DNA from: Octopus sinensis
Lineage: Eukaryota
Reading direction: 5' to 3'
Length of the DNA: 64,000 nt
Assembly (NCBI RefSeq): GCF_006345805.1
Contig: NC_043001.1
Location: 13,950,001-14,014,000, forward strand
Part shown: piece by piece, positions 1 to 64,000 of the stretch
Layout of the letters: every line of letters starts with the position of its first letter
Position numbering within the stretch: the stretch's first letter is position 1
Made by a program: the position numbers and the translations under genes
The notes under the pieces: model-generated
Seen by the model: only the letters and a program-made list of their open reading frames with translations
What the model was told of the DNA's origin: nothing
Database searches by the model: none

Positions 1-13
1 CTTGTTTGTTGTT

Positions 14-60
14 AACACAACGTTTCGGCTGATATACCCGCTAGCCTTCTTCAGGTGTCT
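14..60 (-). ncRNA. Minimal type I hammerhead ribozyme motif (minus arm)
   Basis: Reverse complement reads AGACAC-CTGAAGA-AGGCT..AGCC-GAAA-CG-TT-GTGTT: core, 4-bp stem II, palindromic AACGTT helix III, stem I GACAC/GTGTT. Confidence 0.65.
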
Positions 61-137
61 TGGAGAAATTTCGAACCTGGGTCCTCATTCCTAAGGCATT
101 TTTCGATGAATGAGAACCAAGGTTCGAATTTTCCCCT

Positions 138-184
138 AGACACCTGAAGAAGGCTGGAGGGTATATCAGCCGAAACGTTGTGTT
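138..184 (+). ncRNA. Minimal type I hammerhead ribozyme motif (plus arm)
   Basis: AGACAC(138-143) CTGAAGA(144-150) A GGCTG-10 nt loop-CAGCC GAAA(172-175) CG TT GTGTT(180-184). Confidence 0.7.
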
Positions 185-273
185 AACAACAAACAAGATG
201 AGGACAAATATCCGTCGAATGTAAATAATGTACATAATTCCTCATCTCTTAAATATAGAACTGTAAAACATTT

Positions 274-318
274 TCTGTTCTGATGAAGAGAAATAACCCG
301 GAAATTGCGATACACAGA
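274..318 (+). ncRNA. Degenerate hammerhead-like motif
   Basis: TCTGTT CTGATGA(280-286) AGAG-AAATAA-CCCG GAAA T-TGCG-A TA CACAGA; stems I and II contain mismatches. Confidence 0.35.
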
Positions 319-672
319 TATTGTTTTGAGCTGAATTGGGGCGCTAGATTCCCTTGTTCGAAAATATAAGGACACAGATTGTGTCGTATAGCCAGCTGGA
401 GACAATGTCCCCTGGGGCTAAATTACAGCAACATTCGTCCTAAACTAGGACTGCCATGTTATGTTGGCAAACAATCTTTACTGCAAAACATTTTCTGCCA
501 ATGAATACCTTTCAAAATATACTCAGCCTAGTTTTTTGAATCCTGAAATTTTTCGATTTTAACCCATTGAGTTTAACATATCAGACTAACCATTTTTCAT
601 AAAGTGAACAAATTCGATCAAAATTCGATCGTTATTTAGGTCTTTGACTATCAGTTGAACACTCCATTTTTA

Positions 673-674
<2 letters not shown>

Positions 675-718
<44 letters not shown>
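675..718. repeat. (TTA)n microsatellite
   Basis: Direct reading. Confidence 0.95.
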
Positions 719-759
719 TGCTTGTTTGTAAAGAAACTGTTCTTCACCTTTTGTTTCTG

Positions 760-1920
760 GCTCAAAGAGTTTGTCTGACTCAAAGGCGAGTATCCTCATA
801 ACATCGCCTTTTCAATTTTGTTTTGTCACTTTCCGGCCCATAAATCAATTACCAACTCTCCAGTCGTTGCAACACCATTTCAGACAAATTGCTTTGTTGT
901 TTTTTTATTTTGGTTTTTCGTTTTGTTTCTCCGGATTGAATATATTCGAGCAGTCGTTTATGATCTGTGAAAATCGTAGACGTCTTTCCAAATAAATATT
1001 TTGTCAGAAAATGTGACAGCGTTAGATAAGGCTTTCTTTTCTATTCTAGAATATATTTTCTCATCTTTTGTCCAAAGTTTTGGTATAAATAAAATAGTTT
1101 CAAATCCATTTTCCAATCTGTGACTAAGAACTACCCCGCGTCCAGCTTCATGCATTACTTGTAATAAACACTGGCAATATTTTATCAAAATCAGCTGAAA
1201 TAATTTTCTCAGTCAATATTTGGGATGTTTTCGGTTTGAACGGCAGTTTTTCCTAGCGGTGTCATATGAAATTGTCACCCATAATTATGACCCTAGAATC
1301 GATCTATTGCATTTCAATCTGTTTTAGGGTTAGTTAAGGGTGGGGGAAGGGTATCTTTTTTTTCTTCACAAATGTAAATAAACTCAATCTGTTTCTTAAA
1401 CGAGGGACATATTCATACGGCACAGAATGTTTTTTACCACAACAGACGTCATTGATTGGTTGAAATTGAAGAAATTGAAGAAAACAAAACAACAAATATC
1501 TTACAAACTATAGCATTTTCTCAATAAAGCCAAGAGAAAAAGATGCTTTATAAACACATTCTACCAGTATACGAAGTTAAAATTTTTTTAGTTACCTAGA
1601 AATTATGTTAAAAACTGCCGTTCAAACCGAAAAGATCCAATATTTGCCTCGATCATTTGAAAGTGTTGTTGCATTCAACTGACCAGTTAAATTTCGCTTC
1701 TGCTTTCCCAGAATACTTTTATGCGCCACAAATTGTTGGCATTTCTTCCAAACAAAATATTTGCAAAGAAATTGATTTTCGTCTCTAAAATATTTTTGAT
1801 TCTTCAAAAATTCCTCGAATCATTTTCATTCGGATTTTACACCAGAAGAATGCTGTCCAACATGGCATCAGGTTTGAAAAGATATAACACTTAAGGAGCT
1901 ATATTTCATGAAAGCAACTT
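760..1920 (-). pseudogene. Decayed Ty3/Gypsy pol remnant (RT connection plus RNase H), interrupted by a MITE
   Basis: Minus-strand translations across frameshifts: HVGQHSSGVKSE, KAEAKFNWSVECNNTFK, QILTEKIISADFDKILPVFITSNA, GRGVVLSH, YSRIEKKAL, DHKRLL. These follow Gypsy motif order (YLG, KWNW..C..AF, ASDAS, GAVL, YSQIEKEAL, DHKPL). Confidence 0.6.
1223..1638. mobile_element. Non-autonomous DNA transposon (MITE), 416 bp
   Basis: 29-bp TIRs GGAT(G/C)TTTTCGGTTTGAACGGCAGTTTTT; 8-bp TSD AATATTTG at 1215-1222 and 1639-1646. Confidence 0.85.
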
Positions 1921-1978
1921 AATAACATGTGCATTCAGAAAAAAATGCTAACCTGTGTGTTAGCTATGATTCTGCCAT

Positions 1979-2040
1979 AAGGCGGCGAGCTGGCAGAAAC
2001 GTGAACACGCCGGGCGAAATGCGTAGCCGTATTTCGTCTG
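1979..2040 (+). mobile_element. SINE family 1 (tRNA-like head, Nin/Deu-like core), 5' part of a copy split by the Tx1 LINE
   Basis: GGCGGCGAGCTGGCAGAAACG head; continues at 7366; outer TSD TATGATTCTG(C/T)CAT at 1965-1978 and 7550-7563. Confidence 0.85.
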
Positions 2041-2207
2041 TCGCACATGTGTTCGTGAAGTACGAATTGCTGTTTCGTGGTGTTAATATTGTTAACAACT
2101 GTTGTTTCTTGTTAAACTGTTGAATAACTTAACTGTTGGAGTTTTCAATTGAAAACACTTAGTGCTTGTGGTAGCACGCGTTGTTCATTCCCCCTTTGGG
2201 GGGAAGA

Positions 2208-3359
2208 ATGTCGTCTAGCATGGAGCCTACCGTTGGAGCAGAAATACTTGTTTCTCCTGTTGAGAGGAGGAAATACATGTCCGGCGAGGAGCCAACTACA
2301 GACAAGGAAATAGGGGTTTCCCCCGCTACAAGAAGGAATAGCAGAGAGGATAATATATTTGATATTTTTGGAGATGTGTCTGAGAGCTCGTCAGAACTTT
2401 CACCAGAAGAGTTTCCGACTTTGCCAGAGAACAAAGGCATTGTGTCGAAGAGAATAATTGATGTGCCTAGCATCCAGATAGAACCAAAAAATGGAAAAAA
2501 AAGTTTTGCGTTGGCTGCTGGGGGTGGAACCCAGATACTGTCGACGAATAAAAGCGAAATTATGAAATACAGCAAAATGATGGAAATAACTGACAACGGT
2601 GTGAAAATTGAACCTCCGCAAAAGTTAATACAGGAAGAAAAGCAAAAAACAATAATTTTCAAAACATATTGTCTACAAAAACGAAAAATTGAAAGAATGT
2701 CAGAAGAGAAAATAGAAAAGTGCTTAAAGCCAATATTGGGCGACGTAGTATTTCTGAGAAGAGGAAAAAAATTCGGAACGGTGGAAGTAAGGTTCACCAA
2801 TAAAGAAATAGCACACAAGAACTCAGTTGAAACGTTGAAAACGAACGACGTGGAGTTAATCCCCTATTATATGGGGATGAGGACGTCGCGAATAAAAATT
2901 ACAAGGGTCCCGCCAGAGGTCGAACCTATGTGGTTGTTGGCGGCAGTCCTAATCAAAGAGGTAGAAAAAATTACTCTCCTCCAGGCTACCGCTACGGAAA
3001 ACCCACGCTGGGATGGTCAAACAATTAATCTTCTCATTCAAGCGGACCCTAAAATAATTCAAACAATTCCTGAGACAATTGAGGTAGGGGAGGAGAACCT
3101 CGTGGTGTTTGTTGAGGGCCGAAAACCTCGATGTTTTTTATGTGGTCAATTAGGCCACATTCGAAGGAACTGCAAGGAAAATGAAGAAGAAGAGGAAGAG
3201 GAGCAAAAAGACAAAGAGGAAGAAGATAAAGAAGAAACAGATGAGAAAAAACAACAAACAAAAGAAAAATACAACCAGCAACCCAGCCGAGAGCGGCGAC
3301 TACTACAGAACAACGACCAAAAAAGACTGCCAGAAGAGAAAAAGAAGAAAAAGGCATAA
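2208..3359 (+). CDS. Tx1-like ORF1 (gag-like nucleic-acid-binding protein); probably continues to 3731 through frameshifts in A runs
   Basis: ATG at 2208; RRM-like FGTVEVRF segment; zinc knuckle CFLCGQLGHIRRNC; acidic/basic low-complexity tail. Confidence 0.8.
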   Translation: MSSSMEPTVGAEILVSPVERRKYMSGEEPTTDKEIGVSPATRRNSREDNIFDIFGDVSESSSELSPEEFPTLPENKGIVSKRIIDVPSIQIEPKNGKKSFALAAGGGTQILSTNKSEIMKYSKMMEITDNGVKIEPPQKLIQEEKQKTIIFKTYCLQKRKIERMSEEKIEKCLKPILGDVVFLRRGKKFGTVEVRFTNKEIAHKNSVETLKTNDVELIPYYMGMRTSRIKITRVPPEVEPMWLLAAVLIKEVEKITLLQATATENPRWDGQTINLLIQADPKIIQTIPETIEVGEENLVVFVEGRKPRCFLCGQLGHIRRNCKENEEEEEEEQKDKEEEDKEETDEKKQQTKEKYNQQPSRERRLLQNNDQKRLPEEKKKKKA

Positions 3360-3746
3360 TAGCCGTATACACTAAAGATACTGAGCTCATGAGAGACATT
3401 CAACTCATAAAGACTGTAAAAAATTGATAACCTTTCAGAGGAATTTATCAATTACGACATATATGAAGTCTCAAATAAGACTTATAGAATTCTACAAAAT
3501 AAGTACAGAAAGACTGTATCTTCATTGAGATTAGATTTTAACAAGTCGATATTTCATGGATTACCAGCTCCGATCCCGCGAGAAAAGGAAAAGGTGGAGA
3601 TTCCCCCTCCACCTGATAATTCTGTGTCGGTGGTGAGACGGGATTTTGACAAATCTATTTCCCAAGACCGTCCACCTCCGACCCTGGATCAAAAAAAAGG
3701 TGGAGGGTCCCCCGCCACCGGACAATCCTAATTAAACAGGTAAGTG

Positions 3747-6700
3747 ATGGCTATTCACATTGGTTGTTTAAATGTTCATGGCCTGTTGTCAAGCTGGAAG
3801 CAAGGACGCTTTCTGAATGACATCAGGTCGAGAAATTTGGATGTAATTGTTGCAACGGAAACCCGGGTGAAGGGCAAGAGATCTGCTCCCCCTCCTGAAC
3901 GGCTACGAGAAATACGTTTCTCCGAGTCGGGCGGGAGGTGGGGGTGGGTGTTGGTCCTACTAAAAAGAAACCGGGTAGCCGAGAAAAAGTTGGTTTTTTC
4001 TGACCCAGAAGGCAGGCTGGTCGTTCTCGACTTGACATTCAGTTGTGGCAAGACAATCAGGCTGGTCGCTATTTACGCACCAAACATTATTGGCCCGCAA
4101 ACTGAATATTTTCGTGGCCTAGGAAAGTTCCTAGCCACGTCGCATTCACTAGTAGTGTTAGGAGACTCTAATACAATATGTGCAGCACACACAGATTGTG
4201 TTGGCTGAAACTCGAACATGAACAGAAAATGTAACCAGGCTTTCGGGATCTGCTAAGTCAATTTCAGCTAGCAGATCCATATAGGTTGGAGCACCCGAAC
4301 ACTCCACAGTGGACGTGGTCAAATAGTGACGGGTCTACCAGAACATATCTAGATAGGATTTTAATTAGAGAAAAAGATAAGTCCATAGTTGAGTGTCCAC
4401 AGTTTTTTCTAGTCAGCTACAGTGACCACAAGATGGTTACCTGTAAACTGACGGTAGATAAGTTGCATAGACAGGGATCTGGCTACTGGAAACTCAATAC
4501 GTCCCTTTTGGCGATTGAGGAGTACAGAAAGCGGATCAAGATGTTAATACAGAGGGCATTAACAGTACCATCATTAATAACAAATGGTGGTACGCCCTAA
4601 AAAGAGCCATCAAATATGAGTCTATTAGGTTTAGCATAAGTTTAGCTAAGAAGGGACGTAAAATAGGAGATGGTCTAGTTAAGGAACTAGAAGAAGCCTG
4701 GAGGACTGGTAATACAGACCAAGCGAGGGTGAAAAGACTGGAGTTAAACCAGCATCTTGAAGCCCACCACATGGGAAGTATTACCAGAGCTAAGTTACGT
4801 GCAATGGGAAGTGAAGGAATCAAAGCCGCTGGATGGGCCCGAGTGGTGGAAGCTCGGCAAGGAAATAGCTCCTCTATTCGGTCTTTGACGAATCAAAATG
4901 GTGTCTTGATAAACGAACCCGAGAAAATGTGTGAGGTCTTTCGGGAGTACTTCGCCCAGCTATTCGGGGGTGACGGCGGTCCTGGTGGTGGGAGAGCCCT
5001 CGAGGACTTTCTTACCGGGCTGCCGTGCCTCTCAGGGTCGGATGCGGAGTCTTGCGAATGGCCAATCACACCTGAGGAGGTGATGGAGGCGTTGGCCGTG
5101 TGTAAAGCGGGTAAGTCACCGGGACTTGATGGTCTTCCGTACGAGCTGTATAAATGTATGCCAGACTTGTTCGGGCAACTACTGACTGACGTGTACGCGA
5201 ACTGGAAACAGAATGGGTTTATCCCCAGATCTGTGCGCCGGGGGTAGTGACGTTGGTCAGAAAGGACCCGGACAAGGGGGACGTTCTAGAGAATTTCAGG
5301 CCATCACTCTGTTAAACGCAGAAGTGAAGATTTTGGCCAAGGTTCTAGCAAAAAGGTTGGCGCGTGTCGCGAATGGTATAGTTGGTGAGGCACAGACATG
5401 TGCCATCCCAGGCAGAACCATTCAGGATACCCTCCATCTTATTCGCTATACCATAGAGAGGTTTGGTAATAAATCTGGCAAAGGTGGGGCATTGGTGCAT
5501 TTGGACCAGTCTAAAGCTTTTGATAGGGTTGACCATCGATACCTAGCGACTGTACTTGCGCGGTTTGGCCTGGGCCTTGGCTTCCTCAGGTGGTTTATCG
5601 CTTTGTACCACAACATTGACTCGATAGTTCGGAGCCGTTCTGCATCAGACGCTCGGTTCGTCAAGGATGTCCGCTTTCACCACTTTTGTATGTGATGGCT
5701 CTCGAGCCATTACTGCAAAGGTTGAGTGGCATCCCGAGAGAACCAGGACTAGAGGAGTTTGTTACGGCTTTCGCGGATGATATCACTATCAGTGTAACCA
5801 CAGTGGCACGCCTACGTGAAGTAGGTAAGACTATTGAGGCTTACGAGGAGGTAGCAGGAGCAAAGATTAACCGGGAAAAGTCGGTCGGCTTGCAGCTCGG
5901 CACCTGGGTTGGCAAGTCGATGCCTTCAGACAGTGTTGTTAGGCGCTGGACGGAGGGACCGGTTAAGTTGCTGGGAGTCTGGTTTGGACCAGGCCTCCAG
6001 ATAGAGAAGAACTGGACGGAGGTATTGAGCAGGGTGGCTGCAGTAGTCAAGACCTGGTCTTGGCGGTGGCTATCCCTGAAAGAGAGGGCGGAGGTGGCCA
6101 ATGTGTTTATCGCATCGGTCATTACCTACCGCCTGACCGTCGTGCCCTGTCCGGATTCGTGGTTGATCAGGTTGGAGAGACAGCTCTTTCGCTTTTTGTG
6201 GAAGGGCAGGTCGCCACTTGTGAAACGCTCTGTCTGCTGTCAAAAGCCTTTAAATGGAGGTTTAGGGATGCCTTGGTTAATGATGCGCAGACATGCGTTG
6301 CGGTTGAGGCACCTCTGGATTCTCCTGGATAGTGAACGGGTGTGGTCTCCGCTGGCCAGACAAATGTTCCCTGAGTTCAAGAGTTTTTGCGAACAGGAAG
6401 CCTGGTGTTCTCGTAGACCGAGGTCGAGTGAGTGGCATAAAGAGTGCCGTAAGGCCCTCTTGCTGTTCCGGCGCTCGGGCAACGCCAGCGGTGGGGGTTC
6501 CACACGGATTTTATATAGTGGGTTGGTAGAGTCTGAATGCGACGATGGCCTGGGGTCGACTCTAGGTCTCGGATTTATTCAACTGGACAGCTTGTTTCAT
6601 CGTACATTCGGGTTGAGAACGTTGGACAACTTCCAAAAGTCCTTAACCTGGCAATGCTGCAGAGGTGCCTTGCCGGTTTGGGATAAGCTCGCAAGACATG

Positions 6701-7115
6701 GTAAACGTCAGTCGCCGACCTGTCCAAGATGCGAGGGGGACAGGGAAACCGTCCCTCACGCTATTGTTCAGTGTCCGGAGATAACTGAAATGTGGGCTTA
6801 TGCTGAACATCTGTTGTCCGGCGAAGGAAGAGTACGGCTGTCGACTGAGTCAATTATAAAAATTGACCCACCGGGAGTTCTAACGAACGAAGGTAAGAAT
6901 TGTTTTCTCACTGTTGTAGCAATAGCAAAAGAGGCTGTATGGAATACTAGGATAAAAGGAATTAAGACTTTATCTCTGGTGACAATTTACGATCCTTTTT
7001 TTCTTTTCATTTGAAAAGGAAACTGTGGCTGGAGAAGAGGTGTCTGTCAGAGTGTACGTTCCAAAAGAGATGGAAGTATGTTGCACGAGTGTTTTGCGTG
7101 CAAGGAACCGTGTGA
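3747..7115 (+). pseudogene. Tx1-like ORF2 (APE endonuclease - RT - CCHC), frameshifted
   Basis: IGCLNVHGL, ATETRV, AIYAPN, LGDSN, LDRILI, SDH; KSPGLDG, ITLLNAEVKILAK, LDQSKAFDRVDH, RQGCPLSP (shifted frame), FADDI, LLGV; CPRCEGDRETVPHAIVQC; likely stop TGA 7113-7115. Confidence 0.9.
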
Positions 7116-7365
7116 ATAGACGAGGGAAAAAAAAAAAAAGAGGAAAAATAAAAAGGTATCAGCGGTAGATCGGGGCTTGTGGGATTGGAGCGTAACTTGA
7201 TCATCGCTTCATTTGTATTGTTTTTGTACTGTGTATTCCATTCGATTTTTATGTATTGTATTTTATTTTTGATGTCACATTTATGTAAAATCATATCGAT
7301 TCACTGATCCCATCAGTTGTACTGTCCATATCTATGTTTGGCCCCCGGTGGGCAATAAAGAAATT

Positions 7366-7549
7366 CGTATTTCGTCTGCCGTTACGTTCTGGGTTCAAAT
7401 TCCGCCGAGGTCGATTTAGCCTTTCATCCTTTCAGGATCGATAAATTATGTACCAGTTACGCACTGGGGTCGATATAATCGACTTAATACCTATGTCTGT
7501 CCTTGTTTGTTCCCTCTGTGTTTAGCCCCTTGTGGGTAGTAAAGAAATA
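7366..7549 (+). mobile_element. SINE family 1, 3' part of the split copy (tail A)
   Basis: B-box GGTTCAAATTCC, core GCCTTTCATCCTTTC..GATCGATAAATTATGTACCAG, tail GCCCCTTGTGGGTAGTAAAGAAAT. Confidence 0.85.
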
Positions 7550-7949
7550 TATGATTCTGTCATGTCTTTATATATTGTGGTTATCAATCTGTAATACATT
7601 CGCTTGCTATGAAAAAAAATATTTTCCACCACTTAAAGCTTAGCCAAGTCTTTCGTCTCCCTTTCCGTAGTTATCTGCATTTGCTCTCTGAATGAGTTCG
7701 ATCACATTTTACTTCATAAAATTTGTTCCAAAAACATTATTTCTGGGAAATGTTTCAGCGACCATCACTCTCCTTTCGTCATAAATTCCAATGCCAATAA
7801 TTATCTATCCTAAGTATTTCACAACAATTTTTTTTTAAATTCACATTTTTTCCATGTGTAATTGTAGTCAAAATTCTCTCTTCTCTGAAACTACTGACAA
7901 ATATTTCATCTGCTCTTGACTCTTTCACCTCGCCACTAATATATTTATT

Positions 7950-8180
7950 TCTTTACTACCCACAAGGGGCTAAACATAGAGAGGACAAACAAGGACAGAC
8001 AAAGGGATTAAGTCGATTATATCGACTACAGTGCATAACTGGTACTTATTTAATCGACCCCGAAAGGATGAAAGGCAAAGTCGACCTCGGCGGAATTTGA
8101 AATCAGAACGTAGCGACAGACGAAATATTGCTTAGCATTTCGCCCGGCGTGCTAACGATTCTACCAGCTCGCCGCCACTA
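7950..8180 (-). mobile_element. SINE family 1 (tail A)
   Basis: Full head-core-tail; flanking duplication CGCCACTAATATATTT. Confidence 0.85.
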
Positions 8181-8695
8181 ATATATTTTGAACTAATCTA
8201 CAATCGTATTGAATCCACTTGTCAGCTTAACATTTATGTTAATATGCTAGAGATAGTGATACATAAAATGGAAAATTTTCATATGGAAAAATAATTTTGG
8301 AATATTTACCAATATTTGCTTTCATGAAATTTTCATTCTCTTCATTGCAAAATCTAAAGAAATATTAGAAAGTATCTGTGACATCATAAATCTTTCTTTA
8401 ACTTGAAGGTTTATTATAAACCAGTTTATAACGAATGCAATAATGGAGTACAGCACAATATGTTAACTCATACATAATTTTTTATAATTGGAACGATCGT
8501 ATGACAAACTGTCTCCACCAACATATTTCATTACTTTTCCTTAAATTAAAGTCAATGAAATCAACGATGAAATGAAAATGTAAAAGTTATGTTTCTAATA
8601 AATTGTCTTACATATTTCATATGTAAATTTCTGTTCGCTGAATCCGATGTAACAACTGCTGTTTGCCCAGAATATATTTCATCTTTAATTTCTTA

Positions 8696-8925
8696 GGCGG
8701 CGAGTTGGTAGAATCGTTAGCACACCGGGCGAAATGCGCGGCCGTATTTCGTCTGCCGCTACGTTCTGGGTTCAAATTCCGCCGAGGTCGACTTTGCCTT
8801 TCATCCTTTCGGGTTCGATAAATTAAGTACCAGTTACGCACTGGGGTCGATGTAATCGACTTAATCCGTTTGTCTGTCCTTGTTTGTCCCCTCTATGTTT
8901 AGCCCCTTGTGGGCAATAAAGAAAT
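8696..8925 (+). mobile_element. SINE family 1 (tail A)
   Basis: 24-bp TSD ATATATTTCATCTTTAATTTCTTA at 8672-8695 and 8926-8949. Confidence 0.9.
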
Positions 8926-10112
8926 ATATATTTCATCTTTAATTTCTTACCAGTTCAGAATTCATATGAAGTTATAAAAAGCAAATGCAGTTTTGAGAAC
9001 ATTTTGTACAATTTCCAAGGAGTTGTGATATAATCTCTGCATTTATTGTGGTCCTTCTATGAAAGCTGTGGGCACGGCTGTTACTTTTTACCAATATTCA
9101 CTATATAAGAGTCCATGGAATCCTAAATTGCTTCGTAATATATATCTCTATCGTTTTGTTTATTAGAAACTACGCACTAGAATCTAGCTTCCTCAATTTC
9201 AGAATACGTATCGTAATTAATATTCTTGAGCTAAATGACTTCACAATTGGAGATAATTAAAATAATTTGAAAGCATTATCAGCCTCTATTTGTAGTAATT
9301 AACTTCTATAATTTATTGAGATTTTTCCCCCCGCAACATCAGATGACAAATTAACTGGTATCTTTCCCCAAATGGAAATAGTAATTAAAATTGTAGCAGT
9401 TCATAAAATGGTTAAACAGAAGGGATTATTTGAAGTAAAGGTTCCCTTGCAACGCCTCTTTTACACAGCCTAATTAGTCGTTCCAAGTGTTGGGTTTCCA
9501 AATTAGTACATGGCATAATTACTGCAAATTACTCGCAAGTAGACTGTTTACATGTTTGGATACCAAATCTAAAAACCTGTTTGTCAGCAGCATCCATTGG
9601 AAATTAATTGAGCATTAAGAGAATCTAAGTTTTATTTACTATTATCTTGAAATAAAGCAGCGAATCAAATTCACTATCTCTTAGCCTCATTGTCTGATGA
9701 TGCCCCAGGATATCTCTGTCGATTGTGTTGTGTATTCGCATCGTCCAATTCATTTGTTTCAGCAAACCCTGTTTATAATTTTAAGGAGTAAATTCATTTG
9801 GAAGCTAATTGATTGAAGAACTGGCCATGCATTTTATGCATGTACACACAGATTTTACTTAAACTATTCGTTTTACTGTTTATCAAATCTGTTATAAACC
9901 GTAATGTTAGATCTAAGACCGACATCTTTTACATTAGTTAAAAGTTCTTTCCACGCTGAAGATGGAACAGGAATTGATGATGGTGCCACCTGTACCTTAT
10001 CATAGCATCAACTCAATTTATGACTTTTGTAATTATTTGAAATTCTTTCTCACATTCATAATTTTCTTACAATTTACAACTGCTTATAGCATATGTTTTT
10101 GTTTGTTATATA

Positions 10113-10725
10113 CGAGCTGAAGTGCCCGGTAAAGAATTACCGTTAACAAAATGTCTGTTTATAACCATGAAACAGTTTTCGTCAAATTTTGACATTTTTC
10201 AAAAATTTTAAATCTATATTAATGGGTGGAACCAATTTGACGAAAAAATGAGCCGAGTCTAGTAGCGAACCCGTGTTGTCATTTTTGTGCATGTACGTAA
10301 AATGGCGAAGTTTTACGCTTTGGGGCTTGAGAAATAAAATGTACTTACCTGATCAAAATCTGAAACGCTGGGGAATTAAAACAACGAATTGAAATAATAA
10401 GTTTTAACAAATCAAAACAATTCGCATTGGAATGAAGAATTAGCAAATGCTAAATAGATTACCGTTAATAAGCTGTCTGTTTATACCCATGAAATATCTT
10501 TCGTCAAATTGATATAACGATGGCTAGTGCGGAAAATGCCGAAATTTTACTATTTTTGAAAAATCGAAACTGATTAAAAATCGATTTAAAAAAAAATTCC
10601 AAGTGCGTAAGTGATCGCATGGGCAATACAGGTGTCAAGTTTTCATCAAGGTCTGTTGGATAGTCTCGGACGAGTTAAAGTAATAAATTCACAAACACAC
10701 AAACTTGCCATTTTTTAAAAATAGA
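10113..10725 (-). mobile_element. Degenerate non-autonomous Helitron
   Basis: Minus strand A|TC start; subterminal hairpin CGGTAA-TTCT-TTACCG then CTCG|T (CTAG variant); internal about 50-bp direct repeat at 10137 and 10459. Confidence 0.55.
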
Positions 10726-12254
10726 TTTAACCAATTTCAGTGTACTTGAGAAGCCGATATGTTATGACACACGTAGAAACGCATACATAAGAAAATGCTG
10801 AAACTAAGTTTGAAAACAAAATATATAAAAAAGATCTAAATGCTTTTATCATTAAATTGTTTTTAGATTCTAAGTTATTCCTTCGAAATCAACGACACTT
10901 CTAAGCTTGGCAGCCTTTCTAAAACCAGTATAAAAATTTCCCTCCCCACCTCTCTCTCCCACACTCTCTTCCCCACCCCCATACTAGCCTTTTTTGCATT
11001 TGGTTTTTTGCACCAAGAACAAAGCAACAATATTGTCTCATTCACATTCGCTTTTAGCCCTGCATTGCATTAAATGGGTTTATCACATTTAATGCAACGA
11101 TAAGGAAGTTGACAGCAACATCGAACTCTAGTTATTTATCGCATTTCTAATGCAATATGGATGGGTTGTAATACCATAAGGTTTCTAAATAATCTTTACA
11201 AGGGTATAGAGGTGTTTGCACATGACCTAATCATAAGGCATAGTTTAAAGGATCATGGCCAGTTCGAAAACAACAAAGCCTTCGTTACCGTAGCTCAGTA
11301 TGTAATACGTTGATAGAGCAAGCTGAGATAACGAAGGATTAAAGATTGATGGTTTATCTCTTGATTCCCTCGCCCCTAACCCTTTTTCTATTCTACTTAA
11401 AATAATCTCCGAAGGCTTCTCTACACATATTCCCAGTAGCAGTCATGCTCAATGAGCTTTTTGTATTTCCCAAGTGACTTTTTTTACTTCTATTTTCCGC
11501 CTGTTTCTTGTCACGGAGATATTTGATTTATAGTTTCACGACTGCTTTCATTAAACATTCTTTCATTATCATCGTGTTTTTGTAATAACCGGAATTCGTA
11601 AGATAGGCTGTCTTGGTTGCTTCTGTTCGATACAACACATCCATTCAGCGTTTGACGTTTGTTATTCATCTTAACCCGCACAGAAATTGCCACCGAACTT
11701 ACTTAGTGTGAAAAAAAATGATATATCGAAACCTGGAAAGCTATAGAGAAACTTCGTTTAATAGAAAGTAAGAGCGAAACAGATATAAGTTGCTTATTAT
11801 AATTATATATGTAAAAAAAACAAATGTCTCTATATATCTTTATGAATAGCTGTCTTCCAATCTGTCGCCGGTAGCTTCTACTGCATTGTAAATACGGTAT
11901 TGTGAACTGAAGTGAAATAAATATTGAACATAAATAATGAGCCTAAGATTAATTGTGTATTAGCGAAAGATATAAAACATGTCCTGGGTTTCTTTCGCTT
12001 TAGTTGTAAAACATAACTGAAATACATATTGAATAAAAAATCTAAAAGAAAAGTTAAAGTTTATAGTGAGAATTTGGTAGCACAAAAGAAAGAGGAGACT
12101 AAACAGACGAAGTGTAATCGTGCTTAGGTATTGAAATGTATGGCACGTCCTACATTCAGATGGAGACGACGAAGAAGCAGACAAACTATAATGGATAAAA
12201 GAGGTTAGAAACAAATATATGTAGTAGTAGTAGTAGTAGTAGTAGTTTTAAGTT

Positions 12255-12440
12255 TTGGCACAAGGCCAGCAATGTCGAGCAAATAAGTAAGTCGATTACA
12301 TCGGCCTCAGTGCAAAAGTGGTCCACTTATTTCATCCTTGCCGTCCCCGGCGGAATTTGAGCTCCGAACGTAAAATCGCAAGATATGCCTACAAATATTT
12401 TGCCCGGCGAGCTAACGATCCTGCCAGCTCACCGCCTTAA
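12255..12440 (-). mobile_element. SINE family 1, old copy with alternative tail (GGCCTTGTGCCAAAA)
   Basis: Head AGGCGGTGAGCTGGCAG, B-box and core recognisable. Confidence 0.7.
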
Positions 12441-12484
12441 TAATAATAATTATTATCATTATTATTATTATTATCATTGTTATT

Positions 12485-12515
<31 letters not shown>

Positions 12516-12548
12516 ATATTATTATTATCATTATTATAATTATTATAG

Positions 12549-13775
12549 ACGTCACACAGTATACAATATTGTGAGGTTGTTGATTGAAGGGTTTACACTG
12601 TTTGTCAAGTCACAATAATTTACGCAATATACGTGCAGTTCCAAGTAATGCCAGCTTTTGCAATACATCTGGATCGTACGGTATCTCTAAAGTTTTCAGA
12701 TATTTTTTTTTTTCAGATTGGGTGCTACTGAACTGAATGCTCCGATAACAATAGGAACAACGTTTAGGTTCGACTCTCGTAGCTGCCACATCTTAGCGAC
12801 CTCAGTTCTCAGGTCTCCGTATTTATCAAATTTTTCTCTCTCTTTTATGATGATGTGTTGATCTCCTGGCACTGCTACATCGATTACTAGGGACTCTTCT
12901 TTGTCCCTCCTACAAGTTATTATGTCCGGCCTTTGGGGCTCCAACACCTTGTCTGTCTGGAAATCAAAGTCCCAGAAGATTTTTGCCTTCCCTTTTTCGT
13001 CCATTAGCTTTTCCGGTGTATGTTGGTACCAAGCACCCACAACCTCATATCCATACTTACGGCATAGTAGCCAGTGGAGGTTTTCGTGTCTATGCTTGAG
13101 TGGCTGTGTGGTAAGTAGCTTGTTTACCAACCACATGGTTCTGGGTTCAGTCCCACTGCGTGGCACCTTGGGCAAGTGTCTTCGACTATAGGCTCAGGCC
13201 GACCAAAGCCTTGTGAGTGGATTTGGTAGACGAAAACTGAAAGAAGCCCGTCGTATATATGTATATATATGCGTGTGTGTGTTTGTGTGTCTGTGTTTGT
13301 CCTCCTAGCATTGATTGACAACCGATGCTGGTGTGTTTATGTCCCCGTTACTTAGTGGTTCGGCAAAAGAGACCGATAGAATAAGTACTGGGCTTACAAA
13401 AGAATAAGTCATGGGGTCGATTTGGTCGACTAAAGGCGGTGCTCCAGCATGGCCGCAGTCAAATGATTGAAACAAGTAAAAGAGAGTAAGACTTTCAAAA
13501 GCTCTAACAATGTGAGTCGCACTTTTGAACCTCTCCCCACACATTCCGCAGAGGTCCGATGCACTTGTGTGGTATATATTCTTTTTCACTGAGTTTGTAT
13601 TCAATGCCTGGTATTCAAGGCCGCGATGATTAGGATTTTAGTATTCTTTTGTAGGCCACCCTTGTGGAGCCACCTCAATGATGCTTCCTTGTCTTTTAAT
13701 TTGTTGGTTTCACGGTGGAACTGACCATGTAATTCCATACGGAGTAGGATTTCTTCTCTCTCGCTGGCTGTTGTT
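12549..13775 (-). mobile_element. R4/Dong-clade LINE 3' fragment (CCHC plus restriction-like endonuclease)
   Basis: LHGQF, CGMCGERFKSATHIV, LHWLLC, WDFDFQTDK..RPDII, VIDVAVP, KEREKFDKY, VPIVIGA, LQKLALLGTARILRK; bounded by (TAA)n at 12438-12548 and about 13785-13815. Confidence 0.85.
13098..13490 (+). mobile_element. SINE family 2 (tRNA head, CORE-like TGGGCAAGTG, internal microsatellite, CR1-like tail) inserted in the Dong fragment
   Basis: GAGTGGCTGTGTGGTAAGTAGCTTG...GGCGGTGCTCCAGCATGGCCGCAGTCAAATGATTGAAACAAGTAAAAGAG. Confidence 0.85.
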
Positions 13776-13814
13776 GTTGTTCTTATTATTATTATTATTA
13801 TTATCATCATTATT

Positions 13815-14167
13815 ATTTCAAATTGTTGCCACAAGGGCAGCTTGGGAGATTACATTGACCCCAGAGTTCAATTGGTACTTATTTTATCGAACCCGAAAGA
13901 ATGAATGGCGGAATTCGAACTCAGAACGTTAAGACAGACGAAATACCTATTTTTTTACTACTCACAAGGGGCTAAAGACAGATGGGACAAACAAGGACAG
14001 ACAAACGGATGAAGTCGATTATATCGACCCCAGTGCGTAACTGGTACTTATTTAATCGATCCCGAAAGGATGGAAAGCAAGGTCGACCTCGGCAGAACGT
14101 AGCAGCAGACGAAATACAACTACGCGTTTCGCCCGGCGTGCTAACGTTTCTGTCAGCTCGCGGCCTT
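13815..14167 (-). mobile_element. SINE family 1 composite (tail-A unit joined to a second unit at the GTATTTCGTCTG site)
   Basis: Junction at 13935-13950. Confidence 0.8.
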
Positions 14168-14380
14168 AATAACTATTAAATGCAATAACTAACTAGAATT
14201 CGATGTTGCTGTCCACTTTCTTATCGTTGCATTAAATGTGATAAACCTATTTAATGCAATGCAGAGCAAGAAGAGAATGTGAATGAGACAATATTTTTGA
14301 TTTGATCTTGGTGCAAAAAACCAGATTGACTCTACTGCATGCCCTGGCTCTGTCGATGGACAAAATACTGTCACAAATGT

Positions 14381-14732
14381 GCTTAGCGGTATTTCATCTG
14401 TCGCTACGTTCTGAGTTCAAATTCCGCCGAAGTCGACTTTGCCTTTCATCCTTTCGGGGTAGATTAAATAAGTACCAGTTACGCACTGGGCTCGATATAA
14501 TCGACTCCGTTTGTTTGTCTTTGTTTATCCTCTCTGTGTTTAGCCTCTTGTGGGTAGTAAAGAAATAGGTATTTCATCTGTCTTTACATTCTGAGTTCAA
14601 ACTCCACCGAGATCGACTTTGCCTTTCATCCTTTCGGGGTCGATAAATTAAGTACCAGTTGCGAACTGGGGTCGATCTAATCGACTGGTCTCCTCCCCAT
14701 AAATTTCGGACCTGATGCCTAGAGTAGAAAAG
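14381..14732 (+). mobile_element. SINE family 1 composite (tail A then tail B)
   Basis: Junction ...AAAGAAATAG|GTATTTCATCTG at 14569; 17-bp TSD AATACTGTCACAAATGT at 14364-14380 and 14733-14749. Confidence 0.85.
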
Positions 14733-14974
14733 AATACTGTCACAAATGTCAGGCAGAACATCTTTTAAAATACCCTTAGAGACTTTCTCTCTATCTCTCT
14801 CCCTCTCTATATATATATATCTATCTCTCTATCTCTATCCTCTCTATCTATCCTTCTCTCTATCTATCTATCTATCGCTCTCCCCACTCTCTGTGAAACA
14901 TGTCTCGACCTCATCCTTGCCTCAGACAATAAGACAAATCCGGCGATAAAATATTTTTCTGTTAAATTTTTCTT

Positions 14975-15610
14975 TTATTATTTCAATCATTTGACTGTGG
15001 CCATGCTGGAGCACCGCCTTTTGTCGAGCAAATCGATCCTAGGACTTACTCTTTGTAAGGTCTCTTTTGCCGAACCGCCGAGTTATGGGGACGTAAACAC
15101 ACCCTCGGTTGTCAAACGATAGTGAGGGACAAACAATCACACAAACATACATATATATATATATATACACACACACAGGACGGGCTTCTTTCAATTTCCG
15201 TCTACCAAATCCACTCACAAGGCTTTGGTCAGCCCGAGGTTTTAGAAGACACTAGTAAAGGGGCTAAACCCGGAACCATGTGGTTGGTAAGCAAGCTACT
15301 TTATTTCATAAAATTTGTCATCATAGACAGTACAAAGATTTGCGGGCTGGACAAACACATTAATGAATGAAAATGAAATACAATGAATAAATGAGAGACG
15401 AAACCCAACAACCGCCGATTGGATTTTTCTCGAAAACATACTTTCTTTTTTAAACAATGAATGTGTGGTTGATCGGCATAGGTTACCGTCTCGGAGGGAT
15501 GTCCTCGTAGCTCCTTTTCTGACGACGGTTAGCTCCCCTTACTTAACATGTTTTTTTTTTAAGCACACAAGTAAGCAAGCTACTTACCACACAGCCACTC
15601 CTGCGCCTAT
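14975..15610 (-). mobile_element. SINE family 2 copy split in its head by a 269-bp insertion (15302-15570)
   Basis: 15-bp TSD GTAAGCAAGCTACTT at 15287-15301 and 15571-15585. Confidence 0.8.
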
Positions 15611-16159
15611 ACTTATCTTCATTACTGAGTCTCGTTTTTATAAGATTTATTTCTTTGTCTTTTTATGATGTATTTTTTTTTTTATCTTTGGATATGACAT
15701 TCATAAAGAATTCGGTGCAGACATTTTCTTTTTTCTTTCTTCGTTTCCATCATCGGTATCGTTGTTTCTCTTGTTGTTGACGTGGTTCATTCTGCTATTG
15801 TTAAAAGACGCCATTATTTTCTCTATTAATAAAACACAAAAATACCTCACTTTTGCAATCTGAAAAAGGCGATTTCGTTTGCAAGATTTTGGTTAATTCC
15901 TTTTTCTTTGCGTATTTGTCTGTGTTCAGCTGTGCAGCTGTCAATACTTTTGTTTGTTTGGAAGCGATTCTTGCAGATATTTTATACTGGATATCAGTTA
16001 ATACAGATATATTTCAAAAACATCCTTACTTTCGTTTAACCTTCTGCAAAACAATCAGCTCTAAACAGCTTACATTATTCAATTCTGGAAACTGTTCAAA
16101 AAAAGTAATCCACGAACAAGAGTGTTGGTGAGTATGTCGTTCCACAGTATATTCTATAG

Positions 16160-16205
<46 letters not shown>

Positions 16206-16471
16206 TAATTTATTGACCGCAAGGGTTGCAAGAATGTCATTCAGGAAAATACGGAGACAAATGACAGTAAGGATTTATATAAAAACATGTAAAAAAAAAA
16301 TAATAAACAGTTACAACAAAAACGTTCAAATCCCCTCTCTCTCTCTCTCTATCTCCCTCTGCACCCTCATTTTCCAGTTTTAGTAGCTAGCTATCAAAAT
16401 GTGACCTCGTGTGTACCGTTGGCGATTTTTTTTCTTCTGCCTTCCCTTCTCTGGATCTTTCCTTCTCCTAT

Positions 16472-16506
16472 GTTTCCGATGACGAGCTCCGCTCGAAACG
16501 TTAAAC
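16472..16506 (+). ncRNA. Minimal hammerhead-like motif in a PLE-type terminal fragment (about 16400-16600)
   Basis: GTTT CCGATGA C GAGC-TCC-GCTC GAAA CG TT AAAC; core has U4-to-C; homologue at 25741-25776. Confidence 0.5.
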
Positions 16507-17090
16507 CCTCCTTCTTTCTTTCCTTTCCTGAACGTCCAATAATACTATATTTGTTCCACGTCCTCGTGTTATTGTGGTTTTTTTTGTGCTTTCTTGTTTG
16601 GATTAACTTTATCTACCAAGAAGCCTGCAAATAAATCTTGTATGGGAAGATAAAGCTTGTAGAGCAGATCATCCAGCCCCGGAAACCACTCCCTCGTGTA
16701 ATTTCTTCATGTGTTTCGTAAGCTCTTGTCGAGATTTTGTAGAACTTTGCGTCCGTATTCGTCAGGTGCAATACGCCATCGACGTTGGTGGTAAAGTTCA
16801 CTCCCGTCTTCGCTTCACTATCTGCCCCCCAAATACCTGCGCGAAGAGCCACCAGGAAGCCGTACACATCTACTTGGAATCGAGTAACCCTCTCAAAATA
16901 TTAAGGGTCGAATTGTAGCTCTCTCGTCAAGTAGTGCCTCAGCCACATGGCTCACCGAACGGCACTCATTCTCTAATTCCTTAGAGCAAGCACCTTACAT
17001 ATGACTACTACTGGGTAGTAGCAGATAAAGAGAATAGAAGGTGCCAGATGATTGACTTTACAGTCCAAAAAAAAAATCAATATAATCAAT

Positions 17091-17506
17091 AGGCGCAGGA
17101 GTGGCTGTGTGGTAAGTAGCTTGCTAACCAACCACATGGTTCCGGGTTCAGTCCCACTGCGTGGCATCTTGGGCAAGTGTCTTCTGCTATAGCCCCGGGC
17201 CGACCAATGCCTTGTGAGTGTAATTTAGTAGACGGAAACTGAAAGAAGCCCGTCGTATATATGTATATATATATATATATATATATAAGTGTGTATGTAT
17301 ATGTTTGTGTGTCTGTGTTTGTCCCCCTAGCATTGCTTGACAACCGATGCTGGTGTGTGTACGTCCCCGTCACATAGCGGTTCGGCAAAAGAGACCGATA
17401 GAATAAGTACTGGGCTTACAAAGAATAAGTCCCGGGGTCGATTTGGTCGACTAAAGGCGGTGCTCCAGCATGGCCGCAGTCAAATGACTGGAACAAGTAA
17501 AAGAGT
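17091..17506 (+). mobile_element. SINE family 2, full length
   Basis: Head, CORE-like box, (TA)n, tail hairpin CAGTC-AAAT-GACTG at 17477-17490. Confidence 0.9.
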
Positions 17507-17519
17507 ATAATAGGTATAT

Positions 17520-17828
17520 AAAGAAATAGCAAAATAGCAGGACCTAGCCATTGAATTCCAGAGACTGTGGAAAGTGCGAGTAAAATGTATCCCAGAAATT
17601 ATGGGTTATATATAGGTGCATTGGGAACTCTCCCAAAAGAGCTGAACAGATGGATAGAGGAAATAGTCGTAAAACCAGTTTAGCACAGTTCCAGGAAACA
17701 GTGTTATTCGGGTCAGCTAGGATATTTAGGAGGGTTCTTCGTGTCAAAGGTTACTTGTTGAAGCCCGATATTAAGATATTTTCTTTTCCAACAGTCTAAT
17801 CTGTTGTGTGTATGATAAGAATAATAAA
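17520..17828 (+). mobile_element. R4/Dong-clade LINE 3' end fragment
   Basis: DLAIEFQRLWK, IGALGTLPK, FQETVLFGSARIFRRVL. Confidence 0.7.
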
Positions 17829-17959
17829 GGAGGAGGAAGACGGGCAAGCGGAGGAGGAGGATATATAGCGCTACTAAAAAGGCATTATCTCACGTTCTCG
17901 CTCACACTCTCCCTCACTCTTGCTCTTCTTCCCTTTCTCTTTCTCTTTTATTTTTCTCT

Positions 17960-18368
17960 TTTACTTGTTTCAGTCATTATACTGCGGCCATGCTGGAGCA
18001 TCGCCTTTAGTCGAGCAAATCGACCCCGGGACTTATTCTTTGTAAGCCCAGTACTTATTCTATCGGTCTCTTTTGCCGAACCGCTAAGTTACGGGGACAT
18101 AAACACACCAGCATCGGTTGTCAAGCAATGCTAGGGGGACAAACACAGACACACAAACATATACACACACACACATATATATATATACATATATACATAT
18201 ATACGACAGGCTTCTTTCAGTTTCCGTCTACCAAATCCACTCACAAGGTATTTGGTCGGCCCGGGGCTATAGCAGAAGACACTTGCCCAAGATGCCACGC
18301 AGTGGGACTGAACCCGGAACCATGTGTCTGGTTAGCAGGCTACTTACCACACAGCCACTCCTGCGCCT
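17960..18368 (-). mobile_element. SINE family 2, full length
   Basis: Same modules on the minus strand. Confidence 0.9.
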
Positions 18369-18644
18369 CTGTCTCTCTTTCCCTCTCTCCCGCTTTCCAT
18401 ATGTACTTGTCTTTACCTGTTGCCTTTGTAGTGTATTAAACATGTGTTTAGCTCTGAACAAAAACTGTAGTTGTTGCAAATATTTATTAAGTAACATCAG
18501 AGAAGAGTTTGGAAATTAATCTCAAGTGAAACACGACATTACACAAAATGGTCTGCGATTTACAGAAAAATGTCTGCTGGAAATGGACAGAAGTGTTGCG
18601 CATTAGAAAGATATTAATCACTATAAATATTTTTAACACACACC

Positions 18645-18730
18645 AATGTATATATGAGGGGGTATATATGCGTAACGTTTAAATATATATACATATGTAT
18701 ATATATGTATATATACATGCATATGTATAC

Positions 18731-18769
<39 letters not shown>

Positions 18770-19970
18770 CATATGTATACATACATACATATGTATACAT
18801 ATATATATGCATATGTATGCATACACATATATATATATGTATGTATATCTTTATGTATTTGTATATGCATATGTGAATATGTAAATATATATATATATAT
18901 AAGTGTGTGTGTATGTATGTATGTATGTATGCCTGTATATATATGTGTGTGTATATATATGTATATATATCTGTGCATATGTACATATCTGTACATATGC
19001 ATATATCTGTGCATATGTACATATACGTGTGTATATATATGTACATATACGTGTGTATATGTATGTACATATACGTATTTATATAATATGTATAGATGTT
19101 TGTGTATATGTATATAGGTATTTGTGTGTGTATATATATATATACGTGTGTGTGTGCGTGTATATATATATATATGTGTGTGTGTGTATATGTATATATG
19201 TGTGCATGTGTGCGTATATATATATATGTGTGTATGTAAGTGAATGTGTATATATATATATATGTGTGTGTGTATATATATATATCTATATGTGTATAAA
19301 TATATGCATGTGTATATGTGTATGTATATATATGCATGTATATGTACATACATATATGTACGTGTATATATATGTATGTATATATGTATGTATATATATA
19401 TGTATGTGTATATGTATGTGTGTATATACATGTATATGTATATGTATGTGTGTATATACATGTATGTGTATATGTATGTGTGTATATACATGTATGTGTG
19501 TATATACATGTATGTATGTATATGTATATATATATGTATGTATGTATATATATATATGTATGTATGTATATGTATGTATATATAAATGTATATACATGTA
19601 TGTATATATATATATATATATGTATATACATGTATGTATATGTATGTATATGTATGTATGCATATGTATGTATATACGTATGTATGTATATACGTATGTA
19701 TGTATATACATATGTATGCATATGTATATACATATGTATGCATATGTATATGCATATGTATATACATATGTATGCATATGTATATACATATGTATGTATA
19801 TACATATGTATGCATATGTATATACCTATGTATGCAGATATATATGTGTCTATATATATACGTATATGTGTTTATATTCATGTGTATATATACATGTGGA
19901 TATATATATATATGTATATATTTATGTTTTTTGTGTTTATTTGTATGCTTGGATGTTTATATATGTTAAA
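18645..19970. repeat. Long degenerate TA/TG/ATGT microsatellite
   Basis: Direct reading; source of spurious Y/I/M/C-rich ORFs. Confidence 0.95.
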
Positions 19971-20345
19971 CAAATTTATGTAAATTGAAATTTGTAACGA
20001 TAATTAAATTCTCTTTCGTCTTATGACAGATATGGAATTGATGATGGTGAAGTCGCTGTCAAACATTTAAGGTTCCTTATTCCAATCGGCTGTGGAATTG
20101 AGGCATAACCAATATTTAATTACGAAAATTCAAGACAAGATTCCACAAACAAACATTATGATAATTTGTGCTTATATACCTGTTTATAGCCGCAGGCCTG
20201 GCTGTGTGGTAAGAAGCTTCCTTCCGAATCACGGGATTCCGAGTTCAGCCCGTTTACTGCCGCTTCTTGGCAGATCGTGCAGGTGATTTCTACGGAGAAG
20301 GGATTTTGGAGGCGGAAACTGAAAGAGGTCCACCGTGTGTGTGTG

Positions 20346-20387
<42 letters not shown>

Positions 20388-20748
20388 AATGTTTTGCGTA
20401 ATAAGATAAAAAGCCGAGGCTGTATAGATATTAGAGCATTTATAGATAGACGGTCTTACAGCTGTTTCTAGGATATTACTTAATTAATAATATCCCTGCT
20501 TCGGAGACGGTGTGAGAGGAAAGATTAAGTTATAGTTAGTTTCGATGTGATACAAATAGAGAGTGAGGTGGAGAAAAGAAAATAAATATATATATTGAAT
20601 CTTTTATCCTTCTACTTGTTTCGGTTATTTGACTTCGGACATGCTGGCGCATCACCTTAAATCGAGGAAGTCGTCACCAGGACCCATTTTTGTAAGCCTA
20701 GTTTTCTTTTGCCGGACCGCTAGATTACTTGGACGTACACACCAGCAT

Positions 20749-22622
20749 CCGTTGCCAATTTTGCACCATGCACATGAAAGGTTGCATCATCACTCATGTA
20801 AATACCCAGGTCTCGCACCGATTGTGCCTCTGGGATTGCAATCCCTCCAGGTCCAGTTATTTATTGGGTATTGCATTTAGTTTTGCATGCTGATAGCATA
20901 AAGCTTGAAAATTTTCAGCATTGAACTGCATGATATTCTTTTCAGCCCACTTGTATATTTTGTCCAGCTCACATTGCAGGTGCTTAGTATCTTTAGGGCT
21001 CTGTATTGCCTGTGAAACTTTTGTATCATCTGCATAACTTGTGATCGTGGCTCTCTGCGTGGCTGAGGGCATGTCTGAGAGGGCCATTATGAGCAGTAGT
21101 GGTCCCAAAACAGTGCCTTGCGGAACACCGCTCACTATTTGCGTGTTAACGGAAGTGGCCCCATTGGCTACTATCACCTGACTTCTATCCCTCAGAAAGT
21201 CAGAAGCCATTCTCCCAATTTTCCTACTATGCCAAGATCCCGCAGTTTGTGACATAGCATTCCATGATCGACTTTATCAAAGGCCTTTGCAAAGTCGAGA
21301 TATATGACTTCCACATTTGAGTGGTTGAGCAGTCGTTGCAGCACCCTGTTGTAGGAGCTGAGTTAAGCAGCTTCATCCTGGTCGGAAACCATGTTGGGTG
21401 TCAGGCAGCAAGTCATTTTCTGCAAGGAAGGTGATTAGTTTCCTTCTGACTATTCGTTCCATGACTTTCCTGATGTGTGAGGTCAGAGAGATAGGTCTGT
21501 AGTTCACGGCCTCCGCTCTGCTACCTCCTTTATGAATAGGGCATATTTTACCTTCCTTCAGTTTTCTTGGAAGTTTGCCAGTTGCAAGGAAGCTCTGAAA
21601 GAGGAACTGCAGTGGTATTGCTAAGACTCTCTTACATACTTTTAGAAGGATTGCTGGGAATCCATCGGGGCCAGTAGCTGAGTTTGTTTTCATTTCATCT
21701 ATAGCCTGTATTACATCGTCTTCCTTAATATTGATGTAATCAATATTGTAATCAATTGATGTAATCATCGCTGCCTCTGATTTTATATCTGCAGTGGTAA
21801 AGAAGTCAGTTGGATTGCTGACTTGAAAATGCCCTAGGGGTGGAGTGAAAATACTCTTGAATTTCTCATTTAGTATTTCACTTATCCTCATTGGATTTCC
21901 TGTGAGTGTGCCATCCTTTTCAAGGAGTGGCCCTATCCTACAGTGCCCCTTAGCTGTTTCTTTGGCATACCTGTAGAAAGCTCTGGGGTTAGATTTTATG
22001 TTGTCTATAGCCCAGGCTTCTTTGCCAGCTCTTTCTTTTTCATGGGAGAGTTGCAGACATTTTTTCAATTTCCAACAGTTTTATTTTCAGGCGGGACTTT
22101 TCACTGCTTTCAATCTGTTTGTTTAGGCGATTTGAAACTTTTGTACGCCGTCGCATTAGAATTTTCCTCTCACTGGAGATTTTGTTCTTGTGTACAGTGG
22201 CCTTTCTCTCTGGGACACATTTGTAGTATATGGCTTGCATTACAGACATGAATTGTTGAAGTTTCATGTCGATGTCTGGCGAGGAGAGACATTCAGGCCA
22301 GTTTTGTTTGAGGATCTCTTTCTCAATTTGTTTCCAGTTTGCCTTATGGAAGTTCAAGCTGGAAAGATTCTGAGGGTTTCTTGTAGGCTGCATGTCCATG
22401 CTTTCCTTTGGCCCGTACATGGTCAGCTCTACCATGTTGTGATCCGAGAGTACTGTCGGTGTCACTTTCACATTATGGATGAGATCCATATTATTTGTGA
22501 AGCAGAGATCCAGTATGTTACCTTCCCTGGTTGGTTGGAGTATTACTTGCTCCATGTACAGAGTGTTGATGAGGTTCAGGAGGGACCTCGCCTGTCCTTG
22601 TTTGCATCGTGTCATTCCTGGG
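20749..22622 (-). mobile_element. CR1-clade LINE internal fragment (end of APE through RT)
   Basis: PTREGNILDLCF, SDH, SATGPDGFP, YRPISLTSH, QHGFRPG, GVPQGTVLGP, SYADDTK; closely similar to 30420-32270. Confidence 0.9.
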
Positions 22623-22635
22623 ATTATATATATAT

Positions 22636-23418
22636 AATTAAATAAGGGTAGAAATTGATATTAATCAATTAAAACCAGTGGCCTAGCATATTTTAAAAAT
22701 CCAAAGATTAAACATTTTTTACATACAAAATTTAAAGGACTGACCTCTAAATGTGGACAGCCTGTATGCTAGATATAGACGTCAAAATCGCCATTTTCCA
22801 CGGAGAATGTGTTCTCAAGAAAAAATTCAGCAAAAAACCAAAGCGTAAAAATAAGCAAGACAAATGAAAATATAGGAAATAAAAAACGACTACCTATGTA
22901 CTAATTAGTTTCACTCGTTAATAATTTACGTATATGAATACATAAACATCTGCAAGATCATCAGCATAGTCTGTCGTTTATGAAACAATTTCTAGAACCA
23001 GATACAGGGCGCTCGACCGAAATCCAGCATTGTATAGAGTTCCACAATTTATATTTATGTGTATCTTTCAAATGCCTTCAGTTTGGCGCTCTGAGACCGG
23101 AAATTACTCTGCAGTTAATAAACTACAGCAGTCAATTTACCGGTTAGAGAACATCTTTTTAATTTAAAATTAAATAAGGGTAGAAATTGATATTAATCAA
23201 TTAAAACCAGTGACCTAGCATATTTAAAAAATCTGAAGATTAAAAATTTTTTACATACAAAATTTAGAGGATTGACCACTAAAAGTAGACAACCTGTATG
23301 CTAGATATAGACGTCAAAATCGCCATTTTCCACGGAGAATGTGTTCTCAAGAAAAAATTCAGCAAAAACTGGCATACAGGGTGTCCACTTTTAGTGGTCA
23401 ATCCTCTAAATTTTGTAT
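22636..23418. repeat. Two 201-bp direct repeats plus a 47-bp inverted tail
   Basis: 22636-22836 matches 23168-23368; 23372-23418 is the reverse complement of 23255-23301. Confidence 0.8.
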
Positions 23419-23760
23419 ATATATATATATACATATATGTATATAGATTTATATATGTATGTATGTGTATATATATATATATGTGTGTGTGTAGAGAGAG
23501 AGAGATTTCTATATGTGTGTATGTATGTATATATACACAGAGAGATTTATATGTGTATATACAGATATACATATATATACATAGTCACAGTGAGTATATT
23601 CAACCCTCTTATAGGGATATTTATCCAAGATACACTGGTTTAATATATTAAATTTTGAAGAAACAAAATCTTTTAATGAAGATATTATGTAGAATATCAC
23701 AAGATATCACTCGTTTTTATTGAGTTAGAAAATAAAGAGTTCTAACGGATACGAATTATT

Positions 23761-23968
23761 TTATTAATTTATCAACATCTTAACCAACAGTTGTTTTATT
23801 TCTCAAATGAGATTAAAATTGCGTAACATATACAACAATATACCTTTGAATTTATATGCCTAAGGTATTTAAAATGCAAAATTATATCTTTTAATATACG
23901 TTTTGCAATTTTAATCTTATTTGAGAAATGAAACAACTCCTTGGTTGATATGTTGATTAATTAATAAA
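23761..23968. repeat. Fold-back element with about 65-bp arms
   Basis: CAACAGTTGTTTTATTTCTCAAATGAGATTAAAATTGC versus GCAATTTTAATCTTATTTGAGAAATGAAACAACTCCTTG. Confidence 0.7.
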
Positions 23969-24499
23969 TTAAATTAATTCGTGTGCATTGGATCTCTCTG
24001 TTTTCTAAATTATATATATATATATAACGATGAAAGTAAGCAAACAAAGGAAGTTTGCTTTAGAAGCGTTGAGATGTCTTAGAAAGTCAAAGAAGTGATT
24101 TTTTTCAATTCTCAAACACAAGATATTGCTAACAATATACCCTGAACAGGATAAACCCCCTAGTTTGCAGAAAAAGTGTTGGCGGCTATATATATATATA
24201 TATATTCCAGATTTTCCATTCCATGTAAGCACAGGAATCAAACATTGGATTGAAAGAACTGAATAGTGGTATAAATATCAACACAATTATTTCTTTTTCT
24301 TCTTTCTTCCCTTTTCCAACAACACCCCTTCAAGAATCACAGACACACACACACAAACCTTTACAAAATAATAATAAAAAGAAATCCAGACAATTCTTTT
24401 TTGAAATGGCCAATTTCTTAAAACCAAAAACCATTTACAGTTGCAAAAAAATAAAAACAAAAGTGGCACTGATTACTCTTAACGACTTGACCATTCCTC

Positions 24500-24576
24500 C
24501 TTAACACCACTTTCAGATACAAAGACACAAACACATGCACCACACACGCGCACACATAAACACACACACACACACA

Positions 24577-24610
<34 letters not shown>

Positions 24611-25090
24611 AGACAATGATAAAAAGGAAATATGATTTATGGTCTTCTTTCTCTTCCTTTTCTTCCTTTCCTTCTTTATCTCTAAGACTCCTTACAGATA
24701 CAAAAACAAACACACACAGGCACACACACACATGCTCTCTCTCACTTTCTCCCCATTCATCACCCTCTTGTACTATCTTATATCCCTCCCCCACCACTAC
24801 ACACTCAATAATACTATAAGATGGAAAAAAAAATTTCTCCAAGATCTTGGAGTAAACATCCTGACCAACTACAAAAGAAACCAGCAAAACAATTTTCTCT
24901 TCTTCCTTCTCTCCCTTTTCTTCCTCCCCTTCTTTTTCTTTAACACCACTTTCAGATACAAAAACACACGCGCGCACATACACACACACACATACATACA
25001 TGTTCTCTCTCTCTCACTTTCTCCCCATTCATCACCCTCTTGTACTATCTTATATCCCTTCCCACCACTACACACCCAATAACATTATAA
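24500..25090. repeat. Imperfect local tandem repeat, three units of about 200-250 bp with CA/CT tracts
   Basis: Recurrent CAGATACAAA.ACAC and CTTTCTCCCCATTCATCACCCTCTTGTACTATCTTATATCCC. Confidence 0.7.
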
Positions 25091-25316
25091 AATGATCAAA
25101 ATTTTTACAGGAACTTAGTTCAATTTGAAAAATCTACCAGAATGGACGCAATTTGAAAACTCCACCAGAATGGACGAAAGCGCTTATATATGATATAAGT
25201 TATATGATGTATAAAAACATGTAATATACAAATAAATATCTGTAAATATAAAACCATCCGAATTTCTGAGTACCTCATTTCTTCTAATATAAAATACCTG
25301 TACATCATCTCCAACC

Positions 25317-25387
<71 letters not shown>

Positions 25388-25494
25388 TGCGCGTGTATGT
25401 GTGTGTGATTTAGTTCAAATTTACAGAAAAACTAGGCGAAGAGAGATGAATGAATAAGCAGTTGTATTACTTTGACGCTAGGGAAAGTGGGAGT

Positions 25495-25530
25495 CTTTTA
25501 TGTTTCGAGCCTACGCTCTTCAACAAAAAG
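25495..25530 (-). ncRNA. Degenerate hammerhead-like motif in a PLE-type end (element about 25390-25680)
   Basis: CTTT TTGTTGA A GAGC-GTAG-GCTC GAAA CA TA AAAG; homologue at 36667-36701. Confidence 0.35.
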
Positions 25531-25740
25531 GTATCACACAAAATAAACAGGGAGAGGATTAAAACAAAAACTTGTGGATTTAGCGATCAAGCATGGCAGG
25601 TGATTGGGAAAAAAATGGTTTGACGGGAAAGGTAGAAACAAGGGGAGATAATAATGTAATGGTGATCCCAATGATATATATATATATATAGTTAATCCAA
25701 ACATGAACAAAGAGAAAACACAACGTGAGGACAAGGAGGA

Positions 25741-25776
25741 TTTAAAGTTTCGAGCGGAGCTCTTCGTCAGGAACAT
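25741..25776 (-). ncRNA. Minimal hammerhead motif in a PLE-type end (element about 25690-25840)
   Basis: TGTTC CTGACGA A GAGC-TCC-GCTC GAAA CT TT AAA; canonical CUGANGA core. Confidence 0.5.
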
Positions 25777-25839
25777 AGGAAAAGGAAAGGTCCAAGGAAG
25801 GGAAGACGGAGAAATAAAATCACCAACGATACAACGATT

Positions 25840-26094
25840 TATATATATATATATATATTATATAGATATATATATATATGTAAATATATATATTATATGT
25901 AAATATATATATATATGTAAATATATATATATATGTATAATATATATATGTATATATATATAATGTTATATATATATATAGGTAAATATATATATATATT
26001 GTAAATATATATATGTAAATATATATATATATGTATATAATATATATGTATATATATATGTATGTATATATATATGTATGTATATATATATATG

Positions 26095-26125
<31 letters not shown>

Positions 26126-26193
26126 GTAATATATATATATATGTAAATATATATATATATGTAAATATATATATATATGTATATATATATATG

Positions 26194-26226
<33 letters not shown>

Positions 26227-26341
26227 GTAAATATATATATATATGTAAATATATATATATGTAAATATATATATATGTATATATATATATATGTATATAT
26301 ATATGTATGTATATATATATGTATGTAATATATAATATATG

Positions 26342-26372
<31 letters not shown>

Positions 26373-26423
26373 GTATTATATATATATATGTATATATATA
26401 TATATGTATATATTATATATATG

Positions 26424-26454
<31 letters not shown>

Positions 26455-26499
26455 GTATATAATATATATGTATATTATATATGTATATATATATATATG

Positions 26500-26550
<51 letters not shown>

Positions 26551-26583
26551 GTATATATGTATATATATATATATGTATATATG

Positions 26584-26614
<31 letters not shown>

Positions 26615-26690
26615 GTTAATATATATATTATATGTATATATATATATGTATATATGTATATATATATGTATATATATATATGTATATGTG

Positions 26691-26735
<45 letters not shown>

Positions 26736-26771
26736 GTATATAATATATATGTATATATATATATATATGTG

Positions 26772-26836
<65 letters not shown>

Positions 26837-26892
26837 GTATATTATATATATTATTATAATATATATATTATATATATATGTATATATATATG

Positions 26893-26961
<69 letters not shown>

Positions 26962-27030
26962 TATATGTATGTATATATATATGTATGTATATAATATGTG
27001 TGTATATATAATATGTATATATATATATAT

Positions 27031-27079
<49 letters not shown>

Positions 27080-27304
27080 GTGTATATATATTATATGTAT
27101 ATATATATATATTGTATATATATATATATGTGTATATATATATGTTATATATATATGTATATATATGTATATATATATGTATATATATATATGTATATAT
27201 ATATGTATATATATATATGTATATATATTATGTATATATATATATGTATATATATATATTGTTATATATATATATTATATATATATATATATATATGTAT
27301 ATAT

Positions 27305-27376
<72 letters not shown>
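25840..27376. repeat. Long degenerate (TA)n microsatellite with periodic G
   Basis: Direct reading. Confidence 0.95.
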
Positions 27377-27378
<2 letters not shown>

Positions 27379-27399
27379 ACATATTATTTTATAGATAAA

Positions 27400-27906
27400 C
27401 TAGCAGTATCGCCCGGCGTTGCTCGGGTTTGTAAGGGAAATAACTATATAAGCATTTATAGAGAGTTACTTCCCTTATAAATTCGGGCTTTCTTAGCCAT
27501 TTTTGTTTTGGTGTCTTCAAGCCATGAAGTCGTTGTTCTAAAAGAACGCTGGTTTCCTTCACAACGCATTACGACGTTGATTTCTTTACACTCCCTTCCC
27601 CACAGCTTCACGAGGGAGGGAAGGGGGAAAAGCAAACAGGTGCAGCTGTGAGCGTGGACGCCAACTCCGCCGCCATCGACACACGATGCATTTTATGCAT
27701 TAAAATGGAATAAAAATGATGTTTAAATTATTTTAAAATCGTAGACTCATCGTTGACGCGCGCTAATAGTCAGACGGGCTCGATATGAATCACGACTATA
27801 AGATACCCGAATTTGGTTAAACTGCACCGCAAAATGTGGGAGGAGTTAGGAATCTAAATCGAAGGGGACAGACACTCACACAACTAGAGTTTTATATATA
27901 TATAGA
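27400..27906 (-). mobile_element. Non-autonomous Helitron with an extra internal segment of about 210 bp
   Basis: A|TC ... CCCGAGCAACGCCGGG hairpin, CTAG|T; same family as 50125-50519, 61746-62140 and 62431-62825. Confidence 0.8.
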
Positions 27907-28094
27907 TATAGTGTATGTAAGCACCGACGCATGAGTATAAGAATACATGTGTAATAGTGTTCATATAATTAGATATTTATTCATTGGTATATCTAAATAC
28001 TCTTTTACTCTTTTACTCTTTTACTCTAGCAAATACATACAAGTGTTGAATCTCTCCCGTTGTATTTCGTCTCCATATTAAGCAATTATATATA

Positions 28095-28995
28095 TATATA
28101 TTGTTAATAATTATTGTTAATTAGCCTTAAGATTAAATTAAATAACGTTTAATATTGTTTTAATATTGTTAATAATTTTTCAGATACTCTATCTTCTAAT
28201 TAGCCTTAAGATTAAATTAAATAACGTTTAATATTAATAACGTCTAGTTAGCCTTAGGATTAAATTAAATAACGTTTAATATTGTTAATAATTATTGTTA
28301 ATTAGCCTTAGGATTAAATTAAATAACGTTTAATATTGTTTAATATTGTTAATAATTACTGTTAATTAGCCTTAAGATTAAATTAAATAACGTTTAATAT
28401 TGTTTAATATTGTTAATAATTATTGTTAATTGGCCTTAGGATTAAATTAAATAACGTTTAATATTGTTTAATATTGTTAATAATTATTGTTAATTAGCCT
28501 TAAGATTAAATTAAATAACGTTTAATATTGTTTTAATATTGTTAATAATTCTTCAGATACTCTATCTTCTAATTAGCCTTAAGATTAAATTAAATAACGT
28601 TTAATATTAATAACGTCTAATTAGCCTTAAGATTAAATTAAATAACGGTTAATATTGCTTAATATTGTATATATAATTTTTCAGATACTCTGTCTTCTAA
28701 TTAGCCTTAAGATTAAATTAAATAACGTTTAATATTACCCACACTCTAATATAATATTAATATTGCTAATATATTTTCAGATACTCTATCTCCAAATTAG
28801 CCTTAAGATAAAATAACGTTTTTTTACCCACACTCTAATATAATATTAATATTGCTAATATATTTTCAGATACTCTATCTCCTAATTAGCCTTAAGATTA
28901 AATAACGTTTTTACCCAAATAACGTTTTTACACAAACTTTAATATTGTTAATATTTCTTTTTCAAGTACTCTATCTTCTAATTAGCCTTAATATC
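28095..28995. repeat. AT-rich modular minisatellite, 13 core copies
   Basis: TTAGCCTTA cores at 28121, 28200, 28248, 28302, 28366, 28430, 28494, 28573, 28621, 28701, 28797, 28886, 28982. Confidence 0.9.
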
Positions 28996-29052
28996 TTCCT
29001 GTCTTCTCTCGAACATAATTAGATAGATAAACGGATAGACGGATTATCCAGC

Positions 29053-29960
29053 ATGTCCAGAGCATGGAGACGTGACGAGCTGGATTTATTCGTACGAGCA
29101 TGGGAGTGCGCCGGCGGAGATAGCCCTAGCGAGGTGATTGCGGCTGCGCTGAAGAGCAGAGGCTACAAGAGACAGCGGCTCAGATGGAGCGAAGAGACAG
29201 GAATTCGTGCGCTCATATGCGCTTGTACGGTCGCACATTGGCGCACTTGATGCCATCTTTGAGAACGAGCGGGGCAAAGATGGCAAGAATGGAGACGATG
29301 AAAGAAGTCACCCCCACCTGGTGGACGCCCAGGAGGAGGTTTTGAATGAGAAACCTGCCCGGGAAGTGAACCCAGGTGCAAGTTCTCCAACCGGCAGCAA
29401 GGGCCATGGAGACGGAGAACCCGGTGAAGAGGTAGAGGGAGGAAGAAGAACTAAAAGAAGGACTGGAAGAGCTAAAGGAAAAGAAAAAGCTCAAGCAGGA
29501 CCAAAGAGTGAAACAACCAGGAATAGAAGTGGAACCGCAAAGGATGGAACCAAACAGCTCACACGGTGTGTATGTTCTACCTGAGAGGTTCCTGCTGGCA
29601 CGGAAAGGAAGGTGCAGGCTGCCGCTTTGCACATCGGGGACCCTGCCACAGAGACACGAGGCAGATGGACAAACCATCAACACAAAGAAAGGGATGGACT
29701 ACGCACCACCTGCCCCAAAGCGGAGGTACGCAGATGTTGTGCGCGCCACAAACAGCCAACATGATGTTGTCGAAAGAGCAGCTGCTGAGCAACAATCTTT
29801 TTTGTGCATGGCACAAAAGATTGTACAGCAGCTGACCTGGCTTCATCAAACCCAAGCCCGCATGTGGGACTACCCACTATATACCAGACCACCACAGCAA
29901 ACAGACACAGGATGGACACCGCCGGCAACAACGTACACCTCACCTCGATACTCCTACTGA
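29053..29960 (+). pseudogene. CR1 ORF1, frameshifted, with CCCH zinc finger
   Basis: Pieces in several frames; CMFYLRGSCWHGKEGAGCRFAH is C-x7-C-x8-C-x3-H. Confidence 0.7.
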
Positions 29961-32895
29961 ACATCAGAGGACTGCAAACACTCAGTAACAGGACAAAGAT
30001 CCCGTTCCTGAGAGACTTTGTTGCATGCAATCAAGCCTTGCATAGCACTTACAGAAACGCACCTGAAACCGGACATAGCAGATGCGGAGTTACACATACC
30101 ACAGTATGCTGTACTACGGACGACAGGAAAGAAAGGAGTCATGGAGGTGTTGCTATGTACATCCGTGAGGACCTCACACCCCAGGTCCTCTTGTCATACT
30201 CAAACTCGGTGTGTGACACACTAATTGTACATATTAGGCAACTTGATGTAGTTGTGTGTGCTACATATCGCCCTCCAGATGCCCCAAGCCATGTGGGCAA
30301 GTTTGAAGACTGCCTTATAAAAATAGAAGAAATTCTAACCACATTAGAACAACACATAGGTGTGCTTCTTATGGGAGACTTCAATCTGCCCAATGTCAGA
30401 TGGCCCGAGGGCCTTTCTCTCCAGGAATGACAAGATGTGAACGAGGACAGGCGAGGTCCCTCCTGAACCTCATCAACACCCTGTACATGGAGCAGGTAAT
30501 ACTCCAACCAACCAGGGCAGGAAACACACTGGATCTCTGCTTCACAAATGACATGGATCTCATCCATAATGTGAAAGTGACAAACCGACACTACTCTCGG
30601 ATCACAACATGATAGAGCTGACCATGTACGGGCCAAAAGAGAGCACGGACATGCAGCCTACAAGAAACCCTCAAAATCTTTCCAGCTTGAACTACCATAA
30701 GGCAAACTGGAAACAAATTGAGAAAGAGATCCTCAAACAAAACTGGCCTAAATGTCTCTCCTCGCCAGACATCGACGTGAAACTTCAACAATTCATGTCT
30801 GTAATGCAAGCCTATGCTACAAATGTGTCCCAGAGAGAAAGGCCACTGTACACAAGAACAAAATCCCCAGAGAGAGGAAAATTTTATGAGACGGCGTACG
30901 AAATTTTCAATCGCCTAAACAAAGAGATTGAAAGCAGTGAAAAGTCCCGCCTAAAAATAAAACTGTTGGAAATCGAAAATGTCTGCAACTCTCCCATGAA
31001 AAAGAAAGAGCAGACCAAGAAGCCTGGGCTATAGAAAACATAATCTAACCCCAGAGCTTTCTACAGGTATGCCAAAGAACAGCTACAGTGCACTGTAGAA
31101 TAGGGCCACTCCTCGAAAAGATGGCACACTTACAGGAAAACCAATGAGGGTAAGTGAAATACTGAATGAGCAATTCAAGAGTGTTTTCACTCCACCCCTT
31201 GGGCATCTCCAAATCACCAATCCAACTGACTTTTTTTACCACTGCAGATATAAAATCAGAGGCGGCGACGATAGATTACATCGATATAAAGGAAGAAGAT
31301 GTAACCAAGGCTATAGATGAAATGAAAACAGACTCAGCTACTGGCCCCGATGGATTCCGGCAATCCTCCTAAAAGCATGTAAGAGAGTCCTAGCAAGACC
31401 ACTGCAGTTCCTCTTTCAGAGCTTCCTTGCAGCTGGCAAACTTCCAGGAAAACTGAAGGAAGGTAAAATATGCCCCATTCATAAAGGAGGTAGCAGAGCG
31501 GAAGCCAAGAACTATAGACCTATCTCTCTGACCTCACACATCAGCAAGGTCATGGAACGAATAGTCAGAAGGAAGCTGATCACCTTCCTTGAAGAGAATG
31601 ACTTGCTGCCCGACACCCAACATGGTTTCCGACCAGGAAGAAGCTGTTTAACTCAGCTCCTACAACACTATGACTGGGTGCTGAAACGGCTGCTCAACCA
31701 CTCAAATGTGGAAGTGATATATCTCGACTTTGCAAAGGCCTTTGATAAAGTCGATCATGGAATGATATGTCACAAACTGCGTGATCTCAACATAGTTGGA
31801 AAACTGGGAGAATGGCTTCATGACTTTCTGAAGGATAGAAGTCAGGTGGTAGTAGCCAATGGGGCCACCTCCATTAACACACAAATAGTGAGCGGTGTTC
31901 GCAAGGCACTGTTCTGGGACCACTACTGTTCATAATGGCCCTCTCAGACATGCCCTCAGCCACGCAGAGAGCCACGATCACAAGTTATGCAGATGATACA
32001 AAAGTTTCACAGGCAATACAGAACCCTGAGGACACTAAACACCTGCAATGTGAGCTGGACGAAATATACAAGTGGGCTGAAAAGAATATCATGCAGTTCA
32101 ATGCTGGAAAGTTTCAAGCTTTATACTATCAGCATGCAAAACTGAATGCAATACCCAATGAATACACTGGACCCGGAGGGATTGCAATCCCAGAGGCACA
32201 ATCAGTGCGTGACCTGGGTATTCACATGAGTGATGACGCGACCTTTCATGTACATGTTGCTAAACTGACAATGAAATGTAGACGGCTGCTGGATGGATTC
32301 TTAGAACCTTTAGAACAAGAGAACAAGAAACCATGATGGTCCTCTGGAAGACACTTGTCCTAAGCCACTTTGACTATTGCTCTCAGCTATGGTCACCATC
32401 CAGTGTCAAGTTGATCACAGAACTTGAGGCGATCCAACGAAGCTACACAAGAAGATAGCCTCTATGCAGAATGTAAGCTACTGGGAAAGACTCAAGAGAT
32501 TAAAATTATATTCCCTGGAGCGTAGGCGGGAAAGATATGCCATAATATACATCTGGAAGATCCTGGAGGGAAGTGTCCTGAACTTTGGCATCGAGAGTTA
32601 CGCAAATGCCAGAACTGGGCCCCACTGCGTGGTGCCTAGGACTCCGAACCTGCCATCAATTGTAGGACAAGATTCTGTGATAGCCTGGGCTTCCGAGGCC
32701 CACAGCTCTTCAATATCCTCCCGAAGAAACCTGAGAGACCTGCATGGGGTGGATACAGATGTCTTTAAAATGAAGCTGGATCTCTTCCTGTCAGGTGTCC
32801 CAGATGAACCAACTTCACGGCAGGAGGGGCAGATGAGGGCAGCTGCATCGAACTCTCTCATGCACCAAATAGCAGTTGCTAGAAAGCCTCCATGA
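29912..32895 (+). pseudogene. CR1 ORF2 (APE-RT), frameshifted
   Basis: LLLNIRGL, LTETHL, HGGVAMY, YRPPD, GDFNLP, TLDLCF, QHGFRPGRSCLTQLL, YLDFAKAFDKVDH, YADDTK, RDLG, LKLYSLERRRERY. Confidence 0.9.
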
Positions 32896-33344
32896 AGTGA
32901 AATCAAGTAGCAACACCAAATGGCGGTGCCCCAGCATGGCCACAGCTCATAAGCTGAAACTAGAATCAATCAATCAATCAATCAATCATATATATATATA
33001 TACATGCATGCATATATGTACAGTGGATTCAATTACATCGAAGGTGTGTATATATGTATGTAATTGAATCCACTGTACATATGTTTCGTTAGTGTTTTCT
33101 TGCCATTTGTATTGGTTCTTCTTTCTACAATAATGCAATTATATAGATCTTACTCGGCCAAGCCATATAGATTATGATTTCTAACTCTACCTTATTTCAA
33201 ATTATATTTTCAAATGTCACACTACACAAAATATTTCGTTTGTGACCACGCACAAGATTGGTTAATCTTCTAGATATAGAAATAATTTAATTTTCTCATA
33301 GTATATTCAACTGTCGTAAAAAACAGAGAGGCCACTTTAAATAA

Positions 33345-33870
33345 TTGTTTCTAATTTTGGCACAAGGTGATCAATTTCTAAGGAATATGTGCCAATCAGC
33401 ATTCGATTGGCACTTATTTTATAGACCCCGGAGAAATGAAAGGTAAAGTCGAGCTCGGTTGAAATTGAACTTAAAATATAAAGACGCACGAAATGACGCT
33501 AAGCTTTTTGTCGGCGCGGTAACGATTCTGCCAGCTCGCTGTTTCACCAACACACTACATAATCCTTTCTACAAATGGCAAAAAGCCTGAAATGTGTGGG
33601 GAGTGATCTGGTCGATAACATCAACCCCCAGAGTTTCACTGATATTTAATTTATCGACCCCGAAAGAATGAAAAACAAAGTTGACCTCGGTGGAATTTGA
33701 ACTCAGAACGTAGCGGCAGCCGAAATACCTATTTCTATACTACCCACAAGGGGCTAAACACAGAGAGGACAAACAAGGACAGACAAACGGATTAAGTCGA
33801 TTATATCGACCCCAGTGCGTGACTGGTACTTATTTAATCGACACCGAAAGGCAGACGAGATACCGCTAAC
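33345..33870 (-). mobile_element. Two adjacent SINE family 1 units; the second is a tail-A composite
   Basis: Target junction at 33717-33732. Confidence 0.75.
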
Positions 33871-34594
33871 GTTTCTCCCATTGCCACCATATAAATTCTC
33901 TATAGAATTTAGGGAAAAAACTAAAAGAACCAGACATTAGTATCGATTGACGATACTGACAAAGATGTATCTCAGTCAGGGCCGAGGATCCTTAATGAAT
34001 CGAGTCCATCTTGCCAGTGGTTTAAGAGCTTTGAATGATTTTAATACAAACGTGCTGGTATAATTTTAAGGACCAGCGGTAGCCAGATAATCTGAGATGT
34101 GAAAGACATACTACTGGCTGAGTGAATAACGTGACGCGATCGTCACGTGCCTGCAACATGTTACTGGAAGAAGTAGATATATAAGAGTAGCTATATATAA
34201 ATAGAGCAATCACACTATCCATTTTCCGATCACACGATGAGCTTGGAATGTATGTATAAATGAAATCTTTACCTTTTCTACTATACACTACAATTGTATA
34301 TTTTTTCCCAACACAATTTCGCTACAGAAAACCACGATATACAATGGAAATTGTTTCCTTTACACACACACACACATTTAAATGTATCTGTGCATATGTA
34401 GAATACATACTAATGCACATACATAAGTGTTAATATCTACATTTCTTCATAGGCATATACATACATGTACAGAACAATGAAATACATGCAAGGCTACCTA
34501 TAAAAGAACGTGCATTAGAATATACACATGCACGTGTGGGTATATTTGTATAGAATCTTTATTTACCTGTCCACATGCATTTGTGTATGCGTGC

Positions 34595-34627
<33 letters not shown>

Positions 34628-34752
34628 GGAGTAAACACATAAATGTGAAACAAGGTGGAAAAAAGAGTACTCAAATACCAGTGGTAGAGTAATATGCTTT
34701 ATTTAAACTCAGAGTAACAGGTTTTGTTGAATTTTCTGCTGCTTTAAATAAA

Positions 34753-34804
<52 letters not shown>

Positions 34805-34834
34805 CACATACAGATATTCAAAATAAGCAACAAC

Positions 34835-35147
34835 GTAATGCAGTACGATCGTTTCATGCGACTCCATTTAATAGAACAATGCAAACATTTACATCAGTTT
34901 ACAAGAGTTACAACTGAGATGTTGTTGGTAAAACATGTTCTTTGTCTATCTCCTTATCCTCTTGGTGATTTGGGATTTTTTAAAAATATACAAATGAGTC
35001 CTTCGAATTTAACTCAATTCTATATTTTTATGCAGCTGAAGATTGCTCTACATTTGAAATTGATGTAAATGTTTGCATTGTTCAATTAAATGGAGTCGCA
35101 TGAAACGATCGTACTGCATTACCTCTGGATATCCTTGTTGCTTATTT
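34835..35147. repeat. Fold-back element, 62-bp arms with 1 mismatch
   Basis: 34835-34896 versus 35061-35122; related short palindrome at about 36790-36880. Confidence 0.85.
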
Positions 35148-35369
35148 GGTTATAATCACCTTATTTTAAATTATATGGATAATACCATACTAAATTCTGG
35201 TGCCTTCAACTTAAGTAGCATATTCATCTGATTCTATATATACAGATAGATAGATAAAGATGTGTCTATGTGTGTTAATAAACTTTATCTGTAAGTATAC
35301 GCTCCGCTGTGTGCGTACAGCGCGTGATACACACTAGTGTGTCGGCGTGTTTCTGTATATCAGCCTGAA

Positions 35370-35371
<2 letters not shown>

Positions 35372-35455
<84 letters not shown>
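35372..35455. repeat. (GT)n microsatellite
   Basis: Direct reading. Confidence 0.95.
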
Positions 35456-35458
<3 letters not shown>

Positions 35459-36189
35459 TGAGGATATAATCATTAAAATGATTAAATCAGTGACCAGTGT
35501 ATTAAAACTACCATATCGGTAAAATTAATATTTAGGTATATAATTATAAATATATAATTACTATGGGACAACGCCAAGAAATAGATGTCAAATATCTACA
35601 AACCACTTTAAATACGTTCTCCTTTTGGTACAAAATTGAATGTGGGGAAATTGGCAAAATTTATGAAATTTCGGACAAGCCGAAGATCTTAAGATATTTC
35701 TTAAGAATTTCGGACAAGAAATCGTAAGAATTTCGGACAAGCAGAAAATCTTAAGATATAATCTTAGGATTTTCTGCTTTGTAATAAAAATTACTTTGCA
35801 GTCATCAGTAAAATATACTGACCATACATAAGTGAAATATATATATATACATACCGATAAATACTTGCGTACAAATACCAATATATACATACATTTCCAA
35901 GATATATATTAGATCTAACCGCCATTATCAGCCATGTGCCTGTTGTCACAATAGTACAGGAGCAAATATAATGATTAGAGAATTCAAATATATATACCAA
36001 AAGGAGAACATATATAGAGTGGTTTGTAAACATTTGACATCTACTTCTAGCGTATTGGCGTTGTCCCTCCATCGCCCTTAACTATAATTATATACTTGTA
36101 ATTGTATACTTAAATATCAATTTTACCGATACGGATGTTACAATACGGGGGTCACTGATTTAATCATTTTAATGATTATATTCTCAATT
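35456..36189. repeat. Fold-back element of about 730 bp with imperfect arms of about 180-190 bp
   Basis: AATTGAGGATATAATCATTAAAATGATTAAATCAGTGACC versus its reverse complement ending at 36189; internal 3x AATTTCGGACAAG. Confidence 0.8.
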
Positions 36190-36192
36190 TAT

Positions 36193-36229
<37 letters not shown>

Positions 36230-36232
<3 letters not shown>

Positions 36233-36435
36233 GTTATATTTCGGAATGGTCATATTGCCAGTTTAGCCAATAAAAACACGCGCACTATATATTTGGTGTT
36301 ATTTTGCTTCAGTGATATTTATTTTTTACATTAATGTAAAAAATAAATATCACTGAAGCAAAATAACACCAAATATATAGTGCGTGTGTTTTTATTGGCT
36401 AAACTGGCAATATGACCATTCCGAAATATAACAAT
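36230..36435. repeat. 206-bp spacerless palindrome
   Basis: Centre ACATT|AATGT between 36332 and 36333; one mismatch seen. Confidence 0.95.
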
Positions 36436-36490
36436 ATCTGTTTCAACACACGACTTCACATAAAAAATCTTGCACAACAAATATTTAAAC

Positions 36491-36577
<87 letters not shown>

Positions 36578-36666
36578 GTGAGAATTTACAAAAAAAAACA
36601 AAAGACGAAGAGGGGTGTGTAAACAACAAACAGATGTATTAGTTTAACACTCGGGAAATGAGAAAT

Positions 36667-36701
36667 TCTTATGTTTCGAGCCGACGCTCTTCGACAGAAA
36701 G
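36667..36701 (-). ncRNA. Variant hammerhead-like motif (core CTGTCGA) in a PLE-type end (about 36580-36770)
   Basis: TTT CTGTCGA A GAGC-GTCG-GCTC GAAA CA TA AGA. Confidence 0.35.
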
Positions 36702-37134
36702 GAACACAGAAATAAACAGGGAGAGAAAATAAAAAAAGGCTTTGTGACTAGTGATATATCATAGCGATATATATATATAAGTAACAAGGATGTCAAGGTA
36801 TCAATGCATTACGGACGATTCAAGCGGCTCCATTTAATCGATCAATGAAACGCCCGTAATGCATTGTTAGGTGGACATCCTTGTATTCACCTGACTTCGA
36901 GCTGCGCGGTCTATACCAAATTGGCTTGGTGCTTTACTTTAAGTACCTAATTCAACTGAATCTTGATTGACAGACAGACAGACAGAAGCAAAGTAGCTAG
37001 TACTAAAATCTCTATAAGGGAGGTAAGTAGTAACAATACTAAAAACTAATGTTTGGTGCCACTTCGACATGGCGGTTCCGTACGGAACTACGATACTACC
37101 ATTTTTTTTACCCCAGGAGTACTTATACATATTA

Positions 37135-37527
37135 TTTTTTCTAGTTTCATCTCAGAGCTGCGGCCATGCTGATGCACCGCCGTTTTGTGCTACACTTTTA
37201 TTACTAAGAGCCTCCTCTAATATGTGGCACTTGGTGAACAAAGGAGTTTGATATAGCTACCCTCATTTGCACCTCTTGCCGTGAGGCAGGATCATCTGGG
37301 ACTCTGGGCAGGAAGAGATCCAGCTTTGATTTAAAAACCGCTACATCTACTTTGTGCAAGTTCCTCAGACTCTTTGGGATAATATTAAAAAGCTGTGGGC
37401 CCTTGAAACCTAGGCTGTTGCAGTAACTGGTCCTGAAACGTGATGGCATTGCTGGGATCTTTGGCACTATGCAGTGTCGTCCCGTTCTAGCATCGGTGTA
37501 GCTTTCAATGCCAAAATTTGGCACAAT
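37135..37527 (-). mobile_element. CR1-clade LINE 3' fragment (second subfamily)
   Basis: FGIESYTDARTGRHC..NSLGFKGPQLFN..FKSKLDLFL..VPDDP; tail GGCGGTGCATCAGCATGGCCGCAGCTC. Confidence 0.85.
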
Positions 37528-38131
37528 ATATATATATATATATATATTCATATATACATTTGCATGTATGTGTATGCAATACCACTACTGTAGCAACTAC
37601 TGATCAACAATGAAGTTTTTCGATTATAAACTAAAGTTTAAATTACATTAGATACTTTAAAATTCGGAAATCTTGACTGTTTACTTTATATAGTCTTCCA
37701 CTAGTATTAGTACAGTGTCTGCCAGTTCCTTCTTAATACAGGAAGATTTTCAGACGTGAAAACAACTGTTAAATGATAAATACAAATGAAATACGAAATA
37801 ATCTTGTTGCGGCTTAGCGTAAATCACAATGACTATATCGTTTCTTTTGTGAGAGGCGAGATAGATAAGATGTTTGAGGAGTGTTGATTTAGACGTGCTG
37901 CGTTGAGTGGATGGAATAAACATGGGAGTGTATGGATGATGCAGGCGATTTTATGGTCGTCTGAATCGCGACAGATACGTTGCGATATCCTCATGGGCAA
38001 TTCTGTGAACATACTCTGCTACATTGCATTCCTGTTTTTATAATATCTACTTTAAGTAGATGTGTAGGTGTGTGTGTGTATGTGCCAGCGTAGTTTGAAG
38101 TTCGATAAGTAGTAAAGCATTTTGTGATTTT

Positions 38132-38172
<41 letters not shown>

Positions 38173-38512
38173 CGTGTGTGTGTGGGCGTATATAGAAAAA
38201 ATATATATATGTATATATTTACATACATACACACATGTGTATATATACATATATATATATGCGTGTGTATATATATGTATATACTTATATATGCATATAT
38301 ATATACTTATATATATATATATAAATATGTATATATATATATTCATACTTACATATATATGTATATATATATATTTACCTATATATTACGGAGATGTACT
38401 TGCATAGCAAGTGACCTGATCTGAGATCGTGTACTGGAACGAAAACAATTGCAGTGTGGAAGGTGTGTTTATTAAATGGCTTATAAACAGCTTCCACGCA
38501 GCAATTGTATCC

Positions 38513-38559
<47 letters not shown>

Positions 38560-38644
38560 GTGGTGTGTGTGTGTGTCTGTGTCTACATAAAAACAAAATA
38601 TATGTATATATATAATACATATATGTATATACATATGTAAGTGT

Positions 38645-38718
<74 letters not shown>

Positions 38719-39304
38719 GAATATACTATCTGGAGTACCCGGTAATTCCCGGGGGTAAATATGTTCTACTGAAACGCCTTATTACTCAGATATAAGAAAG
38801 TAATCTTGTTATAACAAGAAAGAGAGATATGCAAACGGACGTCTTATAATCTGTATGTTTTGAATCAATGTCTTTCTTTTTAACAAAGACTATTACCAAA
38901 AACGCTATTTTTGTTCAATTGAAATTTCGATGCGTTTTTCGGTCAAGCGCTTTCGCTTATCTAACTCCATATATTATTCAACTGTTTGTCTCTTCTTTGT
39001 CACACAGATTAGCCTAAAACACTTGTGTTTGAAAATTTGATCGAACAACGAACGCACTTAGACAAAGTACACACAATACGAACGTTTCTTTCCAAAAATT
39101 TCGTGATATTTTGTTTTTCAAATTCCTCTTAAATATTTAATAACGTTTAAGGAAATCTTTCTTCTACATTATGACTGAATCACGTATATTTTTTATAAGC
39201 TTCATACAGACATTCATTCATACATACGTACTAACAGACAAATATTTATACATCTATAATTTATGTGTGTGGATGTGTTCGTAAAAAAAAATATATATAT
39301 ACAT

Positions 39305-39467
39305 AGGCTTAGGAGTGGCTGTGTGGCAAGTAGCCTGCTTACGAACCACATGGTTCCGGGTTCCTTCCCACTGCGTGGCACCTTGGGCAAGTGTCTTCTA
39401 TTATAGCTTCGGGCTGACCAAATCCTTGTGAGTGGATTTGGTAAACGGAAACTAAAAAAAGCCCGTC

Positions 39468-39505
<38 letters not shown>

Positions 39506-39705
39506 GTGTGTGTATATGTTTGCGTGTCTGTTTGTCCCCCAACATCGCTTGACAACCGGTGGTGGTGCTTTTACGACCCCATAACTTTGCGGTTCGGAAA
39601 AAGAGACCAATAGAATAAGTACTAGGCTTCCAAAGTCCTGGGGTCGATTTGCTCGACTAAAGGCGGTGCTCCAGCATAGCCGCAGTCAAATGGCTGAAAC
39701 AGGAG
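39305..39705 (+). mobile_element. SINE family 2
   Basis: Head-core-microsatellite-tail. Confidence 0.85.
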
Positions 39706-39745
39706 TATATATATATATATGTAAGTATACACACACACACACACA

Positions 39746-39783
<38 letters not shown>

Positions 39784-40373
39784 ATGTTGAAAATCAGTGC
39801 TTATAATCAACTTTCTAATCAACGATATGAATCATTCTACGGATGAATACCCCCCCCCTCATTCCACCAACCTAATGAGGAAATCATTTCTATAAAGAAA
39901 GGCCCAAAGAATGCAACATCAAAAATAGAGTCCTCGTCGAATACCACAAACTGAATGCATCCTAACTAACTTCAAAGCCTGACATTGTGGACGTATACTC
40001 TTAACGAAAAGAGGAGAAACGTTCTTTCCACTAAACACACCAAACTCCAGTCAAATGCAACCCCCCCAAAAAAACACAAGCTCAGAACACAACAGCAAAC
40101 GTCCTCACATACACCGCATGCCATATACATGATAGTCCCCCTTATTACGACCGACCAAAATGAACAGAAACCGCTAACTCCCAAACTGCATCCATGAATC
40201 ATGCAATACCATGGTACAACAGTGCAACAACAAAAACACGCCAACTTAGTAAATTCCTCATCAGGCACAACCCCCACGTACCATTCATCCCCATTTTCCT
40301 TTTCAGTGACCTACTTCTTATTTTATACTGTGTGTAGGTATGTATAATATACTTACATATATACATATATATT

Positions 40374-40436
<63 letters not shown>

Positions 40437-41042
40437 ACACACACACACACACAGGTATGTGGTGTACGTACATATGTATACACACATTCATTTATGGTTT
40501 CTGTCTGACAAATTTCATTTACTAAAATTAGGCAACTCGAGGCTATTGTAGAAGACTTTCCTAAAAGTGCTGCACAGTTTAACGAAGAAGTCAACTGTTA
40601 GGAAAGTGTATTTTTAGGCACATTTCATTGATGGTAACGTTTTCCTACGTTCGCCTAATCTTTCTAATTTAACCCCATAAGGTTCTTTTTCATCAAGCAA
40701 CAAGGATGCATTGAAGGTAATCATCTCGGCTGAGATCATTATTTAGCGCACGGCAATGGTTTGGCGTATATTTACACCGACCGCTTTAACCAGTTCACGG
40801 AGGTGATTCATTCGGTTGTCCGCGCACGGCAACGGAAATCACGCCGATTGAGGTCAGCACTCAGCGAGAGATACCGTTCGGCGAATATTTACGTCAACCG
40901 CTTTAGTGCAAGTACTGTTTATTTACCTACACTATATTCCTGTGCAAGACTCTTATGCGGTATTATTCCTGAATAATTCCTGAGTAATCCTGCGACGGAT
41001 CGGCATCCCGTCCATGTGGGGGAATTTATACGCCACTGAAAC

Positions 41043-41258
41043 CTATTTCTTTATTACCCACAAGGGGCTAAACATAGAGGGGACAAACAAGGACAGATAT
41101 AGGTATTAAGTCGATTACATCAACCCCAGTGCGTAACTGGTACTTAATTTATCGACCTCGAAAGGATGAAAGGCAAAGTCGACCTCGGCGGAATTTGAAC
41201 TCAGAACGTAACAGCAGACGAAATACGGCTACGCTAACGATTCTGCCGGCTCGCCACC
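41043..41258 (-). mobile_element. SINE family 1 (tail A)
   Basis: Head-core-tail A; short flanking duplication GGTTTCAG on the minus strand. Confidence 0.85.
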
Positions 41259-42324
41259 TGAAACCGGGGAGCCGGCCCTTATGAGCCAGCCATGGCACGA
41301 CAAGGAAGCATTTCTTTCTTCATTCTTATATACGTATAGTACTAAAGAAAACAAATCTCTCAGTAGCTGACAAAGCAACTAAACACAGAAATGCCGCTTA
41401 TCTGCTGTACTAACGATCCTGCCGACTCAACTATTTTATAAAATGTATCTCCTAATATAATAATGAGCGTAGTGTTTATATGTGTGTGTGTAAGTGTGTA
41501 TGTGTCCAAAATCACAGAGTAGGAGTAGGACGGAGTAGGAGAAAGAGTAGTAGAAGAGAGGAGAGAAAATAGTAATTCAGTGAAGGAGAAGTAGTGAGAG
41601 TAATAGCCCAGACTGAGAGAGAGTGAGAGAAAATAATAGAGAAAGGAAAGGGGGGACAGATGGAGAAAGGAAGGGGAGATAGATGAATAAGGAAGGAAGG
41701 GGTGAACAATTATCAGCGTTTCAACTGTGTGAATATATGTGTATATGTAAAAGGGAGGTGTGTGTGTGTGCGTGTGTGCCATGGAAATGGGATGGTAAAC
41801 GTTCAACGCTGAAAAAAAATCAAACAGCATTTCAACTCTAAGTATATGTGCATGTATGTACAAGGGAAGTATGTGAATGCTTGTATCTGTGATTATTTTG
41901 TATCTTATATATAAAATGCTACAATTAGCCGTCATTTTTGACGGCACGTGGCCAGCTAGTTAATAATAAAATGCAGTTTGATCCATTAAATACATTGGAT
42001 GGTTAATTGAAATGAATAGCTCAAAGTTTGTAAATCACCATCGGAAATCTTTTTAGTAGATTTTAACTAATTGGTTACAATGTTAAATTTGCTGCAGGTG
42101 AAATTAGAAAAGATAATGTAAATTTATTTATTTGAAACCTACAATAGCTGGAAATGGAATTGGAAAATCGAAGTTATACATTAAATAAAAATGTTTTGAA
42201 TATTTAACTTTACTGATAGTTTCAGACCATTTTCAAAGTTAGAAAGCTAGGAAAATCTGTCTAAAAATTAAAATGATTAATTCTTCCAAGTTTCATTAAG
42301 GGAAACTAAAAATATTGCAGGAAA

Positions 42325-42738
42325 ATTTTCACTCTTTTACTTGTTTCAGTCATTTGACTGCGGCCATGCTGGAGCACCGCCTTTAGTCGATCAAATCGAC
42401 TCCAGGACTTATTCTTTGTAAGCCTAGTACTTATTCTATCGGTCTCTTTGGCCGAACCGCTAAGTTACGGGGACGTAAACACACCAGCATCGGTTGTCAA
42501 GCGATATTAGGGGGACAAAAACACAGACACACAAACGTATACACAGACACATACATATATATATATACATATATACGACAGGCTTCTTTCAGTTTCCGTC
42601 TACCAAATCCACTCGCAAGGCTTTGGTCGGCCCGAGGCTATAATAGAAGACACTTGCCCAAGGTGCCACACAGTGAGACTGAAGCCGAAACCATGAGGTT
42701 CGTAAGCAAGCTACTTACCACACAGCCACTCCTGCGTC
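42325..42738 (-). mobile_element. SINE family 2
   Basis: Full module set. Confidence 0.9.
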
Positions 42739-43254
42739 TAACTTACTACACAGCCACTCCCTACGCCTACTTAGCACACAGCCACTGTTTCATATTCAAA
42801 TTTATATTGTTTTCATATCAAAATTATCTGCAGAAAAATTATGTTATGAAGAGAAGATGAGTCAAATTACGCTAACACAAATGATATAGAAATTACGTAA
42901 AAGTTGGTCTTTTCAAATTTTTCTGTCTGGAAAATTATTATTAATAGAATATTTCTATGACACAGCAATTAATTCCAATTCTTACATTCTAAAGCAACTA
43001 AGGACAAATCGATTTGTGACGTACGACGCAGTGAAATTCAAACAAACATCACAAATGGAAAATGAAGTTTCGGAACTATCGAAATAAAGAATGGATTTCG
43101 TTACATATTTTATGAGATAAACAGCAAAATTCATTTATTTATATGTAGCTTAATTAAAACTTTCAGAATCATATAATACTGCGAGAAGTCACAGAGTGCT
43201 TGATTAAATATATTCTTACAAATTAATTACGTTAATTTACACTCTGAGACGTCG

Positions 43255-43660
43255 TTTACATTATTCACATTTGACGGATATTTTTCCTCATCTTGTTTCT
43301 TGTTCGCACAACTTTTCGGCTGATATACCCTCCAGGCTTCATCAGGTGTCTTGGTGAAATTTCGAACCTGGCTTCTCATTCCTAAGGTATTTTTCGATGG
43401 TTTTATCATTACTATTATTATTATACTAGCCCCCAGGATTCCGAGTTCTATTCCAAGCAGTGACCTGAACAATAATAATAGTAATGATAAAACCATCGAA
43501 AAATACCTTAGGAATGAGAACCCGGGTTTGAAATTTCCCCAAGATACCTGATGAAGCCTGGAGGGTATATCAGCCGAAACGTTGTGTTAACAACAAACAA
43601 GATGAAAACTATCCGTCAATTGTAAATAATGTACATAATTCCTCATCTCTTAAATATAGA
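43255..43660. mobile_element. Palindromic PLE-derived element with hammerhead motifs in both arms
   Basis: Arms about 43255-43422 and 43471-43635, 48-nt spacer; plus-arm motif AGATAC CTGATGA(43548) AGCCTG..CAGCC GAAA CG TT GTGTT. Confidence 0.75.
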
Positions 43661-45799
43661 ACTCAATGAATCGTTTAGACCGCCGGTCTGGGATGCCGAT
43701 GAGAGAGAGAGAGAGAGTGAAGGGGGGAATAATATTAAAACCAATAGAAAAGGGTATTTTTACTTGAAGGACACAAAGAAACGTACGAGACGCATTATTG
43801 AATTTTATAATAAAGTAAAGAAGAATATATCCGCATCATGAAAGTGGCTGGTACTCTTTTATTTGTTTTACTCCAAAAGATAAACTCATTCAAAATAATA
43901 AAGAAAAGCAGCACAAAAATATGTGGATTTCCAGAAGTGATATCAAGACAGATTCATAAAATTATTTTAGCTTCTTTTCAGCATGACTAAATCATCTTTT
44001 TAAGCGATTGAAACCGGTAGCATATTTTGAAACAATGTAAATATTTTCTTCCTCTTATCAATGATAAAATTCTCAAAGCGTTCTCTTTTTGTTTCTTAAA
44101 GACAGTGGTGTGTAAAGGCGCGTGCGTGTGTGTGCATGTATGTATATGTTTGTAGATGTAAATGTATGTATGAACATATATATGTATGCATATTTACGCA
44201 TGTATATATATGTGTGTGTGTGTGTGTGTGTGAATATTAACATATATGAAAATAGTGAATGTTAATCGTCTGGAAAAATGTTTAAGTGGAAGTTTTTTTA
44301 CTTCCTTGTCAGGAGTGAAGAGCAATACCTTTGAGGTTAGTCAGAGAGATGTCCTCGTGATAGAGACAGAACCAGTAGATGCAAAGGAGTGACCTCTGCT
44401 ATGAATGATCCCAGAATCAAATCCTTGGTGTTAAATTGGTTAATAGGGTAAGCCTACCAACCATATAGGCTATAGTAAGATTTGAAATCAGACCGACGTA
44501 AAATCCCGGAATAAATATCACTTGGTTTCCTTCCGGCCACACTACCGTTTTCGACACAATGAAACCAAAGATGATTGATTTTGGAAGCTTGGAAATCACT
44601 TTTGGCCTTGGTGGAATTTGAACACTTAACGAAACATATGTCGCAAGATATTCCTCCGATTCACTGTCCACAGGCACTGACGACTCGCCACCGATTGTAA
44701 AGAAACGTTGGACGGAGTGGTGATGGGCGACGGGTATATTGGATAGAGACTATATGACATTTGATAAGAGATGGAACTTTCTGCCATTATCAGCAATTCT
44801 TAACAGTTTGAATCCTTCCACTATAGAGTTGTTCATAAGAGAAATATGTTCCGTTTTTGTTAGTTAAATGTCTTTATTGACAAAGACTTGTGCATGTAAT
44901 ACAACTACAGGTAAGTACATAATAACATTTTTTTCAACAGAGTCGGAATTGCTTTGCCATTCTTCGATATGCTGACTGTTAGTGAACGCACAGACGACAT
45001 GCTCTGCCGGTGATAACGATTGACCAAACATGCGCTGCTATTCATTCCGAACGCTTTGGAAACAAAGACGTTTTTCTCTCCATATCTTCCTCACTTCCCC
45101 CTTCTCTCTCCTCGCTCTCCTCTCTGCTCTTTTATTTCCTAACTTTTAACTTTTTATGTTGATATCTTCTTCAATCTGCATCGTATTATATTTTCTCTTT
45201 TTCAAACTTTAGACTTATTGTTATCTTTTTCCAAATGTCAATTCTCTTCTGCGTTCCTTTGTGTCGTTAATAATTCCAATTTCAATTTGTTTTTTTGTTT
45301 TTTTCTGCTCAGGAATAACTTGAGTTTTATAGATTTTCTCAATTATTGTCTGTTTATTCCCCCCCCCCCCCCCCACGAACTATTGAACACCCGCGTTAAG
45401 GAAAAAGTAAGAAGTTACTGCTTTAAGAGACGTGCACATTTTGTTTTACTGTTTTTACTTCTTTTATGTAAGAATATGTGAGCTGAGGAAGAAATATGAT
45501 AGAATACATGAAAGAAAATATAAAAGACAAGATTTTTGGCCTTATCTTTAGTTTGTAGCAGGTTGTATCTATTCGCTGAGGGTTTTGTTATTTTACAAGA
45601 ATACTCCGTTGTATTTGGCTCTAGTGAAAAAATCGTTAAAGTTAAAGACACGTGTTCGGCAACCATTCTTTCTTTCAGAGTGTTATCAATCACTATAGGA
45701 CGTTGGAAGCGCTACTGACATACAATTGACTACACGGAAGATCGTGACAATAAACCAAATTATCGAACTCTTAGTACAGACAAGAAAAGGAAACATTTT

Positions 45800-47133
45800 G
45801 TTTTGTTTCGAAAAATAACAAATTTTTGTAGTAAAAAAGATGTCTATTTTTATTAGAAAAAGCAACGACATATTAAAGATCCGTGTTCTCGTTTTTATTT
45901 TCTTAATTTTCTTAATGCAAACTCGCAACACTTATGGGAAAATATTGAATTTTTAAAAAAAAAAACAGTAAAAAGCTAATGAAGAACGTGTAAGAACTCA
46001 CACGATCGACAAAGGGTATCAGCTAAATCTCTGTAAAATTATTCTCTAGACACATAGTTTTTAGTGTTTTATACCCAATATGATTGTGAAGAAGAAGAAA
46101 TTGAATCAGCAGTTATATCTGTGCTAATAAGCAAGCTCGGTCGGGGTTGAGAACAACAACAACATTGATAAGTTTCTGACAACAAAAAAAGCAACCTTTT
46201 TTCTTTTTAGGATTTTTTAAATTTTATTTTTATGTCATCTAGTTTCAGCTCACGAGCTGTGGCCATGCTGGGGTACCGCCATTTGGTGTTGCTACACAAT
46301 TTTACTTCACGAACGCTTGACAACCGATGCTGGTGTGTGTGTTTACGTCCCCGTAATCTAGCGGTTCGGCAAAAAGAGACCGATAGAATAAGTAGTAGGC
46401 TTCCAAAGAATAAGTCCTGGGGTCCGATTTGCTCGACTAAAGGTGGTGCTCCAGCATGGCCGCAGTCAAATGACTGAAACAAGTAAGCAAGAAAGAACAT
46501 CTTTAGTCAGCAGGTAAATAAACGGCACTAAATGTTGCAGGAAAATTCATCTTATTTTCTACTCCTTCTGCGACTCCAACACTTTTCTAAATTATTGATA
46601 GTTTTCGAATACTTATCGGCTTTTCAATCTATTTGAAGTCTACTTCCTAAAAGTGATCAATGCGAGATCATGTTTTCCTTTTTCATTATAATCGTGCTTT
46701 GTTACAGCTGCTAATTTTAATTTATTAATGGTAAATGAATTGTCTGTCATCGTCATGAGAAATTAGTATCAAAGCACTTTACATGATGTAACGGTTGTTG
46801 AACCCTTTTCATACAAAAGTAACGTTGATTCAATAAATATCAGACAATCAGTCGAGAGCTCTTGATTTATATACAAGAATCGGTATTGTGCGGTGTCCAT
46901 ACAATACTGAAGACGTTTTATTCTCAAATGATCTATATTCATACAAATAGCTATTGAGGAGACCCCTTTTGGTCATGAATGACCATGGGATTTTCCCATA
47001 AGTGTTGCGAGTTTGCATTAAGAAAATTAAGAAAATAAAAACGAAAACACGGATCTTTAATATGTCGTTGCTTTTTCTAATAAAAATAGACATCTTTTTT
47101 ACTACACAAATTTGCTATTTTTCGAAACAAAAC
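45800..47133. repeat. 144-bp inverted repeat pair about 1.05 kb apart
   Basis: 45800-45943 versus 46990-47133, about 3 mismatches by eye. Confidence 0.85.
46225..46490. mobile_element. CR1 3' tail (minus, about 46225-46310) abutting the 3' half of a SINE family 2 copy (plus, about 46313-46490)
   Basis: Tail hairpin CAGCT-CGTG-AGCTG on the minus strand; SINE tail ends AAACAAGTAAG. Confidence 0.7.
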
Positions 47134-47135
47134 CA

Positions 47136-47426
47136 AGTTACCCTCTCAGGCACAAGTCCGGGCAAGTTTGTTTGTGGAAGACCACCAGTCGCCCGTGCAT
47201 ACCAGCCTCCCCTCTGCACACCACTGATGTTATCCAAGAGAAAGGCAAAGGGGCCGATACAGCTTGGTACCAGTGATGTCGCAACTCATTTCTACAGCTG
47301 AGTATCAGGAGCAACGTGAAATAAAGTGTCTTGCTCAAGAACACAACACAGCCCAGTCCGGGAATCGAACTCACAATCTCACGATCGTAAGCTCGACGCT
47401 CTAACTATTGAGCCATACGCCTTCAC
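47136..47426 (-). mobile_element. SINE family 4 (tRNA head, TTGAGCAAGACACTT V/CORE-like box)
   Basis: GAAGGCGTATGGCTCAATAGTTAGAGCG..GAGTTCGATTCC A/B boxes. Confidence 0.75.
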
Positions 47427-47697
47427 ATAAAAGCTATTAGCTATCACGTATTTGGAGCATCTTGTTATTCATCACAAGGATACTCGTTTAGAATTAACGC
47501 TATGTGAGCCCTTCGCAGAAGAGTCTCAACCCAGCTATATTGGCCGAAAAATCGCTTTAATGATCTGCAAATTCAGGTAAACCCAAGCAATCCGTCCCGG
47601 AGGAGACTCGTCTATGAAATTTAGCTTCATATTTAATACCTGGTTTAAAAAGAAAATCTGTTAAACATTACAGTAGCTTCGTAATCACGAGCTGGTT

Positions 47698-48085
47698 GTG
47701 GAGGCGCAATGGCCCAGTGGTTAGGGTAGCGGACTCGCGGTCTGAGGATCGCGGTTTCGATTCCCAGACCGGGCATTGTGAGTGTTTATTGAGCGAAAAC
47801 ACTTAAAGCTCCACGAGGCTCCGGCAGGGATGGTGGTGAACCCTGCTGTACTCTTTCACCACAACTTTCTCTCGCTCTTTCTTCCTGTTTCTCTTGTACC
47901 TGTATTTCAAAGGGCCAGGCCTTGTCACACACTGTGTCATGCTGAATTTCCTCGAGAACTACGTTAAGGGTACACGTGTCTGTGGAGTGCTCAGCCACTA
48001 GCAGGTTAATATCACGAGCAAGCTGTTCCGTTTGATCGTATCAGCTGGGACCCTCATCGTCGAAACCGACGGAGTGCTCCTATTA
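47698..48085 (+). mobile_element. SINE family 3 (tRNA-Arg-like head)
   Basis: GGAGGCGCAATGGCCCAGTGGTTAGG..GACTCGCGG..GGTTTCGATTCC; 15-bp TSD TAATCACGAGCTGGT at 47682-47696 and 48086-48100. Confidence 0.9.
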
Positions 48086-48972
48086 TAATCACGAGCTGGT
48101 CTCTGTCTTGTTTAAGGGAATTTCTATGATTCTGGGGACGCAGTGAAGTTTTCTAGCACTCGAACAAAATACGAAAACTGTTATTAATTATCTGCTTTCC
48201 TTTGATGCGGAACCATCACAGATGGATATCTATAGATATAAAGCTGAAGTTGTCTGTGTATGGTAGGTTTAGTAGCCTTCAACTAACACTATCTCCTCCG
48301 AGACCCTGCGGCGCAAGTTGACCACAATTGAGACTATGATAGAAAAAGGCTTTCTCTTCCTTCCGTAGAAGAAAAAATTCAGATCGAACCATGGTAACAC
48401 CAAAAATTATTTACATCAAAAAGCTGTCTACGTATCGTACTTAAGTTATACACACTGTCGACCAGCCACTGCAGTATTTTTCTTAAAATAACATTTCTTC
48501 TGACTTTAGTTAAAAGTATAATTCATATTGGAGAAAAAGAGAAAAATAATTCATCCCAGCAGCGGCCAACGAGAGCGCCAGAATTTCGACCTTTAGGTTT
48601 CTTTAGTGGCGTATATTCTATCAACCACATTCCTAGCTGAGAATTCACCGTCTCCGATATACGAAAACAATAATAAAAAATTCGCTCACGTTGCGAATAG
48701 CTGTCCAACTGCTTAAAAATCCAACTGCCCCGATTGCCTGTACTGTATCTAGTGCGATCGATATTAGCTGTTCAGTCAGTATTGAAATTTTATTGCAGTC
48801 CATTGCAGGAAATTACTCTCATCATGTAAACTTAATTGGCTGTCATTACTTCCTAACACAGTCTGACTATTTTTCCTGCATTGAAAATTCTTCTTTCTAT
48901 CACTAACCAAACCAACCACTTATTTTCATAAATATTTGAGAATGAAAATAGTGAGTTTTTAAGCACTCATTC

Positions 48973-49364
48973 TTTTCTACTCAAGAAACAAGGCCCGAAA
49001 TTGGGGGGACGGAGACCAGTCGATTAGATCGACCCCAGTACGCAACTGGTACTAAATTTATCGACCCTCAAAAGGATGAAAGGCAAAGTCGACCTCCGCG
49101 GAATTTGAACTTAGAATGTAGCGGCAGACGAAATACCTATTTCTTTACACAAGGGACTAAACACAGAGAGGACAAACAAGGACAGACAAACGGGGTAAGT
49201 CGATTACACCGACCCCAGTGCGTAACTGGTACTTAATTTATCGACCCCGAAGGGTGAAAGGCAAAGTCGACCTCGGCGGAATTTGAACTCAGAACGTAAC
49301 GGTAAACGAAATACGGCTACGCATTTCGCCCGGCGTGCTAACGATTCTGCCAGCTCGTCGCCTA
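48973..49364 (-). mobile_element. SINE family 1 composite (tail A then tail B)
   Basis: Junction at 49125-49140. Confidence 0.85.
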
Positions 49365-50124
49365 GATACAATATTTCACAGTCATTTTCTAGTTTTCTTA
49401 CTTTGTAATTGTAGCAATAACCATTTTAGCCATTTTGAAATGTGGCGCGAATTGGCAATATGACGTAATGTCGTATTGCCGACGAATTATCATTTTCGTT
49501 TTTTTTTCCATTGGTTAATATAACTGCTCATATAAAGATTCTAGAAGTTTCGAAAAGAATATCTGTCATGGATTTCGATTCTTTTTAGTCAAGTTGAGCA
49601 GTTATAAAAACCCTGGATTTTGGAAAATATTTCAGTGTTCGTTGGTTGTCACGTAACTCCACGTCACTCACTCTTTTGGAGACATCGGTAATATTTATGC
49701 CATGTCTAAGTTAATCACAAATCCATTTTGATTTGTTGGTTAATGTATTAGATAGAAAGAAGAAATTAGCTAAGGAATTTATAGTCGTTTTTCTTCGCAA
49801 CAAAGTTATCTTTCTTACTGTAAATAATATAAAATGTTATATTTATATAATAAAAAATAATTAAAGAGAAAATGTTTCTCTTCACGTTTGTTTTTCAACT
49901 GAGCGTAGATAAATATGCATTTATGTAATCTTTGATTTATGTTTCTTATAGCGGTTTAAAGGACACGATTAAAATATTCAACATACATGTCATTAATATA
50001 GCGTTTCATGCGTATATGTCTATATGACGTTATAACTGTCGTAGGGTTTTAGGTATAATGATAACACTTGAGTATAAGTGACGTTGAATCATTATATTCT
50101 CCCTTACACAGAGAAAAGCCCAAA

Positions 50125-50519
50125 TCTTTATATATAAAAGAGAAGTTGTGTGTCTGTCTCTTACGATTTAGATTCCTAACTACTCCCACATTTTGCGGTG
50201 CAGTTTAACCAAAACCGGGTATCTTATAGTCGTGATTCATATCGAGCCCTTCTGGGTATTAGCGCGCGTCTACGATGAGTCTACGATTTTAAAAAACAAA
50301 CCATCATTTTTTTCCATTTTAATGCATTTTTTCCCTATTATATAAGGGAAGTAACTCTCTAAAATGTCTACGATGAGTCAACGATTTTTTAAAAAAAATT
50401 ACCATAATTTTTTTCCATTTTTAATGCATTTTTTTGCTATTTTTTGGCTATAACTCTCTAAAAATGCTTATATAGTTATTTCCCTTACAAACCCGAGCAA
50501 CGCCGGGCGATGCTGCTAG
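50125..50519 (+). mobile_element. Non-autonomous Helitron
   Basis: A|TCTTTATATATAAAAG ... CCCGAGCAACGCCGGG hairpin ... CTAG|T. Confidence 0.85.
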
Positions 50520-51379
50520 TAAATAATATAACCTAAGATAAAACTAGAAAAACCGCCGTATAATCAATACTGATTAGAGCATAAGTAGCCTCAAACGCAT
50601 ATTAGTCCATTGGTTGGTGACGCTTCAAAATGACTTTGGTGTTTTATACCGTTTTACCATGGCAAACAGCAGTGAAAATAGTGTTTTTACAGGCCAAATA
50701 TGTCCAAACCGTATTTGAAAAGATATTGCTGCTTGAAGCTGATAATCAAATTATGGAGCCGTAAAGGAAATATCTGAATAACGAGCGGGATGGTTGATAA
50801 TGATACGAGATATTTTCACCAAATTAGAAATCTGAAACAGTTTGTGGAAAATTTACTGTAACGCAGTCGACAAAAGCTGATTCAGGTATTTTGAAATGTC
50901 AAAGAAAACTGAATGTTTGTCAAAATTGCGAAATCTACACTATTTTGTTGTGTATCATTCAGTCGGTGATAGATAAAGCAAGTATTTTCAGAGATGTAAC
51001 GTCAAATGACTGACGAAAAGGGAAAAAAAAGTAAGAAAACATTGAACCAAATATAAAAAAGGTGAAGTACAACTTTCGGAAAACATCTTGCAGTGTATTC
51101 AATATGTTCTTATAAAGGAGAATCTCAATAGAGAAAAAGATTCTATGTAGAGAAGATTATAAATGGCACGTCATGTCACACTCACAATAGGGGAGAGAGA
51201 GAAGAAGGAAGGATAAAGATGGAGAGGTATTCAGACTTGATTATTTTGCTGCTATTCACGTTGTTTGTTGACATTAAAAATATTCTATGCAATCCGTGGA
51301 TGTTGCACGTTAATCTAAAATGTGTCATGTAAGCTGCGCAATATCTTACATTCAAGACGCAATATAATACGGTGGTAAT

Positions 51380-51787
51380 AATATGTATATATATATATGT
51401 ATGCATGTGTATATATATGCAATAGATGTATGCATGTAATATATGTATGCATGTAATATATGTATGCATGTATATATATATGTAACATATGTATGCATGT
51501 ATATATATATATGTAACATATGTATGCATGTATATATATATATATATATATGTAACATATGTATGTATATCTATGTATATGTATGTATGTGTATCTATGT
51601 ATGTGTATCTATGTATGTTTGTATGTATGTGTGTATATATGTATGTGTATATATGTATATATATATATGTATGTATGTGTATATATGTATATATATGCAT
51701 GTATGTATATATATATATATGTATATATATGTATGTATATATGTATGTATGTATATGCATGTATGTATATGTATGTATATGTATATG

Positions 51788-51819
<32 letters not shown>

Positions 51820-51860
51820 TTCGTATATATATATATACATGTGTGCGTGTGCGTGTGTGC
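51380..51860. repeat. Degenerate TA/ATGT microsatellite
   Basis: Direct reading. Confidence 0.9.
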
Positions 51861-52221
51861 CATCAATGCAAAAGATATTCTTATGATATATTAATATATT
51901 AAGATACATTAAACACATCATATTATAAGTGGCTCGCTAATAATTAATAACCAAAAAGGAATCAATAAATAAAGGGTACAACATAGCAACCACCGATTGC
52001 TAAAAATAGGAGTCAGATATTCACTCTAAAAGCCACAAAAACACTACCCTCATCATTGTTTACGTGAAGCGGACACAGCAAGCTAAACGATAACTCCCTG
52101 GTGAGATAAACTCAAGAAACGATATAGTTGGACGAAGGCTTTGTCCAACTATTTCTTTATCTTGGGGCGTTTGGTTACTATTTTACTCTGGTCAACCGAC
52201 ATTTGATGTTTGAAAGTTATA

Positions 52222-52628
52222 CTCTTTACTCTTTTACTTGTTTCAGTCATTTGACTGCGGCCATGCTAGAGCACCGCCTTTAGTCGAGCAACTCGACCCT
52301 GGGACTTATTCTTTGTAAGCCCAGTACTTATTCTATCGGTCTCTTTTGCCGAACCGCTAAGTGACGGGGACGTAAACACACCAGCATCGGTTGTCAAGCA
52401 ATGCTAGAGAGACAAAAACAGACACACAAGCATATACACACACATACATATATATACATATATACGACAGGCTTCTTTCAGTTTCCGTCTACCAAATCCA
52501 CTCACAAGGCTTTGGTCGGCCCGAGGCTATAGCAGAAGACACCTGCCCAAGATGTCACGCAGTGGGACTGAACCCGGAACCATGTGGTTGGTTAGCAAGC
52601 TACTTACCACACAGCCACTCCTGCGCCT
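52222..52628 (-). mobile_element. SINE family 2
   Basis: Full module set. Confidence 0.9.
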
Positions 52629-52659
52629 ATACGTTTTATTATTGTTATTATTATTATTA

Positions 52660-53460
52660 TCGAGGCATCATCTAATCTGGTTGGTTGCCTGGGAGAGCCT
52701 AACTACCATCCATCTCACTACCGCTCTCCATTCCTTCCGATCTTCCACTAGTGTTTTTAGGTCTTCAACTTGGCATCCAACATCTTCTGCAGTGGAGGCG
52801 CAATGGCCCAGTGCTTAGGGCAGCGGACTCGCGGTCGGAGGATCGCGGTTTCGATTCCCAGACCGAGCGTTGTGTGTGTTTATTGAGCGAAAACACCTAA
52901 ACTCCACGAGGCTCCGGCAGGGGGTGGTGGCGACCCCTGTTGTACTCTTTCACCACAACTTTCTCTCACTCTTTCTTCCTGTTTCTTGTCCCCGACTTCC
53001 TACGCAAACGCTGAGCCTGGATGCGCATTCATCCATCCGTCGATGCTCTCGGTGTCGGGGGTTGACCTGCTTTCTCTTTGGCGGGTCTTACGAATAGCAA
53101 AGGACCACGTTTCGGACTTCTCCCATCTTGCGAGCTCTGGGACGAAGACCGTTCGCTCAACATCAACATCTTCTGCAAGCTGTTGTACTAGGTTTTGAAC
53201 TTGGCATTTAACATCTTCTACAAACTGTTATATATACCTCTTCCGTGGTCTTCCAGCCTCTGTGTTACCATGATTTGGTGTCCACAGCAACACGTTATTC
53301 ACAAGCTGTTCTTTACTTTTCCAGCAGTGGCCAGCGAACCTCAATCTCCGCTCTTGGATGGTTGATGAGAAAGTTGGTAGATTCCCATTTAACCGTTGTT
53401 TTGTTGGATCCTTCCTCCAAGAGATGTTGAGCACTGCACCTAACATTCTAGTGAAGGCAC
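52660..53460 (-). mobile_element. RTE-clade LINE 3' fragment, interrupted by a SINE
   Basis: VLNISWR..GNLPTFSSTIQERRLRFAGHC..LLWTP..GRP. Confidence 0.75.
52792..53163 (+). mobile_element. SINE with family 3 head and a different 3' half
   Basis: 14-bp TSD CAACATCTTCTGCA at 52778-52791 and 53164-53177; diverges from family 3 at about 52986. Confidence 0.8.
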
Positions 53461-53569
53461 CGTGTTATAGGTGCTTCTTTCAAAATTAATATTTTGTTGT
53501 TAAACGATGTAAAACGCTAGAGAAGGAAACCTAGTTGTTTCGAGCGGTAAACACGTTTAAAGCAACATT

Positions 53570-53687
53570 TTTCTTTGACCCTTAAAACGTTACTAGGGAT
53601 CCCCAATTTACTATTTTGCTTGCGTGGAACCCCAACAATCTTATATGAACCCCCAGATGTCTTACAGACCCCGGTTGTGGACCACTA
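53570..53687 (-). mobile_element. Possible hAT-type MITE end
   Basis: Terminus TAGTGGTCCACAACCGGGG resembles hAT TIRs; the other end was not found. Confidence 0.35.
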
Positions 53688-53739
53688 CTAAATGTGAATA
53701 GGCTTATATATTTGTATACATAGACAGATAGATAAACAT

Positions 53740-54170
<431 letters not shown>

Positions 54171-54766
54171 AGGTAGATGCCTTTGTGTTTTTATGTTTTT
54201 ATCTCTTAATGTCTTTGTTTCTCCTCCCCTATCACTTGACAACCGATGTTGGGTGTGATTACGCCAGCGTAAATTAGCAGTTCGACAAAGAAAAATCGCT
54301 AAAATAAGTAAAAAGAAAGCTTTAAAAAAATAATTTCGGATTGCGATTTATTCAACTGAACACTCTTCAAAGCCGTGCCCCAGCAAGGCCGCAGCCTAAG
54401 GACTGAAACAAGTAGAAAAGAATAGGATATACTGTAAATATATATTGTATAACCTAAATTGAGAAACCAACTTACTCAGCAAAAACTATCAACTTTTCTA
54501 AGTATCTGATTTGTTTCAAATAAAAATGTTGGTTTTGTCAAATTGAATTTTGTGTTTGCGTTAAATTTTCCCGAGATATCCGAGACACTCTGCTAAGTAT
54601 CATTACATTAATTATAGGAGATACTCACAAGCAGACATTTTCTCTTTCAAGTAGAAATTAAACTTGACTGAGGGTGAATATTGTTCTTTACTTGTTGGTG
54701 CGCGTGTTGCTTTACATATAGGTATATATATATATATATATGTGTGTATATGCGTGCGTCTCTCAC

Positions 54767-54801
<35 letters not shown>

Positions 54802-55279
54802 GTATGTGTTTATGGGTAAGTGTACCAGTGTTTCGCGTACACACGCATACATACATACTATATATGTATATATATATACATATGTTTATATATTAATACA
54901 TACGTACGCATATACATACACACACATTATATATATAATCTATTCTATCGTCTACTTTCATTTCCTTTGTGTACATCGAAATGTCTACACACATATGCGC
55001 GCGCGTATATATGTACACTAATATCTAAATATGCATGCATATATGTCCGTTTATATATTTTTCATGTATGTATATATGTATAAATTGCTATATATGTATA
55101 AATCTATATGTATATATGTATAGATTTATATATGTATAAATTTATATATATATGTATAAAATTATACGTATATATATATATAAATATATATATATGCATA
55201 AATTTATACGTATATATATATGTATAAATTTATACGTATATATATATGTATAAATTTATATGTATATATATGTATAAAT

Positions 55280-55318
<39 letters not shown>

Positions 55319-56314
55319 TATGTATAAATTTATATATATTATATATATATATATATATATAGATATGTATAAATTTATACGTATATATATATAATATATA
55401 TATATGTATAAATTTATATGTATATATATGTATAAATTAAATGTATATGTATGTGTATATATATATATGTATAAATTTATATATATATATAAATTTATCT
55501 ATATACATATATATATATATATATGTATGTATGTATGTATATACATATATGTGTTTATGCATGTGTTAGTGTGTTTAAAGTATAATTATTTTTCTTAAGC
55601 ACACATCTATTTCTTCACTCTTTTACTGACAAATTAAATTTCTGAATCTGCCATCAGCCATTTTGATTATTCCTTTTGTTATTGCTATTGTTCTCGATAA
55701 TGCTATTACTCTTAAGAGAAAATAGGTTGATAGAGGTTAGAGTGATTATTTCAATACCTCACTGAATTCAAATTCCAACTGAATCTATTTTGTATTTCAT
55801 TAATTTTCAGATAGATGCGAATTGAAAAAAAAACGTTATTCCTCGCTCCTCTAAGAACTTCATATTTTGCCTGGGGAAAAGAAATTATTAAAGAAATTAG
55901 ACGTTAGGTATTCCAATTCGGCACCAAATCCTCTATAGTAAATCCGAATTTTCCGCCTTCCTACATACTACAGAACATTTCTTTGTGCCGATTCAATATT
56001 ATTCATTTAAGCATGGCGTCTTGCGTTAATATCCGCAACTGTCCACTACAGCTCACTGTAACCTAGTCTGCTAGAAAGACCAGTGAAATCTCTTTCTCAG
56101 CCAACACCAAACCAACTTATAGAACGACTAAATGGATTAGGTGCTCATTTACAGTCCATAAATAAAGACGGGATAGCCATGCCTGGAATGTCTCAGGTCA
56201 TATAACTAAACTACAGCTAATTATTGGTCTACCATGAAAACTTGTTTGTTTTGGGGTTTCTTGTTGCTTTTTCTCTTGTTTTTTTTCTTACTTGGCCGTC
56301 CTTCGTCATATACT

Positions 56315-56686
56315 TTCTTTTACTTTACTTGTTTCAGTCATTTGACTGTGGCCATGCTGGAGCACCGCCTTTAGTCGAGCAAATCCACCCCAAGGCTTAT
56401 TCTTTGGAAGCCTAGTACTAATTCTATCGGACATAAACACACCAGCATTGGTTGTCAAGCGATGTTTGGGGGACAAACACAGACACACAAATGTATACTC
56501 ACACATAATATATATACATATATACGACTGGCTTCATTCCTTTTCCGTCTACCAAATCCACTCATAAGGCTTTGGTCGGCCCGAGGCTATAGTAGAAGAC
56601 ACTTGCCCAAGGTGCCACGCAGTGGGACTGAACCCGGAACCATGTGGTTGGTAAGCAAGCTACTTACCACACAGCCACGTCTGCGT
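56315..56686 (-). mobile_element. SINE family 2 with internal deletion
   Basis: Head and tail present; about 30 bp missing near 56430. Confidence 0.85.
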
Positions 56687-57088
56687 CTGATAAGAATTAA
56701 AATTTATTTAAATTTCAAACACGATAATCAAAATTTTCTATAGGAAGAGTAATTACAAAAAATAGCACGATACAAAAAATACAGAGAATACTAGGAAAGA
56801 CTGAATTGTCACAATTAATTAACATTTGGGCGCCGGTTTGCTGGATCAGAATTAATTTGATATTGAAGAACAGGACACAAAGCAAAGAAAGGTACATTTC
56901 GGCTATCGTTGCAACATCCATCAGCAACTGAGTGCCCTCTTTAAACTATACTCAGACACATTGCCTATAATCTCATTAATATTGAATCAAAATAAAATCA
57001 ACAAAATATACGGCACACTCTATTCGGATTCCGTGCAGAGTAACAGCCCAGATATTGTTAGAGAACAGAGACGGTATGGTAATTTTCA

Positions 57089-57321
57089 GGGCGGCGAGCT
57101 GGCAGAAACGTTAGCACGCCGGGCGAAATGCTTTGCGGTATTTCGTCTGTCGTTACGTTGTGAGTTCAAATTCCGCCGAGGTCCACTTTGCCTTTCATCC
57201 TTTCGGGGTCGATAAATTATGTACCAGTTACGCACTGGGGTCGATGTAATCGACTTAATCCATTTGTCTGTCCTTGTTTGTTCCCTCTATGTTTAGCCCC
57301 TTGTGGGTAGTAAAGAAATAG
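57089..57321 (+). mobile_element. SINE family 1 (tail A), founder of the adjacent array
   Basis: Full head-core-tail; TSD-like GGTAT(G/A)GTAA at 57073-57082 and 59262-59271. Confidence 0.9.
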
Positions 57322-59262
57322 GTATTTCGTCTGCCGTTATGTTACACACTAGGACCAATGTAATCGACTTAATCCCTTTGTCTGTCCTTGTTATTCTCTT
57401 CTATGTTTAGCCCCTTGTGGGTAATAAAGAAATAGGTATTTCGTCTGCCGTTATGTTACGCACTAGGACCAATGTAATCGACTTGATCCCTTTGTCTGTC
57501 CTTGTTATTCTCTTCTATGTTTAGCCCCTTGTGGGTAGTAAAGAAATAGGTATTTCGTCTGCCGTTATGTTACGCACTAGGACCAATGTAATCGACTTAA
57601 TCCCTTTGTCTGTCCTTGTTATTCTCTTCTATGTTTAGCCCCTTGTGGGTAGTAAAGAAATAGGTATTTCGTCTGCCGTTATGTTACGCACTAGGACCAA
57701 TGTAATCGACTTAATCCCTTTGTCTGTCCTTGTTATTCTCTTCTGTGTTTAGCCCCTTGTGGGAAATAAAGAAATAGGTATTTCGTCTGCCGTTATTTAC
57801 GCACTAGGACCAATGTAATCGACTTAATCCCTTTGTCTGTCCTTGTTATTCTCTTCTATGTTTAGCCCCTTGTGGGTAATAAAGAAATAGGTATTTCGTC
57901 TGCCGTATGTTACGCACTAGGACCAATGTAATCGACTTAATCCCTTGTCTGTCCTTGTTTGTTCCCTCTATGTTTAGCCCCTTGTGGGTAGTAAAGAAAT
58001 AGGTATTTCGTCTGCCGTTATGTTACGCACTAGGACCAATGTAATCGACTTAATCCCTTTGTCTGTCCTTGTTATTCTCTTCTATGTTTAGCCCCTTGTG
58101 GGTAATAAAGAAATAGGTATTTCGTCTGCCGTTATGTTACGCACTAGGACCAATGTAATCGACTTAATCCCTTTGTCTGTCCTTGTTATTCTCTTCTATG
58201 TTTAGCCCCTTGTGGGTAATAAAGAAATAGGTATTTCGTCTGCCGTTATGTTACGCACTAGGACCAATGTATCGACTTAATCCCTTTGTCTGTCCTTGTT
58301 ATTCTCTTCTATGTTTAGCCCCTTGTGGGTATAAAGAAATAGGTATTTCGTCTGCCGTTATGTTACGCACTAGGACCAATGTAATCGACTTAATCCCTTT
58401 GTCTGTCCTTGTTATTCTCTTCTATGTTTAGCCCCTTGTGGGAAATAAAGAAATAGGTATTCGTCTGCCGTTATGTTACGCACTAGGACCAATGTAATCG
58501 ACTTAATCCCTTTGTCTGTCCTTGTTATTCTCTTCTATGTTTAGCCCCTTGTGGGTAATAAAGAAATAGGTATTTCGTCTGCCGTTATGTTACGCACTAG
58601 GACCAATGTAATCGACTTAATCCCTTTGTCTGTCCTTGTTATTCTCTTCTATGTTTAGCCCCTTGTGGGTAATAAAGAAATAGGTATTTCGTCTGCCGTT
58701 ATGTTACGCACTAGGACCAATGTAATCGACTTAATCCCTTTGTCTGTCCTTGTTATTCTCTTCTATGTTTAGCCCCTTGTGGGTAATAAAGAAATAGGTA
58801 TTTCGTCTGCCGTTATGTTACGCACTAGGACCAATGTAATCGACTTAATCCCTTTGTCTGTCCTTGTTATTCTCTTCTATGTTTAGCCCCTTGTGGGTAA
58901 TAAAGAAATAGGTATTTCGTCTGCCGTTATGTTACGCACTAGGACCAATGTAATCGACTTAATCCCTTTGTCTGTCCTTGTTATTCTCTTCTATTCTCTT
59001 CTATGTTTAGCCCCTTGTGGGTAATAAAGAATAGGTATTTCGTCTGCCGTTATGTTACGCACTAGGACCAATGTAATCGACTTAATCCCTTTGTCTGTCC
59101 TTGTTATTCTCTTCTATGTTTAGCCCCTTGTGGGTAATAAAGAAATAGGTATTTCGTCTGCCGTTATGTTACGCACTAGGACCAATGTAATCGACTTAAT
59201 CCCTTTGTCTGTCCTTGTTATTCTCTTCTGTGTTTAGCCCCTTGTGGGTAATAAAGAAATAG
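57322..59262 (+). repeat. SINE-derived tandem array, 17 units of about 114 bp
   Basis: Unit starts 57322, 57436, 57550, 57664, 57778, 57891, 58003, 58117, 58231, 58343, 58457, 58570, 58684, 58798, 58912, 59035, 59149. Confidence 0.95.
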
Positions 59263-59294
59263 GTATAGTAAAGTCAATTAACTAGAATAATAAT

Positions 59295-59507
59295 CCGTTC
59301 CATTGGAAGCACAAGGCCTGAAATTTGGAGGAAAGGATTAAGACAACTACATCGACCCCAGTGCGTAACTGGTATTTATCTAATCGATCCCGAAAAGATA
59401 AAAAGAGAAGTCAACCTCGGCGGAATTTGAACTCAACGTAGCGAAGGGCGAAATACCGCTAAGCATTTCGTCCGGCGTGCTAACGATTCTGCCAGCTCGC
59501 CGCCTTA
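59295..59507 (-). mobile_element. SINE family 1 (tail B)
   Basis: Head AGGCGGCGAGCTGGCAG, core, CAAATTTCAGGCCTTGTGC tail. Confidence 0.8.
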
Positions 59508-59549
59508 ATGAACTAGAACAACAACAACAATAATAATAATAATAATAAT

Positions 59550-59947
59550 TATCAGAGGCCATGAAGAAAAAAAATGTTTTCTAATTGATGTATCAATACC
59601 GGCAGATGACAACGTGTCTCTAAAAGAAATGGAGAAACTCTCAAAATACAAAGACCTGGAAATAGAGGTAACCAGAATGTGGAATCTAAAAACAGAAACA
59701 ATTCCTATCATAGTAGGTGCATTAGGCATGATAAAAAAATATTCAGACAAATACATAACAAAAACACCAGGACTTACAAACACATATAACATACAGAAAA
59801 TTGCACTACTAGGCACTGCACACAGCCTACGCAGAACACTTTCCATACAATAACCATCAGAGCATCACAACAAATCACAGTACATACCCAAGGCACACAG
59901 AGCTGCGCTCGGTAGTGAAGTGAAAGCACGCTATAAAAATAAAACTA

Positions 59948-59952
<5 letters not shown>
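59550..59952 (+). mobile_element. R4/Dong-clade LINE 3' fragment inside (AAT)n
   Basis: CFLIDVSIPADDNVSLKEMEKLSKYKDLEIEVTRMW..IPIIVGALG..IQKIALLGTAHSLRR; (AAT)n on both sides (to 60025). Confidence 0.9.
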
Positions 59953-60027
<75 letters not shown>

Positions 60028-60519
60028 AGAAAGGTAATGTATGACTATTATTTATTTATGTCTTGAAAGAAAACGGCTTACGCCCGCACACGCTTGTCTT
60101 AACGTCCGCGAAATACGTTGGAGTGAAAGCAAGGAAAGATTTTCGAGGGTTACTACAAGAGAAAACAACGCAAAAAAATATTTATTTTCTAATTTAATAC
60201 CCGCAAAGTCCTGATGTGTGCAATACGCAGAGCAACGGATTAGATCTATCACATCACCCAAGACATAGAACTGTTGTACTACAATAACACCGTACAGCTT
60301 GTGTTATACTGCATTGATAAGCTATAAACTTAGAGAGAATAGAGAAATATTCAATAGAATATATTACTGTAGAGGAGAGGCACCGCTGTTTCCAGAACAC
60401 GACAAATAGGAAAACTTACAAAAAAAGATATCCATTAGATTGTCACTACTTTCCGAAATCACTTATACATCATTGCAATTTCAATGATTTCTCTCAAAGA
60501 AAACCTTATTATGACTGCT

Positions 60520-60524
60520 ATATA

Positions 60525-60568
<44 letters not shown>

Positions 60569-60610
60569 TATATGTGTGTGTATATATATATATATATATA
60601 TGTGTGTGTC

Positions 60611-60643
<33 letters not shown>

Positions 60644-60904
60644 GTTTGTATATATATGTGTGTGTATATATGTGTGTATATATATATATATATGTGTGTG
60701 TGTATATATGTTTGTATATATATATGTGTGTGTGTGTTATATATATATGTTTGTGTATGTATATATATTATATATATGTTTGTGTATGTATATATATATA
60801 TATGTTTGTGTATGTATATATATATATGTTTGTGTATGTATATATATATGTTTGTGTATATATATATATATATGTTTGTGTATATATATATATATATATA
60901 TGTT

Positions 60905-60952
<48 letters not shown>

Positions 60953-61120
60953 ATATATATATATATATATATGTTGTGTGTATTATATTATATATATATA
61001 TACCTATATATGTATATATATTTGTGTGTGTATATATAATATATATATATATATATATAGATGTGTATATATGTGTATATATAGATGTGTATATATGTGT
61101 GTATTATATTATATTATATA
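60520..61120. repeat. Degenerate TA/TG microsatellite
   Basis: Direct reading. Confidence 0.9.
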
Positions 61121-61697
61121 CGGTGGAGTGTGAGAGAGTTAAATACAAGTTTTCAAACTTTTGTTTGCTTCTGATATACATTTTTTGATGAAGGACACTT
61201 CTAGCGAAATACTATTTTTTTCTTTTTCTTTTTTTTTCTACTTTTCCACTTTTCTGACGTTATTTCGTTTCGTTTTAATCAGTTAGCCACTCCGACGTCT
61301 TTCGCTTCTAATTAACACTTCAGATAACGAATGTATTTAAAACAATTACCTAGAGGAAATGCCGCTGTATATTATAACAGAAACAATGAGCTTATATTGC
61401 AGATAATATCAACATAGGATTTAATGATATTCAAGTCTTTATACACTATTCTTATAAATCTTCGTACATTGTTCTTATAAAACGATAAAAGAGCGAGAAC
61501 AAAGCAGAATATTCAAACTGTTTCGCTACAACTTTTCAAGAGTAACTGTCCTTGTAGCTACCAATAATAATTTCACATTTGATGAGAAATCACTGGCTTT
61601 TTTTTTTCTATCATAGTTGCATTTAATTGTTGTACAAAAGAACATATCTACAGATATTTTAGCCAACGCTGTGCGTCATAACGATTGTAAACAATAC

Positions 61698-61745
<48 letters not shown>

Positions 61746-61746
<1 letters not shown>

Positions 61747-62140
61747 TAGCAGTATCGCCCGGCGTTGCTCGGGTTTGTAAGGGAAATAACTATAAAGCAT
61801 TTTTAGAGATTTATAGCCAAAAAGTAACAAATAAATGCATTAAAATGGAAAAAAATTATGATAATTTTTTTTTAAATCGTTGACTCATCGTAGACATTTT
61901 TAGAGAGTTACTTCCCTTATATAATAGCGAAAAAAATGCATTAAAATGGAAAAAAATGATGGTAAATTATTTTTAAAATCGTAGACTCATCGTAGACGCG
62001 CGCTAATACGCAGAAGGGCTCGATATGAATCACGACTATAAGATACCCGGTTTTGGTTAAACTGCACCGCAAAATGTGGGAGTAGTTAGGAATCTAAATC
62101 GTAGGAGACAGACACACAACTTCACTCTTATATATAAAGA
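61746..62140 (-). mobile_element. Non-autonomous Helitron (copy 1 of a tandem duplication)
   Basis: A|TC...hairpin...CTAG|T. Confidence 0.85.
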
Positions 62141-62143
62141 TAT

Positions 62144-62363
62144 TCTTTTACTCTTTTGCTTGTTTCAGTCATTTGACGGGGTCATGCTGGAGCACCGCCT
62201 TTAGTCGAGCAAATCGACCCCAGGACTTATTCTTTGTAAGCCTAGTACTTAATTTATCGCTATCTTTTGCCAAACCGCTAAGTTACGGGAACGTAAACAC
62301 ACCAGCATCGGCTGTCAAGCGATGTTGGGAGGAAAAATACACACACACACACACATACATTCA

Positions 62364-62431
<68 letters not shown>

Positions 62432-63057
62432 TAGCAGTATCGCCCGGCGTTGCTCGGGTTTGTAAGGGAAATAACTATAAAGCATTTTTAGAGATTTATA
62501 GCCAAAAAGTAACAAATAAATGCATTAAAATGGAAAAAAATTATGATAATTTTTTTTTAAATCGTTGACTCATCGTAGACATTTTTAGAGAGTTACTTCC
62601 CTTATATAATAGCGAAAAAAATGCATTAAAATGGAAAAAAATGATGGTAAATTATTTTTAAAATCGTAGACTCATCGTAGACGCGCGCTAATACGCAGAA
62701 GGGCTCGATATGAATCACGACTATAAGATACCCGGTTTTGGTTAAACTGCACCGCAAAATGTGGGAGTAGTTAGGAATCTAAATCGTAGGAGACAGACAC
62801 ACAACTTCACTCTTATATATAAAGATATTCTTTTACTCTTTTGCTTGTTTCAGTCATTTGACGGGGTCATGCTGGAGCACCGCCTTTAGTCGAGCAAATC
62901 GACCCCAGGACTTATTCTTTGTAAGCCTAGTACTTAATTTATCGCTATCTTTTGCCAAACCGCTAAGTTACGGGAACGTAAACACACCAGCATCGGCTGT
63001 CAAGCGATGTTGGGAGGAAAAATACACACACACACACACATACATTCATGCATAAAG

Positions 63058-63100
<43 letters not shown>

Positions 63101-63262
63101 CGACGGGCTTCTTTCAGTTTCCGTCAACCAAATCCACTCACAAGGCTTTGGTCGACCCGAGGCTATAGCAGAAGACACTCGCCCAAGATGCCACGCAGTG
63201 GGACTGAACCCGGAACCATGTGGTTGGTAAGCAAGCTACTTACCATACAGCCACTCCTGCGC
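62144..63262 (-). mobile_element. SINE family 2 with duplicated 3' half (62144-62345 and 62829-63030); head at about 63100-63262
   Basis: Identical translated segments in the ORF track at 62173 and 62858. Confidence 0.8.
62431..62825 (-). mobile_element. Non-autonomous Helitron (copy 2, offset 685 bp)
   Basis: Appears identical to copy 1. Confidence 0.85.
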
Positions 63263-63482
63263 CCGTACAAAAAAAAAGAGGAAACAGCTGTTCGTGCATT
63301 CGAACTGTCGGTGGAATCTTCGTGTCCAACTGAATACCTTCTTTGACTATCAACGAACAGACTGTGTAGAAACTCACTAAAGTAAACTAGATACACAACT
63401 TTCATATTTAACACTTTGTTGGTATATAGTTTAAAATTTCCTGTGTTTCAACAGTGTGTTATTTCATTGCTATAATGTACTA

Positions 63483-63864
63483 TGGATGGAAGCACTCCGT
63501 CGGTTACGACGACGAGGGTTCCGGTTGATCCGAATCAACGGAACAGCCTGCTCGTGAAATTAACGTGTAAGTGGCTGAGCACTCCACAGACCCTTAACGT
63601 AGTTCTCGGGGATATTCAGCGTGACACAGAGAGTGACAAGGCCGGCCCTTTGAAATACAGGTACAACAAAAACAGGAAGTAAGAGTGAGAGAAAGTTGTG
63701 GTGAAAGAGTACAGCAGGGATCACCACCATCCCCTGCCGGAGCCTCGTGGAGCTTCTAGGTGTTTTCGCTCAATAAACACTCACAACGCCCGGTCTGGGA
63801 ATCGAAACCGCGATCCTACGACCGCGAGTCCGCTGCCCTAACCACTGGGCCATTGCGCCTCCAC
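63483..63864 (-). mobile_element. SINE family 3 (tRNA-Arg-like head)
   Basis: 11-bp TSD ATAATGTACTA at 63472-63482 and 63865-63875. Confidence 0.9.
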
Positions 63865-64000
63865 ATAATGTACTACAATCCTGGGTATTATGATGATTGT
63901 AAGCAATGAGTCTCAGATAGAAAAGAAAAGGAACCGATGCATGTACGTTTTGAATTTTGTTGACATTTCCGTCCGTAACTGTATGCCCTCTTTAACTCTC

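What the first reader, a model, noticed from the sequence alone, without database searches (positions are those of the whole stretch)
1965..7563. Tx1-clade LINE inserted at a defined site inside a SINE, with nested TSDs
Seen: the 5.3-kb LINE is bounded by the 13-bp TSD CGTATTTCGTCTG (2028-2040, 7366-7378). That motif lies between the A- and B-box of a family 1 SINE whose halves carry their own 14-bp TSD (1965-1978, 7550-7563). Known: Tx1-clade APE endonucleases are often sequence-specific (Xenopus Tx1 into a DNA transposon, Keno into U2 snRNA, Dewa into tRNA arrays, Kibi and Koshi into microsatellites). Inference: this family targets a SINE, a very abundant and harmless landing pad that, on the tail evidence below, it also amplifies. 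I know of no described Tx1 family that both targets and mobilises the same SINE.
Basis: partly seen in the sequence, partly recalled or inferred. Interest (0 to 1): 0.9.

Follow-up and report, generated by a model that had tools for sequence, protein, structure and literature searches.

The report
Dead LINE nested in its partner SINE
A broken 5.3-kb L1/Tx1-type jumping gene sits inside a copy of the short element (SINE) it appears to mobilise, cut at a spot in the SINE that has been used more than once. The evidence fits a taste for a short TAT-rich motif better than dedicated targeting of the SINE.

Summary
A 5325-bp LINE (2041-7365) lies between perfect 13-bp duplications, inside a 233-bp SINE that has its own 13/14 duplication.

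The LINE belongs to the L1 superfamily: endonuclease, reverse transcriptase and zf-RVT domains, with human L1 ORF2p as the best solved match. Its ORF1 carries a zinc knuckle. ORF2 is broken by five frameshifts and one stop. "Tx1" could not be tested by phylogeny.

The last 35 nt match the SINE tail (31/35). The tail is conserved in Argonauta hians LINEs and SINEs, so the partnership is well supported.

Dedicated targeting of the SINE is only partly supported.
- For: the same nick site (SINE position 49|50) is also the fusion point of a composite SINE seen four times in the window, and the unit boundary of a 114-bp satellite.
- Against: all four solitary partner SINEs here, and every LINE or SINE end with this tail in 27 kb of Argonauta, sit in unrelated DNA.

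What these sites share is TAT/TATTT at the start of the duplication. The SINE has one TATT on its sense strand, exactly at this site, and SINE copies hold about 13% of the window's TATTTC sites. The best reading is a short-motif preference that makes the SINE a frequent landing pad. No further LINE copies from this genome could be reached.

The parts
1965..1978 (.). Left copy of the host SINE's own target-site duplication (TATGATTCTGCCAT)
   Evidence: 13/14 match to 7550-7563, abutting both SINE ends
1979..2040 (+). Host SINE, 5' part (SINE positions 1-62), with the A-box-like motif
   Evidence: BLAST to the rejoined SINE and to other copies; alignment
2028..2040 (.). Left copy of the LINE's 13-bp target-site duplication (SINE positions 50-62)
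   Evidence: 13/13 identical to 7366-7378
2041..7365 (+). L1-superfamily (Tx1-like) LINE, 5325 bp, apparently full length, non-functional copy
   Evidence: Pfam Exo_endo_phos, RVT_1 and zf-RVT on the stitched ORF2. Best PDB match is human L1 ORF2p, E 2e-55 over endonuclease plus RT
2208..3359 (+). ORF1, 383 aa, open, one CCHC zinc knuckle; no L1-type Transposase_22 hit
3747..7014 (+). ORF2 (endonuclease about 3759-4440, RT about 5297-5982, zf-RVT about 6637-6795). Broken by five frameshifts (near 4205, 4590, 5244, 5303, 5630) and one in-frame stop (near 4232)
   Evidence: Three-frame translation and stitching; Pfam
7331..7365 (+). LINE 3' tail shared with the SINE (...CTATGTTTGGCCCCCGGTGGGCAATAAAGAAATT)
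   Evidence: 31/35 identical to the SINE tail; BLAST E 1e-6 within the window; conserved in Argonauta LINEs and SINEs
7366..7549 (+). Host SINE, 3' part (positions 50-233). Its first 13 bp are the right copy of the LINE's duplication. B-box-like motif at 7392-7403
7550..7563 (.). Right copy of the host SINE's duplication (TATGATTCTGTCAT)
14380..14726 (+). Composite SINE: family-1 SINE (5'-truncated at position 42) joined at its tail to a second SINE starting at position 50. A 17-bp duplication (AATACTGTCACAAATGT) flanks the whole composite
48970..49363 (-). Composite SINE, same junction (tail GAAATA|GGTATTTCG)
33556..33880 (-). Composite SINE, same junction, different second-half subtype
13790..14167 (-). 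Composite SINE, same junction, second half with yet another tail ending in (AAT)n
57089..59266 (+). Full family-1 SINE followed by 17.9 units of a 114-bp satellite. Unit = SINE positions 50-72 plus 140-233; every unit boundary is tail|position 50
7946..8176 (-). Solitary family-1 SINE in non-SINE DNA; duplication AATATATTAGT(GGCG)
8695..8926 (+). Solitary family-1 SINE in non-SINE DNA; 22-bp duplication TATATTTCATCTTTAATTTCTT; its tail (GGGCAATAAAGAAAT) is the closest to the LINE's
41044..41234 (-). Solitary family-1 SINE (internal deletion) in non-SINE DNA; duplication GGTTTCAG(G)TGGCG

Best explanation
The window comes from an octopod cephalopod; the species was not identified.

Shown:
- A full-length but now dead L1-superfamily (Tx1-like) LINE inserted by target-primed reverse transcription into an older SINE copy.
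- The first (bottom-strand) nick fell between SINE positions 49 and 50. The second nick fell 13 bp downstream, giving the 13-bp duplication.
- The LINE and the SINE share their last ~35 nt.

Inferred:
- The SINE is a non-autonomous partner copied by this LINE's reverse transcriptase, or a close sibling's, through recognition of a specific 3' end.
- The machinery has a short-motif preference: it nicks 0-3 nt upstream of TAT/TATTT(C) on the strand that carries the element.
- The SINE has a single TATT on its sense strand, at positions 52-55. Any same-orientation insertion into a SINE is therefore funnelled to the same nucleotide.
- Because SINEs are so abundant, they hold a sizeable share of all such motifs (about 13% of TATTTC sites in this window).

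The SINE is therefore a frequent landing pad rather than a dedicated target. Re-use of the spot has produced an amplified composite SINE (a family-1 SINE fused to a second SINE from position 50) and seeded a 114-bp satellite.
For: Nested duplications and rejoined SINE.

LINE architecture and L1 affinity:
- Exo_endo_phos, RVT_1 and zf-RVT on the stitched ORF2.
- Human L1 ORF2p E 2e-55, against R2 at 1e-17.
- ORF1 zinc knuckle.

Shared tail: 31/35 nt. It is conserved in Argonauta hians LINEs (50-57% ORF2 identity) and SINEs.

Same nick site to the nucleotide: the LINE (TAGC|CGTATTTCG), four composite SINE copies and about 17 satellite unit boundaries (GAAATA|GGTATTTCG). One composite copy has a 17-bp duplication around the whole unit, so the composite moves as one element.

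Not SINE-specific:
- Solitary partner SINEs at 7946, 8695 and 41044, and the host SINE itself, lie in unrelated DNA.
- The Argonauta full-length LINE has the duplication TATTTTTAAAATTTGTA in AT-rich DNA.
- A second Argonauta LINE end abuts (ATT)n.

Motif statistics:
- TAT starts within 4 nt of the tail in 6/7 window junctions (background 0.165, P=1e-4) and in 13/17 Argonauta junctions (background 0.078, P=7e-12).
- It does so in 8/10 junctions where the duplication proves the motif is target DNA (P=2e-5).
- TATT lies within 10 nt in 8/13 junctions, against 6.5% background.
- Four elements with other tails have no TATT in their flanks.

Site counts: one TATT on the SINE sense strand, at position 52. 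17 of 127 TATTTC sites outside the satellite are the SINE site.
Against: - Only one LINE copy of this family could be examined. The preference is inferred mainly from SINEs and from a sister family in another genus.
- The motif was chosen after looking at the data, so the P values are optimistic.
- In Argonauta, part of 'CTAT' may belong to the element's tail rather than the target. One duplication-verified case shows CTA as element-derived.
- The partner SINEs could be moved by a sibling LINE whose endonuclease is less specific than this one. Kojima (2015) inferred this for SINEU-1/2 versus SINEU-3.
- Identical nick position in three structures could also mean recognition of more than TATTTC.
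Confidence: 0.6

Rival explanations
1. Dedicated sequence-specific targeting. The endonuclease of this LINE family recognises the extended SINE sequence around CGTATTTCGTCTG, so most LINE copies sit at SINE position 50. The family both lands in and amplifies the same SINE.
For: - The same nucleotide is the LINE junction, the fusion point of the composite SINE and the satellite unit boundary.
- Composite second halves fall into at least two subtypes and the first halves are mosaic, so there may have been several independent fusions.
- Many Tx1-group families are target-specific. Tx1-Mar and SINEU share a transposon target, with tandem insertions and master copies that carry target fragments.
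Against: - 4/4 solitary partner SINEs in the window are outside SINEs.
- None of about 17 intact SINE target sites in the window carries a nested SINE with both duplication copies.
- Argonauta relatives with the same tail insert into unrelated AT-rich DNA, and their SINEs lack this head altogether.
- A 6-mer preference alone already predicts about 13% of hits at this site.
Confidence: 0.22
2. Pure coincidence. The LINE landed at random in a very abundant SINE. The composite SINE arose not by insertion but by template switching of the reverse transcriptase, from a second SINE's RNA whose 5' end happened to be at position 50 onto the 3' end of a family-1 SINE RNA. The satellite is a derivative of that composite.
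For: - Family-1-related SINE sequence covers 4.4-7.3% of the window, and SINEs make up 11.6% of the Octopus vulgaris genome. A random hit in a SINE is therefore not rare.
- Template switching is an accepted route to chimeric SINEs and tail exchange.
- The composite could be a single ancient event.
Against: - Agreement of the two junctions to the exact nucleotide has a chance of roughly 1 in 200 if positions are uniform.
- There is no microhomology or filler at the composite junction that would mark a template switch.
- The TAT/TATTT enrichment at duplication starts, in unrelated targets and in a second genus, shows insertion is not random.
Confidence: 0.13

Closest known systems
Tx1-Mar LINEs and SINEU SINEs of crocodilians (Kojima 2015, PMC4494074)
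   Same: An L1/Tx1-group LINE and the SINEs it is inferred to mobilise share an insertion preference for an abundant repeat. Preference is graded (13%, 23% and 90% of copies). Tandem SINE insertions occur, and master copies carry a piece of the target.
   Different: There the target is a separate Mariner DNA transposon, and the partnership was argued from the shared target. Here the hot spot lies inside the partner SINE itself, and the partnership rests on a shared 35-nt tail. Most partner SINE copies seen here are outside the repeat.
Strictly target-specific Tx1-group families: Tx1L (into Tx1D), Keno (U2 snRNA genes), Kibi and Koshi ((TC)n and (TTC)n microsatellites), as cited in PMC4494074; Dewa (tRNA arrays) and Mutsu (5S rRNA genes), named from my own knowledge
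   Same: Endonuclease-RT-zinc-finger ORF2; insertion in a fixed orientation at a defined nucleotide of a multicopy sequence.
   Different: Those families have the same target in most copies. Here the only shared feature across targets is TAT/TATTT. Specificity of the LINE itself is untested (n=1).
L1-clade LINE/SINE pairs that need a specific 3' end (maize/sorghum LINE1-1_ZM lineage, Chlamydomonas L1-1_CR/SINEX-3_CR; Ohshima 2012, PMC3472496), and the eel UnaL2/UnaSINE1 paradigm
   Same: A specific 3' end, not just poly(A), is shared between an L1-superfamily LINE and a SINE, with a small stem-loop just upstream of the terminal repeat-like tail.
   Different: Found in an animal (cephalopod) lineage. 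The tail ends in AATAAAGAAAT(A/T) without poly(A). The hairpin evidence here is weak: 4 bp, -3 kcal/mol, and one pair with changes on both sides.
L1-Tx1 LINEs annotated in octopus genomes (PMC13282606, PMC8967140)
   Same: L1-Tx1 is the only L1-superfamily group listed among recently active O. vulgaris LINEs (13 families, 421 insertions). SINEs make up 11.6% of that genome.
   Different: In the passages read, those papers give counts only. They describe no tail, no partner SINE and no insertion-site analysis.

Membership tests
L1 superfamily (L1/Tx1 group) non-LTR retrotransposon | ORF2 with N-terminal apurinic-type endonuclease followed by reverse transcriptase | tested here: met
   On the stitched ORF2: Exo_endo_phos E 2.5e-5 (24.6 bits, cut-off 24.5) and RVT_1 E 8e-29. 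Aligns to human L1 ORF2p over residues 5-869, E 2e-55
L1 superfamily (L1/Tx1 group) non-LTR retrotransposon | C-terminal cysteine-histidine zinc-binding domain after the RT | tested here: met
   zf-RVT PF13966, E 2e-7, above cut-off; motif CPRCEGDRETVPHAIVQC
L1 superfamily (L1/Tx1 group) non-LTR retrotransposon | Closer to L1 than to other LINE groups | tested here: met
   Among solved structures, L1 ORF2p scores 2e-55 against R2 at 1e-17 or worse. Only PDB entries were compared, so CR1, RTE and Jockey were not represented
Tx1 clade | RT domain groups with Tx1 references (Tx1L, Keno, Kibi and others) in a phylogeny or in RTclass1 | not testable with these tools
   No labelled Tx1 sequences could be obtained. 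Two protein searches returned no named relatives other than Argonauta 'hypothetical protein'. Indirect support only: L1-Tx1 is the L1-type group reported in octopus
Tx1 clade | Target-specific insertion (Kojima 2015 criterion: one kind of sequence in more than 20% of flanks) | tested here: inconclusive
   One LINE copy, and it is in the SINE. Same-tail junctions: 2-3 of about 7 independent events in the window are at the SINE site, and 0 of 17 in Argonauta
Strictly sequence-specific LINE (Keno/Dewa/R2-like) | Nearly all copies, and copies of dependent SINEs, at the same target sequence | tested here: not met
   4/4 solitary partner SINEs lie in unrelated sequences. Argonauta relatives are in AT-rich or microsatellite DNA. 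Tested on partners and relatives, not on further LINE copies
LINE-SINE partner pair sharing a specific 3' end | Shared 3' terminal sequence between LINE and SINE | tested here: met
   31/35 nt identical; only the tail matches between the LINE and the rest of the window
LINE-SINE partner pair sharing a specific 3' end | Tail conserved in related LINEs and SINEs of another species | tested here: met
   Argonauta hians LINE ends and SINE ends carry ...GCCCTTGTGGCTAATA(A/G)AGAAAT
LINE-SINE partner pair sharing a specific 3' end | Experimental dependence of SINE mobility on the LINE's 3' end recognition | not testable with these tools
   Needs a retrotransposition assay
tRNA-derived SINE | Internal polymerase III A and B boxes | tested here: inconclusive
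   Good B-box-like GGTTCAAATTCC at position 76; only a partial A-box-like TGGCAGA at position 13
tRNA-derived SINE | Head recognisable as a tRNA | tested here: not met
   ARAGORN finds none in 64 kb. Rfam has no tRNA hit at gathering score or at E<=10

The most novel reading that the evidence does not exclude
A self-targeting LINE/SINE pair. Well over 20% of this family's insertions, and a disproportionate share of its SINE's, go into position 49|50 of the SINE itself. Repeated re-use of that site would then be the engine that builds octopod composite SINEs and SINE-derived satellites.

A further twist that the data do not exclude: the target motif (T)ATTTC is the reverse complement of the element's own 3' end GAAAT(A). 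Every such junction is a small palindrome (GAAAT-N2-4-ATTTC), which could mean that the tail RNA or its binding domain takes part in choosing the site.
Probability: 0.2. Interest if true: 0.65.

Novelty: new member of a known kind. Interest (0 to 1): 0.35.

Why it matters
Octopus genomes are unusually rich in SINEs: 11.6% of O. vulgaris, and about 40% of its repeat content. In what I read, no autonomous partner is named for them.

This locus gives a concrete candidate: an L1/Tx1-type LINE whose specific 3' tail matches one abundant SINE family and is conserved across octopod genera.

It also shows a simple route by which a modest endonuclease preference, combined with a very abundant SINE, yields nested elements, new composite SINE families and a satellite. 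This is useful for repeat annotation. Composite copies and the 114-bp array would otherwise be mis-split, and insertion-site statistics could be misread.

It does not by itself establish a new class of target-specific element.

Tried and rejected
1. Collecting other copies of the LINE, which was the decisive test.
- No second copy is in the window; BLASTN and TBLASTN find only the shared tail and two unrelated LINE remnants.
- Exact-pattern scans for the LINE tail and the SINE tail gave 0 hits in metagenome contigs, GTDB genome contigs and viral contigs.
- An exact look-up of ORF1 found nothing.
- The best protein relatives are only 63% identical, on 1.7-2 kb contigs that stop before the 3' junction.

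2. Naming the clade.
- A second protein search with the endonuclease-RT part returned only unnamed proteins at 30% identity or less.
- The Tx1L endonuclease paper (PMC85248) is not held.

3. tRNA origin of the SINE head. ARAGORN and Rfam were negative.

4. A conserved tail hairpin. RNAalifold gives only a 4-bp stem, -3.2 kcal/mol, with one pair changed on both sides. This is too weak to claim.

5. Priming by base pairing between the RNA 3' end and the nicked strand, as in L1. I rejected this for the octopus junctions. The primer strand ends in ...GAAATAC(G/C), the same sense as the tail and not complementary to it. At most a 2-nt TA overlap is possible. In Argonauta a CUAU-type overlap remains possible.

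6. Successive insertions as the origin of the 114-bp array. I considered this unlikely as the sole cause. The unit keeps positions 50-72 (10 bp more than the 13-bp duplication), the units are 96% alike, and there is a 453-bp higher-order period, all of which point to unequal exchange after a founding event.
Full report
**1. The observation**

- CGTATTTCGTCTG occurs at 2028-2040 and 7366-7378, identical 13/13. The neighbouring bases differ, so the duplication is exactly 13 bp.
- TATGATTCTGCCAT (1965-1978) and TATGATTCTGTCAT (7550-7563) match 13/14.
- Removing 2041-7378 rejoins a 233-bp SINE. It is colinear with, and 88-92% identical to, other copies in the window.
- The 13-mer is SINE positions 50-62. 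It lies between an A-box-like TGGCAGA (position 13) and a B-box-like GGTTCAAATTCC (position 76).
- ARAGORN and Rfam do not call the head a tRNA, even at E<=10. The tRNA origin is therefore a resemblance, not a result.

**2. The insert**

The insert is 5325 bp, in the same orientation as the SINE.
- ORF1 (2208-3359, 383 aa) is open and has one CCHC zinc knuckle.
- ORF2 (3747-7014) needs five frame changes and has one in-frame stop.
- Stitched, with X at each break, ORF2 carries Exo_endo_phos, RVT_1 (E 8e-29) and zf-RVT.
- It aligns to human L1 ORF2p over endonuclease plus RT at E 2e-55. R2 proteins score 1e-17.

This is an L1-superfamily LINE of the architecture Tx1 elements have. Whether it belongs to the Tx1 clade proper could not be tested, because no labelled Tx1 sequences were obtainable. 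Indirectly, L1-Tx1 is the only L1-type group listed among recently active Octopus vulgaris LINEs (PMC13282606).

The nearest named relatives are Argonauta hians proteins, so the window is from an octopod.

**3. LINE-SINE partnership**

- The last 35 nt of the LINE match the SINE tail at 31 positions. This is the only part of the LINE that matches anything else in the window.
- In two A. hians loci, LINEs with 50-57% ORF2 identity end in the same ...GCCCTTGTGGCTAATAAAGAAAT. So do local SINEs that share the body but not the head of the window's SINE.
- This is the classical signature of a LINE that needs a specific 3' end, together with its dependent SINE. Such pairs are known in the L1 clade but are uncommon there (PMC3472496).

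**4. Is the site special? Evidence that it is**

The same junction, to the nucleotide, occurs elsewhere in the window: SINE tail GAAATA followed by GGTATTTCGTCTG, which is SINE position 50 onwards.
- It is the fusion point of a composite element: a family-1 SINE plus a second SINE, with a different tail, from position 50. This composite is present four times (14380-14726, 48970-49363, 33556-33880, 13790-14167).
- None of the four has the second SINE's positions 1-49 upstream.
- One copy is flanked as a whole by a 17-bp duplication, so the composite is itself a mobile family.
- Their second halves fall into at least two subtypes, and the first halves are mosaic. One fusion or several cannot be distinguished.
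- The junction is also the boundary of every unit of a 114-bp satellite (57227-59266; 17.9 units, 96% alike; unit = positions 50-72 plus 140-233).

If positions were uniform, agreement with the LINE's nick site would have a chance of roughly 1 in 200.

**5. Is the site special? Evidence that it is not a dedicated target**

All four solitary SINEs with this tail lie in unrelated DNA:

| Element | Duplication |
|---|---|
| Host SINE | TATGATTCTGCCAT |
| 7946-8176 | AATATATTAGT(GGCG) |
| 8695-8926 | TATATTTCATCTTTAATTTCTT |
| 41044-41234 | GGTTTCAG(G)TGGCG |

- None of about 17 intact copies of the SINE site in the window holds a nested SINE with both duplication copies.
- In Argonauta, a near-intact LINE (L001 2886-8649) has the duplication TATTTTTAAAATTTGTA in AT-rich DNA.
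- Another Argonauta LINE end abuts (ATT)n.
- Argonauta SINE duplications include CTATTTCAAGGAA, TATATTRCATGAYATCC and TTATTTGCTAGCTGG.

**6. What the targets share**

TAT/TATTT sits at or within 3 nt of the start of the duplication.

| Set of junctions | TAT starting within 4 nt of the tail | Background | P |
|---|---|---|---|
| Window | 6/7 | 0.165 | 1e-4 |
| Argonauta | 13/17 | 0.078 | 7e-12 |
| Duplication proves the motif is target DNA | 8/10 | 0.165 | 2e-5 |

- TATT lies within 10 nt in 8/13 junctions, against 6.5% background.
- Four elements with other tails have no TATT in their flanks.
- The motif was picked after seeing the data, so the P values are optimistic.

The SINE has exactly one TATT on its sense strand, at positions 52-55. 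A TAT-preferring nick in a same-orientation SINE therefore has only one place to go. Outside the satellite, 17 of the window's 127 TATTTC sites (13%) are this SINE site. A short-motif preference plus SINE abundance is thus enough to explain a LINE at this position, and its recurrence.

**7. What could not be done**

- Tail scans of metagenome, GTDB and viral contigs gave no hits.
- ORF1 is not on record.
- The closest proteins (63%) sit on short contigs that end before the junction.

The LINE's own specificity therefore rests on n=1, plus inference from partner SINEs and a sister family.

A caveat from the closest precedent: in crocodilians, different Tx1-Mar families were inferred to drive SINEU families with 13-23% versus 90% target association (PMC4494074). 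A more specific LINE alongside less specific siblings is not excluded.

**8. Comparison with what is known**

- It works like Tx1-Mar/SINEU: an L1/Tx1-group LINE and dependent SINEs with a graded preference for an abundant repeat, tandem insertions, and master copies that carry target fragments.
- It also works like the L1-clade LINE/SINE pairs that need a specific 3' end.
- It differs in that the hot spot lies inside the partner SINE itself.
- It fails the test for a strictly sequence-specific family such as Keno, Dewa or Tx1L, at least as judged from partners and relatives.

**9. Verdict**

- Observation: confirmed.
- Interpretation: partly supported.
- Best explanation (0.6): short-motif preference that makes the SINE a frequent landing pad.
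- Dedicated SINE targeting: about 0.2.
- Chance plus template switching: about 0.13.
- Novelty: a new member of a known kind, of moderate interest.

Noticed in passing
window 57227-59266: A young 114-bp satellite: 17.9 units, 96% alike, with a 453-bp higher-order period. It is built from SINE positions 50-72 plus 140-233 and follows a full SINE at 57089-57320. The block may be flanked by GGTATGGTAA / GGTATAGTAA.
   Followed up: partly
window 14380-14726(+), 48970-49363(-), 33556-33880(-), 13790-14167(-): An abundant composite SINE family: a whole family-1 SINE fused to a second SINE from position 50, which carries a different tail (...GTAGAAAAGAAT, ...GGATTAT, or (AAT)n). It is presumably moved by a different LINE through the second tail.
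   Followed up: partly
all tail|target junctions, e.g. window 7360-7375, 8921-8936, 14562-14577; L001 9620(-): The target motif ATTTC is the reverse complement of the element's terminal GAAAT. Junctions therefore read GAAAT-N2-4-ATTTC, a small palindrome. Rfam even aligned one to a hairpin model by chance. The meaning is unknown.
   Followed up: partly
window 8160-8180 and 41225-41240 (5' junctions of the minus-strand SINEs): The duplications end in (G)TGGCG, which overlaps the SINE's own first bases (GGCGGCGAG). This is 5-6 nt of microhomology at the 5' junction, as seen in L1-type 5' end joining.
   Followed up: no
window 21373-22615(-) and 29804-31758(+): Remnants of two other, unrelated LINEs, with weak Exo_endo_phos_2, Exo_endo_phos and RVT_1 hits. 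Their 3' ends and any SINE partners were not examined.
   Followed up: no
window 59311-59507(-), 12262-12438(-), 33380-33540(-): Solitary SINEs that share the head (including the GGTATTTCG site) but have other tails ending in (ATT)n or (CTA)n. One promoter module appears to be combined with several LINE-specific tails.
   Followed up: no
L001 2886-8649 and L001 10830-11310 (Argonauta hians): A near-intact relative of the LINE (ORF1 476 aa; ORF2 interrupted once) carries two tails, at 8283 and 8649, inside one 17-bp duplication. Separately, two SINEs lie head to tail, separated only by CTATAG.
   Followed up: partly
protein P0004: A protein labelled as coming from a Herbaspirillum metagenome-assembled genome is 53% identical to this LINE's ORF2 C-terminus. 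This is almost certainly animal (cephalopod-like) contamination of that assembly.
   Followed up: no
window 25840-27375, 18683-19927, 53741-54178, 60533-61120: Very long AT-rich microsatellites: (TA)n of 1.5 kb, a 1.2-kb AT/GT-rich tract, and (ATAG)n. They raise the background for TA-rich motifs in this window.
   Followed up: no
window 7121-7150: An A-rich tract (GGGAAAAAAAAAAAAAGAGGAAAAATAAAAAGG) about 100 nt after the ORF2 stop, inside the LINE 3' UTR and well upstream of the true, non-poly(A) end.
   Followed up: no

What the first reader, a model, noticed from the sequence alone, without database searches (positions are those of the whole stretch)
13935..14580. SINE-in-SINE junctions at the identical nucleotide, five times in 64 kb
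Seen: tail A (...AAAGAAATA) is followed immediately by GGTATTTC(G/A)(T/G)CTG and then another SINE body at 13935-13950 (-), 14560-14580 (+), 33717-33732 (-), 49125-49140 (-) and 57312-57333 (+). This is the same register as the Tx1 3' junction at 7366. The upstream unit always has tail A; in the four dispersed composites the downstream unit has a different tail (B or C). Inference: tail-A SINEs inherit the Tx1 site specificity and insert into their own family, so each new copy creates a new target. Alternative: one ancestral dimer spread as a unit.
Basis: partly seen in the sequence, partly recalled or inferred. Interest (0 to 1): 0.8.

Follow-up and report, generated by a model that had tools for sequence, protein, structure and literature searches.

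The report
LINE/SINE pair that targets SINE heads
A jumping-gene pair (an L1/Tx1-like LINE and the short SINE that borrows its tail) repeatedly lands at one exact nucleotide inside the head of other SINE copies; this builds head-to-tail SINE dimers and seeds a 114-bp satellite, and is a new example of a known behaviour rather than a new mechanism.

Summary
Tail A (..AAAGAAATA) abuts GGTATTTC(G/A)(T/G)CTG at five independent places and 16 more times inside a 114-bp tandem array; 0.03 matches are expected by chance.

GGTATTTCGTCTG is an internal site, about 50 nt into a roughly 230-bp SINE. A dead 5.3-kb L1/Tx1-like LINE (2044-7366) has a 3' end homologous to tail A. It sits at the same site inside a tail-A SINE and is flanked by a 15-bp target-site duplication, GTATTTCGTCTGYCG.

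Evidence for independent insertions into older SINEs, not copies of one master dimer:
- One composite (33.7 kb) shows old head + duplicated site + 5'-truncated tail-A unit + duplicated site.
- The tail-A halves belong to two subfamilies and the downstream halves carry three tail types.
- The tail-A halves keep more CpGs (34/37 vs 27/43).
- Tails B and C never show the junction (0/7, against 5/9 plus the LINE).

The specificity is a strong preference, not absolute. Four tail-A SINEs lie in unique DNA at look-alike sites (Monte Carlo P=0.0015).

The closest precedent is Tx1-Mar/SINEU in crocodilians. The new feature is that the target lies in the SINE's own head. Tx1 clade membership was not tested by phylogeny, and all counts come from one 64-kb window.

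The parts
2044..7366 (+). Dead L1/Tx1-like LINE. ORF1 is at 2181-3359 with a CCHC knuckle. ORF2 fragments at 3744-7014 carry APE endonuclease, RT and a C-terminal zinc knuckle, broken by at least 4 frameshifts or stops. The 3' end is ..TATGTTTGGCCCCCGGTGGGCAATAAAGAAAT.
   Evidence: ORFs; Pfam zf-CCHC, RVT_1 and zf-RVT; human L1 ORF2p E=9e-56 over EN+RT; frame breaks; 3' end aligns with tail A over about 75 nt.
1981..2043 (+). Head of host tail-A SINE 'E1' (consensus 3-65). It ends in the upstream copy of the LINE's target-site duplication, GTATTTCGTCTGTCG (2029-2043).
7367..7549 (+). Rest of host SINE E1 (consensus 51-233, tail A). It begins with the downstream copy of the duplication, GTATTTCGTCTGCCG (7367-7381). 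E1 has its own TSD, TATGATTCTGYCAT, at 1965-1978 and 7550-7563.
13948..14165 (-). Composite 1, upstream full-length tail-A unit (E5a).
13800..13947 (-). Composite 1, downstream unit (E5b). It starts at consensus 50 and has a B-like tail ending in (AAT)n.
14381..14567 (+). Composite 2, upstream tail-A unit (E6a), starting at consensus 42. Its copy of the site carries the rare CATCTGTC variant.
14568..14732 (+). Composite 2, downstream unit (E6b), tail C, with the same rare CATCTGTC variant. The whole composite is flanked by the 17-bp TSD AATACTGTCACAAATGT (14364-14380 and 14733-14749).
33850..33888 (-). Composite 3, old SINE head (with an internal 29-49 deletion) plus the upstream copy of the duplicated site, GGTATCTCGTCTGCC.
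33730..33849 (-). Composite 3, 5'-truncated tail-A unit (E7a, from consensus about 110). It is joined directly to the end of the duplicated site.
33558..33729 (-). Composite 3, downstream unit (E7b). It starts with the second copy of the site, GGTATTTCGGCTGCC, and has a C-like tail.
49138..49362 (-). Composite 4, upstream full-length tail-A unit (E9a). It belongs to a different A subfamily from E5a/E6a/E7a.
48967..49137 (-). Composite 4, downstream unit (E9b), starting at consensus 50, tail C.
57090..57320 (+). Full-length tail-A SINE (E10) heading the tandem array.
57321..59261 (+). Tandem array of 114 bp x about 17. Each monomer is consensus 50-70 plus 144-233 (an internally deleted tail-A unit), so every monomer boundary is the same junction. 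E10 plus the array is flanked by GGTATGGTAA (57073-57082) and GGTATAGTAA (59262-59271).
7946..8176 (-). Standalone tail-A SINE (E2). Its TSD is (A)AATATATTAGTGGCG.
8696..8926 (+). Standalone tail-A SINE (E3). Its 23-bp TSD TATATTTCATCTTTAATTTCTTA (8673-8695 and 8927-8949) matches the SINE site at 9 of 13 positions in the same register.
41044..41258 (-). Standalone tail-A SINE (E8). Its TSD starts GGTTTCAG.

Best explanation
An L1-superfamily (probably Tx1-type) LINE, and the SINE subfamily that carries a copy of its last ~75 nt ('tail A'), insert by target-primed reverse transcription. They strongly prefer the word (G)GTATTTCGTCTG. That word lies about 50 nt into the Pol III-type head shared by several SINE families of this genome, between the A-box-like and B-box-like motifs.

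Proposed steps:
1. The bottom strand is nicked opposite the position just 5' of GGTATTTC.
2. The top strand is nicked about 15 nt downstream. This duplicates GGTATTTCGTCTGYC(G).
3. When the incoming element is a LINE, both copies of the site and both halves of the host SINE remain visible.
4. When it is a SINE, its cDNA is homologous to the host head. The 5' junction is then resolved either at the duplicated site (composites at 14.4 and 33.8 kb) or further upstream by homology (13.9 and 49.2 kb).
5. The product looks like one complete tail-A unit followed by a host unit that starts exactly at GGTATTTC.

Every full-length insert brings a fresh copy of the site, so targets are renewed. One such junction has been amplified into a 114-bp satellite, probably by unequal exchange.

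Shown: the junctions, the TSDs, the tail homology and the contrasts between halves. Inferred: the nick positions, the homology-mediated 5' resolution, and whether the preference comes from the endonuclease.
For: 1. The LINE 2044-7366 splits a tail-A SINE at this site, with GTATTTCGTCTGTCG (2029-2043) and GTATTTCGTCTGCCG (7367-7381) on either side. The host SINE has its own separate TSD.
2. Composite 3 reads old head, then GGTATCTCGTCTGCC, then a tail-A unit truncated at about consensus 110, then GGTATTTCGGCTGCC. This is a classic 5'-truncated insertion with a 15-bp TSD.
3. Both site copies in composite 2 share the rare CATCTGTC variant, and the composite as a whole has a 17-bp TSD.
4. The LINE 3' end and tail A align over about 75 nt (85% over the last 34 nt).
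5. The halves are unlinked. E5a/E6a/E7a carry GATTAAATAAGT..GATATA and E9a carries GATAAATTAAGT..GGTGTA, yet E6b and E9b share tail C. Three downstream tail types occur.
6. CpG retention in the shared region is 34/37 for tail-A halves and 27/43 for downstream halves, P=0.002.
7. The junction follows tail A at 5/9 ends plus the LINE at 1/1, and follows other tails at 0/7.
8. Even if any TATTTC hexamer were an equal target, 6 of 11 hits in about 18 SINE sites among 109 hexamers gives P=0.004.
9. The five non-SINE targets match GGTATTTCGTCTG in register at 28/65 positions (Monte Carlo P=0.0015). T occurs at position 3 in 5/5, and one target matches 9/13.
10. In Argonauta hians the homologous LINE/SINE tail (..TTGTGGCTAATAGAGAAATC) is followed by TAT(T/A)T in most of about 26 cases. 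Two clear TSDs there begin TATTT/TATAT.
11. Precedent: Tx1-Mar LINEs and SINEU SINEs share a target in a Mariner transposon (PMC4494074).
Against: - The sample is one 64-kb window: 9 tail-A SINE ends, 1 LINE and 1 array.
- No empty-site orthologue was seen.
- In composites 1 and 4 the head next to the site is of the type seen in standalone tail-A units (GCGTAGCCG), not the GG type implied by the downstream unit. The old head is therefore not visibly retained, and homology-mediated replacement has to be assumed.
- Composite 4 has no recognisable TSD.
- No double-head product (old head + site + full-length new SINE) is present in the window.
- No tail-C unit with its own head occurs in the window, so retro-copying of an A-C read-through dimer cannot be excluded for composite 2.
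- Some CpG 'losses' in downstream units may be family-specific differences rather than decay.
- The primer left by the proposed nick (..GAAATACC-3') is not complementary to the RNA end ..GAAAUA-3', so how priming works is unexplained.
Confidence: 0.72

Rival explanations
1. Dimer master. One or a few A-X dimers arose once and spread as units. For example, a read-through Pol III transcript of the upstream unit could be mobilised through the downstream unit's tail.
For: Tail A has no T4 terminator, so read-through into the downstream unit is plausible (sequence). Composite 2 is a 5'-truncated dimer flanked by a single 17-bp TSD. Both tail-C units in the window sit in composites.
Against: - The downstream halves carry three different tail types.
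- The A halves of the two A-C composites differ at multi-nucleotide subfamily markers, while their C halves agree.
- The A halves retain more CpGs than their partners.
- It does not explain the LINE at the same site with a TSD, nor composite 3's duplicated site.
- It could still account for individual copies such as composite 2.
Confidence: 0.1
2. Template switching. While copying a B/C-tailed SINE RNA, the reverse transcriptase stops at consensus position 50 and jumps to the 3' end of a tail-A RNA. The cause could be a modified base, an RNA 5' end made by processing, or the head hairpin. This would make chimeric cDNAs without any DNA site preference.
For: End-to-end template jumping by non-LTR reverse transcriptases is established (general knowledge of R2). 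The site lies in the 3' arm of a 13-bp hairpin in the head. Composites with a single outer TSD are compatible with it.
Against: - It cannot produce SINE head + 15-bp repeat + LINE + 15-bp repeat + SINE body, nor composite 3.
- It would require the B/C partner enzyme to pick tail-A RNAs specifically.
- It does not explain why tail-A SINEs in unique DNA sit at look-alike sites.
- A hairpin block would be expected at the base of the stem (about position 60), not at 50.
Confidence: 0.06
3. The insertion model is the same, but the preference comes from RNA-DNA pairing and not from the endonuclease. Source copies sitting in GGTATTTC sites would give read-through RNAs ending ..AAAGAAAUAGGUAUUU. These would pair with the nicked target strand ..GAAATACC-3', as R1/R2-type elements use co-transcribed target sequence.
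For: Tail A lacks a Pol III terminator, and the first T-run downstream in SINE sites is the TATTTC of the target itself. All non-SINE targets share T at position 3 and TAT/TTT-rich starts. The tail end GAAATA is the reverse complement of TATTTC, so the mature tail alone cannot pair with the primer. Kojima 2015 discusses co-transcription strengthening target specificity.
Against: There are no RNA data. Junctions in unique DNA (..GAAATA|TATGATT, |AATATATT) lack the GG expected if GGUAUUU were copied. The fixed nick register 2 nt upstream of TATTTC is equally well explained by endonuclease recognition.
Confidence: 0.25

Closest known systems
Tx1-Mar LINEs and SINEU SINEs of crocodilians (Kojima 2015, PMC4494074)
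   Same: A Tx1-type LINE and its non-autonomous SINE partners insert preferentially at fixed positions of one interspersed repeat family. The shared target is used there to infer the LINE-SINE partnership. Copies flanked by other copies at the target are reported.
   Different: There the target is an unrelated Mariner DNA transposon, and the SINE heads derive from U1/U2. Here the target lies inside the head of the SINE superfamily itself. Insertions therefore regenerate targets and create head-to-tail SINE dimers, and the LINE-SINE tail homology is direct (about 75 nt).
Tx1L in Tx1D (Xenopus), and Keno, Kibi and Koshi (Tx1 clade, sequence-specific; cited in PMC4494074)
   Same: An APE-type LINE inserts at one defined sequence of a multicopy host sequence and leaves target-site duplications.
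   Different: Clade membership of the present LINE was not tested by phylogeny. Its specificity is incomplete, since 4 of 9 partner SINEs lie outside the target repeat.
Alu insertions into A-rich regions of older Alus through the L1 endonuclease's TT|AAAA preference (general knowledge, not tested here)
   Same: SINE-in-SINE clustering results from the partner LINE's nick-site preference meeting a matching word inside the SINE.
   Different: The L1 preference is a short, loose, A/T-rich word, so the junctions are spread out. Here the junction is one nucleotide position within a word of 12 nt or more.
SINE multimers and SINE-derived satellites (Dip/B1 multimers in jerboa; sSat in squamates; Vassetzky et al. 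2023, PMC10702118)
   Same: Arrays are built from SINE segments, with a complete SINE at one end. Insertion into the same locus and unequal recombination are proposed as origins.
   Different: Here the monomer boundary coincides with a demonstrable LINE/SINE insertion site. This gives a concrete seeding event for the array.

Membership tests
L1/Tx1-group non-LTR retrotransposon | ORF2 with an N-terminal APE-type endonuclease, an RT and a C-terminal Cys/His knuckle, plus ORF1 with a CCHC knuckle | tested here: met
   Pfam zf-CCHC in ORF1, and RVT_1 and zf-RVT in ORF2. The conceptual ORF2 aligns with human L1 ORF2p residues 10-889, E=9e-56, and with L1 endonuclease structures. The copy is broken by several frameshifts.
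Tx1 clade specifically | The RT domain groups with Tx1/Keno/Kibi rather than L1 in a phylogeny | not testable with these tools
   No reference Tx1 sequences were available. Homologue searches returned unnamed proteins. Indirect only: an O. vulgaris repeat annotation lists L1-Tx1 as the only L1-type class among recently active LINEs (PMC13282606).
Target-specific LINE (Kojima's working criterion) | More than 20% of copies are flanked by one kind of sequence at a fixed position | tested here: met
   LINE 1/1 and partner SINE 5/9 at the same nucleotide of the SINE head. The sample is small. The criterion is quoted from PMC4494074.
Target-specific LINE | The insertion is flanked by a duplication of the target, with both halves of the host retained | tested here: met
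   2029-2043 and 7367-7381 (14 of 15 identical) with SINE head 1981-2043 and body 7367-7549. Composite 3 shows the same.
LINE-dependent SINE (stringent type) | The SINE 3' tail is homologous to the partner LINE's 3' end | tested here: met
   Alignment of 7200-7366 with tail-A units. BLAST 7331-7364 against consensus 199-232 gives 85%.
tRNA-derived SINE | The head is recognisable as a tRNA, or carries Pol III A and B boxes | tested here: inconclusive
   ARAGORN gave 0 genes and Rfam gave 0 matches, even at E<=10 on one copy. A-box-like TGGCAGAATCG and B-box-like GAGTTCAAATTCC are seen by eye only.
Dimeric SINE family (Alu-like master dimer) | Both halves are inherited together, with linked diagnostic variants and a constant partner | tested here: not met
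   Three downstream tail types, A halves of two subfamilies, and different CpG decay in the two halves.
SINE-derived satellite | A head-to-tail array of a SINE segment | tested here: met
   57227-59266: period 114, 17.9 copies, 96% matches. The monomer maps to consensus 50-72 plus 140-233.

The most novel reading that the evidence does not exclude
A self-targeting retroelement pair. The preferred integration site lies between the A and B boxes of the SINE's own Pol III head. Each insertion would therefore disarm the old copy, install a new promoter-competent copy and regenerate the target. This would make a self-renewing 'safe harbour' made of SINEs. Read-through RNAs that end in the target word would supply the specificity by pairing, and reiterated copying at the regenerated junction would directly generate satellite arrays.
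Probability: 0.2. Interest if true: 0.7.

Novelty: new variant of a known kind. Interest (0 to 1): 0.45.

Why it matters
SINEs make up a tenth or more of octopod genomes (11.6% in O. vulgaris, PMC13282606).

- A LINE/SINE pair that lands in SINE heads would explain part of the SINE clustering.
- It would bias repeat annotation, because dimers get called as new families.
- It gives a built-in relative dating tool, since host units are older than guest units.
- It provides a concrete route from dispersed repeat to satellite.
- It offers a compact natural target (about 13-16 bp) for studying how an APE-type LINE achieves sequence preference.

It does not change the accepted picture of retrotransposition.

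Tried and rejected
- Public-collection scans. Tail A found 0 hits in metagenome and viral contigs. The SINE core found 0 hits in metagenome contigs. No same-genus DNA could be fetched, so a genome-wide tally was impossible.
- Short contigs encoding relatives of the LINE (L002-L005) end before the 3' junction.
- Homologue searches gave no source names that would place the LINE in Tx1 rather than L1.
- ARAGORN and Rfam did not recognise the SINE head.
- RNAalifold on tails from this genome and Argonauta gave no supported hairpin (-1.3 kcal/mol, no covariation). A structural recognition element in the tail is therefore not claimed.
- A literal sequence search of the literature found nothing relevant.
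- The idea that the downstream unit is the newcomer was rejected. It would need a 5' truncation at position 50 when inserting behind a tail-A unit. The outer TSD of composite 2 encloses both units, and the downstream units look older.
- The region 15940-16420 was read by mistake for an unrelated repeat and has no bearing on the finding.

Full report
**Observation.** AAAGAAATA is followed directly by GGTATTTC(G/A)(T/G)CTG at 13947/13948 (-), 14567/14568 (+), 33729/33730 (-), 49137/49138 (-) and 57320/57321 (+). There are 22 matches at up to 2 mismatches, against 0.03 expected.

**Anatomy of the SINE.** A full-length unit (57090-57320) is about 231 bp. It has a head starting GGCGGCGAGCTGGCAGAA.., a core, and tail A..CCCCTTGTGGGTAGTAAAGAAATA. 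BLAST of this unit against the window shows that GGTATTTC is an internal position, consensus 50 of the 233-nt reference. Every unit that follows a tail A starts exactly there.
- Tail-A units outside the array: nine in all. One is split by a LINE, three are standalone (7946-8176, 8696-8926, 41044-41258), four are the upstream halves of composites, and one heads the array.
- Downstream halves: they carry other tails (B-like, C, C-like).
- Full-length non-A SINEs: they occur at 12288-12436, 33375-33545 and 59300-59504.
- tRNA origin: ARAGORN and Rfam do not recognise the head, so 'tRNA-derived' rests only on A-box-like and B-box-like motifs seen by eye.

**The key new fact.** The element ending at 7366 is a 5.3-kb LINE (2044-7366).
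- ORF1 has a CCHC knuckle. ORF2 has APE, RT and zinc-knuckle fragments.
- Its conceptual ORF2 matches human L1 ORF2p across endonuclease and RT (E=9e-56).
- Its last ~75 nt align with tail A, so it is the likely partner of the tail-A SINEs.
- It is preceded by a SINE head (1981-2043) ending in GTATTTCGTCTGTCG. It is followed by GTATTTCGTCTGCCG and the rest of a tail-A SINE (7367-7549).
- That host SINE has its own TSD, TATGATTCTGYCAT (1965-1978 and 7550-7563).

The LINE therefore inserted into a SINE at the same nucleotide (within 1 nt) as the SINE-SINE junctions, and it duplicated 15 bp of the target. Neither a dimer master nor template switching predicts this.

**SINE-in-SINE events.**
- Composite 3 (33.7-33.9 kb, minus strand) reads: old head; GGTATCTCGTCTGCC; a tail-A unit starting only at consensus ~110; tail A; GGTATTTCGGCTGCC; the rest of the host. 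This is a 5'-truncated insertion bracketed by the same 15-bp duplication.
- Composite 2 (14381-14732) starts at consensus 42. It is enclosed by a 17-bp TSD, and both copies of the site share the rare CATCTGTC variant.
- In composites 1 and 4 the upstream unit looks complete, and its head is of the type seen in standalone tail-A units. I infer that the 5' end of the new cDNA was resolved by homology with the host head. Chimaeric L1 insertions behave this way (general knowledge). This step is inferred, not shown.

**Independence of events.**
- The A halves fall into two subfamilies: GATTAAATAAGT..GATATA in E5a/E6a/E7a, and GATAAATTAAGT..GGTGTA in E9a. The two tail-C partners (E6b, E9b) group together regardless. 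Three downstream tail types occur.
- At 11 consensus CpG sites of the shared region, the A halves retain 34/37 and their partners 27/43 (P=0.002). This fits young guests in older hosts. Some of the differences may be family-specific rather than decay.
- Tail A shows the junction at 5/9 ends (6/10 with the LINE). Other tails show it at 0/7 (P=0.029 and 0.017).

**Preference, not strict specificity.** Four tail-A SINEs and the outer end of the array lie in unique DNA.
- Their TSDs begin TATGATTCTG, AATATATTAG, TATATTTCATC, GGTTTCAG and GGTATAG.
- In register they match GGTATTTCGTCTG at 28/65 positions (Monte Carlo P=0.0015). T occurs at position 3 in 5/5, and one site matches 9/13.
- Six of 11 insertions hit about 18 SINE sites among 109 TATTTC hexamers outside the array (P=0.004). 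The recognised word is therefore longer than a hexamer.

**Support from a second genus.** The closest named protein relatives are from Argonauta hians (54% identity).
- In two Argonauta loci the homologous tail ..TTGTGGCTAATAGAGAAATC occurs about 26 times in 35 kb, and is mostly followed by TAT(T/A)T.
- Two clear TSDs there begin TATTT and TATAT.
- A head-to-tail SINE trimer with a constant junction is present.
- The tail and the T-A-T-rich target start are thus conserved, although the Argonauta SINE head is different.

**The array.** Each monomer is consensus 50-70 joined to 144-233 through the microhomology GTTACG. A full-length unit precedes the array, and unit plus array is flanked by GGTATGGTAA and GGTATAGTAA. 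All monomers share the same deletion. Monomer 6 is chimaeric with the leading unit's tail type, and TRF also reports a 453-bp higher-order period. Recombination has therefore shaped the array. I read the array as one insertion-type junction later amplified, not as 17 separate insertions. Reiterated copying during a single reverse transcription cannot be excluded.

**Mechanistic loose ends.** The site is the 3' arm of a 13-bp hairpin in the head. The tail end GAAATA is the reverse complement of TATTTC, so the nicked primer (..GAAATACC-3') cannot pair with the mature tail. Either priming needs no pairing, or read-through RNAs ending in GGUAUUU supply it; tail A has no T4 terminator. No conserved tail hairpin was supported.

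**Comparison with known systems.** Kojima (2015, PMC4494074) showed that crocodilian SINEU families share with Tx1-Mar LINEs a preference for fixed positions in a Mariner transposon. That paper lists Tx1L/Tx1D, Keno, Kibi and Koshi as sequence-specific Tx1 elements. SINE multimers and SINE-derived satellites are also documented (PMC10702118). The present case is the same kind of system. The difference is that the target lies in the SINE's own head, which makes targets self-renewing and produces dimers at single-nucleotide precision. I found no description of this pair in the searchable literature. Repbase, the public repeat-family reference library, could not be consulted.

**Limits.** All counts come from one 64-kb window. 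No same-genus sequence could be fetched. Tx1 clade membership is untested. The source species was not identified beyond 'octopod-like'.

**Verdict.** This is a new variant of a known kind, of moderate interest.

Noticed in passing
window 13098-13499, 17069-17507, 17948-18368, 39303-39701, 42332-42739, 52209-52649, 56324-56688, 62821-63263: An interspersed repeat of about 400 bp occurs at least 8 times (80-92% identity). It has an internal CA/TA-rich microsatellite and starts ..TTACTTGTTTCAGTCATTTGACTGCGGCCATGCTGGAGCACCGCC. Its family is not identified.
   Followed up: partly
window 50124-50530, 61734-62141, 62419-62826; also 47697-48078 and 63491-63865: Further dispersed repeats at 90-94% identity, seen in the accidental self-BLAST. 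Not characterised.
   Followed up: no
window 18683-19927, 25840-27375, 51381-51842, 55067-55552, 60533-61120, 53741-54178, 28197-28905: Long (TA)n/(ATAT)n tracts of up to 1.5 kb, an (ATAG)n tract, and a 64/128-bp AT-rich minisatellite.
   Followed up: no
window 7634-7668: A SINE-head-like relic, AAAGCTTAGCCAAGTCTTTCGTCTCCC, lies 85 nt downstream of the host SINE. It resembles the target region but is unoccupied. A second unoccupied look-alike, GTATTTCGTCTCC, lies at 28062-28076.
   Followed up: no
L006 4903-5356 (Argonauta hians BAAFZT010000007.1): A head-to-tail trimer of a 152-nt tRNA-like SINE carries the homologous tail. The junction is GAGAAATC|(C/T)ATT(T)|TGTCCRGCCGAC. Units 2 and 3 are 98-100% alike and unit 1 is of another subfamily. 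The phrase TATTTGTCCGGCCG resembles this window's target TATTTCGTCTGCCG.
   Followed up: partly
L001 8014-8650 (Argonauta hians BAAFZT010000001.1): Two copies of the LINE 3' UTR lie in tandem, separated by about 140 bp. This suggests nested or adjacent insertions of the LINE family in Argonauta as well.
   Followed up: no
window 12200-12480, 13760-13800, 59262-59300: SINEs with B-like tails end in (ATT)n/(TAC)n microsatellites, and three of them have the 5' flank ..ATTAA|GG. This points to a different partner LINE with its own AT-rich target preference.
   Followed up: no
window 8726-8755 (and every SINE head): The target word is the 3' arm of an imperfect 13-bp inverted repeat, CGGGCGAAATGCG/CGTATTTCGTCTG. 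After insertion the junction GAAATA-GG-TATTTC is again near-palindromic. The significance is unknown.
   Followed up: partly
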